A DNA stretch of 64,000 bases, taken from positions 1,544 to 65,543 of the forward strand of contig DAOUFY010000005.1 of the NCBI GenBank assembly GCA_034429745.1, given 5' to 3'. Origin of the DNA: Anaerolineales bacterium (GTDB lineage Bacteria > Chloroflexota > Anaerolineae > Anaerolineales > DRKV01). The translations under genes and the position numbers were made by a program. Shown piece after piece: positions 1-64,000 of the stretch (the stretch's first letter is position 1; each line of letters begins with the position of its first letter). The notes under the pieces were generated by a model. It ran no database searches and was not told the DNA's origin. It saw nothing but the letters and a program-made list of their open reading frames with translations.

Positions 1-666
1 GAATATGTACATTGGCAACCCTTCATACTCAGCTCCTTCTTCATATATGACACGTTGAGCAACACCTACCATTTGCAATTCGGTCATACCTGGTTTAATT
101 TCTCGTATTACTTGTTGAGTAGCTGCCTCAGCAATTCGATATCCTTCTCGCAAGCATGCAATTTCAGATTCTGATTTTATTGAACGAAGCTCAACCATTA
201 TAGAGTCCGAACGGATAATTTCAGCTTCAGGAAAGGCTGAACGAATGCCTTCCATTTGCACCAAATTGGTATCTAACCAGCTTGCTACACCAATACGTAA
301 TTTTTTTCCATTTACACCAATAGCATTAAATACGTCATTAAATGTTTCGGCTTTAAGTTCTGGATAAAGAGGATCTGCGCTTTCACGATATTCTTTCAAT
401 ACAAAAACCTTTTCGATCTTTGAACGATCTACTGCAAACTCACGACTCTCAGGCCCAACCATAAGTGCAGCCTCACCGTTCGCACTAATTGCAACCCCAC
501 AGCGTTCGAAAAGGGGCCAAAACCCAGAAAAATATCTTGTATTTGCATAATCAGCTTCATTGCCATTGACAATGATTGCATCAAGTTTTTCTCTCTGTAA
601 AATTGATGCGGTTTTTTCTATTCTTTTCTTATATTCTTCATCAGGTATATATACTTTTCCGTGCAT
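1..666 (-). CDS. M24 family (Xaa-Pro aminopeptidase/creatinase-like) hydrolase, 3' part runs off the window
   Basis: Not in the ORF track. Manual translation from ATG at 666 is open to base 1: MHGKVYIPDEEYKKRIEK...LDAIIVNGNE...NTRYFSGF...ELRSIKSESEIACLREG...IKPGMTELQM, which is the creatinase-N domain plus the start of the M24 domain (R-x-IKS-x-x-EI; PGMTE). Confidence 0.85.
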   Translation of the reverse strand, partial: MHGKVYIPDEEYKKRIEKTASILQREKLDAIIVNGNEADYANTRYFSGFWPLFERCGVAISANGEAALMVGPESREFAVDRSKIEKVFVLKEYRESADPLYPELKAETFNDVFNAIGVNGKKLRIGVASWLDTNLVQMEGIRSAFPEAEIIRSDSIMVELRSIKSESEIACLREGYRIAEAATQQVIREIKPGMTELQMVGVAQRVIYEEGAEYEGLPMYIF

Positions 667-702
667 AGTTATTTTCCTTTTTTCAATGTAGGCATAATTA
701 AT

Positions 703-1017
703 TTATTCACTATGGAAAATCTCTTCCATATCTGAATAGTAAATTCCTTGTTCGTGTGTAGCGAAGCATGGCTTTGTGTATGTCCACCATTGCTGCGTGA
801 TGGGATCAGCTTCCATCCGCTTTATGTCAGCGTCATAATCATTACCAATGTATTCAAAGTAAGCAAATAAATCCCCTCCTTTCAAAAATATTGAGTAATT
901 TTGAATATGGCAACTTTTTATTACTTCTAGCACCTTAGGCCATACGTCTTTATGAAGATTTTTATATTCTTCGATACACTCCGGCTTAAGTACTGCATGT
1001 TGTCCAAATCTTTTCAT
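703..1017 (-). CDS. L-rhamnose mutarotase (RhaM/DUF718) family protein
   Basis: 104 aa with the family pattern LKP...EEYK..H..VWP.V...I....I.NYSIFL....LFAYFEY and terminal EEIFH. Confidence 0.85.
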   Translation of the reverse strand: MKRFGQHAVLKPECIEEYKNLHKDVWPKVLEVIKSCHIQNYSIFLKGGDLFAYFEYIGNDYDADIKRMEADPITQQWWTYTKPCFATHEQGIYYSDMEEIFHSE

Positions 1018-1023
1018 TGCTAA

Positions 1024-1404
1024 TTATTCCTCTCCTGAAAATCCCATAGTTGTATAATATGCAAGATTTACTTGTCTTGTGTCTAGGCGGCCATATTGCA
1101 CAATAACTGGCACATCACTTTCGATTTTTACAGCATATTGTTTTCCCACAGGTAAAACATATTCCCCAAAGTGATCAGAGTTATGGGTTTGAAAACATTT
1201 AACACGTTCGGATGGTACAGTTAACCGAATACTGCGAATAGGTTCGCGATCCTCAAAATATATAGTAAATAATAAATGTGCATCATGTTTGTTTGGATTT
1301 AATACAATAAAGGACTCATGCCCAATTAAATCGCTATCACCTAACGGAGGACGATCTCCATCTGGAAAAAACCACTTTTGCTTTCCATCCATTTCATTCT
1401 TCAT
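1024..1404 (-). CDS. Sensory rhodopsin transducer (ASRT) family protein
   Basis: W.FPDG..P...GHES..VLN......TIYFEDREP...V..ERV......YAV.IESDVPVIVQY.RLDTRQ..LA motifs typical of ASRT. Confidence 0.85.
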   Translation of the reverse strand: MKNEMDGKQKWFFPDGDRPPLGDSDLIGHESFIVLNPNKHDAHLLFTIYFEDREPIRSIRLTVPSERVKCFQTHNSDHFGEYVLPVGKQYAVKIESDVPVIVQYGRLDTRQVNLAYYTTMGFSGEE

Positions 1405-1473
1405 TGCCTTATTATCTCCATAAAAGGTTTACAATTTGCAAGTATTAATTTTCGATACCTCTTAATCCAATTA

Positions 1474-2448
1474 TCATTCTCGTTTTGAATTAACATCAAT
1501 TAAGACAACAATTAATAAAATAATACCCTTTACCACCCATTGCCAATACGTATTAATACTCATAAGAACCATCATATTGCTAATAACCTGAAGAAAAAGA
1601 GCTGCAATTACTACTCCTATAACACTACCTCTTCCCCCTGAAAGCGAAGTTCCTCCTAAAACAACTATCGTCATAATGTCAAACAACAGATTTTCACCCA
1701 ACATTACATTTCCAGACAAGGTTCTTGAGGTTAGGCCCAGAGCACCAATTGCAGTCAATACTGCACAAAGCACAAACGCAAAAATACCGACAAAATCTAC
1801 ATTAATTCCTGACAATCTGCTAGCTTCAATATTTCCTCCAACTGCATAAAAAGATCTTCCTAAAGACGTATGTTGGGTAACAATATATAGCACAAAAGAA
1901 ATTATTGTCATTAATACAATAGGGAAAGGAATAACTCCAAGATAGCCTGCACCAAGAAAATTGAATGATTCAGGGAGTCCAGGAATAGGCAATCCTCCCG
2001 AATAAATAAAATATATCCCTTTTATTATTGTCATCGTAACCAAAGTCCCGATAAAGGCTGGCATTTTTCCATAAACAACGAGAATTCCATTAAAAAATCC
2101 AACGACTATCGCCATCAACATAACCAAAGCGATAGCTACCCATACGGGATACCCTAAAGTAACCGCAAAACCTGCAAAGAATATTGAAACCATACCAATA
2201 ATAGCTGAAATTGACATATCCATTCCACCAGTTAACACTACAAAAAATTGCCCTAGTGAAATGATGGCGATAAAAGATGCTTGACGCAATACATTCAATA
2301 TATTGGCTGGAGTTCTAAAAGTAGCATTTGTAGCCATAAATATGATCACTATTCCTATAAAAAGAAGCAACAACATCCATTCTTGTAAAAAAGCTTTACC
2401 ACTAATAAAACGTCTTGTCTTGATTATGAAATCGTCATTCTGTTGCAT
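1474..2448 (-). CDS. Sugar ABC transporter permease (RbsC-like)
   Basis: Multi-TM protein; [22 protein letters not shown] and [14 protein letters not shown] motifs. Confidence 0.95.
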
Positions 2449-3952
2449 TTTTATTCACTCCCAATAAACTATGAATGATAACATCTTGGGTTTTTCTCTC
2501 ACCCTCAACTACATCCATAATAGCTCCTTCAAACATTATATATACTCTATTACACAAGCCAATCAGCTCCTCAAGTTCTGGCGAGACTAGCACAACTGCT
2601 TTACCTTGCTTAGTTAATTCATTAATCAATTTATAAATTTCAAATTTAGCCCCAACATCAATGCCACGTGTTGGTTCATCCATGAGCAATATATCAGAAT
2701 TCCTCAACATCCACTTCGCAATCACAATTTTTTGCTGATTTCCTCCAGATAGCTTTTTAACACTTTGCCATAGAGAATGATAATTTAAATTCATTCTTTT
2801 GTTGACTTCATATGCTGCTTTTGACTCCTCTTTATGGTCTTGAAATAATTTCCATTTTTTAAATCGAGACATCGACGGTAGTACCGTATTGTCCTTTATA
2901 TCAAATAACATATTTAAACCAAGTGTTCTGCGCTCATCTGGAATAAAACCAAGACCTAATTTCACCGCTTGCTGAGGGCTCCTTATTGCTACTTCCTTCC
3001 CCTTAATAAAAATTTTCCCTCTAGTGACCTTTTGATTTCCAAATATGGCATGGAGGAGTTCTGTTTTATAAGCACCTACTAATCCCGCAATACCGACAAC
3101 TTCACCTCTTCTTACTTTTATATTGATATCTCGAAATGTATTTTGCCCAGTCAGTCCCTGAACTTCTAATAGTACTTCACCGAAATTTTGGTTTATTGGT
3201 AAATATACTTGCTTTAATTCGCGGCCAATGATCATTTTAATAAGTTGTGGTTTATCAATATCTTTTACATAACCACTATTAATATGCCTGCCATCACATA
3301 GTACTGTATATGTATCGCAACAATCGATCACTTCATCCAATCTATGCGAAATGTATATAATGCCCATTCCCCTTTCTTTAAGTATTTTGATAATACGAAA
3401 TATATTTTCTATATCTTTCTCCTGAAGGACTGCTGTTAGTTCATCAAGTATCAAAACCTTGGATTCATTAAGTACTGCCTTTGCAAGCTGAATAATTTGC
3501 CGCTCTGCCGTTCTCAATTGCTTTACAGGCACATTAAGATTCACATCGCACTGCAAAAAGTTCATGAGTTCATGAACTCTTTTCCGCATAGCTTTCCAAT
3601 CTATAAACGGACCTTTGGTTAAGTATTTACCTATGAAAATATTTTCCAATCCTGTCATATCGCTCATCAAATGAAATTCTTGGTGAACAATGGCTACACC
3701 ACGTGCTTGTATTTCCTTTATTGCATTAGAACTATACTTTATTAGTTCTCCATTTATGTATAACTCACCGCTCGTCATTTGATATTCACCAGTAATGCAC
3801 TTGACTAAAGTTGATTTTCCTGCGCCGTTTTCTCCTACTAATCCATGGCATTCACCTGGAAGCAGGGTAAAATTCACTTTGTTAAGTGCTTTTACTCCAG
3901 GAAATTCCATAATGCAATCTTTTACCTCAACCAAAGGTCGCTCTTCATCCAT
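2435..3952 (-). CDS. Sugar ABC transporter ATP-binding protein (RbsA-like, two NBDs)
   Basis: Walker [18 protein letters not shown] signature, [13 protein letters not shown]. Start set to ATG 3952 (GAGG upstream); the track starts at TTG 3970. Confidence 0.95.
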
Positions 3953-4011
3953 CTTAATCCTCTTATACAATTATCTTTTCATCACTCATTATCTCTTTGA
4001 TGATCATACTT

Positions 4012-6117
4012 CTATAACCACAACCAACCTAAAGCTTCAATCCCCGAGCAAATAACTGCATTATCAGGAGCTTCTGGATGGCGAATATTGTGAATTAATC
4101 TTTTCATTTCATGATAAGGATACATACAACTTTTTACACCCGTTTGTGATACTGGATTTATGTCAAAAAACATTTCTTTAACAATATCAAAATCTTTTTC
4201 GTTATACCATAATATTTCATCTAATATTTCATCCTTCTTAATAGGATCTGTTTCCTCTTCATAACGAAGAGCAGCTAAAACAAGGTCATATATAATCGCG
4301 TTACGGCGTTCAGCATTGTGCCATTTGTTAAAATGGGGTAACCATACACGTAATTTTTCATCGTTATAAGAAATTTCCCTCAATTCATTAATCATCTCCA
4401 TAAGATGAGGATGGTTTTGCTTTGCTGCAATTATTGCTGGTATATCTTCTTTTGTCATTTTATTCTTTTGAAATGGGAATGGCGTTGTATAAAGTGGTAT
4501 TTGACTTTCATGAATTGTTACTATATTCTTCATCACATAAAGTATTTTGTCAGTCAACTCAGCACCAAAGTTCAATTCGCACGCTCTTTTATAGAATTCC
4601 TCCATATCCATCATTGAGCCCCATCCATAATTACCATGAGCGAATAAGTGCATAAAATAACCATACCACTCAAACATAAAGCCATTAATTCCATGTACCC
4701 CCATCTTAACACTACCAATATGCTGCTCGATATCTCTCTCAATGACTTGCGCATTCGCCTCATCTTTATAACGGATTACATTTGACTCAAATATTCTAAA
4801 CAGTCTTCCCATAGTAGAAGTAATTGCATTAGATTCTGTATCTCTTGCCCATATTCTATGCTTACCAAATGCTTCACACCATTTAGGAAATTCCGTCTCA
4901 GGTACATACAAACCAGGAGCCCAAAATAAATTAATATCTTCCGGCATCGACTCTACACACTCCCGTAAAAAGGCTGGATCCTTCTCTAAAGGAGGCTGAC
5001 GGAAGGCTCGAATACCTAACACTATTTTGGGGTTTACCTTGCGAACTGCCTCAGTAATTTGATTCAACAACCATATATTAGCTTTATGTTTTGCTTCACC
5101 GGGTGTATTTGCTATTGCATGCCATCGTTTCTTACATTCATCGCATTCACAATACCAAAAACCTTCTTCGCTTTCTTCCAAGGTATAACCATCAAACCCA
5201 AGTTCTGCAATATGTACCATACTATCAAGAATATATTGAACAGTACCGGGATAACTTAAACATAGCGAGTCAAAATCATTTAAGAAAGAACTGGAAGGTG
5301 GTGGTTTCATCCGGGCTTCTGGGTGGGCAATAGTATATCCGCCATTATAGGAATTTAACCCAACATAAGCAAATATTTTTACTTCTAATTTGTGTGCATA
5401 CTCAATAAATTTATCCAGGTATGGTTCCTCAAGATTTGGATGGGTATAACGTACAGTTAACCAGCGAGAGTTCTCAGCATTCCATATTTTGATGGGTATA
5501 TTTCTAAACACTGTTTCTGGGTATTTTTCAAATTCAAAAGGCCAATACCCATACATCACCATATTAAATTGGTTTATTTTATTATCAAGACTTATGTTTA
5601 AAAATTCCACCCATTCGTCATAACCCCAAAGTTGGCTATCAAATCCAATTCTTCCATAACCTGCATACCAAGAAAAAGTTGGTGCTACAGCGCGTACCGG
5701 CAATGAAGGCCAATCAACAATCTCACAACATGGCAACCTATATCCCTCGCCATCTTTTCTTAATAGTTGCTTAATACTGGTAATACCGTTAATAAACCCT
5801 GCTCGGCTTTCATACTTTAAAAGAATTTTATTCTCTGAAATCAAGAGATAATATCCTTGCGATTTAAACAACGCCTCATTATCCGCTTTTATACCGTCAA
5901 GTTCTTTAACAATTTCAATGTTGATATCGTCAGCTTTGTTATTATTTCTAGTGTGAAAATTTATCTCCTTATAATTCCAGAATCTTATTTTCATTATCTC
6001 CAATAAGGAATCAACCTCGGAAACGCCTACTACTTGAGTAATACAAATATTTTTAAATATTTTTGTATATACACCGATATCACGAACTATTTTTGGCTCT
6101 GGTATTAAATTAATCAT
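4012..6117 (-). CDS. Putative glycoside hydrolase: GH20-type N-terminal domain plus divergent TIM-barrel domain
   Basis: LIPEPK start; GYYLLI...G..NGITSIKQLL...EIVDWP...R matches GH20 domain 2. The downstream domain has a CECDEC motif but no canonical GGDE motif. Confidence 0.7.
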   Translation of the reverse strand: MINLIPEPKIVRDIGVYTKIFKNICITQVVGVSEVDSLLEIMKIRFWNYKEINFHTRNNNKADDINIEIVKELDGIKADNEALFKSQGYYLLISENKILLKYESRAGFINGITSIKQLLRKDGEGYRLPCCEIVDWPSLPVRAVAPTFSWYAGYGRIGFDSQLWGYDEWVEFLNISLDNKINQFNMVMYGYWPFEFEKYPETVFRNIPIKIWNAENSRWLTVRYTHPNLEEPYLDKFIEYAHKLEVKIFAYVGLNSYNGGYTIAHPEARMKPPPSSSFLNDFDSLCLSYPGTVQYILDSMVHIAELGFDGYTLEESEEGFWYCECDECKKRWHAIANTPGEAKHKANIWLLNQITEAVRKVNPKIVLGIRAFRQPPLEKDPAFLRECVESMPEDINLFWAPGLYVPETEFPKWCEAFGKHRIWARDTESNAITSTMGRLFRIFESNVIRYKDEANAQVIERDIEQHIGSVKMGVHGINGFMFEWYGYFMHLFAHGNYGWGSMMDMEEFYKRACELNFGAELTDKILYVMKNIVTIHESQIPLYTTPFPFQKNKMTKEDIPAIIAAKQNHPHLMEMINELREISYNDEKLRVWLPHFNKWHNAERRNAIIYDLVLAALRYEEETDPIKKDEILDEILWYNEKDFDIVKEMFFDINPVSQTGVKSCMYPYHEMKRLIHNIRHPEAPDNAVICSGIEALGWLWL

Positions 6118-6147
6118 TTCTCCCTCCCAAATTTCACGCTGATTCCT

Positions 6148-6176
6148 CCGGGCGAAATGACTTTCATTTCGCCCGG
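6148..6176. other. Perfect 13-bp stem-loop between the binding-protein gene and the GH gene
   Basis: CCGGGCGAAATGA-ctt-TCATTTCGCCCGG; no U-tract follows on the transcribed (minus) strand. Confidence 0.8.
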
Positions 6177-6228
6177 GTTAGTTAAGAATTCAAAATATTA
6201 AATCGGTTTCTTCTCACCTGCTATTTAA

Positions 6229-7314
6229 TTAGAGCCAAGTCCAGCTCTTCCAATCAAATTCTGCAATATTGGCTGGTGTAATTGCTACCGGTTGAGGCAA
6301 CTCATATATTAAGGGCACTTTCTGACCCAAGACAAGCACTTTATACATTGCATCAGTAGCTTGATAACCAAGCACTACTGGATCCTGTAAAACCTCACCT
6401 ATCCAAGCCGGATTCCCTTTATCAATGTAGGTCAATACCTCTTTCGATCCTGCGATGCCGATGAATTTTATTTCAGTTCTATTAGCAGCAACAGCAGCGT
6501 TATAAGCACCAATCACTTCAGCATCATTATGTCCCGATACTACATCAATAACTGGTTCTCTCTGTAGAACATTTTCAACTAGACTCTGAGCAGAATCCGC
6601 GCTGCCAGCACCAATGTCACCTTCCACAATAATTCGCGCCTTAGGAAAAGCAGCCAATACAGTTTCAGAAAATCCATCTACCCTATCTTGAGATACCTTG
6701 CCAGAAGTTGGACGGGAAACAAACAGAGCCACAGGATCTTCCTTATTCAATGTTTTCAAATACTCGACAGCAACTTCTCCAGCTTTTACGCCCAGTGCTT
6801 TCATATCGTGCCCAACGAAGGTTGACCATACGATGTCTTCATCACTAGATGGTTGCTGAGCATAATCACCAATAACAAACGGAATGCCTTGTTTTACATA
6901 TTGCTTCATTACTGGTATTGCCGAGTTTGGATCAGCAGGGAAAAGGATAATCCCTTTCGCACCCCATGTAACCAGATTGTCAATGTTATTTAACATTGTT
7001 TGAACATCTGATCGAGAATCTTCGAATTGGAATACAAAATTTGCTTCTGGATGATCCTTTACATATTTCTCACAACCTTCTTTGGCTCCAAGAAACCATG
7101 TATAAGCTGTCATTTCCATAATCGAGACACCAATTTTAATTGGTTCCTCTGCTTTCGGTTGTTCAGCAGCAGGTGCCGCTTCCTTTGCTTTCGGTTGTTC
7201 AGCAGCTGGTGCCGCTTCCTCTGCTTTCGGCTGTTCAGCAGCTGGCTGACATGCAGTAAATAACATGCTAGCCAACACCAAAATTGTCACTAATAACAAT
7301 AATTTTTTAAACAT
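6229..7314 (-). CDS. Sugar ABC substrate-binding lipoprotein (RbsB-like)
   Basis: Signal peptide with lipobox-like FTAC, Ala/Pro/Glu linker, type I PBP motifs (IGVS, GHND, FIGIAG, LQDP..LG). Confidence 0.9.
   Translation of the reverse strand: MFKKLLLLVTILVLASMLFTACQPAAEQPKAEEAAPAAEQPKAKEAAPAAEQPKAEEPIKIGVSIMEMTAYTWFLGAKEGCEKYVKDHPEANFVFQFEDSRSDVQTMLNNIDNLVTWGAKGIILFPADPNSAIPVMKQYVKQGIPFVIGDYAQQPSSDEDIVWSTFVGHDMKALGVKAGEVAVEYLKTLNKEDPVALFVSRPTSGKVSQDRVDGFSETVLAAFPKARIIVEGDIGAGSADSAQSLVENVLQREPVIDVVSGHNDAEVIGAYNAAVAANRTEIKFIGIAGSKEVLTYIDKGNPAWIGEVLQDPVVLGYQATDAMYKVLVLGQKVPLIYELPQPVAITPANIAEFDWKSWTWL
7144..7245 (-). repeat. 36-bp coding tandem repeat (about 2.8 copies; AAPAAEQPKAEE)
   Basis: Units start at 7144, 7180 and 7216. 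Confidence 0.95.
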
Positions 7315-7431
7315 CCTTTATCTCCTTAATTCACTCAAATCTTTTTATCTCATTCAATCGTTTATAAATTTATTTTTCTTAATTCTATTTGCTAACTTAT
7401 TCTCCTACTTCAACCTCCTTTCCATTAATAA

Positions 7432-8478
7432 TTATTTTTTTTGTTTGTCATAGTAACCGCAAGATTCTCTTATAATCAATTCCATTGGCAGCTTAACCAC
7501 CTGAACAGGATTCGTATTGCCACTAGCCATTCTATTAAGTAACAAACTTGCCGATACTCGCCCTAATTCATACCATGAAGTACTTGTTGTAGTAAGTGCT
7601 GGATTTAATAAATCTCCATTTTCGACATCATCGAAAGACACTAAAGCAATCTCTTGCGGCACTTTAATCTTCAAAGCTTTTAAAACCGTCAAAGCTCCGA
7701 TACTCATTGAGTTATTAAAACCGAAAATAGCTGTTGGCCTTTTTTTCATTTCAAGTAATTTTTCTGTTGCAGATACACCACTTGGTTTTGTCCAATCACC
7801 AACTAGGACTAATTTATCGTCATAAAAAATACCGTGATCTTTCAATGCAGCTATATATCCATCTAACCGTTCTTTTGAACTGCTTTCATTTAGTGGGCCA
7901 GTTATAACAGCAATGTTTTCATGACCTAAATCGATCAAGTGAGATGTGAGTTTATATGCGCCTAGATAGTTATCTGAGGTTACAAAATCAATTTCCAAGT
8001 CTCCAAGTTTGTTATCTATTGCAACAATAATAATTTTTCTTTTTTCAAGTATATTTCGAATATGATCAATGATTAATTCTGATGCTGATGAGGCAATAAT
8101 AATGCCCTCCATTTGACGTGCAATAAATAAATCAAGCGCTTTTTTCTCCCATTCCGGTTTTCCTTCGGTGTTATAAAAAAGTAATTCATATTCCGAATAT
8201 TCCGAATTCTTTATGTAATTATAGGCAGCTTTGATTGCATTACTAAAAAAGGGGTTGGATATATCAGGTAAAATAAAACCGATCGTATATGTTCGTCCAT
8301 ATTTTAGACGACGAGCAGAAGCACTTGGATGATAACCAATTTTTTCTATCATAGCTAACACACGTTTGCGTGTTTCCAAGGCCACATCAGGATGGTTATT
8401 GATTACCCGAGATACAGTCTGAACAGACACTTTTGCTGCTTGCGCTACTTCTTTGATAGTAGGATTCTTAGTAATCAT
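7432..8478 (-). CDS. LacI family transcriptional regulator
   Basis: N-terminal HTH TIKEVAQAAKVSVQTVSRVIN plus PBP-like effector domain. Start set to ATG 8478 because the track's upstream extension is translated operator repeat. Confidence 0.95.
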   Translation of the reverse strand: MITKNPTIKEVAQAAKVSVQTVSRVINNHPDVALETRKRVLAMIEKIGYHPSASARRLKYGRTYTIGFILPDISNPFFSNAIKAAYNYIKNSEYSEYELLFYNTEGKPEWEKKALDLFIARQMEGIIIASSASELIIDHIRNILEKRKIIIVAIDNKLGDLEIDFVTSDNYLGAYKLTSHLIDLGHENIAVITGPLNESSSKERLDGYIAALKDHGIFYDDKLVLVGDWTKPSGVSATEKLLEMKKRPTAIFGFNNSMSIGALTVLKALKIKVPQEIALVSFDDVENGDLLNPALTTTSTSWYELGRVSASLLLNRMASGNTNPVQVVKLPMELIIRESCGYYDKQKK

Positions 8479-8488
8479 ATTTCTTGAT

Positions 8489-8524
8489 GTTATCGTTCCC
8501 GTTATCGTTCCCGTTATCGTTATC
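8489..8524. promoter_or_regulatory. Three tandem LacI-type operator-like 12-mers
   Basis: GTTATCGTTCCC GTTATCGTTCCC GTTATCGTTATC; each fits GNNANCGNTNNC with a central CG. Confidence 0.7.
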
Positions 8525-8553
8525 ATTATATAACAATACAAACATCATGTCAA
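8525..8553 (-). promoter_or_regulatory. Consensus sigma70 promoter for the lacI/sugar operon
   Basis: Minus strand: TTGACA (8553-8548), 17-bp spacer, TATAAT (8530-8525). Confidence 0.9.
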
Positions 8554-8767
8554 GATGTATTTGAAAATGCTTTCAACACTAACATTATTATTAGAGGAAT
8601 CTAATCCTTCTACATCATTATTCGAGCAGGTTTTTATCAAGCAAGCATTGTCCACACATATAATAGGGCTATTATTATTGCTCAACTATTGCTTATCTTC
8701 GTTTTATTCAATAGATATATGATAAAGTATTTTCTCTACCGAAGCCCATTTATACTGTTTTCTCTTG

Positions 8768-8776
8768 TGTTATAAT
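8768..8776 (+). promoter_or_regulatory. Extended -10 promoter candidate for the ASKHA gene
   Basis: TGtTATAAT about 90 bp upstream of ATG 8869. Confidence 0.5.
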
Positions 8777-8868
8777 TGATATCGTAATAGAACATAATAC
8801 TACCTACCTAGTATTATTTAATTTCCTCGCATTACAATCATTATGATTCTCACTTATTACATAGCCTC

Positions 8869-10749
8869 ATGTCATCAGAACAAATCATACCCGACACTTA
8901 TACCTTAGATATAGAGCCCATTGGACGTAGAATCATCAATACTCGTGAGGATACACTTTTAAACGCTGCTCAAATCGCCGGCTTAGAACTCACAGCTTTA
9001 TGCGGAGGCGAAGGGTGGTGTGGCAAATGTCGCATTAAGATAATTTCAGGGCAAGTTACACCCTATACAACCGATGAACTCACTGCGTTATCCGCGACTG
9101 ACATAGCCCATGGCATTCGCCTTGCTTGTCAAGTCAAACCTCTCTCGGATGTTGTGCTTGAAATATTGCCCGAAACATTAACCACATCTCAAAGACTTCA
9201 GTTGGAAGGCTCCAATCTGTTAGAACGCCCCTCAAATTCATTAACCTCAGCTTTTGACATAACTTTAACCCCACCATCACTTACAGATTTAACTGCAGAT
9301 TCAACCCGTATAATAAATGCTCTGCAACAACATGGCATTAACACCCCAGTTATAGATTTGCCTCTTTTACAGCATCTCTCCGATCAGCTTCGTCAATTAA
9401 ACTGGAATATTCGTATTATTACTCACAACAATCGCATCGCAGGGATATTTCCTCCGCGAACGAAGCCCTTAGGTTTAGCTATAGATTTTGGCAGTACAAA
9501 GATTGCTGCCTATCTTGTTGATTTAGAACAATGTCAAATTCTTGCTAAGCAAGGTGCAGTCAACCCACAAGTCGCTTACGGCGAAGATGTGGTAAGCCGC
9601 ATCGCTTACGCTAACCAAAATCCGCAGGGAAGAAAAGTTCTACAAGAGATTCTGGTTGAAAAAATCAACGAGTTGATAGCGGAATTGTGCCAAAAAACTT
9701 CCACATCAACCGATCAAATCATCGCAGCAGTTGCTGTTGGAAATACCGTTATTCATCATCTATTTCTAGGTCTTCCTTTACAGCAGCTTGGTGAAGCCCC
9801 TTATATTCCTACAATAAGTACCGCTGTGGAATTCCCAGCTCGCGAATTAAACCTTAACATTGCACTCAATGGCAGCCTCTATATGCCACCAAATATTGCT
9901 GCTTATGTTGGAGCTGATCACGTCGCTATGCTATTGGCTGCAAATATTTTAAATCAATCAAGAAAAACTATTATCGCTTTGGATATTGGCACAAACACAG
10001 AAATTAGCTTATATAGCCCCCATAAACCAAGCAAAAAAGAAAATTTAGCAGATCGAAAAATCACCGGCAGCTTATACAGTTGTTCATGTGCCTCGGGCCC
10101 AGCCTTTGAGGGTGCTCACATCCATGATGGTATGCGCGCTATTCCAGGTGCTATTGAACACGTTCAATTCCGCGACGGCAAGTTATATATGCATACCATT
10201 GACAACAAACCTCCCCTTGGTATCTGCGGTTCAGGTATTTTAGACGCAGTATCCGAGTTGTACCGCCTTGGTATTGTTGATTCGTCAGGAAGATTAAAAA
10301 AAGATGCCGCTTCAGTCCGATCTTCAAAGGGAGGAGGAGAATATATCTTAGTACCCGCCGACCAAAGCGGAAGCAAACGTGATATTCTCGTTACACGCCG
10401 TGATATTAACGAAATACAGCTAGCTAAAGGCGCCATTCGAGCTGGTATCGAAGTACTCCTTCATGATGTTGGGCTTACTTGGCATGAAATTGACGAAATT
10501 ATTATTGCGGGGGCTTTCGGCACTTATCTGGATATTGATAGTGCAGTGAGAATCGGCATGTTTCCATCCCTTCCTAAAGATAAATTTGTCCAGATCGGCA
10601 ATGCAGCCGGCATGGGTGCCATTCGCTTGCTACTTTCACAGCAAGCCCGCCAAGAAGCGGAAATTATTGCCCAAGCTTCAGAATATATTGAACTCACAAT
10701 TCACCCATCTTTCCGCGATATTTATCTCAATGCGCTAAATTTCGAGTAA
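8869..10749 (+). CDS. ASKHA-domain protein with N-terminal 2Fe-2S ferredoxin (RACo/DUF4445, reductive activator of corrinoid proteins)
   Basis: CGGEGWCGKC...RLACQ cluster motif; IDFGSTK, YGEDVVSRI, DIGTNTEI, CASGPAFEG, GICGSG, IAGAFG and GNAAG ASKHA motifs. Confidence 0.9.
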   Translation: MSSEQIIPDTYTLDIEPIGRRIINTREDTLLNAAQIAGLELTALCGGEGWCGKCRIKIISGQVTPYTTDELTALSATDIAHGIRLACQVKPLSDVVLEILPETLTTSQRLQLEGSNLLERPSNSLTSAFDITLTPPSLTDLTADSTRIINALQQHGINTPVIDLPLLQHLSDQLRQLNWNIRIITHNNRIAGIFPPRTKPLGLAIDFGSTKIAAYLVDLEQCQILAKQGAVNPQVAYGEDVVSRIAYANQNPQGRKVLQEILVEKINELIAELCQKTSTSTDQIIAAVAVGNTVIHHLFLGLPLQQLGEAPYIPTISTAVEFPARELNLNIALNGSLYMPPNIAAYVGADHVAMLLAANILNQSRKTIIALDIGTNTEISLYSPHKPSKKENLADRKITGSLYSCSCASGPAFEGAHIHDGMRAIPGAIEHVQFRDGKLYMHTIDNKPPLGICGSGILDAVSELYRLGIVDSSGRLKKDAASVRSSKGGGEYILVPADQSGSKRDILVTRRDINEIQLAKGAIRAGIEVLLHDVGLTWHEIDEIIIAGAFGTYLDIDSAVRIGMFPSLPKDKFVQIGNAAGMGAIRLLLSQQARQEAEIIAQASEYIELTIHPSFRDIYLNALNFE

Positions 10750-10753
10750 CACT

Positions 10754-11851
10754 ATGTCTAAAATCACCATTCATTTGATAGCTGCAGCCCGTCCAAACTT
10801 TATGAAAGTTGCTCCTCTCTTTCATGCTCTCCGCCAATGCAATTGGTGCGAACCTCTGCTTATTCATACCGGTCAGCATTACGATGCCAATATGTCAGAA
10901 GATTTCTTTGCCGATTTGAATTTGCCCCCCCCTCACTTTCATTTGGGTATTGGCAGTGGTAGCCACGCTGAACAGACTGCCGGAGTGATGATAGCTTATG
11001 AAAAAATATGCACTCAACAACCCCCAAAGTGGGTTATCGTTGTAGGAGATGTAAATTCTACGCTTGCCTGTGCTATTACCGCTAAAAAATGCAAATTAAA
11101 CGTAGCTCATCTCGAGGCTGGACTGCGCAGCCGCGATATGACCATGCCCGAAGAAATTAACCGCATCGTTACTGACTCTATTAGTGATTTGCTATGGACT
11201 CCTTCCTTGGATGCAAACGAAAACTTGATCAAAGAGGGTATTCCCCAAGAAAGGATAAAATTTGTCGGCAATATCATGATCGATTCCTATGAGCTACAGC
11301 GGCATAAAATTAACACATATCAATTGCAGCTCCCCTTCAACTTGCCGCAAAAGTATGGTGTGGTAACTCTTCATCGTCCGGTTAACGTAGATGATATCCA
11401 AAACCTTTCTACCCTCACAGAACAGCTTTTAGCTATCGCTACACATCTTCCTTTGATATTCCCTGTTCATCCACGTACCCGAGAGCGTTTGCTCAGCTTC
11501 AACTTATGGGATAAGTTGAACCAATCTTCACGTATATACCTTATCCCCCCGTTGAGTTATATCCCTTTTATGAAGCTCGTTGAAGGGGCAGCAATGGTCA
11601 TCACCGATTCAGGAGGAATTCAAGAAGAAACTACTTATCTGAACATACCTTGTCTTACCGTGCGCGAGACAACCGAAAGGCCTATCACGATTACTCATGG
11701 CACTAATCGCTTGGTGCAGCGTCAGGATTTATGCACGCAAACTCTCCAGGTTCTCTCAGGTAACTGGCAGCAAGGCAAACGCCCGCCTTTGTGGGATGGC
11801 AAAACAGCTCAGCGAGTTGTCGATTCTCTTCACCAAGTAGTTTTTTCTTAA
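10754..11851 (+). CDS. wecB: UDP-N-acetylglucosamine 2-epimerase (non-hydrolysing)
   Basis: ARPNFMK, HTGQHYD, VVGDVNST, HLEAGLRS, PEEINR, TDSGGIQEE, RETTERP and LWDGKTA motifs. Confidence 0.95.
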   Translation: MSKITIHLIAAARPNFMKVAPLFHALRQCNWCEPLLIHTGQHYDANMSEDFFADLNLPPPHFHLGIGSGSHAEQTAGVMIAYEKICTQQPPKWVIVVGDVNSTLACAITAKKCKLNVAHLEAGLRSRDMTMPEEINRIVTDSISDLLWTPSLDANENLIKEGIPQERIKFVGNIMIDSYELQRHKINTYQLQLPFNLPQKYGVVTLHRPVNVDDIQNLSTLTEQLLAIATHLPLIFPVHPRTRERLLSFNLWDKLNQSSRIYLIPPLSYIPFMKLVEGAAMVITDSGGIQEETTYLNIPCLTVRETTERPITITHGTNRLVQRQDLCTQTLQVLSGNWQQGKRPPLWDGKTAQRVVDSLHQVVFS

Positions 11852-11877
11852 CGCAGAAAAATCAAACAAATAAATAA

Positions 11878-12480
11878 TTAATCCTCTAGAATACAATATT
11901 CATTGCGCTGCACCCAGCGAGCTAGGTCTTTAGGAGGCTTATAAAATTCCATCTTTTCAAGAAGAGAGTATATATCTTCATCATCAATGAATAATTCGCG
12001 ATGAGTATCATAAATAAAGCCTTGTTGAATGGCGTGTTCTACAAGGTGAATGAATGGCCCGAAATAGTTTTCAATATTGAATAAACCAATTGGTTTTGCA
12101 TGCAAGCCAATTTGAGCCCAGGTGATTACCTCAAACAATTCATCAAATGTACCATAACCCCCTGGTAGAGCTATAAAGCCATCAGCTAATGAAATCATAA
12201 GTGCCTTGCGTTGATGCATATCTTCCACTACTTCTAAGCGAGTGAGATGCGGATGAACTAATACCTTCGTATTAAAAAAGGTCGGAGTAACACCAATGAC
12301 CTTTCCCCCATGCTCTAAAGCCCCATTGGCAACAGAACCCATTACACCTGTTTTTCCACCTCCATAAACCAATGCAATACGCTTTTCTGCCAGAATTTTT
12401 CCAACACGATAACCCTCATCAAGATATCTTTGAGACACTTTATCTGAAGAACCACAATATACGCATATCTTTTTTAACAT
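11878..12480 (-). CDS. LOG family nucleotide phosphoribohydrolase (TIGR00730-like)
   Basis: ICVYCGS, LVYGGG..G.MG, MHQRK, PGGYGT.DE motifs. Confidence 0.9.
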   Translation of the reverse strand: MLKKICVYCGSSDKVSQRYLDEGYRVGKILAEKRIALVYGGGKTGVMGSVANGALEHGGKVIGVTPTFFNTKVLVHPHLTRLEVVEDMHQRKALMISLADGFIALPGGYGTFDELFEVITWAQIGLHAKPIGLFNIENYFGPFIHLVEHAIQQGFIYDTHRELFIDDEDIYSLLEKMEFYKPPKDLARWVQRNEYCILED

Positions 12481-13748
12481 TTTGTATGTACCACCTTACC
12501 CTTTTTGATAACTGTATTTATTTGATTGGTTCCAAATTGATAAGCGAGATGACGATAATCTTGGACTTCCAACAGTAAAAGATCAGCTTGTTTGCCGACT
12601 TCAATAGAACCAACTTTCGCTTCCATTCCGATTGCAAAGGCCGCGTTGATAGTACTGGCATTCAAGGCTTCAGCTGGCATCAAACGTTGATAACGGCAGG
12701 CTATTGCCATTACCATTGGCATAGAAAGACAAGGTGCCGAGCCGGGATTATAATCTGTCGCTAAAGCAAGTATTGCCCCATGATCGATTAAGTCGCGAGC
12801 CGGGGCGAATGTTGTGCTGCCAAAGTTAAAGTTTACCGCAGGAAGCACAACGGCTGCAGTATTCGATTCCGCAAGTAATTGTATGTCTTTTATAGAGGTT
12901 ACATCGAGATGATCAACCGATGTTGCACCCATTTCAACAGCTAACTTTACCCCTCCCATGCTGGTGAATTCATCTGCATGTAGTTTTGTCAACAGACCTA
13001 ATTGTTTGCCGCGCTCTAAAATTCGACGCGCTTGCTCCAAACTAAATGCGCCTTTTTCCAAAAATACATCATTATATAACCGTTCCACTTCAGGATGTCT
13101 GTTCCACCACTCCTTAACCATGGGAAGCATTTCATGAATAACTAGATCAACATAGGCTTCCGCATTTTCACGGTATTTTAGAGGCACTGCATGAGCGCCT
13201 AAAAAAGTAGGCACAACATCAACCACATGATTTGCAGCACACTGAACAGCTGCTTCCAATATCTTAATTTCATGGGTGCTTTCCAGTCCATAACCACTTT
13301 TAATTTCTACTGAGGTTGTTCCCAACTCCAGAAGTTGATCTAGTCGCCTTTTGCCTATCTCGACTAATTGTTCTAAAGAGGCTTCTTGGGTAGCTTGGGC
13401 GGTGAATGTTATTCCTCCACCAGCAGCCATAATATCCAAATAAGTAGCACCCTGCAAGCGCATCTCAAATTCTGCAATTCGATCCCCCGTAAAAATAAGG
13501 TGGGTATGAGGGTCCACAAACCCCGGACAAACTGCTCTACCCTGAGCATCAAGTACTTGCTTTGCAGCGTATTGACCCTCAAGTTCACTCATCTTGCCTA
13601 CCGCAATAATAGTCCCGTCCCTCACGGCTACAGCGGCGTCTGAAATTACACCCACATCTTTCATTTGTTCTTTGCGTTTCGGCTTGCCCGAGCTAGCGCA
13701 TGTGAGCAATTGCCCAATATTACTCACGAGGAGATCTGTATTTGCCAT
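12474..13748 (-). CDS. hutI: Imidazolonepropionase
   Basis: PGFVDPHTH, GGGI, EIKSGYGL, FLGAH, LHADE, SVDHL, ATDYNPG motifs. Confidence 0.93.
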   Translation of the reverse strand: MANTDLLVSNIGQLLTCASSGKPKRKEQMKDVGVISDAAVAVRDGTIIAVGKMSELEGQYAAKQVLDAQGRAVCPGFVDPHTHLIFTGDRIAEFEMRLQGATYLDIMAAGGGITFTAQATQEASLEQLVEIGKRRLDQLLELGTTSVEIKSGYGLESTHEIKILEAAVQCAANHVVDVVPTFLGAHAVPLKYRENAEAYVDLVIHEMLPMVKEWWNRHPEVERLYNDVFLEKGAFSLEQARRILERGKQLGLLTKLHADEFTSMGGVKLAVEMGATSVDHLDVTSIKDIQLLAESNTAAVVLPAVNFNFGSTTFAPARDLIDHGAILALATDYNPGSAPCLSMPMVMAIACRYQRLMPAEALNASTINAAFAIGMEAKVGSIEVGKQADLLLLEVQDYRHLAYQFGTNQINTVIKKGKVVHTKC

Positions 13749-13770
13749 ACTAAATGGATTATATCGAAAA

Positions 13771-13816
13771 AAATTAAAAAAGGGTACAGTTTGGAACCGT
13801 ACCCTTTTTTTAATTT
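13771..13816. terminator. Intrinsic terminator (bidirectional geometry) after flgE
   Basis: aaattaaaaaagggtac...gtaccctttttttaattt inverted repeat with A/T tails on both sides. Confidence 0.85.
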
Positions 13817-13831
13817 GACAATGAAAGCGTT

Positions 13832-15124
13832 TTATCGCTTGATATTCACTAACTCTTGGAGCATTTCATCTGATGTGGTAATCATACGCGACGCTGCCTG
13901 AAAGCCGCGCTGGGCTAGGATCATTTGGGTGAATTCATGGCCCATGTCAACGTTTGATCCTTCTATATACCCTACTGCCAAAGTGCCTTTACCCCCGCTG
14001 CCAGGCCAGCCAATGACCGCTGCACCAGAATTGAGGCTGAGAGAATACATGTTCTTACCAAGCTGGGTTAACCCTTCAGGATTTGTAAAGGAAGCTAAGG
14101 CAATCCGACCAAACTTGTCCTGAAGTCCATTGCCATAAACAGCATAAATATCGCCGTTGTTCGCATCAACCAAAAAATTCTGCACCGCAGCAGCCGCCAG
14201 ACCATTTTGGAAAGCCATGGATACATTGCTAGTCTGTGCCATTTGAGTTATTTTTGACAAGTCAAATGCATCAGTTGTAGCAAAGGTAATGTTATTGGCT
14301 CCAGCGCTGCCAGTAACGGTAATCGGAGCAGTAATTGTTGCGCCAGAGTATAAACCATTCGTATCAAAGGTAACTGTTCCACTGCCGCCGGTTACCGTCC
14401 CACCAACTACCGCTGCCCAATTCCATGTCGTACCCGTACCAGTGCTAGCTCCCTTGGTAAAACGTATGGTTACATTATGCAGATAACCTAACGAGTCGTA
14501 AACCGACATTACCATATCATACGTTTCACCTACATTTAAAGTCGAATCCAAGTTGCCGCTGAGGATCACTTTGCTTGTTGCACGAGCTTTAGACGAATTC
14601 AAAGGCAATTGGATTTTGGCAATATTTTGGCTTGTATCAATTTGTGGGTTGCCGCTGTCATCTAAAATAAGATTCCCGCCGCTATCTTTCTTAAAGGAGG
14701 TCCAACCCAAAACCTGGTATCCTGTGGCGATATTCACCAATGTGCCTTGCGAATCCATCTCAAGTGAACCATCACGCGAGTAGAATTGATTGTTACCGCT
14801 GTTAGGATCTTGGTAAATAAAGAAGCCATCCCCTTGAACAGACAGATCAAGGTTTCTGCCAGTAGATTCCAATGAACCCTGAGAAAACTCTCTTGAAATA
14901 GATCCTAACCTCACGCCTAACCCAATTAATGTCGGGTCCATGCCACCTCTCGTTGTCGTGGGGGCAGCGCCAAAAGAAATGATTTGTGAAAATTGATCTT
15001 GGAAATTTGAACGACTAGCTTTAAAACCTTGGGTATTTACATTTGCGATGTTATTGGAAATAACATCCATGGCAGTTTGCTCTAACGTGAGCGCTCCAAT
15101 TGCTGTTAACATTGATCTTAACAT
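13832..15124 (-). CDS. flgE: Flagellar hook protein
   Basis: ISNNIANVNTQGFK N-terminus, GSLESTGRNLDLSVQGDGFF, C-terminal EGSNVD...QRGFQA...TSDEML. Confidence 0.93.
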   Translation of the reverse strand: MLRSMLTAIGALTLEQTAMDVISNNIANVNTQGFKASRSNFQDQFSQIISFGAAPTTTRGGMDPTLIGLGVRLGSISREFSQGSLESTGRNLDLSVQGDGFFIYQDPNSGNNQFYSRDGSLEMDSQGTLVNIATGYQVLGWTSFKKDSGGNLILDDSGNPQIDTSQNIAKIQLPLNSSKARATSKVILSGNLDSTLNVGETYDMVMSVYDSLGYLHNVTIRFTKGASTGTGTTWNWAAVVGGTVTGGSGTVTFDTNGLYSGATITAPITVTGSAGANNITFATTDAFDLSKITQMAQTSNVSMAFQNGLAAAAVQNFLVDANNGDIYAVYGNGLQDKFGRIALASFTNPEGLTQLGKNMYSLSLNSGAAVIGWPGSGGKGTLAVGYIEGSNVDMGHEFTQMILAQRGFQAASRMITTSDEMLQELVNIKR

Positions 15125-15194
15125 AATTTACCTCCTGAAGATTTTTTCACAAGCCTCCTCCAAGAGGTCCAGCTTGTGAATTAATTGTTTTTAT

Positions 15195-15578
15195 TTAATC
15201 CGATTTTTTCTCATTCGCGAGGACAACACTATCAATCTGTGTAAAAACTCCCTCCCCGCGTTTTGTTGCATCCATAGCTGTGATGACCATGCGGCTTTTT
15301 ACATTGACGATAAACGCCATATCATCCATTAAGATTAACGATTCCTGCCCGCCCCTTTTTTCGGCTTTATCAACCGCCTCAGCTAAACGAGCAAGTCCCT
15401 CATCACTCAACTTGATTTGGCGGTTCTCAAGCCGGTTTTGGGCATGCTTGGTAAAGGAAAGCGGCTGAGCTTTTGTCAAGACATCAGCAAAAGTTGATCC
15501 TTCTGTTGAGCTCTTTTTCGCCGTTCCAGTATTGCTTTGCAGCGTTTGTTTAGGGTTAAGCTCAATAGGTTTTGTCAT
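15195..15578 (-). CDS. Flagellar operon protein (TIGR02530-like)
   Basis: FTKHAQNRL...AV.KAE.RGG.ESLIL...AFIVNV..R.VITAMD....VFTQIDS; lies between flgD and flgE. Confidence 0.85.
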   Translation of the reverse strand: MTKPIELNPKQTLQSNTGTAKKSSTEGSTFADVLTKAQPLSFTKHAQNRLENRQIKLSDEGLARLAEAVDKAEKRGGQESLILMDDMAFIVNVKSRMVITAMDATKRGEGVFTQIDSVVLANEKKSD

Positions 15579-15607
15579 AAGCTCTCTCCTAATCCTTTAC
15601 ATGCTCC

Positions 15608-16030
15608 TTACTGGGCAACAGTTACGTCTAAAATATCACTAATGGCAATTTGCTTATTGCCGACTTTAACATAAACATTATTGTTTTCAACGATTACCCC
15701 AGTTACTACGCCCCGTTCCACCTCTTCTTCATTTTTCCAGCCAATTTCCTTATTGATTAAAGAAGAGCCATAACTCAACTGCTGATAATAAGCACTTTTC
15801 GTTATTGCTTCTTGCATGCTTTTCAACGAGGTGAGTGAGTTCAATTGTGTCATTTGGCTCATCATCTCCTGATTGCTCATAGGTTCCAAAGGATCTTGAG
15901 TTTTTAATTGGGCTAGCAATAGGAGCATGAAATCATCCTCGTCAAGCTTGTTTTTCGATGTTTGTGCTGTCGTCGAGCTGCTCTTCTGGGTTGCTGATGT
16001 TGAAGTTACACCTACACTAAGATCGCTCAT
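15608..16030 (-). CDS. flgD: Flagellar hook capping protein
   Basis: LD.DDFMLLLLAQLKTQDPLEPM...QMTQL motif. Confidence 0.93.
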   Translation of the reverse strand: MSDLSVGVTSTSATQKSSSTTAQTSKNKLDEDDFMLLLLAQLKTQDPLEPMSNQEMMSQMTQLNSLTSLKSMQEAITKSAYYQQLSYGSSLINKEIGWKNEEEVERGVVTGVIVENNNVYVKVGNKQIAISDILDVTVAQ

Positions 16031-16042
16031 GTTTACCTCCTT

Positions 16043-17764
16043 TCATACCAAAAAATCTACTCTTGTAGATCCCAGAGCATTATAAGCAGTTGGATAAGCT
16101 GAAACCACTTCTTGAATATTTTCATCATCACTTTGCTGAATCCGTGCTTGGGAATGCTGTTTTCTATGTGATGCGTTTTGTTGTTCAGTTCCCTGTTGAG
16201 CTTGGCGCTGATTTATCGTCAGCCCTGTAAGGTTGACCCCGGATTGTTGGAGCACTTGTTGCAATTCTTGGGCATGTCTCTCTAGAGCTTGTTGGGCTAT
16301 AGCATTATCCGCTAATATGCTTATCTGCAATGCTCCGCCCTGCGAAGATAACTTTATTTCCAAGCCGCCCAGATTTTCTGGGTATAATTGTATGCGCAGG
16401 AATTTTTGGTCACCTTTAAGTAATGTTTCTAAATTGGTGATGGTCTGTTGGAAAATTGAGGCGGCAGTATGCGCTTCATGTGCCTTTGATTTGTTTTCTA
16501 CCATCAGTGACTGATTCAATTGTGTCTGTGGTATTGAGTGTTGGACTATATCGTTTTCTCCTGTATCAGATAATTTTTGCAATACTAGCCCACTCTCCTT
16601 CTTGCTTGTTCCAGCCTGCTCCAATGAAGAATTGTTATCTGCAGTAGATGTAAGTTGGATTCCTTCTGCACCTTTATTAAGAACTGCCTGTATTGCCTGT
16701 TCATCCGCAGCTGACATAACTATATTCAAAGAGTTTAACTTTACCTCATCAATTTCTGTTTGAGGAATAGAAATTCGCTGCTGCCCACCACTAGCTTTCA
16801 TTCCTTCTATTAAGGTTTGATGAGCTGCATTAGTTTTACTCCCTTGTTGATTAAAGAAATTCGCAAGAGAATCGAGGCTGCGAGAATAGTTTTGAGAAGA
16901 TGCTGCTTCAGGGTGAGATGATGGTAAGTTGCTAACAAGGGTGTTTCCTGTGCCTTTGCTATTCTTTGCATCTTCCAGAGCTTGTTCACTGCTCTTTGTT
17001 CCATGAGCAGTAACATTTTGGGATTCAGCCTCCGCCAACAACCCATTCAGCTCCTTCTCATTGCCTACACCCTGAGATGCAGATAAAATCCTCTGAGATT
17101 CAGCTTCCGCCAACAACCCACTCAGTTCTTTCTCATTGACTACACCCTGAGAGGCTGACAAATTCCTTTGGGATTCAGCTATTTGTTGTTGGTTGATTAG
17201 AGCTTCCGCCAAGCGGTCCGGCTCTGCTGATTGATTTTGGATGATTGGTATAGTCTCTCCAACAAAAGGCACATTCAATGATTTTTCCATCGCTATTGTG
17301 CCATTTTTACCGCCATCACTATTTCCGATGACACTTAACAATACTTTCCAAGATTGCGATGCGTCTTGTTCACTTGCTGCCTCTTGTATAGCTGCAGTCA
17401 ATTTTTCTGTTTCTTGTTGCTCATCAGACAACTGTTTTGGTGATATTCCTAATGCAACCACTTCATTGGTATTGTTCAGTTCCTTATTTCCTCCATTTCG
17501 TTCTAAGTTTGGTATTTTTATCTCCTCTTCAGTTGAGGAAATGACGTCGGTTCTAGAAGAGGCTTGATGATCCTCTGCATGCTTATTAATACGCTCTATG
17601 CTTGCTTTATGCTGCGATGAAGCAGAGCGGCCGTTGATTTCCTTCGTTAATGTTTCAGCAAATGGCACCTGATCTGAAGGACGATTTTTCTTTGACTGTC
17701 CACCTGCCTTATGCAGCGGCGGAGAAGTTGCTAACACTTTTTCAGAAAATGGATTGGTCATCAT
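16043..17764 (-). CDS. fliK: Flagellar hook-length control protein
   Basis: Low-complexity N-terminal region and C-terminal T3S4 domain (IQLYPENLGGLEI...L...LQQSG.NL); directly upstream of flgD. Confidence 0.85.
   Translation of the reverse strand: MMTNPFSEKVLATSPPLHKAGGQSKKNRPSDQVPFAETLTKEINGRSASSQHKASIERINKHAEDHQASSRTDVISSTEEEIKIPNLERNGGNKELNNTNEVVALGISPKQLSDEQQETEKLTAAIQEAASEQDASQSWKVLLSVIGNSDGGKNGTIAMEKSLNVPFVGETIPIIQNQSAEPDRLAEALINQQQIAESQRNLSASQGVVNEKELSGLLAEAESQRILSASQGVGNEKELNGLLAEAESQNVTAHGTKSSEQALEDAKNSKGTGNTLVSNLPSSHPEAASSQNYSRSLDSLANFFNQQGSKTNAAHQTLIEGMKASGGQQRISIPQTEIDEVKLNSLNIVMSAADEQAIQAVLNKGAEGIQLTSTADNNSSLEQAGTSKKESGLVLQKLSDTGENDIVQHSIPQTQLNQSLMVENKSKAHEAHTAASIFQQTITNLETLLKGDQKFLRIQLYPENLGGLEIKLSSQGGALQISILADNAIAQQALERHAQELQQVLQQSGVNLTGLTINQRQAQQGTEQQNASHRKQHSQARIQQSDDENIQEVVSAYPTAYNALGSTRVDFLV
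17022..17179 (-). repeat. 75-bp (25-aa) tandem duplication inside fliK
   Basis: GATTCAGC anchors at 17022, 17097 and 17172; protein unit ESQRxLSASQGVxNEKELxGLLAEA occurs twice. Confidence 0.95.
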
Positions 17765-17765
17765 A

Positions 17766-18173
17766 TTATCTTACCCTCGTAATATCTTTCATTAACCTTA
17801 ATTTTCTTGCTACCCATTGGGTAACTGCCGACTGACGTATTGCAGTCTCATTCATTTGCACCATCTCTCGATCTATATCTACATTATTCCCATCTGCACG
17901 CGGTGTACCAAAACGCGACTCAGTTTGCTTAAAAAGAATTTGACTCCCGGGAATATCTAGATGTTTAGGATCGGTGCGTACAAGATTGAGATTTTTGGGT
18001 TTTCCATTCATCACCTCCTTTAATGTTTGTTCAAAACTCACCTCCTTTGCTTTATATCCTGGTGTATCAACATTGGCAATATTTTCACTTGTAACATCTT
18101 GACGTAATGCCAATCCATCTAGCGCCAAACGAGAAAGTTGCAAAGCAGAATCAGAGCGAATAACATCAAACAT
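17766..18173 (-). CDS. flgB: Flagellar basal-body rod protein
   Basis: RQ.V..ENIANVDTPGYK and R.DGNNVDIDREM motifs; start set to ATG 18173. Confidence 0.9.
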   Translation of the reverse strand: MFDVIRSDSALQLSRLALDGLALRQDVTSENIANVDTPGYKAKEVSFEQTLKEVMNGKPKNLNLVRTDPKHLDIPGSQILFKQTESRFGTPRADGNNVDIDREMVQMNETAIRQSAVTQWVARKLRLMKDITRVR

Positions 18174-18175
18174 AC

Positions 18176-18727
18176 TTACACACTCCAAATTTGTTTTGTA
18201 CGGTTATACGCTTCTAAAACCCGATTTACATAAGTCTGCGTTTCCTTGTATGGTGGTACGCCGTCATACTCATCAACTGCTCCAGGACCGGCATTATAAC
18301 CAGCTAAGGCCTTTGTGACGTCACCGTCGTAATAATCAAGCAATTGTTTCAAGTAGCGTACTCCAGCATCAACATTTTGTTTAATATCAAATGGATTAGT
18401 TACACCTAAACTTGCTGCCGTCTCAGGCATCAGCTGCATCAGCCCTTGTGCGCCGGCTGGAGACTGTGCTTTAGGGTTAAAGCCCGACTCAGATTCGATA
18501 ACCGCTTCGATCAATTCTTTATCCACTTGATATTTCGCGGCGACTTCATTGATAATTTGAGCAAATGAACTGCGCGAGAATCTTCCCTGAGTTTTCGAAG
18601 CTTGACTATCACTTGTTTCACCAAGTGCCATTTCCTTCTGCTGGCGAAGACGTTCTAAGAGGTTTATCATCAGCCGGAAATATACAGTTTGGATTTGATA
18701 TCCCATTAACATATCATCCATAATCAT
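18176..18727 (-). CDS. Lytic transglycosylase (SLT domain)
   Basis: AVIESESGFNP.A.S.AGA.GLMQLMP.TA and ALAGYNAGPG.V.....PPYKETQ.YV motifs. Confidence 0.93.
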   Translation of the reverse strand: MIMDDMLMGYQIQTVYFRLMINLLERLRQQKEMALGETSDSQASKTQGRFSRSSFAQIINEVAAKYQVDKELIEAVIESESGFNPKAQSPAGAQGLMQLMPETAASLGVTNPFDIKQNVDAGVRYLKQLLDYYDGDVTKALAGYNAGPGAVDEYDGVPPYKETQTYVNRVLEAYNRTKQIWSV

Positions 18728-19176
18728 TTCACCTTCTTGGTTTTCTGGTAATAATTGGCAATATAAATATCATCTTGAAACCGACTTTCTTTGATTTTCA
18801 TTTCCTGCTGAAAAGCTTCAATCGCTTTCTCTTTTAGTATTTCCAGCACCTCTTCATCTTGGCGAGCTTTTACAAGTTCTTGTCTTTTAGCTTCCGTTAG
18901 AGCTTCTAAGCGCACTACTTCTTGCTCTTGATTTTCAATAACTTCAGCTAACATTTCTACATTTAAGCGTAAATGAGATATCTTCACTAAATCAAGTTCA
19001 CCCAACATTGCTTCTTTTAAGTTCTGGATGAGACTGGTTTGTTCTTCTTTCAAAGCAGCTAAACGATTTTTAGCGCTGAGAAGCTCTGCCATTAACCTGC
19101 CCAGTTCAATTTCCAGTGCTTCAACCACACTACTGCGATAATCCAAAACTGCCTGCAAAGAAAATTTTGGCAGCAT
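18724..19176 (-). CDS. fliJ: Flagellar export protein
   Basis: FSLQAVLDYR start, 150-aa coiled coil, directly downstream of fliI. Confidence 0.85.
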   Translation of the reverse strand: MLPKFSLQAVLDYRSSVVEALEIELGRLMAELLSAKNRLAALKEEQTSLIQNLKEAMLGELDLVKISHLRLNVEMLAEVIENQEQEVVRLEALTEAKRQELVKARQDEEVLEILKEKAIEAFQQEMKIKESRFQDDIYIANYYQKTKKVK

Positions 19177-19182
19177 ATTTCA

Positions 19183-20511
19183 CTACCTTTCAGCGCCTAT
19201 CTCTGCTAACATGGTTAACATGTCCTCGAACGCCGTTGTTTCTGAAGGTGTTTGCTGCAAGAAGGCATTGATTTTCGGTAAAGCAGCTAAAGCGCGGTCA
19301 ATATCCGGATCGGAACCGCTGACATAAGCACCAATGTTTACTAGATCGCGCGCTTTTTCGTAAGTCGCCATTAATTTACGCATTTCGCCAGCCCATTTTC
19401 TATGTTCTGGTTTAGTTACAACCGGCATAACACGGCTTATACTATGAAGCACATCAATGGCTGGATAGTGATTGCGCGCAGCTATTTCCCGGCTTAACCC
19501 AATATGTCCATCCAATATACTGCGTACTGAATCGCTAATTGGTTCATTAAAGTCATCACCTTCTACCAATACTGTATATAGCCCTGTGATAGAACCTTTT
19601 TCACCTGTCCCGGCTCGTTCGAGCAGTTGCGGCAATAAAGCAAACACCGAAGGTGTATAACCCTTGCTTGCCGGCGGCTCACCAACCGCCAAACCTACCT
19701 CGCGTTGAGCCATTGCAAAACGAGTTACCGAATCCATCATAAAAATTACATCCAGTCCCAAGTCGCGGAAATACTCTGCAATTGTCGTAGAAACCCAGGC
19801 AGCCTTTAACCGCACCAATGCTGGTTGATCGGATGTAGCGACAACGACCACAGAGCGTTTCAACCCTTCTGCACCCAAATCTCGATCAATAAATTCTGCG
19901 ACCTCACGTCCTCGTTCACCAACCAAACCTATAACATTTACATCTGCACGTGCATGACGTGCCAAACTGCCTAACAAGGTGCTTTTCCCAACCCCGCTGC
20001 CGGCAAATATGCCAATTCGCTGCCCCTTGCCAATTGTAATGAGTCCATCAATAGCTCTTATACCCGTAATCAATGGTTCTTGAATTGGCTTGCGATTCAG
20101 AGGATGTGGTGCATGGGCATAAATAGGCCTAGTGTCTAATAAACCTAAAGGTCCCTTATTATCCAATGGTCGTCCCAATCCATCTAACACTCTTCCCAAT
20201 AAGGGGCGCCCTACTGGTGTACGAAAAACAGTTCGAGTGGGTATAACAGGACTATCTGGCTGTATGCCTTGCATATCACCCAACGGCATCAATATAGTCC
20301 TTTGCTCCCGAAACCCAACTACTTCAGCTAGCAGTGTCTCACCTAAACTTGTATGAATTTCACAGACCTCCCCAATTTGCGAATCCACGCCAACGGCTTC
20401 CACAGTCAACCCAACCACTTGAACTACCCGTCCTGCTAAACGAGCTGTTCGCAGTTGACGGATTGCCTTGCGGTAACGCTCTAATTGTGGAGGAGTTATC
20501 ATTGTTTTCAT
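19183..20511 (-). CDS. fliI: Flagellar export ATPase
   Basis: GQRIGIFAGSGVGKST, GERGREV, DSVTRFAMAQRE and DGHI.LSR motifs. Confidence 0.97.
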   Translation of the reverse strand: MKTMITPPQLERYRKAIRQLRTARLAGRVVQVVGLTVEAVGVDSQIGEVCEIHTSLGETLLAEVVGFREQRTILMPLGDMQGIQPDSPVIPTRTVFRTPVGRPLLGRVLDGLGRPLDNKGPLGLLDTRPIYAHAPHPLNRKPIQEPLITGIRAIDGLITIGKGQRIGIFAGSGVGKSTLLGSLARHARADVNVIGLVGERGREVAEFIDRDLGAEGLKRSVVVVATSDQPALVRLKAAWVSTTIAEYFRDLGLDVIFMMDSVTRFAMAQREVGLAVGEPPASKGYTPSVFALLPQLLERAGTGEKGSITGLYTVLVEGDDFNEPISDSVRSILDGHIGLSREIAARNHYPAIDVLHSISRVMPVVTKPEHRKWAGEMRKLMATYEKARDLVNIGAYVSGSDPDIDRALAALPKINAFLQQTPSETTAFEDMLTMLAEIGAER

Positions 20512-20525
20512 TGCTTAAGCACACC

Positions 20526-21821
20526 CTAAAAACTAAAATTCAGCGGTACTTCATCAGTACCTTCTCCCTCTGGTAAAACCAGCTCTTCTGAGAATCCCTC
20601 AAAGTTGTTGTCATTTGTGATTTCTGCAGAATTTTCATCTACACTCTCAGATCTCTCTAATATATCTTGTTGCTCTTGGTTAGTAAACATTTCTTGAATC
20701 AGAGACGTTTCGTCTTTACTGCTGTCTTCTTTACTCTGAATATCAGTGGGTAAGTGCTTTACTTCATCAATTTTTTGAAGAATCCTATCCAACTTCAAAT
20801 CAACTCGAGCATCTAAACTACCGAAATCCCCCTCTATAACACAACCTCCACGCAAAATATCTTCCGAAGGCAGCCATTCCACTGTGATATTGCGCAGCTG
20901 CTTTTGCTCTTCTAACCATAAATCTCCCAAGACTGCAATGTCTTGCGGATTAGCCCGAATGCGAAGATTTCCCAAAGGTTTTGCCTCTTCGACAGCACGT
21001 TGAAAAGTTTCTTTTAGTACATTTTCTGGCAAAGCTGCACCATTGGCGAAGAGGTTTTCAATAATGGTCTTTACCAATTGAATCACTTCATCTTCACTGC
21101 GCTCTAAGATCAGATCATGGGTTTTTTCCAACCCTTCTATGAGTGATTGAGCAGTTTGGATAAAATGACGAGCCTCTTCACGAGCTGCCTCAAGCCCTTT
21201 TTTTATTGCTTCTTGAGTAATAGCTTCTCTGGATTGATTAGCTTGAAAAATTATTTGTGCCGCTTCAGCTTTAGCCTGCTCAATCCTTTGTTCTGATTCT
21301 GCCTGAGCTTGATTTCTAATTTGTGCTAGATAGACTTCAGCTTCTGCTTTAGCCTGTTCGAGGATTTGTTGCGCCTGATGTTTAGCTTCTTCAAGGATTT
21401 GCTCTGGCAAAATTTGCTCTTCCTCAGGTTCAGCTTCCACACTAAGGTCTTCTTCTTGGGGTTTTTCTTGCAATAGCTCTATCTCAGGCAGATCAAAAGG
21501 TTGCACGTGTATTTCATTACGCTTGAATACAGGAGATGTAGCGGATCCTTTGATCTTTTCAACTAGTACGTTTATAATCCCTTGACGATCCTCACTTAAG
21601 CTAGCTTGCCTTTTCCATATCGAAGCTTTTTCTTGATCGCTTCTTTCTTCAGGTGGAATCCACGTTTGAGGCTCAGTTACCCCTTCGGCATACATCAGCA
21701 ACTCTTCCTCGTCTATGGAAGATTGCGTCGTAAAATCCATAGGCTCCCAGGTATTCACTTGAGGCATCTTATCTTTTTTTATAAGACTAGTAAATGACCT
21801 CAAAGTCGCCTCCTCCACCAT
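20526..21821 (-). CDS. fliH: Flagellar assembly protein with acidic extensions
   Basis: Lies between fliG and fliI; AxxxG repeats and C-terminal GGCVIEGDFGSLDA motif; an alternative ATG exists at 21767. Confidence 0.8.
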   Translation of the reverse strand: MVEEATLRSFTSLIKKDKMPQVNTWEPMDFTTQSSIDEEELLMYAEGVTEPQTWIPPEERSDQEKASIWKRQASLSEDRQGIINVLVEKIKGSATSPVFKRNEIHVQPFDLPEIELLQEKPQEEDLSVEAEPEEEQILPEQILEEAKHQAQQILEQAKAEAEVYLAQIRNQAQAESEQRIEQAKAEAAQIIFQANQSREAITQEAIKKGLEAAREEARHFIQTAQSLIEGLEKTHDLILERSEDEVIQLVKTIIENLFANGAALPENVLKETFQRAVEEAKPLGNLRIRANPQDIAVLGDLWLEEQKQLRNITVEWLPSEDILRGGCVIEGDFGSLDARVDLKLDRILQKIDEVKHLPTDIQSKEDSSKDETSLIQEMFTNQEQQDILERSESVDENSAEITNDNNFEGFSEELVLPEGEGTDEVPLNFSF

Positions 21822-22821
21822 AGATTACAATCTCTTCTGCTTCTTCAAGCTTGCGGACTATTTCAACGATTTTTCGTTGAGCGTCATACACATTCTTTGC
21901 TAATTGAGGCCCTAAGATTTCAATATCCTCCTGCAAATTTTGTCGAGCGCGTTCGGATAAGTTATTGAAAATCTTGCTCAATAAAATCTCTGGGGCACCT
22001 TTGAGCGCAAGAGCTAAATCTGATTTATTTACTTCAGCTAAAATGCGTTGGATAGAGCGATCATCCAACTTTGCTAAATCATCAAAAGTGAACATATTAG
22101 ATCGGATTTCTTCGACCAGTTTTGGATGGGTCGGCATAAGTGCATCAAAAATATTCTTCTGAACACCGCGATCCACCTGGTTAAGCATATCCACTAAGAA
22201 TGTAACGCCACCTGTGGCACGAAAATCCGCCTCTGTGATAACACCTGATAGTTTATGCTTTAGACTGCGTTCAACGACCTCCACTACCTGCGGAGAAACA
22301 CGATCCATTGTAGCTAACCGTAATGTTATATCTATTTGCAGCGCTTGAGGCATATTCGTTAAAATCTCGGCTGCCTGCTTTGAATCTAAATAAGACAAAA
22401 CCAGAGCAATGGTTTGTGGATGCTCATCTTCCAGCATCTTAGCTACCTGCACTGGGTCTGCACTGCGGATGATTTCAAACGATGAAACTTGCTTATGGGC
22501 TGAAATGCGTTCTAGAATTTCGGCTCCACGCCGAGGACCCACCGCTCTGGCAAGCAGCTGTCGAGTATATTCAATTCCTCCTGATACCATTCCCGTACCA
22601 CCTGCAAGCGCCAGAGCATAAGCTTCCTGCAAAGCCTCACGCCGAACATGCGCCGGCAGCCGTGAAGCCTCAGATAATGCAAGCATGACCTTTTCAAGGT
22701 CAGCTTCACCTAAATATTGGAGCACTGAAGCAGCAAGCTCCACCCCCAACGTGAGCAGCAATGCTGTAGCTTTTTGCAAACCCGTTGGGCGTGAGCCAGT
22801 ATCCATTATGTTTGTATCCAT
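21787..22821 (-). CDS. fliG: Flagellar motor switch protein
   Basis: EHPQTIALVLSYL, MFTFDDL..LDDRSIQRIL and ALKGA motifs. Confidence 0.97.
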   Translation of the reverse strand: MDTNIMDTGSRPTGLQKATALLLTLGVELAASVLQYLGEADLEKVMLALSEASRLPAHVRREALQEAYALALAGGTGMVSGGIEYTRQLLARAVGPRRGAEILERISAHKQVSSFEIIRSADPVQVAKMLEDEHPQTIALVLSYLDSKQAAEILTNMPQALQIDITLRLATMDRVSPQVVEVVERSLKHKLSGVITEADFRATGGVTFLVDMLNQVDRGVQKNIFDALMPTHPKLVEEIRSNMFTFDDLAKLDDRSIQRILAEVNKSDLALALKGAPEILLSKIFNNLSERARQNLQEDIEILGPQLAKNVYDAQRKIVEIVRKLEEAEEIVIYGGGGDFEVIY

Positions 22822-22824
22822 GAA

Positions 22825-24573
22825 CTATACTCCCATACGTTCATCTTCTGCCAACCACATTTGGATAATTTCCGCTACACTAGCTGGACTCTCTTCTGCT
22901 AATTGTGTAATTACCTGCTGCATCTGTTGATCTTCTACCGATGGAGCTTCTTCAGCGTACCGTCCTAGTAAATCTGAAAGCTCTAATTCAGCCGGCACCT
23001 CTTCCAAGACATCTGGCTGAGGTAATTCTATCTTGAAAGGCTCCATCTTTTCTTCAAGCTGTGGAGCTGACTCAATACTCATCATCAATTCAGATGGCGT
23101 AGGAGGAAGAGCCTTCATTTCTTGAGCTTCTGTCGGAGGAGTAAGTGCCTCGACCGTCGGAGCAGTTACCGGCTGCAATATAGGCATCCAAGCTGCCTCT
23201 GAAGCCAATTTTAAATTGCGCAGCAACCGCTGCACAAACAACACAACAGCTAAGATAACAAGAATAGCTGCTGCCGCAGTACCTACTTTTATATAAATAT
23301 CCATAAGATTTCTCTCCGCTTCTGCTTTACTTTGCTGCTCTTGATATGTTTTATCGAACTGAAGTGTTTCAACAGCTAGCTGATCACCCCGAGCCTCATT
23401 GATCCCTGCGGCAGCAGCAACGGCTGCTCGCAGTTTTTGTAAATCAGCTTCATCCTCAATTCCATCCACTAGAACTGACATAGATATGTTCTTAATAACC
23501 CCAGGTTTTAACTTTTCTTGGCTTTCCACTACTGAGATTTCATAATTGGTTGTCTCTTCAGACCGGTTATAACCTGCAAACTGATTTTCTTGCAATGTAT
23601 CGGCTACACCAGGAGGTAAATTGGGAATTGCACCCGCCACATTGCCTTGATCTGTTCCATAGGCATCATAGGTTTCTGAAGTCTTTTGGGAACTGCGAAG
23701 AGTGGCTGAATTTGGATCATAGATTTGAGACGTAGTTTGACGCTCAGTCCAATCCAAAGTAACATAAGCTTGAACCACAGCTCGGTTAGGACCTAAAGCT
23801 GAATCGAGCATATTTTGCACTTTATTTTGGAGCTCACGCGAATAAGCCAGTTCCGCTGCGCGGCGGCTGTCTGTTTCGGACACTGCACTGATTGAAGTAT
23901 CCCCCATATTGCCGGCTGAAAGCAAGTTGCCATTCACATCAACCACCACCACGTTTTCTGGTTTAAGCCCTTCAACGCTGCTAGCTACTAAATGTGTGAT
24001 CGAGCGTACCTGCGCCTGATCAATGTGCTGACCTGGCTTTTCTTGAATGGTAACTGAGGCTGTTGTCGGCTGCTGATCTTCAACCAGCAACGCTCGCTCT
24101 GGCGTTACAACATGCACTACCGCTTTCTCCACTGCTTCCAAACTCATAATCGTACGAGCCAGCTCACCTTCCAATGCACGTTGATAGTTGACCCTCTGTG
24201 CAAATTCCGTCATACCCAACGTGCTTTGTCCAAAAATTTCAAACCCAACCGTGCTTCCTTGCGGTAAACCTTCAGCAGCAACTGTCAATCGCACATCATA
24301 CACCATTTCAGATGGCACCAGAATGGTATTGCTATCTTTCAACTGATAAGGAATACCCTTATCCTTCAGACTTTGAACAATCTTTGCGGCATCTTCTTCG
24401 TTAAGTTTGCTGAAAGCAACAACATATGTGGGACGAGTTGCCAAGGCTATAAAAACAGGTATTAATATCAACGCAGAAACCACTAACGTAATCAAGATAA
24501 TGCGTTGAACACGCCCTTGGCGATTCCAGAACGCCGTGAACTGCTCGCGAAGCCGATTAAGTAGCTCGTTCAT
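22825..24573 (-). CDS. fliF: Flagellar MS-ring protein
   Basis: GFEIF......TEF...NYQRALEGELARTI, ASSVEGL.PENVVVVD, two TM segments. Confidence 0.95.
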   Translation of the reverse strand: MNELLNRLREQFTAFWNRQGRVQRIILITLVVSALILIPVFIALATRPTYVVAFSKLNEEDAAKIVQSLKDKGIPYQLKDSNTILVPSEMVYDVRLTVAAEGLPQGSTVGFEIFGQSTLGMTEFAQRVNYQRALEGELARTIMSLEAVEKAVVHVVTPERALLVEDQQPTTASVTIQEKPGQHIDQAQVRSITHLVASSVEGLKPENVVVVDVNGNLLSAGNMGDTSISAVSETDSRRAAELAYSRELQNKVQNMLDSALGPNRAVVQAYVTLDWTERQTTSQIYDPNSATLRSSQKTSETYDAYGTDQGNVAGAIPNLPPGVADTLQENQFAGYNRSEETTNYEISVVESQEKLKPGVIKNISMSVLVDGIEDEADLQKLRAAVAAAAGINEARGDQLAVETLQFDKTYQEQQSKAEAERNLMDIYIKVGTAAAAILVILAVVLFVQRLLRNLKLASEAAWMPILQPVTAPTVEALTPPTEAQEMKALPPTPSELMMSIESAPQLEEKMEPFKIELPQPDVLEEVPAELELSDLLGRYAEEAPSVEDQQMQQVITQLAEESPASVAEIIQMWLAEDERMGV

Positions 24574-24596
24574 TTTCAGTTACCTTTCTAGGGGAA

Positions 24597-24905
24597 TTAC
24601 ACTTGGATTCGTGTAACCTCGCGGTACGCATCAACCAAACGATCGCGAATTGCCATTGCAGCTCGGAAATTGATATCCATCTCTTCAAAAGCGACCATCA
24701 CTTGATGAATATCAACATCTTCACCGCTGATTAGCTTTTTTTCCAGTTGATCACTAGTGGCTTGGCTTTGCTTAAGCGATTCCAGCAGCTCCTTAAAATC
24801 TTGCCCAATTTTATTTATTTCCCCTACTCGTGTTTCTACTTTCGGTTGTGGAGTTGTTGGAGTAACCCCCATTGGGCTAATTCGCGTAATATCCAATTCA
24901 GCCAT
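24597..24905 (-). CDS. fliE: Flagellar hook-basal body protein
   Basis: DIHQVMVA.E......IRDRLVDAYREV.R.QV. Confidence 0.93.
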   Translation of the reverse strand: MAELDITRISPMGVTPTTPQPKVETRVGEINKIGQDFKELLESLKQSQATSDQLEKKLISGEDVDIHQVMVAFEEMDINFRAAMAIRDRLVDAYREVTRIQV

Positions 24906-24927
24906 GATAAACCTCCATCCTCAATAG

Positions 24928-25383
24928 TTACCTGCCAATATCAAGCGAACGCAATGCCATTTGCTTTGCAAAATTGATCACTGCCAAATTGGCTTCATAA
25001 GAACGAGTTGCAGAAAGCATATTGGTCATTTCAACAACCAAATTCACATTAGGGTAAGTAACATAACCATTCTCATCGGCATCTGGATGAGATGGATCAT
25101 AAACCTTCATTCCTTCTCCATCATCAGTGGTGATCTCTGCCACTCGCACCCCACGTTGATCGGTGCTGGAATTTATCGGTTCACCGCGCCTTGCTCGCGC
25201 AAATTTCGGCAGAAAGGCATTTTCCTCGTCTGTCATGAAAACAACGTCTTTTCGTTTATAGGCTCCACCTTCAGCAGTGCGCGTTGTTTCTGCATTTGCA
25301 ATATTATTGGAGATCACGTCCATGCGCAGACGCTGGGCATTTAAGCCCGATGTTCCAATTCGCATTTGATTCCAAAAACTCAT
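24928..25383 (-). CDS. flgC: Flagellar basal-body rod protein
   Basis: SGLNAQRLRMDVISNNIANAETTR, YDPSHPDAD.NGYV.YPNVN, SYEAN motifs. Confidence 0.97.
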   Translation of the reverse strand: MSFWNQMRIGTSGLNAQRLRMDVISNNIANAETTRTAEGGAYKRKDVVFMTDEENAFLPKFARARRGEPINSSTDQRGVRVAEITTDDGEGMKVYDPSHPDADENGYVTYPNVNLVVEMTNMLSATRSYEANLAVINFAKQMALRSLDIGR

Positions 25384-25421
25384 ACGCCAATTCTCCTTCT
25401 ACGTTCATTTGCATAATAGCA

Positions 25422-25454
25422 CACCTGCCCTCAACATTCTGTAAAGGGCAGGTG
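25422..25454. promoter_or_regulatory. 10-bp inverted repeat upstream of flgC (operator or terminator candidate)
   Basis: CACCTGCCCT-N13-AGGGCAGGTG next to a minus-strand TGcTATTAT extended -10 candidate. Confidence 0.45.
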
Positions 25455-25493
25455 AACGCTAGATAAAAAATTTGTTAAACGAAAGAAAAAGCA

Positions 25494-28313
25494 TTATGTT
25501 TTGAATTGACGCACCATATTCTGCAAGGAGGCAGCATTCATCATTAACTGCTCAGCCGCTTTATTTACTTGCTCCACCTGAAGTTTAAACGTTTCCGTCG
25601 AAGATAACACCTCTTCAACCATTGCAGCATTCTCTGCACTAACTTGTGCAACGCTTACTGCCGACTCTTTTACTACGGCAGAACTAGCCAGCATCTCCTC
25701 AGTAGCGGCTGTGTTTTCTTCTACCACTGCACTAACATCAGATATTTTTTCTCCTACTTCATGGCTCAGCTCAACAATCGTATTGGTAATCATCTGATGG
25801 TTTTCTGCAATTTGACTTAACGATATAATCAGCTGCTGCAGCTGTTCACTCAATTGTTGCATCTCATCAGCGGCTTGACTGTTGCGTTGTGATATCTGGC
25901 TAGCTTTACTCGTGGAAAGCAGTAAGTTTTCTTGTTCTTTATACACATTTTGGAGTGCATTCATCACCCCCTTGACCTGCGCTTCAGTTTGAGAAGCATT
26001 GTGAGCAATTCTTTCAAATGAACCGCGGGTTTGTTCAGTACTCTCTACTGCCCTGACCACATCTTCGTTTGTTGCCTGCATGGTCTTCACAGCCTCTTGG
26101 GTATCTTGCTGTACAGCTTGGACAATTTGAGCAATTTCCTTTGTTGCCAAGGCAGATTTCTCTGCCAGTTTACGGACTTCTTCTGCAACCACGGTAAAAC
26201 CACGCCCTTGTTCACCCGCTCGAGCCGCCTCAATAGCTGCATTTAATGCTAATAAATTCGTTTGCGAAGCTATATCTTCAATTGTACTGATAATAGATCC
26301 GATCTGCACTGAGCGTACACCTAGTTCAGCTATTCGTTTAGAAAGTGCATCCGAAGTATATTTCACTCGTTCAATCCCTTGTGCTGTCTGATCTAAATTA
26401 GCTGAACCTTCCTGAACTTCCATTGCGGTATTTGCAATTCCAAGTTGAACTTGTTCTGCCACATCATTCACATAGTGAAGAGTTTCATCCAGCTTCTTGC
26501 CGGCATTTAAAGCTTGCTCCAAACCTAATACTTGCTCCTCTGCCCCAAGACGGATACCTTCAACAGCTTTTGCGAGCAGTCCAATCGCTTCCAAACTTTT
26601 CAAAGCCATATCGCCTTGATTCTTTGCACCAGCATGGATTTCCTTAGCCACTGAATCAAGACGCTGCATTTCTTCCAGGACCTGAGTAAGCATCAGCGCC
26701 TGATTTTGGGCTCCTTGCGCAACACCTTCAATTGCTTTCGTAAGCTGATTGATCGACTCAGTAGTTGCGTTCAGATTTTCATTCTGTTGAATGGTTCCTT
26801 GGGTAATGCTCTCCATAGAACTAACGACTTGATTGATTCCATTTTTGGAACTTTGAACCACCTCTGTCAATTGTTCACCTAATTGAACCAATTCTTGAGC
26901 TTGCACACCAAGCGATTTGATGAGGAGTCTAAGGTTGCTGACCTCCCTATTGTAGGTCGAAATCACTATGCCGGCTTTTCTGCAGCGATTTAATGGTGCA
27001 ATAAAACTGCTATCATCAACTCCAATTGCTGCTGCATCATAACGCTCTTCAATCAACTTTTGGGCAATATGTTCAATTTCTTCCCCAGACTTCATAATTA
27101 TCCAATCTACTTTGCAATTCTTGGAGCGTAATTTTTCAGCTGCAGCTTTCACGCCTGCTTGAAACTGCTCATCGAACTTAATCGGTCTGCCAATAATTGC
27201 TATCTTCAGCGGCTTTGAGGGAAGCACATCCACCGGTATTGCTCTACGTTTTGCCATCTCTTCCGTTTCCAATAACCCTTTTTGTGGGTGCCAATAGCGT
27301 GTGTAATTCTCCTGCGTTACTACGTCAATTGTCGTATAAATAAACTGCGAAGGTGGTTTCCAACCGCTGACTAAATGATTATATAAATAGATTACTGAAT
27401 CATGGCCTTGAGCGTAGGGATCCTGAGACAATACCGCACTGATAACACCTTGGCTGACATATTGCATGGTTTCATCCATTAAGTCATAACCGATAATCTT
27501 CACTTCTCTTGCCTTTTTCATTTCTGACACTACTCGCCCAACCACAGGCGTGCCCGTAGAATCAGTAATATAAAAAGCGGCTAAATCAGGAACTTTATTC
27601 AGCCACTCTCTTACCAACAACTCCGCTTGTTTAGTATCAAAAAAATGCTCTGCTCTTCCAACAATGGATATTTGAGGATATTTATCTCTTAAAACCTGTT
27701 CAAACCCTTTTTCTCTTAATTCTAAGGCGCGTTGATTAAAAAATGCAGTCAAGATGACTACTTTTCCTCTGCCGCCCAATATTTTCCCCATCGTTTCACC
27801 GCAAACCATACCTTCTTGAAAAGATTCAGAACCAATATAAAATAAACGTTCTAGGGGTTCTACGGTCAAGACATTTAACTCTTTAGCAGCTTCATTTACT
27901 TTTTCACCTAATTGTTGGATCGTTGCTGCTAATGTTTTTAAGCGGGAAAGCGGCTTTAGATCAACAGAAGTTGTTCCAACTTCAATTGTTGAGGTAAAAT
28001 CCCCCATCGTTAAGTGAACGAGTGCCTGGATAACGTGTGAAATACCCTGATCTGCAATGCTTCTAGCTATATTATTTAAAAGATTCTCGGAAATATGGAT
28101 TTTTCGCTCATTGAGAAAAATAAACCAGATGCATAAAAGCATGCTGCCCATAGCGCCTAGAAACATCCACGACACACCATTTTTTAAAGAAAACCAGCTT
28201 AATAAAGGCTCATTTTGTGCGAGACGGACGGTACCTACGAGAAAAAACAGTAATGCAATGAAAAAAACAATAAGCGAAAAAGAAAACGGCAAATTTTTCG
28301 AATTTGTTTTCAT
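25494..28313 (-). CDS. Methyl-accepting chemotaxis protein with cytoplasmic circularly permuted type I sugar-binding domain
   Basis: Two N-terminal TMs, HAMP-like segment, PBP-like insert, canonical tip [38 protein letters not shown]. Confidence 0.93.
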
Positions 28314-28567
28314 TAGGGGTCAACCTCCCAAACCTTTTAGGAGCTTTTGATATATTTTAGCATTACTGCAAATCCCCCCAAAGCATTTTTGCATATATAT
28401 TCAACATTTATATTTATATTCTATTAACACCCAAACAGGAGGCTACATTAGCGCTTGAAAACACCCCAACTCCAATACCGACTAAAACCGCAGCCTTTTA
28501 TCAAGCTACTATATTTCTTTTTCTTCGATTTTACCTAACTTCTTTTTATACGTGGAAACAACTAAAC

Positions 28568-29746
28568 CTACCCCATTCGATTAATCACATCTCTCAACGC
28601 TGTACTTACAGCAGCAACTTGCTCTTCAGTCATCACGCTTGAAAACGGCAGTGCCAAGCTGCGCCGCCCAAGATCTTCAGTTACCGGATAATCACCTATC
28701 TGGTAACCAAATTTTTCTACCATATAAGGTTGAAGATGGATGGGCAAAAAGTATGGTCGGGCTGGAATATCCCTTTCCGCTAAGTGTTTAGCAACTAGGT
28801 CGCGGTCAAGTTTGGAATCAAGCCGAATTACAAAAACAAACCAACTCATACGAGTGGTGGTTTCTGTAACTTTCGGCAGTTCTATACCATCAATGCGCCC
28901 TAAATAATGTTTATACCAAGCCGCGACTCGTTCGCGTTTTGCTATCAGCTCTTCCAAGCGCTGCATTTGCACCACTCCCAGCGCTGCCGAAAGTTCATCC
29001 ATTCGATAATTGTATCCTAAATATGTATGCTGCAGCCACGTATCACCTACAGCTCGCCCTTGATTGCGCAGTGCTCGTGCCAGAGCTGCTTTTTCATCAT
29101 CATCAGTAACAATCATTCCCCCCTCAGCGGTTGTTATCTGTTTGTTTGGATAGAAAGCAAACACTCCAATATCGCCTAAAGTACCTGCATTGCGCCCTTT
29201 ATAGCTTGCGCCTAATGCTTCGCAGGCATCTTCAATAAAAGCAATTCCATATTGATGACATATTGCTCTCAATGGATCAGCGTCCAATGGCTGCCCAAAC
29301 ACATCTACCCCCAATACCGCCTTCAGCTTACCGCTAAATGAAGAACCGCGGCGTGGCAGCCATCGTTCAGCAGCTTTACCCCCGCGCGTTAAATCTTTTA
29401 CAGCAGCAGAAACTTGCTCTGCATCAATATTGCCGCTGATCGGATCAACATCTACAAAGATTGGTACTGACCGCTCATAAAGAAGAACATTTGTTGAAGA
29501 GACAAAAGAAAATGGGGTGGTAATTACCCAATCCCCATCCTTTATATCAAAAAGTCGAACACAGAGATGCAAACCAGCCGTACCAGAACTCACAGCTACA
29601 GCATGCTTGCAGCCAATGCGTTTGCAGAAAATCTGCTCAAATTCAATTATCCTCTGCCCCATACTCAGCAGAGGCGTTTCCATCACCGCAGCAACTGCTT
29701 CGCGTTCAGCTTGGGTGATGTCGGGCGATGACATTGGAATTTTCAT
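28568..29746 (-). CDS. DegT/DnrJ/EryC1/StrS family PLP aminotransferase
   Basis: SSGTAGLH, IEDACEALG, FYPNK.ITT.EGG, GYNYRM motifs. Confidence 0.93.
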   Translation of the reverse strand: MKIPMSSPDITQAEREAVAAVMETPLLSMGQRIIEFEQIFCKRIGCKHAVAVSSGTAGLHLCVRLFDIKDGDWVITTPFSFVSSTNVLLYERSVPIFVDVDPISGNIDAEQVSAAVKDLTRGGKAAERWLPRRGSSFSGKLKAVLGVDVFGQPLDADPLRAICHQYGIAFIEDACEALGASYKGRNAGTLGDIGVFAFYPNKQITTAEGGMIVTDDDEKAALARALRNQGRAVGDTWLQHTYLGYNYRMDELSAALGVVQMQRLEELIAKRERVAAWYKHYLGRIDGIELPKVTETTTRMSWFVFVIRLDSKLDRDLVAKHLAERDIPARPYFLPIHLQPYMVEKFGYQIGDYPVTEDLGRRSLALPFSSVMTEEQVAAVSTALRDVINRMG

Positions 29747-29752
29747 GAGAAA

Positions 29753-30454
29753 TCAATCGCGGCGTCTTGACCCACTGAGGAGAAATACATAGTAAAGAAG
29801 TGTAGATATCGCTTGTATGGCCGCCGCAACATAAGTCAAGGCTGCAGCATCCAATACGCTCGCTACTCCGCTGCGGTCATTATGCGAAATAATTCCTAAA
29901 TTAACCAAGGCTTCTTTTGCACGCCGTGTTGCATCCCACTCCACCGGCAAAGTTACAATTGCAAACAAGGCTGTCAGAGCAAACAAACCCACTCCCAACC
30001 AAGCTAATGAATAACCCAAGCTCCCACTCATAAAGAAGCCAATCATGAAAATAATAGGCCCTAACCAACTGCCAATCTGTACTGTCGGCACCATAGCTGA
30101 ACGCACATATAACGGCAAGTAACCATGCTGATCCTGAAGAGCATGTCCGGCTTCATGCGCCGCCACTCCCACTGAGGCAATACTATTGCTTTGATACACT
30201 TCAGGGCTTAATCTCAATACTTTTTTTGTTGGATCGTAATGATCGCTTAAAAACCCGCGGGTAGCTTCTACAGCAACGTTATATAGTCCATTCGAATCCA
30301 ATATTCGACGCGCAGCCTCAGCTCCACTCATCCCTGATGCTGCCCGAACTTGTGAATATTTCTTAAAAGCATATTGCACTTTAGCTTGAGCCCACAGCCC
30401 AAGCAGAAGAGCAGGCAAAGCAAATATCAGATAGTAAGGGTCAAAATAAAACAT
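29753..30454 (-). CDS. Membrane zinc metallopeptidase (YugP-like)
   Basis: LSDHYDP..K.LRLS, AAHEAGHA.Q (HExxH), TLPVE.DA..RA, AAALTYVAA. Confidence 0.9.
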   Translation of the reverse strand: MFYFDPYYLIFALPALLLGLWAQAKVQYAFKKYSQVRAASGMSGAEAARRILDSNGLYNVAVEATRGFLSDHYDPTKKVLRLSPEVYQSNSIASVGVAAHEAGHALQDQHGYLPLYVRSAMVPTVQIGSWLGPIIFMIGFFMSGSLGYSLAWLGVGLFALTALFAIVTLPVEWDATRRAKEALVNLGIISHNDRSGVASVLDAAALTYVAAAIQAISTLLYYVFLLSGSRRRD

Positions 30455-30541
30455 AGCTCATCCCTCCCACTTGACATGTTCAAATATCTTTCTCTAATTA
30501 TCCTATCTATAAGAAAAAAGTCAAGATGATATAAGCCAATT

Positions 30542-33500
30542 TTATGAAGTTCTAACATTCCTCTCATCCAAATAAATGCTTTGAAAAGCTAGCATACGCT
30601 GATATTCACCTGCTTTTGCCAATAATTGCCTATGATTCCCACGTTCAACAATTCTGCCTTTTCTTAGCACAATAATCTCATCCATATTTTCTAAACCCAC
30701 CAAGCGATGCGTTATCCATAACACTGCTTTGTGATTTATCAAGGATTGGATGGATGTCAGCACAGCTTTCTCAGTCAATGTATCCAGATGTGCTGTAGGT
30801 TCATCAAGCACAAGCAGAGAAGCAGGCTTCAACAAAGCCATAGCCAACCCAATCCGCTGTCGTTCTCCAGCACTTAAAAAGCTGCCCCGTTCTCCAATAA
30901 TTGTCTCATATCCGCTGGGAAGGGTAAGTATTCTCTCATGAATTCCTACTGCCTTGCAAACTCGAACAACCTCTTCTTTCTCAACTTGTGGATTAGCAAG
31001 CCGAAAATGATCTAGGATGGGCATATTGAACAAGGTAAAGCGTTGGTGCAGCACAGACAGCTGATTGCGCAAATCCTCTTGGCTGTAACACTCTAAGGGA
31101 ATCCCATTCCACAACAGCTCTCCCTCCTGAACATCCCAAAAACGCAATAAAAGGTTTACTAATGACGACTTACCTGCTCCGCTGTGTCCAACAACCGCTA
31201 ATTTTTTTCCTCTTGTTAAGAAAAACGAAATATCCTCTAACACATCGGGTTCTTTTTCATCGTAACGAAATGACACATGCCGAAAAACCACTTCCTGCAA
31301 AGGTGAAATATTAACTGCCTGAATAGGGTCAACAATTTTCGGAGTCATCTTAGCAATCTCAATAAGCCGCTCAGCTGATTCTCGATTAGCTTCTAAGAAT
31401 TGAGCTGCCTGTGGTAAGGGGGTTATTGCTTCAAAGGAGGAGAGCAATGCCATAATGAGGACTGCCAGCAGTACCCCAGGAATCATTTGCTGATTTACCA
31501 TGGGAATCAACACACACAATGCAGCCCATATTGCAAGGTTAGCCCACAAATTGGTTAAACCTGCTTGAAAAGCATTGATCAACGCCATTTTTGTTTGTGC
31601 TTCAGACCAGCTTTGCTGTATGGCTTTTAACTTAGCTAGCCATTGTCTTTCAGCTTGAAAAATTAACAACTCAGCACATCCTTGAAGAAATTCCACAGTG
31701 GTACTCGTTAACTCTCTGCGCAGGCTGAGAATAGACCTTCCAATCGAACGACTAAGTCTATACACTCCCAAAGGAGTAATGATAGCAGCACAAATGATTG
31801 CCAACCACAGTATAATAATTAAGGGCTTTGCATAAACCATAAAAAACACGGAAAGTGCAGCAACCACCAATAAAGCAACCAAAGGTGGAAAAGATACCCT
31901 GAGATAAAACTGATCCAAAGAACTTATATCAGCATTTATCGTCTCATAAATATCTGCGCTTCTCTTCATTTGCAGCTGAGCCGGAACGAGAGGCTCTAAT
32001 ACAGAATAAAACCATGCTCTTAATCGGGTGAGCAATTTCAAGGTTGCCTGATGTGAAATCAACCGCTCAATATAACGAAACACGCCCCGCGAAATGCCAA
32101 AAAACCTGACCCCTACAATAGCCACATTAAGATCTGCTATTGAAGGGTGCAAAGCAGCTGCAGAAATAATAAATGCTGCTGCACTCATTAAGCTAATTCC
32201 ACTCAGCACAGTGAGACTTCCTACAAGGATGGACCAAGAAATAGGCAGGATAAGCTCGGCATGCAAAGCGATCAACTGATTCAACTGCCGAATTTTCAAG
32301 TTACTTATCTGCTGTATCATTGGCAAGCTCATTACCCAGTGCTGTATTGCATTGATTACGCTGTTCTTCTGCACCCACAAACCAGTAGATGTGTCGCTTT
32401 TCTCTTCAAAATTTAAGGAAAGCGGAATATTTAATTGGGTTGAATCCGCATGATATTGTTCAGTATCGAGACCTAAAGAATCTAAAGTTGGTTCTTCCAT
32501 CAACACTTCTGCATGGCTAGAGGCATTCACAAGCTCGCGATAGACGCCTTCTTCTTCCAATAACTTTTCATGCGTTCCTCGTTGAACGACACTACCATTT
32601 GATAGAACTATGATTTGATCGGCTTTTACAACCGTAGCCAGCCGATGCGCAAGCACCAATACACTTCTCTCCTTTGCTAACCGCGATAAAGCCTCCTGAA
32701 TATACTGTTCCGACTCCACGTCTAAGGCTGAAGTCGGTTCATCAACAACTAAGAGAAAGCTGTCCTTTTTTAAAAAAGCCCTCGCTAACGCCAAGCGCTG
32801 CGCCTCGCCTACACTTAATCGTACCCCTCTTTCTCCAACAATTGTTTCATATCCTTGTGGCATACTCTGGATAAATTCATGAGCATGTGCCAATTCGGCT
32901 GCATTTATTATTTCCTGCAAGCTAGCCTGAGGAACAGCAAGGCGGATATTCTCTATGATTGTTCCATCAAACAAATAAGGAGATTGGGCAACCCAGCTTA
33001 CTTTACTTCGCCACCATTCCATATCTAGCTTACTCAATGGTATATCGTTATAGGTAACTTCCCCGCTGGAAGGCTGGAGAAACCCCAACAATATAGCTGT
33101 AAGGGTGCTTTTGCCTGCCCCGCTTGGTCCAACTAATGCAGTTAATTGCCTTGGCTTCATTTCAAACGAGATATCTTTAAGCGTAGCTCGAGTGTTTTGA
33201 TGAAAAGAAAAATTCACCTGCCGAAAACAGATTTTTTCCAAGGGTTCATACGGCACTGCATCCCCTTGATACATTGGCGACGGTTTCGATAAAACATCAA
33301 AAATTCGGTTAGCTGCACTTACACCATTGGTAGCGCTGTGGAATTTTGAACCCAATTGTCGCAAAGGCAAATATAATTCCGGCGCCAAGAATAGCACAAA
33401 CAATGCATCTTCAAATTCCATAAATCCATACAGTAATCTTAACCCCACACCTACAGCAACTACTGCTGTACTGATTGTGGAAAGCAGTTCTAAACTCAAC

Positions 33501-34255
33501 GCCGAAAGGAAGGCTACCCTCAGCACTTTCATTGTTGCTTGTTCATGCTCTTCCCCGACCGCAGTAATAAAATGTACCTGTTGCCGGCTGCGATTGAACA
33601 CCTTTAGCATGTTTAGAGCTTGCAATAATTCCAGATAAACTGCGCTCATGCGGCTTAAGGCGTTCCATTGCTTTTCAGTTAAATTACTCACAGCTTTACC
33701 AATCAGCACCATAAAAAGGGGTATCAACGGCGCTGTAACAGCAAAAATCAGCGCAGAAAGCCAATCATAACCGAGCACAATAAAAATAATGATTAAGGGA
33801 TAAACAGCAGCACTCCACAGTTGAGGCAGCCATTCTCGCAAATAAGGGTCTATAGCTTCAATTCCCTCAACAACCGTGTTGACCATCTCACCTACTCGCC
33901 CTTGAGCCACATTATAAGGACCTAGCACCAGCAAAGCAGATAAGACTTTTTCGCGCAATTGGGTCTTGCTCTGCCTTGTATAGACTTCAGCAAAATAATC
34001 CTTGGCTAAGGAAAGCAGAAAGCGAAACATTATGCACTCAAGCAACCAAATCAACTCTTGGCTCACTTGAGTTAGAGATTGATGATTAAGAAAAACTCCC
34101 TGAATAATTCGGCTCAGTAAAAATGCCTGGACTACAACAGTTACTCCCCCAAAAGATACCAACAGCAGGCATAATAAAAAAGCGAACCTAACAAGAGTTG
34201 GCTGCCAAACCAAATTAAATAATCGTTTGTCCAACACAGTTAGTTCCTTAAGCAA
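30542..34255 (-). CDS. cydDC: Fused CydD-CydC thiol-reductant ABC exporter
   Basis: Two TMD-NBD halves: CydD motifs (YL..WLPQ, LFLAPELYLPLRQLG.KFH) and CydC motifs (SAAFIISAA, GVRFFGISRGVFRY.ERL.SH) in one open frame. Confidence 0.9.
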   Translation of the reverse strand: MLKELTVLDKRLFNLVWQPTLVRFAFLLCLLLVSFGGVTVVVQAFLLSRIIQGVFLNHQSLTQVSQELIWLLECIMFRFLLSLAKDYFAEVYTRQSKTQLREKVLSALLVLGPYNVAQGRVGEMVNTVVEGIEAIDPYLREWLPQLWSAAVYPLIIIFIVLGYDWLSALIFAVTAPLIPLFMVLIGKAVSNLTEKQWNALSRMSAVYLELLQALNMLKVFNRSRQQVHFITAVGEEHEQATMKVLRVAFLSALSLELLSTISTAVVAVGVGLRLLYGFMEFEDALFVLFLAPELYLPLRQLGSKFHSATNGVSAANRIFDVLSKPSPMYQGDAVPYEPLEKICFRQVNFSFHQNTRATLKDISFEMKPRQLTALVGPSGAGKSTLTAILLGFLQPSSGEVTYNDIPLSKLDMEWWRSKVSWVAQSPYLFDGTIIENIRLAVPQASLQEIINAAELAHAHEFIQSMPQGYETIVGERGVRLSVGEAQRLALARAFLKKDSFLLVVDEPTSALDVESEQYIQEALSRLAKERSVLVLAHRLATVVKADQIIVLSNGSVVQRGTHEKLLEEEGVYRELVNASSHAEVLMEEPTLDSLGLDTEQYHADSTQLNIPLSLNFEEKSDTSTGLWVQKNSVINAIQHWVMSLPMIQQISNLKIRQLNQLIALHAELILPISWSILVGSLTVLSGISLMSAAAFIISAAALHPSIADLNVAIVGVRFFGISRGVFRYIERLISHQATLKLLTRLRAWFYSVLEPLVPAQLQMKRSADIYETINADISSLDQFYLRVSFPPLVALLVVAALSVFFMVYAKPLIIILWLAIICAAIITPLGVYRLSRSIGRSILSLRRELTSTTVEFLQGCAELLIFQAERQWLAKLKAIQQSWSEAQTKMALINAFQAGLTNLWANLAIWAALCVLIPMVNQQMIPGVLLAVLIMALLSSFEAITPLPQAAQFLEANRESAERLIEIAKMTPKIVDPIQAVNISPLQEVVFRHVSFRYDEKEPDVLEDISFFLTRGKKLAVVGHSGAGKSSLVNLLLRFWDVQEGELLWNGIPLECYSQEDLRNQLSVLHQRFTLFNMPILDHFRLANPQVEKEEVVRVCKAVGIHERILTLPSGYETIIGERGSFLSAGERQRIGLAMALLKPASLLVLDEPTAHLDTLTEKAVLTSIQSLINHKAVLWITHRLVGLENMDEIIVLRKGRIVERGNHRQLLAKAGEYQRMLAFQSIYLDERNVRTS

Positions 34256-34263
34256 CCAACCAA

Positions 34264-35292
34264 TCAGCGGTATGCGCTTAAACGCATCACATAGCGATTA
34301 ATTGATCCAAAACGAATTTTATAATCCTCTTCACCGCGCATGAAATCAAACAGTTGACGTCCGTACTCAATTGCCCATTGAATTAAACATCCCAATAAAA
34401 CCCAGCCCGGCGAGAGATAAGCAAATTTAGGATTCAAACCCGAATTATAAATCCACAAACTATTGGCATAATCAAAGTTTAAATAAGCCGCTGCTTTCTC
34501 ACCATCAACTTCTAAAAAAGCAAGCTGCAGCCAACCGGCTTCAAAAGCTGCATGGGCAATACTTGTCATCTGCAAGCGCATGCGATCACTTAAGAAAGCG
34601 ACTTTGTTTTCATCCATCAACATCAGGTTAAAAAACGCATCTAATTCTTCGTCGAGCTTCTCTATCTCCTGAACAATATACCAACGCTTTTTGCTAGGAA
34701 GTTCTTGAAAGCGGCGCAGCTTGCGTCGTATTTCATGCCTTTGCTTTTTATCCACTGTGGCTAAATAGGAATCCCAGCTATCTTTCAAAGGAATATAAGG
34801 GGCTGGTTGCAGACGTTCTATATCAACTTTCCAGCCCCTTGCTTCAGCGCAGCGGCTAAAATCTGCAACTGTAGGCGAGTCCTCCAACACGTTAACCCAA
34901 TGTATTTCTTGCCAAGTCGTACGCGGTAGCTGTTCTAAGTGCTCAAACAACGCTTCCAGAAAGCGAAAAGAATTTTCAGGCTTCACAATAACATCTAAAT
35001 AGTCCGAAATCTCCACACTACCAATGAGTAGTAATTGTTTTGCTCCCAGTTTATCCTTCGTAAAAAAAAGTGGAGCAATACCCAAAAGCTGATCAGACCG
35101 ATTATCCTCCTCAGCAACAATGATATACAAATCACCCTGCTGCCATTCCCCGCCACCCAAATGCTGCCACCAGGCTTTTATATATTCCGCTCGAAGAAAC
35201 GGCACATGGCTGGCGCTTTGACAAAGCAAATCGTTCCATGGTTTTGCCAAAGATATTAGTTCATTGATATCAGTAATAACTCTTAATTTCAT
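34264..35292 (-). CDS. GNAT family N-acetyltransferase (CelD/BcsL-like)
   Basis: L.GIAPL, SDYLD, RHEIRRK.RR, YNSGLNP...SPG.VLL and FDFMRGEE.YK motifs. Confidence 0.85.
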   Translation of the reverse strand: MKLRVITDINELISLAKPWNDLLCQSASHVPFLRAEYIKAWWQHLGGGEWQQGDLYIIVAEEDNRSDQLLGIAPLFFTKDKLGAKQLLLIGSVEISDYLDVIVKPENSFRFLEALFEHLEQLPRTTWQEIHWVNVLEDSPTVADFSRCAEARGWKVDIERLQPAPYIPLKDSWDSYLATVDKKQRHEIRRKLRRFQELPSKKRWYIVQEIEKLDEELDAFFNLMLMDENKVAFLSDRMRLQMTSIAHAAFEAGWLQLAFLEVDGEKAAAYLNFDYANSLWIYNSGLNPKFAYLSPGWVLLGCLIQWAIEYGRQLFDFMRGEEDYKIRFGSINRYVMRLSAYR

Positions 35293-35364
35293 AGCTTAAT
35301 AACCTGTTCTAAAGAAAGCTTTACGCAAACAGCAAATGTAAAACCAGAGTATAATTAGGAAAGT

Positions 35365-37875
35365 ATGAGCCAATCTGTTGATATTTCACTTATTCCGATC
35401 GCATTTAGGCCAAGCCAGCTTGAGCAAGAACTCAATGCCCTTTTTATTGCCTATCCTCCGCGTTACACAGCCCGCAGCAGAGATGCCGATCGACTCATCT
35501 TTTACTTGCCCAACATCGCGCACCTTCCAATCACACGTGATAGCCTTGAAAAAACCCTTCATCATATCCAAAGTACTTATTATAAAACCAAAGGTGCAGT
35601 TACTAGCGCGATGCGCCTTACTCTTGAAGAGTTGAACCTGCATTTCCTACGCCAAAACGATCTCGCTTTGCAGAAACAATCAACACCCGAAACAGAAGCA
35701 AAAAGCGTGGGTATTCCAATAACTTTTTCTGTCCTGCGCCTTGCCCAAAATACTCCTCCAGCGCTTTTCATTGCCCAATGTGGTCATAGTCAAATTGTAC
35801 ACATCAGCTCAAAAACTGTCCAACGCATCTATGACCCCCAACGAAGCGGTCAAGGGCTAGGCGTAAGCCGTTCGCTCTCCATTCACTTCCTTCAAATTCC
35901 GGCCCAAGCAGACGATTATCTCTTATGGATACCCTCACTGACTATCCCATGGAAAGCACCCATCCTACAAGCTATTCATGGACTCGCTTTAGAAAAAGCG
36001 CATCATCATTTTTTAGATAAAAATAATTATGACCATCTTAGTGCAAATAACAGAGCTATTTTACTACAAATTCAGCAAGGCAAGGGTGAAATCCACATTA
36101 TCAAGCCCCATAAAAGTCAAGTCATCTCTAAAGAATCGACTGTACCCGCCAAACCAGTGGAAATAAATACTGAACCTGTTAAACCTCGTGATGGATATAT
36201 TACACCCACACCTAAAGAAGAAGCTCCTGAAGTCCAGTCTGAAATTGTCATTTCGCAAGAAGCGGAAAGTCGTTCAACACAAAGATCACTCCCCATAAGT
36301 GATACAACCATATCTTCACCGAACCAGGAAAGTCCTCAACCGGCTCAGATACCTCCCCTTGATTCTGAAAGCCCAACAGCCAAACCCCAACCTTCAGGTG
36401 AGAAAGAACCTTCAAAAGTTGATACTGTTCCAGACACCGCCTCACCTACTCCTCAAATTAAGCGTGAGGCTGTTAGCGCAGATGAGAATAAGCCATCTGA
36501 TACCTCAACAATCAATATACCTAAACCACAGAGTCCGCCGCAACAGCAGCGAGCCAATATTTTCCAAAGGCTTTCCTTTTTATCATTGCCGCAGCCAATA
36601 CAACGCTTGTGGAAAAATTTTTTGCTTCTTCTTTACCGAAAACATAAAACTCAACCGAAAAGAGAAGAAGCACCTTCATTCCAACTTCCCTCCAGTGTTA
36701 TGGTTGCCATTGCTGTCCTGGTGCCAATTGTGGTAGTCGCTATTACTAGCATGGTTTATTTACAGCGAGGCATTTCGTCACTCAATGAGGAATATTACCT
36801 TAAAGCTCAATCCATTGCTGTCAAAGCTATTAGTGAAAAAGATCCTCAGCGAAAACGGCGCACTATTCAAGAAAGCCTAGCCTTGCTGGATAAAGCAGAA
36901 AGCTATACCATCACCGAAAAATCAAGCGCCTTGCGCGATTACTTAGAAGCTCTTACGGATGAAATTGATGGCATTATCCGCTTAGATTTTCAGCCTGTTT
37001 TATCTGGCAGGTTGCCACCTAATGTAGATATTAAGAAGATTCTATTAATCGGTGATGATTTATACCTCTACAACGCTACACAAGGGAACGTATTGCGAGC
37101 TGAGCGCACCGCTCAAGGTTTTGCTATTGATCCAAATTTTTACTGCGGTCCAGGCTCCAATGTTGGACCATTAATTGACGTATCACCGCTAACATGGAAT
37201 GGAGATATCAAAGCAGCTTTAGTAGGCATGGATAAATCTGGTCAATTGCTTTATTGCGGCGGTGAAAAGCCGCTATATCACACGCTTATACCTCCTGACA
37301 AGGGATGGGGAGAACCTAAAATTATCGTTGCCGAATATAGCCGTTTATACATTTTGGATACAAAAACGAATGCAATATGGGTTTATTCATCCAAAGAAGA
37401 GAATGACTTTAGTGAAAAACCTTTCTTCCTCTTCTCCACCAAAGCTCCCAATATTCAAGATGTACTATCTATGACAGTATATCGCGGCGATATTTACTTG
37501 CTCCATAAGGACGGCCACTTGACAAAATGCATCTACAATTTTTGGTATCAATCCTCTACCCGTTGTGAAGATCAAGCGGCTTATACAAATGCTCGTTCTG
37601 ATAGCTCTTTTTATAAAATAAAACGTCCGGATGGCAGTTATGCACAGTTAAGCCAAATTATTTACGCACCACCGCCTGATCCATCAATTTACCTGCTAGA
37701 TAGTGAAACGTTATCCATATATCATCTTAGCTTGAGGCTTACCATTCAACAAGAATACCGCGCTCAAAAAGAGCTTTCTAGGAATAAGCGCCCTGCAAGT
37801 GCTTTTTATGTTGGTTCTAACCGAGTGGTTTTTCTTGCTATTGGGAACAATGTATATTTCGCCTCATTGCCTTAA
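35365..37875 (+). CDS. Membrane protein: PP2C-like N-terminal domain lacking catalytic Asp residues, P/S/E/T linker, TM, C-terminal probable beta-propeller
   Basis: LFIAQCGHS resembles PP2C lyiAhvGDS; GLG...DDYLLW resembles ALG...gDxLLLCSDG; TM at VMVAIAVLVPIVVVAITSMVYL; YILD/IWVY strand repeats. Confidence 0.55.
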   Translation: MSQSVDISLIPIAFRPSQLEQELNALFIAYPPRYTARSRDADRLIFYLPNIAHLPITRDSLEKTLHHIQSTYYKTKGAVTSAMRLTLEELNLHFLRQNDLALQKQSTPETEAKSVGIPITFSVLRLAQNTPPALFIAQCGHSQIVHISSKTVQRIYDPQRSGQGLGVSRSLSIHFLQIPAQADDYLLWIPSLTIPWKAPILQAIHGLALEKAHHHFLDKNNYDHLSANNRAILLQIQQGKGEIHIIKPHKSQVISKESTVPAKPVEINTEPVKPRDGYITPTPKEEAPEVQSEIVISQEAESRSTQRSLPISDTTISSPNQESPQPAQIPPLDSESPTAKPQPSGEKEPSKVDTVPDTASPTPQIKREAVSADENKPSDTSTINIPKPQSPPQQQRANIFQRLSFLSLPQPIQRLWKNFLLLLYRKHKTQPKREEAPSFQLPSSVMVAIAVLVPIVVVAITSMVYLQRGISSLNEEYYLKAQSIAVKAISEKDPQRKRRTIQESLALLDKAESYTITEKSSALRDYLEALTDEIDGIIRLDFQPVLSGRLPPNVDIKKILLIGDDLYLYNATQGNVLRAERTAQGFAIDPNFYCGPGSNVGPLIDVSPLTWNGDIKAALVGMDKSGQLLYCGGEKPLYHTLIPPDKGWGEPKIIVAEYSRLYILDTKTNAIWVYSSKEENDFSEKPFFLFSTKAPNIQDVLSMTVYRGDIYLLHKDGHLTKCIYNFWYQSSTRCEDQAAYTNARSDSSFYKIKRPDGSYAQLSQIIYAPPPDPSIYLLDSETLSIYHLSLRLTIQQEYRAQKELSRNKRPASAFYVGSNRVVFLAIGNNVYFASLP

Positions 37876-39407
37876 CGCTCTCCTTTTGGCAATGAAATTT
37901 CTTGATGATGATGCAATACATAATAAAGGACCAAAGCTGCACACAACACTGCACAACCTTGCACCACATACATTTGAGGTGACATCCAAGGTCCGTAGTT
38001 CATCATATATGCATCCGCAAATCCTTCTTGTATTGCAACATTGATGCGATACCATACCTTAGAGAACAAAAAGGAAATAACAAAGAACAACTGCACAAAA
38101 GCCGGCTTCAATTCTATCGAGTCCAATGCTTTTATAGTAAATATCACAAAGAAAGGAAAGGCTGCCGTAAGGAAACGCGACTCCGAAGAAAGACTTAAGA
38201 TCATATTCCCGACAAAGAATAAGGTTAGGCCAATAGGAAAGCGCTGAATTTGTTTAACAATATCTTTCCAGAAAAATACCGTTAATAATACAAGGGGTCC
38301 AAAATATACAATATGAGAAACCAAAAATACTGCCGGGGCTCCAATAGCTTTATAGACTGCATTTCTTACAAACAAGCGCATATACACATACTCGGCTGAG
38401 TCTAATCCATAGGTGTTAATAACCGCATTCACCCCCCAAAAGACAGCGATAGAGATCGGCAGATTAACTGAAATAAGAGAAATAATATGGTCTTTTATTT
38501 GATATAGCGAGGGAAAATTTAATAACGAACGCAATACTAGCCACAAATATACACAAGCGATCAATATGCTTAAATAAATTACCGATTTGTCTAAAATCCA
38601 CCATTTATCCTCTAATCCCCTACCAAAACCTTCTCGCAAGGTCTGCAATAGCCATACAACAGCTATTCCGGTAAGTACAACATCTAGCCGCAGATGCGAA
38701 AAAAGGAAAGGTTTTTCCCTCTCAGGTGTTGGTTTTGAAAAAAGAAACAAAACGATGCCATAATAAATCATCGTTTGCCATGTAAAAGAGCCCACAATTA
38801 CTGTAATCCAAAAACCTAACCATTGGCGTTTTAAATAAAAATATAATAATAGGACACCTAGAACAAAAGCCGTCTGATCAGTAAATACTGGTCTGTAAAA
38901 ATATAACTTTAGTACAAAAACATTAACAAAAAGCCCAATATAAGCAGCCCACCTCCCAAGAGGTGAGAGTTTCATCTCTTCAGTTATTTTTTGCCATATT
39001 ACTACAGCTAAAATAAGCAGGGCAAGGTTATAAGCCCGAAATCCATTGATAATATCTCTATCGGAAGGTTTAGCAATGCCTAAAATTTGAAAAGAATAAT
39101 GTAGAACAAAGCTCGGAACCGCACGTTGCACATAATACTTTAGCACTTGATGTGAACCTATGCGTTCAGGAAAGTTGAGTACCAATTCCTTGAACTCTGC
39201 TCCTTCTTCATAGCCAAAACCATTTCCCTCGAGAATAATTTCGCCGTAAAAAATTAAATTAAACCCGCCTAGTATAAGTAGGGTTATTAAAAAGATGAAA
39301 AGTGGGGATCGGATTAACGCCCTTCCTTTTTCAACCCCCTGCCTAAAATATAATTTACTTCTGGCAAAAAACGGCGAGGAAGGCAAGGTTGGATCAGCAT
39401 TTGACAT
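37872..39407 (-). CDS. Polytopic membrane protein, possible GT-C-fold glycosyltransferase
   Basis: More than 10 hydrophobic segments with an N-terminal loop carrying acidic/aromatic residues and SESRF in a late loop; family not certain. Confidence 0.4.
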   Translation of the reverse strand: MSNADPTLPSSPFFARSKLYFRQGVEKGRALIRSPLFIFLITLLILGGFNLIFYGEIILEGNGFGYEEGAEFKELVLNFPERIGSHQVLKYYVQRAVPSFVLHYSFQILGIAKPSDRDIINGFRAYNLALLILAVVIWQKITEEMKLSPLGRWAAYIGLFVNVFVLKLYFYRPVFTDQTAFVLGVLLLYFYLKRQWLGFWITVIVGSFTWQTMIYYGIVLFLFSKPTPEREKPFLFSHLRLDVVLTGIAVVWLLQTLREGFGRGLEDKWWILDKSVIYLSILIACVYLWLVLRSLLNFPSLYQIKDHIISLISVNLPISIAVFWGVNAVINTYGLDSAEYVYMRLFVRNAVYKAIGAPAVFLVSHIVYFGPLVLLTVFFWKDIVKQIQRFPIGLTLFFVGNMILSLSSESRFLTAAFPFFVIFTIKALDSIELKPAFVQLFFVISFLFSKVWYRINVAIQEGFADAYMMNYGPWMSPQMYVVQGCAVLCAALVLYYVLHHHQEISLPKGER

Positions 39408-39443
39408 AGATTTCGATCTTACTATAGATAAATCAAGAGTAAT

Positions 39444-41645
39444 TTATTTTTTTACTAGAGGGCGTGATACAACGCTGCGCCTAAACGGACCTTGGGTATT
39501 GAGACACGTAACCCGAAAACCTGCAGAACCAACATGTAGGATATCCCCTGGTTGAAGCCGGGTTCCTTGAACTGGAATTGGTGAATAATTTACCCATGTG
39601 CCAGCTTTTGACCCTAAATCTGTAACCCAAAAGCTTACCCCATCCTCCATACGGACTAGACGAGTATGCATAGCTTCAACAGAAGGCTCTTCTAAAACTA
39701 AGGTTGCATGCTTAGGGCTGCTTCCGATAATCACATCTTTTCCTAGTAAGGTAAATGGCTTTGAGTCTTCCACTGACAGAGTTTTTCCAGGAATGTCAAA
39801 AAGCCGTACTAGGAATACTGGCGAACTATTTGATTTTTCTTTCGTTTGCCAAGGTAGGTGAAACTGCCTGATTGCACTACCTATGGCAGATTCTTCTTTT
39901 GTCTTAGATGAAGCAGCAGCTTTTTCAGCCTTTGGATATAATTTCTCATCCAACTCAATAGATGTCAATTTCGGCTTTGTTATAGGCTCTGTCTTGATCA
40001 CTACCGGCTGAGTCACTGGATCTAAATATTTATGGCGGCGAATATTTTTCTTCGTCTCAATAAAAATGGTTCGCGGATGGATCCTGCCAGCCAACACTAA
40101 AGCCCATAATAAGATCACTGCTGCCATCATAAGTGAGAAAGCTGCAATTAGTTTTCCATATCGCGACAAGAGAGACCCAACATCCTGCTTGGGCACAAAA
40201 ATTTTGATCCAGATCGGAGTCTCAATGCTAACATTGCTCAGCTCAAGCTGATCGACAACCTCAACCTGTAGAATATGCTGCCCATTGCTTTGATAAGGGG
40301 TTAAGTCCCAAACAAATGTATCAAATGGAGGAGCTGTATTTTCCGCTACAATTTGTCCATCAACATATAACGTAGAGCGAGTTAGGGAACGTTTGAAACC
40401 ATCTGGAAAATCTACCAAAACTTTCAGCTCTACTGATTGGGGAGAAAATTTACGAGAAGTCTGCACCTCACTGCCAAGTATGTCGCTTTCTCCCTCCGTC
40501 TGCTCTACCGTACGTATGATTTCAGAGGGTGGAGAAACAAACATTGGCTGAGGTGGTACGATGTTGAGAATAAATGAATGCGGAGAACTGGAATACACCT
40601 TATTATTAAGGCTGAGCTGCAACGTAAGTTGATGTGCTCCGCTCGTCCGTATTCGTGAATCATATGATATTCGATAAGTATGCCTCAGTGGCTCAAGGTA
40701 TTCATCCAAATTGGGCACCGGCTCCGTGCCCGAAAACATGAATATCTTTCCGCCGGTTTGATCAGCTAAATGGGCTAATTGTGTCGCAGCAGAGCTCGTA
40801 AAGTAGCCGGGCGAAGCTACCATCCAAACAAAAATATGCACCCGTTGTTCTTTTGCTCGGGCAATAATGTTCTCGAATGTCGTCTTACCTTCCTCATTTT
40901 GTGCTTGACCTTCTTTAGGAACAATAGAAAGAGGTGAGGTGATGAACAATATAGCTCTGCCCATTCCGGGGTGCGGAGTTTGATCAACAGCTACCTCTAG
41001 TGCCTTAGTCAATACTTCAATACCCTTGCCTGAAGAAATCTTGTTGGCAAAAGCCTCTGTCTTAAAGGCAGTCAACCACTCAGCATAACTGCTTAAGTGA
41101 GTTTTTTCTACCCCCCCTACAGTAATTAAACTCAGATCATCGCTCCCAGAAGATATTGTATTTTCTTCTCGAGATGAGAGTTGATCAGGGTTATTTCCCG
41201 ATTGTTCAGCTAAGGTTTGCGCCCAGGTTTCAATTGAGCGTGCTAATGCATCATACCGCGGTGTTCCTTTTGAGTCGCGCAAAGCAAACATTTCATCCGA
41301 ATTTATCGCCATAACAAATTGAACACCAGGCTTTACACGGCTCACCTCAACCTGTTGCATAGGTTTTTCATCTTCCAGAACGAGCAGGTTCTGAGAAGAC
41401 AATTCTTCACCGTCATTCATTGAAATACCATTTAAGGAAAAATATGCTTGTATTTTGGGAAATTTGCTTATATCCGTTAATATTAAATCAAGAGGTGAAT
41501 CTTCTGCTATTTGTGCTACACCCACTGAAGATAATCCAATGCCTTCAGCTTGTGCCTGACCTAGAAACAGGCAATTCACCAATAGGATAAACAAAATCAG
41601 AGCTGCAATGGTTTTCCGTCGTCTTTTACTCACGTTGTTAAGCAT
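39444..41645 (-). CDS. Signal peptide-VWA-Ig-like-TM-FHA domain protein
   Basis: AQA signal cleavage site, VWA-like region (AILFITS, IFVWMV), Ig-like TLYVDG...WDLT...NG.H.L, TM, C-terminal FHA (DLGS..GTWVN...L.PGDILHVG). Confidence 0.8.
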   Translation of the reverse strand: MLNNVSKRRRKTIAALILFILLVNCLFLGQAQAEGIGLSSVGVAQIAEDSPLDLILTDISKFPKIQAYFSLNGISMNDGEELSSQNLLVLEDEKPMQQVEVSRVKPGVQFVMAINSDEMFALRDSKGTPRYDALARSIETWAQTLAEQSGNNPDQLSSREENTISSGSDDLSLITVGGVEKTHLSSYAEWLTAFKTEAFANKISSGKGIEVLTKALEVAVDQTPHPGMGRAILFITSPLSIVPKEGQAQNEEGKTTFENIIARAKEQRVHIFVWMVASPGYFTSSAATQLAHLADQTGGKIFMFSGTEPVPNLDEYLEPLRHTYRISYDSRIRTSGAHQLTLQLSLNNKVYSSSPHSFILNIVPPQPMFVSPPSEIIRTVEQTEGESDILGSEVQTSRKFSPQSVELKVLVDFPDGFKRSLTRSTLYVDGQIVAENTAPPFDTFVWDLTPYQSNGQHILQVEVVDQLELSNVSIETPIWIKIFVPKQDVGSLLSRYGKLIAAFSLMMAAVILLWALVLAGRIHPRTIFIETKKNIRRHKYLDPVTQPVVIKTEPITKPKLTSIELDEKLYPKAEKAAASSKTKEESAIGSAIRQFHLPWQTKEKSNSSPVFLVRLFDIPGKTLSVEDSKPFTLLGKDVIIGSSPKHATLVLEEPSVEAMHTRLVRMEDGVSFWVTDLGSKAGTWVNYSPIPVQGTRLQPGDILHVGSAGFRVTCLNTQGPFRRSVVSRPLVKK

Positions 41646-41821
41646 AACCTAATCAGTTAAATACATCATTAATGAAAAATGAAAAAAACTTAAACATTTC
41701 ATTAATGTTTTCTACACTATTCCTAAATCAGAGCTATCTTTTACATTGTTGGGATACAATTATAATAAAAATATCAGCTAACAACCATCAATTAATAGCC
41801 AAAGTAGTAAAGGAGATAACA

Positions 41822-42823
41822 ATGGAGTATAGATTTTTAGGAAAATCAGGGTTACAAGTATCGGCTCTCTCTTTTGGAGCATGGGTTACTTTCGGTGATC
41901 AGCATGGCGAGGATATAGCTATAGAAACAATGAAAGCTGCATATGATGCCGGAGTCAACTTCTTTGATAATGCTGAAGTATATTCTCAAGGCAAAGCAGA
42001 AATTATCATGGGCAACACCATTAAAAAATTGAACTGGAAACGCTCTGATATCGTCCTTTCAACAAAGATTTATTGGGGGGGACAAGGTCCAAATGACAAA
42101 GGACTTTCCCGTAAACATATTATCGAGGGAACAAATGCTTCATTAGCCCGATTGCAAACAGATTACGTTGATCTAATCTTCTGCCATCGCCCTGACCCAT
42201 TCACACCTATTGAAGAAACCGTCCGTGCAATGAATTTCCTAATAAACCAAGGAAAAGCCTTTTATTGGGGTACAAGCGAATGGAATGCTGATCAAATTTG
42301 GCAAGCCGTACTCATCGCGCGTCGCGAGCACCTTATTCCCCCTTTGATGGAACAGCCCGAATATAACATGTTTCGCCGCGAAAAGATGGAAAGGGAATTT
42401 GTTCCCCTCTTTAAGGAAATAGGATTAGGAACAACAACTTGGAGCCCATTAGCCAGCGGCCTGTTGAGTGGGAAGTACAATGATGGTATTCCCAGCGGTA
42501 CACGCGCTAGCCTGCCGGGTTATGAATGGCTGAAAAATAGATTTGAAAACGAAGAAGGCAAACGGAGGATAGAAATAGTAAAAAAACTTGTACCTATCGC
42601 CCAAGAAGTTGGATGCACTATGGCTCAGCTTGCCATAGCTTGGTGTTTGAAAAATCCTAATGTAAGTACAGTGATCACTGGTGCATCAAAGCCTTCACAA
42701 GTTACAGAAAACATGCAAGCAATATCCGTAGCTGAAAAATTAACCCCATCCATTATGGAAAAAATCGAAGGCATTCTCCAAAATAAGCCGGAAGAACCCT
42801 ACAACTTTCGTTTGATGAATTAA
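41822..42823 (+). CDS. Aldo/keto reductase (Kv-beta-like)
   Basis: [62 protein letters not shown] precedes ATG 41822; the track extension is likely spurious. Confidence 0.93.
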
Positions 42824-42848
42824 CTTAATCCTTTGGGAGGGACTCTTT

Positions 42849-44213
42849 ATGTACCTAAAAGGAAGCTCATGGAGCATGCGCCGCAAGCGAAAACCAGTCA
42901 ATTGGCTGAGAGTATTCATTCTTTCAGCTCTGATTGGCATTGCCCTATACTTCAATCAAAATGTTGTGCCGGAGATCCCTCCCATTGGTATTCCTTCCCC
43001 CACACCAACCCGTAGCCCAGAATCTTTCGTCAATGAAGCAGAAAACTACTTTAAGGAAGGAAAACTGCTTAAAGCTGTTGAAACCTACCAAAGCGCTATT
43101 CGATCTGACCCTGACAACCGCGAGAATTACTTGAAATTAGCGGTGTTACAAGCCATTCAAGCTGTTGGCAAGGATTATACAGAAGCTCTGCAAAATGCAA
43201 ACCTAGCACTTGTTGGCAATGATAGTTATGCCCTGGGACATGCAGTTAAAGGGTGGATTTTAAACCTTAATGGAGACTATTTAGAAGCTGAAACCTCACT
43301 CAAAAAAGCCTTAGAACTCGAGCCAAACAATCCTATTATCTTAGCCTATTACGCTGAAACTTTAATCAACAAGGGCGAATATGGGGATGTTGAAAAAGCT
43401 ATCCAAGCCTCCCGCGAAGCACTTGCTATGGGTCCTAATCTCTACGAAACTCATCGAGCGCGTGGCATTGTTTTATTCTCTACGGGCAACTATGAAGAAG
43501 CAATTCAAGAGTTTCAAAACGCCCTCAATATCAATAAAAGTATTCCTGATCTATATCTCTACCTCGGCTACTGCTACCGCGCAGTAGGAGATTATGGACG
43601 AGCGAATGAGTCTTTCTTACAAGCCAATGCCCTCAATCCTAGCGATTCAATACCCGATCTGGAAATATCTCGTACTTATGCAACCGTCGGTGAATTTTCC
43701 AAAGCCGTTCAATATGCTCAAAAAGCTGTAGAAGAAGAACCGCGCAATCCCCACCGCTATGGAAATTTAGGTATTATGTATTACAAAAATCAACAAAACA
43801 CTGAAGCCGTTGATGCACTTTCAATTTGCATCAAAGGCGGTGTATCCAAAAATGGCGAACCAGTAGAAGGTTTGCCATTAGATCGGGGCAGAGTTGTTCA
43901 ATATTATTACACATATGGACTTGCTTTAGCCAGATTAAACCGCTGTGCAGAAGCAGTGCCTATTATGCAAGCTATTATTAATGCCATTCCAGATGATGAA
44001 ATTGCCGTTTATAATGCCAATGAGGGGTTGAATATGTGTAAGGCAAACCTTGAAACACCACAGCCCGCTCCACAGGAAGGTACTCCGCCTTCTGAAACTA
44101 GCAACGCAACGCCTAACTCGGCTGTAAATCAACCAACAAAACCAAAGCAGCCCACTCAACCTGCCCCCAATACACCCCCTGAAGGGTATGAACAGCCAAC
44201 TCCTATTGAGTAA
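42849..44213 (+). CDS. Membrane-anchored TPR protein
   Basis: N-terminal TM, PSPTPT linker, multiple TPR repeats, Pro/Thr-rich tail; likely start ATG 42876. Confidence 0.85.
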   Translation: MYLKGSSWSMRRKRKPVNWLRVFILSALIGIALYFNQNVVPEIPPIGIPSPTPTRSPESFVNEAENYFKEGKLLKAVETYQSAIRSDPDNRENYLKLAVLQAIQAVGKDYTEALQNANLALVGNDSYALGHAVKGWILNLNGDYLEAETSLKKALELEPNNPIILAYYAETLINKGEYGDVEKAIQASREALAMGPNLYETHRARGIVLFSTGNYEEAIQEFQNALNINKSIPDLYLYLGYCYRAVGDYGRANESFLQANALNPSDSIPDLEISRTYATVGEFSKAVQYAQKAVEEEPRNPHRYGNLGIMYYKNQQNTEAVDALSICIKGGVSKNGEPVEGLPLDRGRVVQYYYTYGLALARLNRCAEAVPIMQAIINAIPDDEIAVYNANEGLNMCKANLETPQPAPQEGTPPSETSNATPNSAVNQPTKPKQPTQPAPNTPPEGYEQPTPIE

Positions 44214-44243
44214 AACCTGATAAAGTATTTTGGAGGGCAAAGC

Positions 44244-45566
44244 ATGAGTTTTCGCGAACAACCTTTGACAGGAAAACAACCCACTTTCCATCGTGAGATG
44301 CGGAGTGGCTTTTCCTACCGCATACTTCTATGGGTCTTTCTCATTCTTGGAGCAGTGTGGATCAATACCCAAATGAATAGAGGAATAGTGCAACCATTCT
44401 TTCTGCCCACTTTTACGCCTACACGCAATGCCGTGAGTCTTTTTGAAGAAGCTCGCACCCATTTCGATGCCGGTAGAATTGACGACCCTGATCCAAATCA
44501 ACCCGATTCCATCAAAGCATATCGGAAGGCACTTGAATTAAACCCAAACAACAGCAAAGGCTGGGCAGATTACGCTTATGTGCTTACCTACTCTTCCAAC
44601 CTTTTATCCACTACAGAACAGCGAGTAGAACGATTGAAACTAGCAAAAGAAGCCATTGATAAAGCCGTATCTCTTGCCCCCGAAGACAGCAATGGGCACG
44701 CCATTAAAGCCTTTGTTTATGATTGGTATGCTGTTTACCAAGAAACCCCTGACGAAACCCAAACGATGCTTAGCGAGGCAGAACAAGCCGCTGTACGAGC
44801 TCTGCAGCTTGACCCGCAAAATGCTCTCGCTCTATCCTATTACGCAGAAATTCTCGTTGACCAACAAAAATGGACCCAAGCTGAACAATATGCTAAACAA
44901 GCCGTTGATTTAGGACCTGACGTTATGGATACTCATCGCGTATATGGTTACGTTCTCGAATCACTAGGCTACTATAATGCAGCTATCGAACAATATCTCA
45001 AGGCAGTTGAGATAAAACCTAATCTTACCTTCCTTTACATCAGAATTGGGCAAAATTACCGCACTTTGCAAGTATATAATCGCGCTCTTGAAAACTTTGA
45101 AAAAGCAGCAAAAATCAACCAGGCTTTAGGAGTTAAAGACCCTTTACCTTATATTGCTATCGCTAAAACTTACTCTCAATTAGGTGAATTCTTCATTGCT
45201 GCGCGCAATGCAGAAAAAGCCTTGGCTTTCGATCCATCTAATGCTGATACTTATGGGCAATTAGGTACAATTTATGTCAAGTCGCGCAACTACGAAGGAG
45301 CATTACCTGTACTGAAATGCGCTGTGGAAGGATGCACAGCCGAAGAGAATGAAATTGCTAAAATTGCCATTACCCCCCTTGAACTTACCACCTTGCCAGT
45401 TGCTTATTATTACTTGCAATATGCTTCAGTGATGGCTGCGCTCAACATGTGCGATACTGCACTGCCTTTGCAGGAAAAAGTCGGACAAAAGTTCCCTGAT
45501 GACCCCGTCATTAAAAGCATCATTGAAGAAAATAAAGTCATTTGCAGTAAAGCAAATCCTTCCTGA
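44244..45566 (+). CDS. Membrane-anchored TPR protein (paralog of upstream gene)
   Basis: N-terminal TM, PTFTPT linker, TPR repeats. Confidence 0.85.
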   Translation: MSFREQPLTGKQPTFHREMRSGFSYRILLWVFLILGAVWINTQMNRGIVQPFFLPTFTPTRNAVSLFEEARTHFDAGRIDDPDPNQPDSIKAYRKALELNPNNSKGWADYAYVLTYSSNLLSTTEQRVERLKLAKEAIDKAVSLAPEDSNGHAIKAFVYDWYAVYQETPDETQTMLSEAEQAAVRALQLDPQNALALSYYAEILVDQQKWTQAEQYAKQAVDLGPDVMDTHRVYGYVLESLGYYNAAIEQYLKAVEIKPNLTFLYIRIGQNYRTLQVYNRALENFEKAAKINQALGVKDPLPYIAIAKTYSQLGEFFIAARNAEKALAFDPSNADTYGQLGTIYVKSRNYEGALPVLKCAVEGCTAEENEIAKIAITPLELTTLPVAYYYLQYASVMAALNMCDTALPLQEKVGQKFPDDPVIKSIIEENKVICSKANPS

Positions 45567-45599
45567 ATATCAGAGTTTTATAAGAAAATTCCATACCTC

Positions 45600-45628
45600 T
45601 TGACTTATAAGAAAAGATTCGATAAGAT
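45600..45628 (+). promoter_or_regulatory. sigma70 promoter candidate for groESL
   Basis: TTGACT-N17-TAAGAT just upstream of CIRCE. Confidence 0.6.
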
Positions 45629-45638
45629 AATGCCTAGA

Positions 45639-45665
45639 TTAGCACTCTTGCTCTTAGACTGCTAA
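45639..45665. promoter_or_regulatory. CIRCE element (HrcA operator)
   Basis: TTAGCACTC-N9-GACTGCTAA, one mismatch to TTAGCACTC-N9-GAGTGCTAA, upstream of groES. Confidence 0.95.
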
Positions 45666-45700
45666 TATATTTTAACTTTTACATTCAGGAGGTGTTTTAT

Positions 45701-45997
45701 ATGAGTATCGCACTCAAACCGCTAGGAAACAGAGTTGTCATTGAACCCATTGAGGAAGATGAAAAGACAGCTGCGGGTATCTATTTACCAGAAAATGCCA
45801 AAGAAAAACCTCAACGTGGAAAAATTTTAGCTGTTGGTCCAGGTGAACGCGATGAATCGGGTAAACGGATTCCGCTCGACGTTTCTGTTGGGGAAGAAGT
45901 GCTCTTTGCAAAGTATGCCGGCAGTGAAGTAAAAATTGATGGCAAGAAATTGTTAATTATGCGCGAAAGCGATCTGCTGGGCATTATTACCCGCTAA
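45701..45997 (+). CDS. groES: Co-chaperonin GroES
   Basis: [32 protein letters not shown]; AGGAGG RBS before ATG 45701. Confidence 0.98.
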
Positions 45998-46077
45998 TTA
46001 CAATGCACACCAAATCATAACAAAAAATTCCAATTCCTATTAAAAATTTAAACTAGAACATTAAGGAGTGATGACGT

Positions 46078-47709
46078 ATGGCAAAACAATTGCAATTTTC
46101 TGAAGAGGCCCGTCGCAGCCTACAACGCGGCATGGACGTTTTAGCAAATGCTGTTATTACTACATTAGGTCCTAAAGGACGAAATGTTGCTATTGATAGA
46201 AAATTCGGCTCTCCCACCATTACCCATGACGGTGTTACAGTAGCAAAAGAAATTGAACTCGAAGATCATTTTGAGAATATGGGCGCACAGCTTCTAAAGG
46301 AAGCTGCCACCAAAACTAATGATATTGCCGGTGATGGTACAACAACTTCGACCGTACTGGCTCACGCCATGGTTACTGAAGGTATGAAAACTTTAGCTGC
46401 GGGTGCCAACCCTATGCTGCTCAAAATAGGTATTGAAGCCGCAACTAAAGCTGCCTCTGAAGCTATCAGCAAACAAGCTATCAAAGTGGAAACAAAAGAA
46501 CAGATTGCTAATGTTGCTTCCATTTCCGCTCAAGATCGCAAGATCGGTGAACTGATTGCCGATGTGATGGATAAGGTCGGCAAAGATGGTGTGATCACCG
46601 TCGAAGAATCTAAGGGTCTAGAATTTGAGACTGAGTACGTTGAAGGTATGCAATTCGATCGCGGGTATATCTCTCCCTACTTCATCACTGACCCAGAAAA
46701 CATGGAAGCCTCCATCAATGAGCCTTACATTTTGGTCTATGAGAAAAAGATCAGTGCAGCCTCCGATATTGTTCCAGTGCTTGAAAAATTAGTCCAAATC
46801 GGTCGCCGCGAACTCTTGATCATCGCAGAAGATGTAGATGGTGAAGCCTTAGCCACCTTAGTCCTCAACAAACTACGCGGTATGATCAATGTTTTGGCTG
46901 TCAAAGCTCCCGGATTTGGTGATCGCCGCAAAGCCATGCTGCAGGATATTGCCATCCTCACCGGCGCTACATTAATTGCCGAAGAAACTGGACGGAAACT
47001 TGAAAGCGTAACAGTCGCTGACCTTGGTCGAGCTGAAAAAGTTGTAGCTACTAAAGATGATACAACGATCATTGGCGGTAAAGGTGATCCTAAGGCTATT
47101 AAGGGACGCATTGAGCAGATCCGAGTTGAGATCGAAAAGAGCACTAGCGATTACGATCGTGAAAAGCTCCAAGAGCGATTAGCCAAACTTTCCGGCGGTG
47201 TAGCCATTATACGTGTCGGCGCTGCTACCGAGACCGAACTCAAAGAGAAGAAACATCGCGTTGAAGATGCCCTTTCTGCTACACGCGCTGCAGTTGAAGA
47301 AGGAATCGTACCTGGCGGTGGTGTTACCTTGGTTCGTGCTTTGGATAGCATTGCTTCTCTCAAAGTTGATGGTGAAGATGAGAACATCGGAGTAAACATT
47401 GTACGCAAAGCCCTTGAGCTCCCCTTACGCATGATCGCTGAAAACGCCGGCAAAGATGGGGCTGTCATTCTTGAAAATGTACGCCGCATTCAAGCCGAAA
47501 AGAAGAATCCTAACATCGGTTACAACGTATTGACAAATGAATACGAAGACATGATCAAGTCCGGTGTTATTGATCCTGCGAAGGTTACTCGCGGTGCCTT
47601 GGAAAATGCAGCTTCAATCGCAGCAATGATTCTCACCACTGAAGCTCTCATCACAGATATTCCTGAAAAGCACCCAGCTCCCGCAACACCTCCTATGCCG
47701 GAGTACTAA
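46078..47709 (+). CDS. groEL: Chaperonin GroEL
   Basis: [40 protein letters not shown] motifs. Confidence 0.99.
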
Positions 47710-47739
47710 ACCGAGTTTTCTCACCTCAATTCAAACAAG

Positions 47740-47775
47740 AGCCCTCACAAGAAAATCCTTGTGAGGGCTTTTTTT
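47740..47775 (+). terminator. Intrinsic terminator after groEL
   Basis: AGCCCTCACAAG-aaaatc-CTTGTGAGGGCT followed by a T run. Confidence 0.93.
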
Positions 47776-47826
47776 ATCAACGGCAGCACCGATGCAGCTA
47801 TCCAGACATATCATACTTTCCTTAAC

Positions 47827-48030
47827 TTACACTTTGCGGTTATTTACTAAACGTGCAAAATGCTCAAAAGAGCGATCGTAGGTAGCCTCAGCATCTTTTG
47901 GGAAAAAACAAGCCGGCAGCTCGCGACTCCGTAGATGATATTGAAGGCATTCACAACAAATGCCTTTACGAGAACAAGGTGTATAACTGCAGTTGCAAAA
48001 TTTCAAGTTTCTCTGTTTGTTGCATTCCAT
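47827..48030 (-). CDS. Small Cys-rich protein (DUF6485-like)
   Basis: CNCSY.PCSRKG.CCEC..YH....[16 protein letters not shown] pattern. Confidence 0.7.
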
Positions 48031-48123
48031 ATGTTAGGCTCTCCAATCTTTTCTCCTTAAGTAATATTCTTTTGGGTTCTACTTTTATTGCACCATACTA
48101 TTTTCTTTTATCTGCAGCCTTCA

Positions 48124-48744
48124 TCATTTACGATTAAAATCAGCTGCTATCTCTCCCCATAACTCTGTTTGCCACTTTAAGACGCGGCCTGTATAGTGAT
48201 GGTGTTCAAGCCAATTTTCTGCCCAACGAATCTGCTTCCATAATTCCTTAGCTTCCTCGTGATAAACTAATTTCGTTTGGCACTTTTTTTCGCTAAGCCA
48301 TTTCAAAGCAATCTCCGAATCAGTATAGATCACATCCGGTTTTCTGTTTTCTTCTACCCAAGATAAGGCTTTTACAATTGCTAAAAATTCTCCAATATTA
48401 TTTGTGCCATAAGGAAAGGGACCATCGCGAAAAATCAATTCGTGAGTTGTTGTGTGCACGCATTGATATTCCATCAAGCCGGGATTGCCCCTGCAAGATG
48501 CATCAACACATAAACTCTCGGCAATAGGCAAATTACCCTGGGGTGCAATAGGCCTTCGTTTCTTTTCTAATGCTTCTACATAAGAGCCTTGAAAAGCTTG
48601 TTGTGCTTCTTCTATTGTGGAAAAAGATAAGAATTCAGCTTGAGGAAATCGGTCAACTTGTTCTTTACATGCACCCCAAGAATCAAAAAGGCCAGTTTTT
48701 CTGCCCCTCCAGACCACATAATATGCTGACTTCCCTTTTTTCAT
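48124..48744 (-). CDS. rnhA: Ribonuclease HI with N-terminal viroplasmin (hybrid-binding) domain
   Basis: YYVVW.GRKTG.F.SW..C..QV, then VDASCRGNPG, TNNIGEFLA, YTDS, KW.T..WGEI.ADF.RK. Confidence 0.9.
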   Translation of the reverse strand: MKKGKSAYYVVWRGRKTGLFDSWGACKEQVDRFPQAEFLSFSTIEEAQQAFQGSYVEALEKKRRPIAPQGNLPIAESLCVDASCRGNPGLMEYQCVHTTTHELIFRDGPFPYGTNNIGEFLAIVKALSWVEENRKPDVIYTDSEIALKWLSEKKCQTKLVYHEEAKELWKQIRWAENWLEHHHYTGRVLKWQTELWGEIAADFNRK

Positions 48745-49655
48745 TTACTCTCCAACGTCTCCTGCTGTCTGCTGCTATTTTTTATATCTCCTTTGGTTAA
48801 TAATACAACCGCACCCAAAATAAGGATGCCGCCTGCAACTCTTAATAACGTTATTGGCTCACCTAAAATCAACCAAGCGAGAAATATCGTTGTAACAGGT
48901 TCAAAAGTTGAGAGCAAGGCTGCATTCGTTGCTCCAACACGTTCTAATCCGGCTAGAAAAGTAACCATAGCAATAATGGTAGAGATGATGATAATCGCAA
49001 AAACCGCCAACCACCCCATTATAGTAACCGGTAAATGCAAACCGCGGCTGCTTACAATGGCACCAAAGACAATTGCAGCAGAGCCCATAATGACAGTTGT
49101 AGAAGCAAGTACATCAGCTTCACCGATTAAGTGATTGCCAACAATAATATATATCGAATAAATCACTGCTGCACTTATTCCCAACAGAACTCCTGTCAAT
49201 TTGCCCTCCAATTGAGGTCCAATGGTCAACACAGTTCCAAAGAGTGATAGAACCAAAGCCACCACTTTTATCCGAGTAAGTGGTTTTTTCTCAATCAACA
49301 CCTCGATCAAAGTAACTAGAACTGGATACAAGTACAATAGCAAGGCTACTAATCCAGCTGAAGCAAATTTTAGGGCAGTAAAAAACGATGAGGATTGCCC
49401 GACATAACCCACAGCACCCATCAACGCGTAACCGCCCAACACTTTGCCGCGTGGCAATGGAATTCGTCTTGCACTGACAATCATCAGCATAATCAACGAG
49501 GCTATTGTAAAACGCAGAAAAAGCAAACTAAATGGTTCAACCCCTTCTGCATAAGCGATGCGAGCAAAGATTGCCATACCACCAAACGCCGCTGCTGAAA
49601 CTAGCACCAACATGCTTCCAGTAAATTGTTGTGAGAAAGCTGTCTTCATAGACAA
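48741..49655 (-). CDS. DMT/EamA family transporter
   Basis: Ten TM segments, two EamA repeats. Confidence 0.9.
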   Translation of the reverse strand: MSMKTAFSQQFTGSMLVLVSAAAFGGMAIFARIAYAEGVEPFSLLFLRFTIASLIMLMIVSARRIPLPRGKVLGGYALMGAVGYVGQSSSFFTALKFASAGLVALLLYLYPVLVTLIEVLIEKKPLTRIKVVALVLSLFGTVLTIGPQLEGKLTGVLLGISAAVIYSIYIIVGNHLIGEADVLASTTVIMGSAAIVFGAIVSSRGLHLPVTIMGWLAVFAIIIISTIIAMVTFLAGLERVGATNAALLSTFEPVTTIFLAWLILGEPITLLRVAGGILILGAVVLLTKGDIKNSSRQQETLESK

Positions 49656-49691
49656 ATTAAATAAACCTTCTTTTTATGCCAATTCTGTACT

Positions 49692-50354
49692 CTAATGCTT
49701 TTCAAAAGCCAATTTTACCCCGAGAAGAATCAGAACTGCGCCACTGAACCCCTCCAATACTTCCCTAATATGACTATCCTTGAGCCAATTCCCAATCCTG
49801 CCAAAAATCAAGGATATCATTCCAAGCCAAATTAACCCCATGATGACATGGATGCAAGCTAGAAACATGGTTTTTGCCAACACGTTCTCACCTATATGAA
49901 CAAACTGTGGTAAAAAAGCCAAGTAAAAAACAGCCACCTTTGGGTTGAGCACATTATTTAATAAACCTTGAGAAAAGACCTCTAGGCTGCCGCGTTGTTT
50001 TTCAATTAGCGAATAATTATCTTCTGCAGAAAGGTTAAACTGCTTTTTATTAAAAAACAGATCGAATAGAGTTCGAGCGCCCAAGAATATTAAATAAACA
50101 GCACCACACAATTTAACCACCTCAAACGCCTGAGCTGACTTAACGAGAATCAGCGAAAGCCCAAAAGCTGATAAGGCAGCATGAAAAAATAATCCTGAAC
50201 AAATCCCAATCGTGGTAATCAAGCCAGCCCGTTCACCATAACCAAACACATTCTTCATAACCAACATTGTGTCGGCGCCGGGAGTAACAGTCAAAACAGA
50301 GACTACCACCAAATATGTCACCAACGATGAATCAAACACCATACTACTAAGCAT
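49692..50354 (-). CDS. LysE/RhtB family translocator
   Basis: TPGADT, GAVYLIFLG and NNVLNPKVAVFYLAFLPQF motifs. Confidence 0.92.
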   Translation of the reverse strand: MLSSMVFDSSLVTYLVVVSVLTVTPGADTMLVMKNVFGYGERAGLITTIGICSGLFFHAALSAFGLSLILVKSAQAFEVVKLCGAVYLIFLGARTLFDLFFNKKQFNLSAEDNYSLIEKQRGSLEVFSQGLLNNVLNPKVAVFYLAFLPQFVHIGENVLAKTMFLACIHVIMGLIWLGMISLIFGRIGNWLKDSHIREVLEGFSGAVLILLGVKLAFEKH

Positions 50355-50355
50355 A

Positions 50356-51156
50356 TTATTTTATATTGCTCCTTTTAGCAAAAAGATACCCCAAATATGA
50401 ATGCACCATATTCGGCTGAACTTGCACTTCAAAGCCATGCTGATGAAAAAATTCCACCAAATCTTGGTGAGAATAGGCAGTAACACCATCATGGTACTCC
50501 ATAGTAACTGCTCCAATACGCTGCAGAATGCTCTGTGTTAAAGAAAAAATTATTTCATATTCTGCTCCTTCGCAATCCATTTTTAATAAATGGCAAAAGG
50601 GTATTTCATCTCTTTCAAAAATTTGCCTAAGCGAGACAGCTTTCACGGATAAGTCCTTGTGGTGAGCAGTATAACTCCTTGTTGAATACTGCAAAGGTTC
50701 AGCGGAGTGCTGCTCAATGAAAACATACCCATCATTAGCACCTACGGCTTCATGATATGCTGTGATATTCGAAAATATATTTAGATTGATATTTTCCTGA
50801 AGTAAATGAAAAGTTTCAGAAAAAGCTTCAAATGCGATAACTTTTCCCTCAGGAGCAAGACTGCCTGCTAACAAAGAAAAATCTCCGACGCCGGCACCTA
50901 CATCCACAATATTCCAATTTTTTCCTATATTGAACCAGCCCTGTGGCAAGTAGAAATTATCTAAAAAGGTCTCTTTAATTGACCAGACGTCCATAGCGCT
51001 GCGCACATAAAAACGAAGATGATTTTTACGCAGCGTTAAAAGATAACGCTTCCCCAAACCAGAAAACAAAAATAGCCTTAAAACTGTAGGCGTTTCACAG
51101 AATCCATTAAGCAGTTTGATAATAGAAATCAGATAATAACTTGCTTTTCTCAACAT
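50356..51156 (-). CDS. FkbM family SAM-dependent methyltransferase
   Basis: VDVGAGVG.F, VIAFEA, LLKMDCEGAEYEI motifs. Confidence 0.9.
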   Translation of the reverse strand: MLRKASYYLISIIKLLNGFCETPTVLRLFLFSGLGKRYLLTLRKNHLRFYVRSAMDVWSIKETFLDNFYLPQGWFNIGKNWNIVDVGAGVGDFSLLAGSLAPEGKVIAFEAFSETFHLLQENINLNIFSNITAYHEAVGANDGYVFIEQHSAEPLQYSTRSYTAHHKDLSVKAVSLRQIFERDEIPFCHLLKMDCEGAEYEIIFSLTQSILQRIGAVTMEYHDGVTAYSHQDLVEFFHQHGFEVQVQPNMVHSYLGYLFAKRSNIK

Positions 51157-51381
51157 GAAAATTTATTATATCATCACATGTGAAGAAGCAACACAGGTTC
51201 TCTCTTATCTCTAAGGATCTCGCTTCAGTTATCCATATGAGAGAAGAGATTCTCGCTTCATTAAGGATCATCTTTTGTATTCCCTCTGAATGCGTGGTAA
51301 AATAGTTAATGAAAAGGGGATGAATCTTTATTCAATATACCCGCATAAGCGGGAAAACATGATTAAAGGAGTGTAAGGCTT

Positions 51382-52269
51382 ATGGAATCACAAACGGGAA
51401 CCTTTACAGTCAAGAAAGGTTTAGCTGAAATGCTTAAGGGTGGTGTAATCATGGATGTCGTTACACCCGAACATGCTCGGATCGCAGAAGACGCCGGCGC
51501 CGTTGCTGTAATGGCACTTGAAAGAGTGCCGGCAGACATTCGTGCTCATGGTGGGGTAGCACGCATGTCGGATCCAGAAATAATTCTCAAAATTATGGAT
51601 GCTGTTTCTATACCAGTTATGGCTAAATGCCGCATTGGGCACTTTGTTGAAGCACAAATATTAGAAGCGTTGGGTATTGACTATATTGACGAGTCTGAAG
51701 TGCTGACACCGGCAGATGAAGAGCACCATGTGAATAAGCACAATTTCAAAGTGCCTTTCGTTTGCGGAGCACGCAACCTTGGCGAGGCGCTTCGTCGCAT
51801 AGGTGAAGGAGCTGCCATGATTCGCACAAAAGGCGAAGCCGGCACAGGAGATATCGTAGAAGCCGTTCGCCATGCGCGCACAGTGCTAGGTGAAATTAGA
51901 CATCTAGTTGGCTTACCTGAAGAAGAGGTAATGGCGTATTCAAAATCAATTGGGGCGCCTTACGAGTTAGTGATGGAAACACGCCGCCTGCAGCGTTTGC
52001 CTGTAGTAAATTTTGCCGCCGGTGGGGTTGCCACACCAGCTGACGCCGCTTTGATGATGCAATTGGGAATGGATGGGGTTTTTGTAGGGTCAGGTATTTT
52101 TAAGTCCGGTGATCCAGCCAAACGCGCTGCCGCGATTGTTAAAGCCGTTACACACTACCAAGATCCGCATATTCTCGCAGAAGTAAGCCGCAATTTAGGT
52201 GAGCCAATGGTCGGCAGACAAATTTCCGCTATTCCTGAAGCTGAACTTATCGCTCAAAGAGGATGGTAA
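51382..52269 (+). CDS. pdxS: Pyridoxal 5'-phosphate synthase lyase subunit
   Basis: [57 protein letters not shown]. Confidence 0.98.
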
Positions 52270-52278
52270 TCATTATCT

Positions 52279-52872
52279 ATGGAAATTGGTGTTTTAGCGC
52301 TTCAAGGTGATTTTCGGGAACATATTACCATGCTGCAGCAATTAGGAGTCGGGGTTCACGCCATTCGTTTACCCGAACAACTTAAGCACATCAATGGTTT
52401 AATTATCCCCGGCGGAGAGTCAACAACCATCGGCAAATTAGCTGTAGATTTTAATCTTATACAACCCCTGCGTGAGTTCGCCCAACAGCACGCAATCTGG
52501 GGCACTTGCGCAGGAGCAATTTTCCTTTCCAAAGATGCTCGCAACAATCAACCATTGCTTGGAGTGATGGATATCACGGTAGAGCGCAACGCTTTTGGAA
52601 GGCAAGGCGAAAGCTTTGAAATTGATCTTCATGTACCTGCTTTGAAATCCGTCGGCAGTGATGAACCTTACCATGCAATTTTTATTCGAGCTCCTATTAT
52701 CGAATCAGTTCATGGTAGTGCAACAGTCTTAGCAACCTTGCCTAACGGTAAAATCGTAGCTGCTCAGCAAGGACATCTCCTAGCCACTTCATTTCATCCA
52801 GAATTAACTCAAGACGATCGCTTTCACCGTTATTTCCTCACACTAGTCCGGGATAGCAATAATGTGTTTTAA
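52279..52872 (+). CDS. pdxT: PLP synthase glutaminase subunit
   Basis: GVLALQG, PGGESTT, GTCAG, RNAFGRQ, FIRAP, FHPELT. Confidence 0.98.
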   Translation: MEIGVLALQGDFREHITMLQQLGVGVHAIRLPEQLKHINGLIIPGGESTTIGKLAVDFNLIQPLREFAQQHAIWGTCAGAIFLSKDARNNQPLLGVMDITVERNAFGRQGESFEIDLHVPALKSVGSDEPYHAIFIRAPIIESVHGSATVLATLPNGKIVAAQQGHLLATSFHPELTQDDRFHRYFLTLVRDSNNVF

Positions 52873-52874
52873 AT

Positions 52875-53870
52875 ATGGTCTTGCGTTGTTTTAATTGGAG
52901 AGATATTCCCATCTTGCACCGCTACAGGGATGAGATGATATTTTTGAATAGCGAGTTGATGTTAAAAAGCGGTTCGTTTAATATTTTCAAATCGCTTCTC
53001 TTTTCAGTTTTGCCGCTTGATTCAATGTTTACACTTGTAGGCAGCAACAAAGATAAAAATTCTTTTCAAATAAATCACGCATTAGGACAAGCATACTATC
53101 GCCCTGGAGAAGAACACGCTTACCTCACTTTCATCGCCCCCGAAAGCACGCTTATTCCCCAATTAGTATTCGCTATAATTGATGGCATAACTACTTGGGC
53201 AGGAAATCAAGGCGCACTACGCATACTTGCCGATATCGAAGAAAACCATCCATTGTTTGAAATACTGCGTCAGGCTGGTTTTTCAGTGTATGCTAGACAG
53301 CGAATATGGCAAGTAGTTCAAGCAGGACCGAGCAAACCGCTGGAAAAAACACAGAATCATTTCGTATGGCGGCCGGCATTATCTTCGGATTGGCAAGCCA
53401 TACAATCCTTATATCAAAGCCTTGTGCCAAACCTCATTCAACGCGTTGGACAACCTATGTTCAACTCTTCCAAGGGGCTGGTCTGCTATCAACATAACGA
53501 GCTTGCCGCCTACATTGAGTTTCGTTATGGAGTAAATGGTATTTGCGCCTATCCTCTCATTCATCCTGATGCCCCTGAAGTTGTTTTCTCTCTGCCTCAG
53601 GTAATGGATGAGTTGAGCGGAATTGCACCGCGTTTACAGCGCCCAGTATATGCTTTAATCAGCCATTACCAGAATTGGATCGAAAGCGCATTAGTCTCAC
53701 AAGGGGCACTTATCAGCATTACTCAAGCCTTAATGGTGAAACACTTAACCACTCGGCAACAGGTATTCCCTTCATTAATGCCTGTTCTTGAATTTGAATC
53801 ATCCCAAACGCAACCGCTCGCGTTTGTTTTAAGCGGAGATAAAACCTATGAGTCATGTACAAATCATTGA
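52875..53870 (+). CDS. Hypothetical protein, possible tandem GNAT-like fold
   Basis: MVLRCFNWRD.P start and R...SSDW.AI..LY internal repeat of GNAT-like beginnings; in an operon with pdxT and tmk. Confidence 0.5.
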   Translation: MVLRCFNWRDIPILHRYRDEMIFLNSELMLKSGSFNIFKSLLFSVLPLDSMFTLVGSNKDKNSFQINHALGQAYYRPGEEHAYLTFIAPESTLIPQLVFAIIDGITTWAGNQGALRILADIEENHPLFEILRQAGFSVYARQRIWQVVQAGPSKPLEKTQNHFVWRPALSSDWQAIQSLYQSLVPNLIQRVGQPMFNSSKGLVCYQHNELAAYIEFRYGVNGICAYPLIHPDAPEVVFSLPQVMDELSGIAPRLQRPVYALISHYQNWIESALVSQGALISITQALMVKHLTTRQQVFPSLMPVLEFESSQTQPLAFVLSGDKTYESCTNH

Positions 53871-55464
53871 TGATCTTGATGCTTTACTTAATGTATTGCC
53901 ACCTCACATCAAGAAAAGTGTTATTCAATTAAATAACAGTGATAAATTGTTGGAAATCATTCTCGACCTAGGTCGAGTTCCAACTGCTCGCTTTATTGAT
54001 GAGGAAGTCGTCCTTTCACAACAGGAAATTACTCATCAAGATATCAGCTACGTTGTGGATCACATTGGTCAATTTAACGATGATAACAGAGCTGGATTAG
54101 AGCGCACCTTGCATCGCATAGCAGCTATACGCAACCGTGCTCAAGATATTGTTGGGCTCACCTGTCGTGTAGGCCGCGCTGTTTATGGCACACTCGATAT
54201 AATCCAAGATATCATCGAAAGCGGTAAAAATGTCCTTCTCTTGGGTCAGCCGGGGGTTGGCAAAACCACCATGCTGCGCGAAGCTGCCAGAGTGCTTTCT
54301 GAAAAGAAAAGAGTGATTATTGTAGATACTTCTAACGAAATTGGCGGGGATGGAGATGTCCCCCACCCGGCAGTCGGCAAAGCACGCCGCATGCAAGTTG
54401 CCAAGCCGTCCCTGCAGCATGAAGTGATGATAGAAGCCGTAGAAAACCACTACCCACAGGTAATCATCATAGATGAAATTGGACGCGAGCTTGAAGCTGA
54501 AGCGGCACGTACTATAGCTGAAAGGGGTGTACAGCTCATCGGCACAGCCCATGGGTACACGTTAGAAAATTTGCTTCTCAACCCAACTCTTTCAGATTTG
54601 GTTGGTGGAATTGACGCAGTTACCCTTTCGGATGAAGAAGCTCGCCGCCGTAATACCCAAAAAACGGTATTGGAACGCCGTTCTCCGCCAACCTTTGATG
54701 TACTGATTGAACTGCAAACCCGCGATCGCGTCGCTATTCATCATGACGTAGCCAGCGCTGTAGATACACTTTTACGTGGCCGCCCCATGCCCCCGGAAAT
54801 TCGCTATCGCGATGAATACGGCAAAATTCATATTGAAACACCGCCACCTACTGCAAGCAATTGGCAAACCTCGCAAGGAGGGCTAAAACGTCAAAACGGC
54901 AATGGCAAATCCTTGCCCATTCACTCAACCGCTGATGTGGTTCTAGAAGAAGCCACTGTTGATTACAATCCTAGCAACGATGCCGGAAGAACAGTTCCGC
55001 TGCAGCCTATCCGCATATACCCCTACGGGGTAGCGCGCAACCGGCTCAGTCAAGCAGCCAAGCGGCTTGGAGTACCAGCAGTACTCGTTAACGATGTTGC
55101 CGAAGCTGAGACACTGGTAACACTGCGCACCTATTACCGCAAACGCCAGCAAACCGTTATGGACGCTGAACGGCGCGGTGTGCCAATCTACGTATTGCGT
55201 TCCAACACGATCAACCAAATGCAATCCTACTTAAGCGAACTGTTCGACTTAAATAACCTTCGCCATGGAGAAGGAAACGAAGAAAAAGCCTTCCAAGAAA
55301 CTCAAGCTGCTATCGAAGCGGTACTACGCGGCGAACCATGGGTAGACTTATCTCCAGCTTCTTCCTATTTGCGCCGTCAGCAGCATGAGATGGCTCGCCG
55401 TGCCAACCTCCTTTCGCATTCTCTTGGCAAAGACCCTTACCGGCGAGTGAGGATCTATCGCTGA
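53848..55464 (+). CDS. SpoIIIAA/Ycf45-like AAA+ ATPase with C-terminal R3H domain
   Basis: GQPGVGKTT, VDTSNEIGGDG, IIDEIG, GTAHG; C-terminal RRQQH...S.G.DPYRRVRIY. Confidence 0.9.
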   Translation: MSHVQIIDDLDALLNVLPPHIKKSVIQLNNSDKLLEIILDLGRVPTARFIDEEVVLSQQEITHQDISYVVDHIGQFNDDNRAGLERTLHRIAAIRNRAQDIVGLTCRVGRAVYGTLDIIQDIIESGKNVLLLGQPGVGKTTMLREAARVLSEKKRVIIVDTSNEIGGDGDVPHPAVGKARRMQVAKPSLQHEVMIEAVENHYPQVIIIDEIGRELEAEAARTIAERGVQLIGTAHGYTLENLLLNPTLSDLVGGIDAVTLSDEEARRRNTQKTVLERRSPPTFDVLIELQTRDRVAIHHDVASAVDTLLRGRPMPPEIRYRDEYGKIHIETPPPTASNWQTSQGGLKRQNGNGKSLPIHSTADVVLEEATVDYNPSNDAGRTVPLQPIRIYPYGVARNRLSQAAKRLGVPAVLVNDVAEAETLVTLRTYYRKRQQTVMDAERRGVPIYVLRSNTINQMQSYLSELFDLNNLRHGEGNEEKAFQETQAAIEAVLRGEPWVDLSPASSYLRRQQHEMARRANLLSHSLGKDPYRRVRIYR

Positions 55465-56090
55465 TGTTCATCTCCTTTGAAGGACCTGATGGAAGCGGCA
55501 AAACCACACAGGTTTCTTTGCTCGCTTCCTTTTTAAGAAATAATGGATGGGATGTTCTTACCACCCGAGAACCCGGCGGCACACTCATTGGAGAGCAAGT
55601 GCGTACCATCCTCGCTGAGAAAAATAACACCAGCATTCGCCCGCGGACTGAAGTTTTGCTTTTCCAAGCTTCGCGGGCTCAGTTGGTGGAAGAGATCATT
55701 AAGCCCCACTTAAACCGCGGCGGAATTCTGCTTTCCGATCGCTTTGCCGATTCAACTCTCGCCTATCAAGGTTATGGGCACCAACTCGATCTGAAGCAAC
55801 TTTACCCCGTAATAGAATTCGCCACCGGCGGCTTAAAACCTGACTTAACAATATTTCTTGATATTGATGTTGAAGAAGGACTAAAGCGGCGCGCTAGTGC
55901 CGGTGAGTGGAATCGCCTTGACGCTTACGAAGCCGCCTTTCATCGCCGCGCCTATGCCGGCTATCAAGCTCTCATCCAAGCTGAACCTGAGCGTTGGGTT
56001 AAAGTTGATGCAACCCATTCTATTGATCAAATCCATCAAAGGATTTGTGATATTGTCGAGAAGCGCTTAGCCGGTTTTAAACGCAAATAA
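55464..56090 (+). CDS. tmk: Thymidylate kinase
   Basis: FEGPDGSGKTTQ, TREPGGT, DRF.DST.AYQG, PDLT motifs. Confidence 0.97.
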   Translation: MFISFEGPDGSGKTTQVSLLASFLRNNGWDVLTTREPGGTLIGEQVRTILAEKNNTSIRPRTEVLLFQASRAQLVEEIIKPHLNRGGILLSDRFADSTLAYQGYGHQLDLKQLYPVIEFATGGLKPDLTIFLDIDVEEGLKRRASAGEWNRLDAYEAAFHRRAYAGYQALIQAEPERWVKVDATHSIDQIHQRICDIVEKRLAGFKRK

Positions 56091-56280
56091 TATTATTTCA
56101 ACTCCATCTGCCTTCACCGTAAAGAAATGCTTTTTTTCACCAATAGCTGTGGCTTAGTGGCAAAGCTTCACATTCTCTTATAGACAACGACTATATTTTG
56201 GAATCCAATGCTCTTGGCTGCTTTTGCGCATACTCCTTTAATGCAAAGTTCGAATGAACAGATTGGAGTGTTAAAAACAA

Positions 56281-56823
56281 CTATTTGAAAAAATACACCG
56301 TCCACCAATGAAATGGGATAAAAAGTGTCAATTCACCAATCGCAACGCCTATGACCGCACCTACAAAAACATCAGAAAAATAATGTACCCCCATCATTAC
56401 TCGCGAAAAGCTTACCATTATCGCATAAACTAGCAGCAAGATGCCAACCCAAAATGGACCAAGAGCTAGCCCAACAACCGTAAGCATTGCACAACGAGCA
56501 GCATGCCCGGAAGGGAAAGAATGCGGATTAGCAATACGGTATATTTTTCCCCATTCACCTACCGGCCTACTGCGGCGCACACTGTATTTAAACACAAATA
56601 CCACTGCTGCGGTTAGCAAAGTGCCAATAAACATCACTAAGGCAAGTTGCTTCCAGCTTCCAATTCCCCATAACCATAAACATCCAATTAAAAGTAAGGA
56701 TATCCATGGATCTGCAGAATGAGTGAAAATAATTGCTAGAGCACGTAAAAAAGGGGTTTTTTCATAATGGCGTAACTTCGCCGAAATATTTTCATCCCAC
56801 TGTGTTAATTGTTTCCAATCCAT
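56281..56823 (-). CDS. PAP2 family phosphatase
   Basis: K...RR.RP, SFPSGH, SRV..GVHY.SDV motifs. Confidence 0.92.
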   Translation of the reverse strand: MDWKQLTQWDENISAKLRHYEKTPFLRALAIIFTHSADPWISLLLIGCLWLWGIGSWKQLALVMFIGTLLTAAVVFVFKYSVRRSRPVGEWGKIYRIANPHSFPSGHAARCAMLTVVGLALGPFWVGILLLVYAIMVSFSRVMMGVHYFSDVFVGAVIGVAIGELTLFIPFHWWTVYFFK

Positions 56824-57598
56824 GCTCAACATAAGCTCGCTGAAGGTCTTGCACCACCAAATGATAATGAGCAGGCTTATCCACGTCCATGCCTAATTCA
56901 GGATATGGGCAAAGAATAGCTCGACCGCGCACTCCAACTTTTTGAGCTACTTTCTGTGCCACTTTTTCCAATGTCCAGAGGCGGAACAGAAAGGCTAAAA
57001 AAACATCAAAGCCAATCAAGGAAGCCTGTTTGAAAGCATTTTTCCGAGTTGCAAAAAGTTTTTGCCACAATAGAGGACGATGTGTAATCACTTGCACATC
57101 AAAAGCATGAACATCAGCCCCACAAACTTCTACATCTTTTAGTTGATAATACGAACGCCGTGCTTGAGGAAAACGAGATTCCATTGTCTTTCGGGAAATA
57201 ACTGTATAATATACCTCGTCATCGCTTTTCAGAACTTCATCTACAAACCAATCTAACATAAAGCCCTTCAATACAGGTATATCAGAAGAAATAGCGATTA
57301 CTTTCTTCCCTAAAGGCTCAATTTTTTGAAGCGTTTTTACAGCAGCTAAAAGGTTTTCAAATAAACCACCCTGTTGAGGCAAAATCGTCATTGGCTTAGT
57401 ACAATAGAGAGGAATATCCTCTTCTAGACCCACTACAACAACGCGGTTGATAAAGGTTGATTCACTTACTGCATCAAGCACCCATTGAATCATGGGTCTT
57501 CCAGCAATGTTCAATAATGCTTTAGGTTTGCCGAGTGTAAATTCAAATAATGGCTCACCTACTTGAGGTGTTCCGCCGGCAGTAATAATGGCATTCAT
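56792..57598 (-). CDS. MobA-like nucleotidyltransferase (NTP_transf family)
   Basis: AIITAGG, PKALL.IAGRPMI.WV, SSDIP, DVDKP; ATG 57598 overlaps the upstream TAA. Confidence 0.8.
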   Translation of the reverse strand: MNAIITAGGTPQVGEPLFEFTLGKPKALLNIAGRPMIQWVLDAVSESTFINRVVVVGLEEDIPLYCTKPMTILPQQGGLFENLLAAVKTLQKIEPLGKKVIAISSDIPVLKGFMLDWFVDEVLKSDDEVYYTVISRKTMESRFPQARRSYYQLKDVEVCGADVHAFDVQVITHRPLLWQKLFATRKNAFKQASLIGFDVFLAFLFRLWTLEKVAQKVAQKVGVRGRAILCPYPELGMDVDKPAHYHLVVQDLQRAYVEHGLETINTVG

Positions 57599-58515
57599 TA
57601 ACATTGCTTATCCTGCAACTCCTGCAATTGAGGAGAAAAATTCAATTCATCAAGCATGGCATTCAATTCACTTATTGTAAGTGATCGCTTTTTGCCAGAA
57701 ACAGCAATGAGCGCAGCTTCCATCATATTCGTCCCAAAAGAGCGTCCATCCAGGATAGGTGTCGTCGTAAGCAAATACTTGGCTCCGCTCTCGCGATAAA
57801 GTTGCACATCTTCCGGAGTAGTCGTGTTGGTTACAATTATTTTTCCCTCAAGTTTGGGGGGCATATAGCGCTTGATATAATGGCAATCTCCAGCAATTAT
57901 TGATGCCCACTGATAAAGGTCGCTCCATTTTGGTGTTCGTACTTCTTGTTTTTCACCAGTCGGATATACCCACTCAAAGGGCAGCCTGCCAACAATAGGC
58001 ATCAGCATGGCGGCTAAAACCTTTAAACTGCTTGGCTTACGCACAGGTATTGGAATACCTAAACTGAAAAAGAAGTCGCCAAAGATCGTATCATATCCAG
58101 CTTGGTAAAAAGACATTGCCATGCCCCAACGGTCAATAGCTACCGTAACCAAAGCTTTGCGGCTTACCTTGTCTAAATAATCACCGATTTCCTTTTCCAA
58201 TACTGCCGCACAGCGGTTTTCTAATGTGTTTTTTAACCCAGTTCCATCTGTATATGGTGTGTGACGAATAAACCGAAACAGAGGCTGTACAGAATAAAGG
58301 GGGTACCAGCGCTGATCAACTAACAAACCCAAGTCTGTACCGCCCACTCCAAATGCGTCCACCTTTCCGTCATATTCCTTAAAGAGCTGAGCGGCTTTTT
58401 CCATATCGCCGTCAGTTCCTATGCGTTCAAGAATGACTTTTTCACCTAGGAGGGTAATTTCAACGCGCTTATTGCGCTTTGATGAACCAATACTGATGCT
58501 TATTGCGTGCTTCAT
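57598..58515 (-). CDS. Conserved hypothetical Rossmann-like protein (often auto-labelled quinate 5-dehydrogenase)
   Basis: SISIGSSKRN, ERIGTDGD, DAFGVGG, DG.GLK.TLE, GD.HYI, GRSFGTN.MEA patterns; function unverified. Confidence 0.6.
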   Translation of the reverse strand: MKHAISISIGSSKRNKRVEITLLGEKVILERIGTDGDMEKAAQLFKEYDGKVDAFGVGGTDLGLLVDQRWYPLYSVQPLFRFIRHTPYTDGTGLKNTLENRCAAVLEKEIGDYLDKVSRKALVTVAIDRWGMAMSFYQAGYDTIFGDFFFSLGIPIPVRKPSSLKVLAAMLMPIVGRLPFEWVYPTGEKQEVRTPKWSDLYQWASIIAGDCHYIKRYMPPKLEGKIIVTNTTTPEDVQLYRESGAKYLLTTTPILDGRSFGTNMMEAALIAVSGKKRSLTISELNAMLDELNFSPQLQELQDKQC

Positions 58516-58942
58516 AATAATTCATTTATTCTAACACCTTTTACGCGAAAAGGGTATAAATTATTCCCCTCTTTTTGCTGTTTTGAAATATCGTGCTCGT
58601 CATTTCCATGCCTAGCAATCTGGTATAATTGGGAAAAAATAAAAACCAAAAGGGTGGTATATCATTTCATCCAATAATACGTAAAAATAGAGGGCACGAC
58701 ATTTGAAACTTGTAAATATTTGATGCCGCTTAGCTAACAAGCTAGATTTGAAGTCGAAACTTTCTTCGCCTCCAATATTATTAAGCACTTTATAAAGGTT
58801 CCTCGTTCTGAAAGAATCGATACAGATTGGATCATCGTTTTACGGAAATCAAATGTCTCCTCATAAGCCAGAAAGAGCAGAAATCGGTAAGCAAGCCTCA
58901 ATACACGAAAGCTAATTATTATCAAACACTTTTCATATTGCC

Positions 58943-60556
58943 ATGCAGCATAATTTAAAGTCAACCTTAACCAAAGGGTTTTTTTTCTTTCTATTAACCA
59001 TCATTTTTGCCCTCATCTATACCCAAGCTCCATTATATTCCTCCAACCAGAATTTGTACTTTCTTTATGGGTTAGCAAAAGCTGGTCAAAACCATCTATC
59101 CGCCGACTGGTTAGCTAATACTACCGACCCTGTGCCTTTCTTCAGCTTCCTAGTGTACGCCATTGCCTCTTTACCAAATGGGGAAATTGGTTTTTATCTC
59201 TTTTACGCCTTGCTGCAAGGAATATATCTAGCAAGTTTATTGGGTATCGTATTTACCTTGTTCCAAATAAAACCAACCATGATGGATTGGCAAGCCCTTT
59301 GGAGTAAAAATGATACAGCACATCGCGAGCGAGCAATTCAGGCATTGATTGCCATTACCATTATCCTCATTCTGCACTCTGCTGCTCTGCGTTTTGTATT
59401 GTCGAAATCTTTAGGAGAAGAGTGGGTTTTCCTTTTGGAAGGAGGAGTTGCATTTCAGAGAATCTTAGGCTTAGTGCTGCAGCCAAGTGTTTTTGCAGTT
59501 TTCTTAGTTTCAAGCATATACTTTGGGATTCAGCGGCGCTACATAAGCGCAATTTTTTGTGCTGCACTCGCTGCTACATTTCATCCAACCTATCTGCTAG
59601 CTGCAGGGTTGCTCATTATGATGTGGAATATACAGCTATGGCAAGATAGCCGAGCAAATAGCCCAACTAATAGCACATTTTCACATTGGAAACCCCCACT
59701 AACTGCCATAATAATATCCGCAGTTTGTTTAGCTCCTACCCTAATCCTTACCGTAAGTCATTTTCTTGGCACTCCAGCAAGTGAAGCTCAAGCAGCCCAA
59801 AGTATTCTTGTCAATTTTAGGTTTCCACACCATGCAATTCCAAGCAAGTGGTGGAATCCCTCAGTGATTGTTCAGCTGCTGCTGTGTACTGCAACCTTAT
59901 GGATCATTCGACGCGATCGTCTTTTTTCTGTAATGGCGGTATTATTCTTTACCGCAATAAGCTTAACTCTGCTTCAAATCATTATTCACAACACAACCCT
60001 AGCCCTGCTTTTTCCTTGGCGATTATCCATATTGCTGGTGCCATTATCATCTTCTATAGTTTCTATGGCTTTATTTGGCTACTTTTGGAAAAGGATTAAA
60101 ATCACACCGAATCAGATGCGCTTAATCGAATGGGCTTGTTTTATCCTAATCGCTATTCTTCTCGGCATAGGAATCATAAGAATCAAACTCGATTTCGAGC
60201 GAAAATCAGCCGCAGATGATTTGCCTGTAGCCTTATACGCAAAACAAACTCTCCCTTCCAACAGCTTAATACTGATACCGCCAAAAATGGAAGATTTTCG
60301 CATTAACTCAGGTTTTCCTGTGTACGTAGATTTTAAGTCTCACCCATACCGCAGCAACGAAGTTTTAGAGTGGTACCGCAGAATCAAACTCGCTAATCGC
60401 TTTTACAATAAATACAACTGTCAAGTTTTTCAACAAATTATCAAAGAAGGCATTACTCACCTTGTATTGCCAAAAACTCATCACTTTAACTGTACCACTC
60501 CCATAAAAGAGCTTTACAGTGATTCTGCCTACTTCCTCTTTGCTATTGCCAATTAA
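58943..60556 (+). CDS. Polytopic membrane protein (DUF6798-like, possible GT-C fold)
   Basis: Many TMs; YSSNQNLYF..G...DW..NT.DP.P.FS N-terminal loop, FHPTY, RFPHH, PVYVDFKSHP, EWY.R motifs. Confidence 0.55.
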   Translation: MQHNLKSTLTKGFFFFLLTIIFALIYTQAPLYSSNQNLYFLYGLAKAGQNHLSADWLANTTDPVPFFSFLVYAIASLPNGEIGFYLFYALLQGIYLASLLGIVFTLFQIKPTMMDWQALWSKNDTAHRERAIQALIAITIILILHSAALRFVLSKSLGEEWVFLLEGGVAFQRILGLVLQPSVFAVFLVSSIYFGIQRRYISAIFCAALAATFHPTYLLAAGLLIMMWNIQLWQDSRANSPTNSTFSHWKPPLTAIIISAVCLAPTLILTVSHFLGTPASEAQAAQSILVNFRFPHHAIPSKWWNPSVIVQLLLCTATLWIIRRDRLFSVMAVLFFTAISLTLLQIIIHNTTLALLFPWRLSILLVPLSSSIVSMALFGYFWKRIKITPNQMRLIEWACFILIAILLGIGIIRIKLDFERKSAADDLPVALYAKQTLPSNSLILIPPKMEDFRINSGFPVYVDFKSHPYRSNEVLEWYRRIKLANRFYNKYNCQVFQQIIKEGITHLVLPKTHHFNCTTPIKELYSDSAYFLFAIAN

Positions 60557-60648
60557 ATATTTGCTTAACTTTTTCAGTTTTTGCTTGTTGTTTTCGGAAA
60601 ATATAGTACAATGAAAAAGGGTAAGAAAGACTGATAGGAAGTACATTC

Positions 60649-61398
60649 ATGAATGTGGAAATATTTAACTACCTCCTGCAATGCGCCAAAGCAAATGAAA
60701 AGGTAATGTTGTATAACACATACAAAGGCATTCCGATTACCTTTGAAGCGGAATTCATCAAAATTAGTCATGGCGTCATTGATCTTAAGGTGCACAAATA
60801 TCAGGCTTTATGCATTCAGCACTCAAAACGCACCCTGATTAAGCATGATATCTTTCCTCATCCTATCCTTGCTCACCTTAAAAATGTGAATTTTATCAAC
60901 TTGATTGTATCCTTATACGAATTCACATATGCAGATGATCGGGCTGGCAATCGAAAAAGTGTGCGCGTTGCTCCGGATAAATCTTTTCCCATCGTCATTT
61001 CCAGCGGCATTGTGGTTAATGCAGAAGCCGTTGATATATCTGAAGAAGGGTGTGGAGTTTATATAAAAAGCACATATTTTGACCCTAAATATTTTGAACC
61101 TAAAAAGAATATTATTCTTGAATATCGCTATCCATTGGAAAAAAGAATTATTATTAAAAATCAAGGGGTAATCACTCATGTGCTTCCCTTAAAAGAGCAA
61201 AATCTACATCGTCTCGGTATTCAGACATTTGCCAGTGATGACTTCCGTAAAGCTATTAAACAGTACATTCAAAAAAGAAAGGTTGAAATCATTACTGAAC
61301 TTGAAACTTATTATCAGTTGCTCATGGCAAAGTTATCACCTATGGCAGCTGCCTCATCTTTACCACAAGTTTCTCATTCACATAAAGGAGAACTATGA
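60649..61398 (+). CDS. PilZ-domain protein (YcgR-like architecture)
   Basis: c-di-GMP motifs RKSVR (RxxxR) and DISEEG (DxSxxG). Confidence 0.85.
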   Translation: MNVEIFNYLLQCAKANEKVMLYNTYKGIPITFEAEFIKISHGVIDLKVHKYQALCIQHSKRTLIKHDIFPHPILAHLKNVNFINLIVSLYEFTYADDRAGNRKSVRVAPDKSFPIVISSGIVVNAEAVDISEEGCGVYIKSTYFDPKYFEPKKNIILEYRYPLEKRIIIKNQGVITHVLPLKEQNLHRLGIQTFASDDFRKAIKQYIQKRKVEIITELETYYQLLMAKLSPMAAASSLPQVSHSHKGEL

Positions 61399-62528
61399 AT
61401 TGGTTAGAAATAACCTTAGACAACGACCTGAACGATAAAGCTGCACTTACTAGCCTAAAATTGCAAAAATTTATCGAAGAAGAACGAAAACTAGAAGAGC
61501 TGCTTCCCTTACAGCAGTCCTTGATTGAATATTTAACCTTGCTCAAACAAGCCTTTGACTCTTTATCTAAAGACCCCAATGTGGATTCAAAAACTATGGC
61601 TGCTGCCATGATTCTACTTGAAATTCGTCTTCAAGATTCTCTCATTAGCCCTGATTTTTTCATCAACCAAGAAGATATTGACTACGTCAACATAGTAATT
61701 AGCAGTATCTCCGGCAAGGGAAATCTGCTAATCTCCCAGCTTCCACAAGCTGAACAGGATGAAGTGCGTGAAATGATCCTCAACGCACGCTTATACGCTG
61801 ATTACAGCTACTACCTAAATCATTATATCCAAGGACAGAAAGTAAAAGAGGCTGCAGCTATCGTCGAACAACTTGAGTGGAGAAATTCCGTTCTCGGCAT
61901 GCTTTTACTCTGGGGCGGCTATGTCTTAATCCTTTTAGTGTTATCCTCCATCCCGATCTATTTATTTACAAATCAAGAAACTACTAATGCCTACATTGGC
62001 TTTGGTTTCTTAGCAATTATTGGGATTGTGTTATTCATTGCAATTACGCGGTTTCAAAAAGCCAAACAATTTAATAGCGCAGTCAACGCCGTGATTGAGC
62101 ACAGTGACCTCCTCGATGTAGAACGCTTTGAAAAGGTGGACGCTGAAGTTCAAGGCAACCGAAGCCGAGCACTTGGTTTTCAAAACAGCACAAAAGCTTT
62201 AGTAGAAAAGTTTTTCACCTCACCATCACGTCTAAGCAAACTTTCTGCTGAGGAGGTTAAGCCATCGGTTTTACTGCCCTCCGAAGAGACAATTAAATCA
62301 ACCCTGCCGGAAAAGGCTGACATTATGCTTGAGCAACTCCCATCAACTCTGCCTCCAACTTCATCATCTACGACTGATTCGGCAGTTTCCAGCCAACCCC
62401 CACAAGAGATTCGTTCACCTATCACTCCCCCGTCTCCAACACCGCGTTTTTGCGGCAACTGCGGTACTAAATTACCTGCAGGTGCATTATACTGTCCAAA
62501 TTGCGGGCATCCCGTTCAAATGAAGTGA
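61395..62528 (+). CDS. Two-TM membrane protein with C-terminal zinc ribbon
   Basis: Helical N-terminus, two TMs, S/P/T linker, CGNCG...YCPNCG; ATGA overlap with the PilZ gene. Confidence 0.8.
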   Translation: MNWLEITLDNDLNDKAALTSLKLQKFIEEERKLEELLPLQQSLIEYLTLLKQAFDSLSKDPNVDSKTMAAAMILLEIRLQDSLISPDFFINQEDIDYVNIVISSISGKGNLLISQLPQAEQDEVREMILNARLYADYSYYLNHYIQGQKVKEAAAIVEQLEWRNSVLGMLLLWGGYVLILLVLSSIPIYLFTNQETTNAYIGFGFLAIIGIVLFIAITRFQKAKQFNSAVNAVIEHSDLLDVERFEKVDAEVQGNRSRALGFQNSTKALVEKFFTSPSRLSKLSAEEVKPSVLLPSEETIKSTLPEKADIMLEQLPSTLPPTSSSTTDSAVSSQPPQEIRSPITPPSPTPRFCGNCGTKLPAGALYCPNCGHPVQMK

Positions 62529-62535
62529 GGAGTTT

Positions 62536-64000
62536 ATGCTTTGTCCCCATTGTGGTCAGGAACACCCTGAAAATACTAAATTTTGCATTATAACCGGAAA
62601 AATTATTGAAGAACCGATGAGCAGATGTCCGCACTGCGGGCGAATTCTGCCACAAGGTTTAATTTTCTGTACTTCTTGCGGCAAAAGGTTGATAGAAAAC
62701 CTAACCATAGAAAATCCTCTCATTTCCAATCCAACCCTCTCCGAAGAAACCCAAATAACTGAGGACACTCAGTCCATTGAGACTGATACTTCTTTTTCCT
62801 CCGATCCTAACTCGAACATTATTGAGCAAGAATCTACAAAGAGAATTCGTTGTCCAAGCTGCTCGCTTGAAATTCCTGCGAACTCCAAATTTTGCATTTA
62901 TTGTGGTGCTTTGATAGATGATCATCTCGCCGCTGACACATCATTTAGCTATGATACTACAGAAACAGAAAACATCACTTGTCCCCAATGTTCTGCAGAA
63001 CTGCCAGCCGGCACAAAGTTTTGCATCTATTGCGGGTTCGCGATAAACCAAGAGCAAAGAGTTGTTTCCGAATCCCTTGAATCGCAACATGAGCCCCATC
63101 ATTGCCCAAATTGCAATACTCCTTACCCTTATGATGAAGAGAGCGGAAAGCCTCTTGCAAAATATTGCACGATATGTGGAACTCTCTTGTTGAAAGAAGA
63201 TTTGCCGGCTGCAAATTTATCCACAATAGAAGACAACGCTTCAATCGTTGAGCAAAACAAATCAGAGATGATAGCATGTCCACATTGCGGTAATGAATTA
63301 CCCGTCGCAACAAAATTTTGCATTTATTGCGGCAACGCTGTCTCGGTTGTTGTGAAGCAAAGTGCCTTCCAAGCAGAATTGGATTTATCACATCTAGAGC
63401 ATCCTATTGTGCTTTCTTCAAATGAAAAAGAAGCCGACACTGAAAGTCCATCAGAGTCCGGTAAAGCAAAAATATGCAATTATTGCAAACTTGTCTATGA
63501 GGATCAAGACGGCATTTGCCCTTCCTGCGGCACTTCAAGCGAAGGCAACCTCTCTTACCAACCCAAACAAGTTACAGCCATGCAGAATTGCACGTATTGT
63601 GGATTGATATTGCCTCAATCTATGCCTTTCTGTCCATCCTGCAATACACAGCTTCACCCCGAAGCAGAAACCTTAAAAATGGGCATACCATTAGCCACCA
63701 ACAAATGCACCACCTGCGGTTTATTCTTCTCGGATAACGAAGAAAAGTGTCCATCTTGTGGAACACCAATAAGCATAATACCAATATCCAAGGACGGTAC
63801 AGAACCAACAGCAGCAGCCGACATCCAAGCATGCCCGGCCTGCCACGCGGATGTCCCCCTCGGTATGGCATTCTGCCCCAACTGCGGCGCAGCTCTACCC
63901 TCAACCCCAGAACCAGCAGCCGATACTCTGGCCTGTCCTGCCTGCCACGCAGATGTTCCCCTCGGCATGGCATTCTGCCCCAACTGCGGCGCAGCTCTAC
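62536..64000 (+). CDS. Poly-zinc-ribbon protein (11 CxxC...CxxC units seen), runs off the window
   Basis: Not in the ORF track. GAGGAG RBS then ATG 62536; manual translation is open to the end (MLCPHCGQEHPENTKFC...CPACHADVPLGMAFCPNCGAAL). Confidence 0.9.
   Translation, partial: MLCPHCGQEHPENTKFCIITGKIIEEPMSRCPHCGRILPQGLIFCTSCGKRLIENLTIENPLISNPTLSEETQITEDTQSIETDTSFSSDPNSNIIEQESTKRIRCPSCSLEIPANSKFCIYCGALIDDHLAADTSFSYDTTETENITCPQCSAELPAGTKFCIYCGFAINQEQRVVSESLESQHEPHHCPNCNTPYPYDEESGKPLAKYCTICGTLLLKEDLPAANLSTIEDNASIVEQNKSEMIACPHCGNELPVATKFCIYCGNAVSVVVKQSAFQAELDLSHLEHPIVLSSNEKEADTESPSESGKAKICNYCKLVYEDQDGICPSCGTSSEGNLSYQPKQVTAMQNCTYCGLILPQSMPFCPSCNTQLHPEAETLKMGIPLATNKCTTCGLFFSDNEEKCPSCGTPISIIPISKDGTEPTAAADIQACPACHADVPLGMAFCPNCGAALPSTPEPAADTLACPACHADVPLGMAFCPNCGAAL
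63814..64000 (+). repeat. 102-bp GC-rich tandem repeat, one zinc ribbon per unit
   Basis: GCAGCCGA anchors at 63814 and 63916; near-identical units; about 65% GC by hand count over 63811-64000. Confidence 0.9.

Follow-up and report, generated by a model that had tools for sequence, protein, structure and literature searches.

The window, the whole 64-kb stretch of DNA that was analysed, encodes a chemoreceptor in which a sugar-binding domain of the type I periplasmic binding protein (PBP) fold, its two parts in permuted order, lies in the cytoplasm between the HAMP segment and the signalling hairpin. The fold is reopened at a single loop, the core of its ligand pocket is conserved among relatives, and the same module is reused with other outputs. 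With a probability of about 0.6, the gene product is a membrane-anchored chemoreceptor that has no extracellular sensor and uses the cytoplasmic permuted PBP in that role, closure on a small ligand modulating CheA.

Features of the chemoreceptor gene, in coordinates of the window
Feature	Residues (aa)	Coordinates	Strand	Basis
Whole chemoreceptor gene, TM-TM-HAMP-permuted PBP-MCP hairpin	939 aa	25494..28313 incl. stop codon	minus	ORF list; Pfam PF13407 and PF00015
TM helix 1	~8-29	28227..28292	minus	Kyte-Doolittle peak 2.73 from aa 8; AlphaFold2 helix 10-33
TM helix 2	~49-67	28113..28169	minus	Kyte-Doolittle peak 2.06 from aa 49; AlphaFold2 helix 43-102
Divergent HAMP: AS1, connector ~7 aa longer than usual, AS2	~88-148	27870..28052	minus	family profile vs solved HAMPs; AlphaFold2
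Permuted PBP, first piece: N-lobe strand 5, whole C-lobe, return strand, C-terminal strands	155-345	27279..27851	minus	
Internal linker, old C-terminus to old N-terminus	346-368	27210..27278	minus	alignments; AlphaFold2 coil and short helix
Permuted PBP, second piece: N-lobe strands 1-4	369-457	26943..27209	minus	alignments; AlphaFold2
MCP hairpin	460-939	25497..26936	minus	Pfam PF00015; AlphaFold2 helices 461-698 and 700-938
Conserved hairpin tip, '[23 protein letters not shown]'	~680-720	26154..26276	minus	alignment; Pfam

The earlier note on this DNA listed two transmembrane helices (TMs) joined by a short loop, a HAMP-like segment, an insert of ~300 aa and an MCP domain, and each of these elements is found. 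The insert (aa 152-457 of the 939-aa ORF) occupies 26945..27860 on the minus strand. The loop between the TMs is 9-20 aa by Kyte-Doolittle and AlphaFold2, and the second TM runs on into HAMP AS1 as one unbroken helix in the AlphaFold2 model. Immediately downstream of the gene, and with the same orientation, come flgC-fliE-fliF-fliG-fliH-fliI-fliJ; the 64-kb window holds no che genes, and an Rfam scan of it gave no matches.

The permutation is evident from the profile matches. Pfam Peripla_BP_4 (PF13407) covers both lobes, with its two parts in permuted order: aa 155-314 align to profile positions 94-254, and aa 378-462 follow with positions 10-95. Swapping the two pieces raises the score from 104.2 to 123.9 bits and yields a single continuous match to positions 10-254 of the 258 in the profile, which bears out the proposal that this is a permuted RbsB-type PBP. 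Over its full length the swapped construct also matches the Thermotoga maritima glucose-binding protein (2h3h/2qvc, E~3e-22). AlphaFold2 folds the monomer confidently in its native order, with the RbsB strands E-L preceding A-D in agreement with the profile order. The first piece (pLDDT 85-97) corresponds to RbsB residues ~97-271 or profile 94-254, and the second to RbsB 1-91 or profile 10-95, with the pocket residues N455 and R456 at its end. The linker that joins them forms a fourth connection between the lobes, and its first residue, G346, is invariant. Structural neighbours of the model found by Foldseek are sugar-binding proteins (2h3h, 3g1w, 3c6q and 6sw4); Foldseek aligns in sequence order, and its low-rmsd alignments end at ~185-200 columns and never take in both pieces together. 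The E-values, together with the return of this order in 117 independent cluster representatives, rule out chance.

The break falls in the loop that joins N-lobe strands 4 and 5. It precedes the first crossover between the lobes by ~6 residues, and both new termini therefore lie in the N-lobe. The earlier note was right to place it between the equivalents of 'ITLDR' and 'SHIASD'; it is not within the hinge itself. The chain leaves for the signalling helix only ~5 residues past the pocket residue N455, and both junctions carry motifs conserved in the family alignments: 'T.EPC.RL.YVG' at the entry and 'T.N.EP.SLR' at the exit. Since strands 4 and 5 of the N-lobe supply both attachment points, beside the cleft, the domain may in this way have become insertable in line between a HAMP and any helix-driven output (MCP, histidine kinase, GGDEF, PP2C or AraC).

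The segment preceding the PBP is a divergent HAMP. The Pfam HAMP model gives no match at E<=10 to the segment in the window protein, nor at E<=0.1 to those of nine family members. A profile built from 35 family sequences matches solved HAMPs in the PDB, namely those of the poly-HAMP kinase 9trk (E=2e-9), 9trj (4e-4), Aer2 (3vol; 0.06) and NarQ (0.2), in alignments that span AS1, connector and AS2 and require a 7-residue gap in the connector. AlphaFold2 models the region as a helix, a loop (103-119) and a second helix (120-149), and together these results support the HAMP-like segment proposed to follow the TMs.

On the far side of the PBP, PF00015 matches aa 660-800 (E=1.6e-37, 129.4 bits against a cut-off of 34.6). 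The hairpin has an N-arm of 239 aa and a C-arm of 237 aa, or ~34 heptads each, folding back at a tip near aa 700, and its AlphaFold2 helices show mirror-symmetric breaks. By homology the conserved tip would be the CheA/CheW-binding region, and candidate methylation motifs are present at aa 861-905. The match and the paired arms establish the MCP signalling domain after the insert. Across the family the arms, counted from the exit of the PBP domain, are likewise equal (median difference 2 aa), with ~22/22, 26/26 or 34/34 heptads; therefore the PBP domain sits exactly at the top of the bundle. Pfam, the alignments, the arm lengths and AlphaFold2 thus agree on an insert between HAMP output and signalling bundle.

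The receptor had been regarded as a singular oddity, which it is not. A search for the same split architecture elsewhere recovers at least 117 cluster representatives (at 50% identity) and 240 loci of species-representative genomes, with carriers in Chloroflexota, Ignavibacteriota/Bacteroidota, Acidobacteriota, KSB1, Fibrobacterota and Kryptoniota. All permuted sequences group in a single clade (30/30 bootstrap in a tree-based split test), and the family is large and of single origin. Cultured carriers include the motile Rosettibacter and Melioribacter; in Rosettibacter primus 4148-Me the orthologue is at L077 7731..10259. The module stands upstream of HisKA, GGDEF, SpoIIE and AraC outputs as well as MCPs, and in one relative it is downstream of MASE11-PAS. 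The closest match to the window protein among species-representative genomes is only 40% identical, the exact protein being found on metagenome contigs only.

A mechanism can be proposed from the path of the chain, which runs from HAMP AS2 into strand 5, across to the C-lobe and back, through the ~25-aa linker to strands 1-4 and out into the signalling helix. A ligand in the cleft would close the lobes and so displace the N-lobe, together with the beginning of the signalling helix, with respect to the HAMP and the partner subunit. In LacI and PurR dimers, inducer binding re-orients the N-subdomains, and the N-lobe shift might be of that kind. The altered packing of the helix in the bundle would then change CheA kinase activity and couple swimming to the internal sugar status of the cell. 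The other outputs joined to the module are typically driven by a dimeric helix.

The in-line position of the domain also means that any upstream signal must pass through it, and the permuted PBP may therefore be an integrator rather than the primary sensor, tuning or gating input that arrives through the membrane hairpin and HAMP or through upstream domains such as MASE11-PAS. Such a domain would act as a coincidence detector for metabolic state, a role compatible with primary sensing. The retention of a HAMP despite the absence of an extracellular sensor fits this alternative, as does the relative P0055, which has a six-TM MASE11 and a PAS upstream of the same module. It is nevertheless rather unlikely, as in most members only a minimal hairpin of two TMs, joined by ~11 aa, precedes the module and no upstream sensor can be recognised, and 17 of the 108 have no detectable TM at all.

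That the PBP is itself the sensor is favoured by its pocket. All six RbsB contact equivalences proposed in the earlier note are reproduced by alignment to RbsB, whose sequence was checked against 2DRI: F380 corresponds to F15, R456 to R90, R200 to R141, F225 to F164, D277 to D215 and Q297 to Q235. R456 and F225 are peculiar to the window protein, however, and are not conserved among its relatives. In 99 members the core consists of the equivalents of R141 (99) and D215 (96), W/F/Y at F16 (93), F/Y at F15 (88), N at D89 (83) and the equivalent of Q235 (82), so that these positions are 83-100% conserved across the family and ligand binding has probably been retained. The window protein keeps F380, N455, R200, D277 and Q297. 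It departs from the family consensus at I378, D381 (at the RbsB F16 position) and R456; its ligand may therefore differ, or its binding may be weakened. The position of RbsB N190 is taken by D/E. The cleft ligand would be a small cytoplasmic molecule, most plausibly a sugar or sugar derivative. A neighbourhood analysis of 80 loci provides no clue to its identity, no gene partner being shared by more than ~20% of them; recurrent neighbours are unrelated response regulators and kinases, an aldo-keto reductase (11 loci) and an FGGY sugar kinase (6 loci). The conventional binding protein encoded in the window (6229..7314) was considered as a parent or as a clue to the ligand and rejected, being 21-23% identical.

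The three off-consensus positions, including an Asp in place of the second aromatic, and the lack of a conserved neighbouring gene might instead indicate a scaffold that no longer binds small molecules and acts as a spacer in dimerisation or offers a docking site to another protein, e.g. a transporter or a PTS-like component. This is less likely still than an integrator. A pocket core conserved to 83-100% in 99 members, in a family whose mean identity is ~36%, is difficult to account for unless a ligand is bound, and LacI-type cytoplasmic PBP cores do bind small molecules.

The location of the sensor follows from its topology. The PBP domain is cytoplasmic because no TM follows it: neither a Kyte-Doolittle scan nor AlphaFold2 shows a hydrophobic segment downstream of the second TM in the window protein, and 101 of 108 full-length members have no TM after the domain (69 of the 108 have two before it). 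The cytoplasmic placement first proposed for the insert is thereby borne out. Secreted Peripla_BP_4 proteins carry a signal peptide or lipobox and are extracytoplasmic; here two TMs and a HAMP precede the domain, and the MCP adjoins it directly. In the receptors described to date, PBP domains are placed outside the cytoplasm (PMC8050422; BT1754, PDB 2x7x), which would make an ordinary periplasmic domain with mis-predicted topology the conventional reading, but with nothing hydrophobic ahead of an MCP domain that is necessarily cytoplasmic, in the window protein and in 101 of its 108 relatives, and with two TMs and a HAMP in front, that reading is effectively refuted. An assembly chimera, fusion artefact or decaying pseudogene can be dismissed: one metagenome copy (P0001/L085) has the protein split into 310 and 622 aa, but the intact, identical 939-aa protein occurs on nine contigs from independent metagenome assemblies and the architecture recurs with conserved junctions in the 240 loci and 117 representatives.

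Most probably the family has a single origin, in a secreted ABC-transporter binding protein that was duplicated in tandem and then lost its two ends. In-frame tandem-duplicated secreted relatives occur in sugar ABC operons and so illustrate the likely route. Two of them, P0005 and P0053 (91% identical to each other), were considered as direct ancestors and rejected, because they share 62% identity with single-copy proteins and 36% with the permuted family, which marks them as a recent lineage. The linker motif G-[LIV]-[LIV]-E, common to tandem and permuted proteins, is suggestive of the route without proving it.

No earlier description of a permuted or a cytoplasmic fused PBP sensor was found in full-text searches of literature outside subscription-only journals, nor in two papers on solute-binding proteins and chemoreceptors (PMC8050422 and PMC8547431). 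The odds are about even that the family is an unrecognised, widespread class of cytoplasmic sensor of single origin, in which a duplicated and trimmed importer PBP has been spliced before helix-driven outputs and reads imported sugar inside the cell. It would add an abundant module to the catalogue of signal transduction, present in at least six phyla, mostly in uncultured polysaccharide-degrading lineages, and appearing in current profile libraries only as two Peripla_BP_4 fragments. If so, chemotaxis of saccharolytic anaerobes would track the intracellular level of imported sugar, a direct route to metabolism-dependent taxis in which sugar is sensed after uptake and not outside the cell. The permutation is a natural experiment in protein engineering that made the clamshell insertable into a helical signalling wire, as in synthetic PBP switches and biosensors, and tandem duplicates that remain in frame survive in the same subfamily. 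New biosensors and chimeric receptors could be designed with the strand 4/5 loop, five residues away from a ligand contact, as a guide.

The closest known permutation is that of TpMglB-2 (Tp0684), a 'Type Ic' circularly permuted glucose-binding lipoprotein (PDB 5jx2, 6bgc; PMC4990184). It too is a naturally permuted type I sugar PBP, with the first N-lobe strands at the C-terminus and an extra fourth connection between the lobes, and it is among the Foldseek matches of the window model, at an identity of 12% that places the two in different subfamilies. TpMglB-2 starts at strand 4 (its N19 being MglB N91), whereas in the window domain strand 4, with N455, remains C-terminal and the cut falls one strand later. 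The domain is consequently outside 'Type Ic', which is defined by a break between strands 3 and 4 and a D89/N91 equivalent near the N-terminus. TpMglB-2 is, furthermore, a free secreted lipoprotein of an ABC transporter, not a cytoplasmic domain inside signalling proteins.

Aer2 (PDB 3vol) shares the arrangement of a cytoplasmic sensor in line after a HAMP and before the kinase-control bundle, and the family HAMP profile weakly matches its HAMP. Its sensor is a PAS domain between HAMPs, whereas here it is a permuted PBP of ~300 aa with, judging from the arm lengths, no HAMP between it and the bundle. The termini of PAS domains are naturally adjacent; it is the permutation alone that puts both attachment points of the PBP in the N-lobe.

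LacI/GalR repressors and the Bacteroides hybrid two-component sensor BT1754 also use the type I PBP fold as a built-in sugar sensor. LacI-type cores reside in the cytoplasm and pass their signal on through the N-subdomain, the site of both connections here. BT1754 (PDB 2x7x) is among both the sequence and the structure matches, and its HK-REC-AraC output recurs in the relative P0071. LacI and BT1754 keep the conventional strand order, with the PBP at the chain end in LacI and in the periplasm between two TMs in BT1754, unlike the permuted, cytoplasmic and internal domain described here. In indirect chemotaxis the separate periplasmic binding proteins RbsB and MglB dock on the outer domain of Trg (PMC8050422), so that there, as here, the Peripla_BP_4 family informs a chemoreceptor about sugar; here the PBP is fused, permuted and intracellular. 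Two further parallels are analogies of mechanism only. In ionotropic glutamate receptors (iGluRs) a type II PBP is interrupted by the channel, and engineered PBP insertion switches are artificial. As in iGluR S1-S2 and these switches, closure of the clamshell would be read through connections near the cleft or hinge and not through the native termini, and the receptor, if it works in this way, is the natural counterpart of an engineered PBP domain-insertion switch.

The 939-aa receptor carries a Peripla_BP_4 domain that Pfam finds as two stretches, followed by an MCP signalling domain at aa 660–800 (E = 1.6e-37). Scanned separately, aa 155–314 match profile positions 94–254 and aa 378–462 match positions 10–95, so the C-terminal two-thirds of the domain precede its N-terminal third. 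Rejoining the pieces in the conventional order gives a single continuous match (profile 10–254), raising the score from 104 to 124 bits, and the re-ordered sequence aligns end to end with the glucose-binding protein of Thermotoga maritima (2h3h/2qvc; E ~3e-22). The circular permutation proposed by eye in an earlier note is therefore correct. Structure prediction gives a confident periplasmic-binding-protein (PBP) fold: the AlphaFold2 model of aa 75–503 in native order, built on a nine-sequence alignment, has a pLDDT of 85–97 over the domain and a pTM of 0.73, and its elements run from RbsB strands E to L through the linker to strands A to D and a long helix, an order repeated in the full-length model. 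The top Foldseek matches are sugar-binding proteins (2h3h, 3g1w, 3c6q and AraP 6sw4), with good superpositions limited to ~185–200 columns at 2–3 Å; as Foldseek aligns in sequence order, such partial coverage is expected of a permutant. The predicted joint placement of both pieces in one PBP draws on model confidence rather than on superposition.

Layout of the receptor and of the sugar-uptake operon in the window
Feature	Position	Strand	Source or setting
Receptor ORF, 939 aa	25494..28313	minus	ORF listing
Insert named in the earlier note, aa 152–457	26945..27860	minus	within the 939-aa ORF
TM1 (helix)	aa 10–33		full-length AlphaFold2 model
TM2 continuing into HAMP AS1 (helix)	aa 43–102		full-length AlphaFold2 model
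Loop	aa 103–119		full-length AlphaFold2 model
AS2 (helix), then 9-residue coil	aa 120–149		full-length AlphaFold2 model
Binding domain, then 6-residue coil	aa 159–454		full-length AlphaFold2 model
Hairpin helices	aa 461–698 and 700–938		full-length AlphaFold2 model
LacI regulator	7432..8541	minus	sugar-uptake operon
Conventional Peripla_BP_4 binding protein	6229..7314	minus	sugar-uptake operon
GH20b-like protein	4012..6117	minus	sugar-uptake operon
Double ABC ATPase	2435..3970	minus	sugar-uptake operon
Permease	1474..2448	minus	sugar-uptake operon

To locate the break, re-ordered family members were aligned with E. coli RbsB, whose sequence was checked to be identical to that of 2DRI. The new C-terminus falls immediately past N455-R456, the counterparts of RbsB D89-R90, where N-lobe strand 4 ends. 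The new N-terminus is at the strand equivalent to RbsB ‘SHIAS’; in MglB/RbsB-type proteins this is strand 5 in an N-lobe sheet of order 2-1-3-4-5-6 (PMC4990184). The break had thus been rightly placed between the equivalents of ‘ITLDR’ and ‘SHIASD’, but not at the hinge: judged by the alignment, it was the strand 4/5 loop that was cut, and the first inter-lobe crossover comes only after strand 5. With a cut there, both links to the rest of the receptor lie on the N-lobe, beside the cleft. A linker of ~25 aa (aa 346–368) joins the old termini and, on this alignment, must form a fourth inter-lobe connection, as in TpMglB-2. The entry (‘T.EPC.RL.YVG.D’) and exit (‘T.N.EP.SLR.L’) junctions are both conserved in the family.

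Pocket positions were picked from what we take to be the ribose contacts of RbsB in 2DRI. Among 99 complete members, the R141 position is R in all, D215 is D in 96, F16 is W/F/Y in 93, F15 is F/Y in 88, D89 is N in 83 and Q235 is Q in 82; overall family identity averages ~36%. The six residue equivalences to RbsB drawn earlier are all right by alignment, although two of the residues, R456 and F225, are particular to the window protein, which has I378 and D381 where relatives carry S/N/T and W/F. From these residues the family probably binds a ligand, the window member somewhat less certainly. The position of RbsB N190 (D251 in the window protein) is Asp/Glu in 67 of the 99 permuted members and Ala in secreted relatives, which hints that the ligand differs; the change is possibly a specificity switch accompanying the move into the cytoplasm.

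The Pfam HAMP model matches neither the receptor segment nor the family members tested. A profile of 35 family linkers matches solved HAMPs (9trk, 2e-9; 9trj, 4e-4; Aer2, 0.06; NarQ, 0.2) across AS1, connector and AS2, the connector being 7 residues longer here, and by these alignments the linker before the permuted PBP is a divergent HAMP. Two TMs precede the domain in 69 of 108 full-length relatives, with a median loop of 11 aa beyond the windows, and in 101 of the 108 no hydrophobic window follows it. As the permuted PBP runs directly into the MCP domain, it is cytoplasmic, as had been claimed. Counted from the domain exit, the two hairpin arms are equal (median difference 2 aa), so the bundle starts exactly at the exit, with no second HAMP. 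Most members have arms of ~22/22 or 26/26 heptads; those of the window protein have ~34/34, and its hairpin (aa 460–939; 25497..26936, minus) is the sole case of ~34 heptads per arm among 72 family members. The longest MCP length class described is, to our knowledge, 64H, and the window bundle may be unusually long. In its AlphaFold2 model the helices are interrupted at mirror-symmetric positions, aa 566–570 and 833–839.

Only ~5 residues separate a pocket residue from the start of the output helix that follows it, and ~9 lie between the end of the input helix and strand 5, from which the chain passes into the first crossover. Given these positions, cleft closure should shift the N-lobe with respect to both helices. 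In LacI and PurR, inducer re-orients the N-subdomains of the dimer, moving the attached DNA-binding heads. By analogy, we propose that bound ligand would change how the two signalling helices are spaced or rotated at the upper end of the bundle, and with that CheA activity; membrane or other inputs might be added through the upstream HAMP.

A word-indexed search returned ten full-length relatives, and an exhaustive search by profile over 1.84 billion representatives gave 533 matches at E<=1e-30. The same split architecture, which the earlier note had suggested seeking in other MCPs, recurs: 117 of 171 analysed sequences run from C-part through N-part to MCP tip. The others are C–N, mostly fragments (24), conventional N–C and secreted (13), C-part alone, mostly short and likely fragments (12), C-part plus tip (3) and tandem (2). 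Scanning a single genome for each species gave 240 loci; by record title, the best 80 comprise 21 in Chloroflexota (Anaerolineae for the most part), 20 labelled Bacteroidota, 12 in Ignavibacteriota, 9 in Acidobacteriota, 2 each in KSB1 and Kryptoniota, 1 in Fibrobacterota and 13 unclassified. Ignavibacteriota carriers include Melioribacter and the cultured Rosettibacter primus 4148-Me, whose copy is intact. Tandem pairs of adjacent, paralogous permuted-PBP chemoreceptor genes occur at three loci (L037 5301–10085, L050 5312–10094 and L080 7668–12448). The exact window protein is present on nine metagenome contigs. In another metagenome (L085 3001–5818) the gene is broken into ORFs of 310 and 622 aa; neighbouring genes are fragmented too, so the split is probably a sequencing error rather than a pseudogene.

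The TM-TM-HAMP-permuted-PBP unit also stands ahead of HisKA-HATPase-REC-AraC (P0071), GGDEF (P0097), a SpoIIE/PP2C phosphatase (P0070) and an AraC DNA-binding domain (P0076), and in one chemoreceptor (P0055) it lies downstream of a MASE11-PAS unit. In subsampled neighbour-joining on the shared C-part, one split sets all 136 permuted sequences apart from 11 non-permuted ones (30/30 bootstrap), and the nearest neighbour of the kinase-linked permuted PBP is a chemoreceptor. The pattern suggests that the permutation happened once and that outputs were swapped afterwards, as befits a genuine sensor module.

The closest conventional relatives (P0013–P0017, ~40% identity) are secreted lipoproteins whose N-terminal extension (‘…[18 protein letters not shown]’) can be recognised within the internal linker of the receptor (‘…[17 protein letters not shown]’). 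Two further secreted binding proteins of the parent subfamily, P0005 (L081 1–1479) and P0053 (L082 4299–5702), are tandem duplicates fused in frame; each is truncated at the N-terminus and lacks a second signal peptide. They are encoded within sugar ABC operons that a DUF4380 gene adjoins. Their second copies are 91% identical, and their inter-copy linker shares with the receptor linker a G-[LIV]-[LIV]-E motif that the single-copy proteins lack. At the level of sequence, these duplicates demonstrate a permutation-by-duplication route in this subfamily. As a recent lineage, they are ruled out as the ancestor of the permuted family.

Starting 110 nt downstream of the receptor gene, and on its strand, comes flgC-fliE-fliF-fliG-fliH-fliI-fliJ, after which stand an SLT-domain gene and then fliK; this neighbourhood fits a role in motility control. 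Flagellar rod operons usually start flgB-flgC; here the 110 nt from the receptor stop to flgC (25384..25493) hold no flgB-sized ORF (at least 80 aa), and the receptor occupies the place where flgB would be expected. The 64-kb window has no che genes, and gene neighbourhoods revealed no neighbour conserved across the family. The binding protein of the sugar-uptake operon (1474..8541, minus) has only 21–23% identity to the insert and to its parent subfamily. Elsewhere in the window, two large ORFs without a Pfam match (35365..37875, plus, 836 aa; 37872..39407, minus, 511 aa) adjoin a protein of 733 aa (39444..41645) that has an FHA domain at its C-terminus, and a RACo-type reductive activator of corrinoid proteins (8869..10749, plus) suggests anaerobic life with methyl transfer that depends on corrinoids.

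The family is relevant to both signal transduction and protein design. Neither Pfam nor NCBIfam has a dedicated model for the permuted PBP, and full-text searches yielded no prior description of a fused cytoplasmic or permuted PBP sensor; both go unmentioned in a review on the part of solute-binding proteins in signalling and in a survey of the ligand-binding domains of chemoreceptors (PMC8050422, PMC8547431). The sole described natural permuted type I PBP found, TpMglB-2, has its cut one strand earlier and is secreted as a free lipoprotein (PMC4990184). Aer2, like the receptor, has an in-line cytoplasmic sensor, but this is a PAS domain between HAMPs. BT1754 and LacI have unpermuted PBPs.
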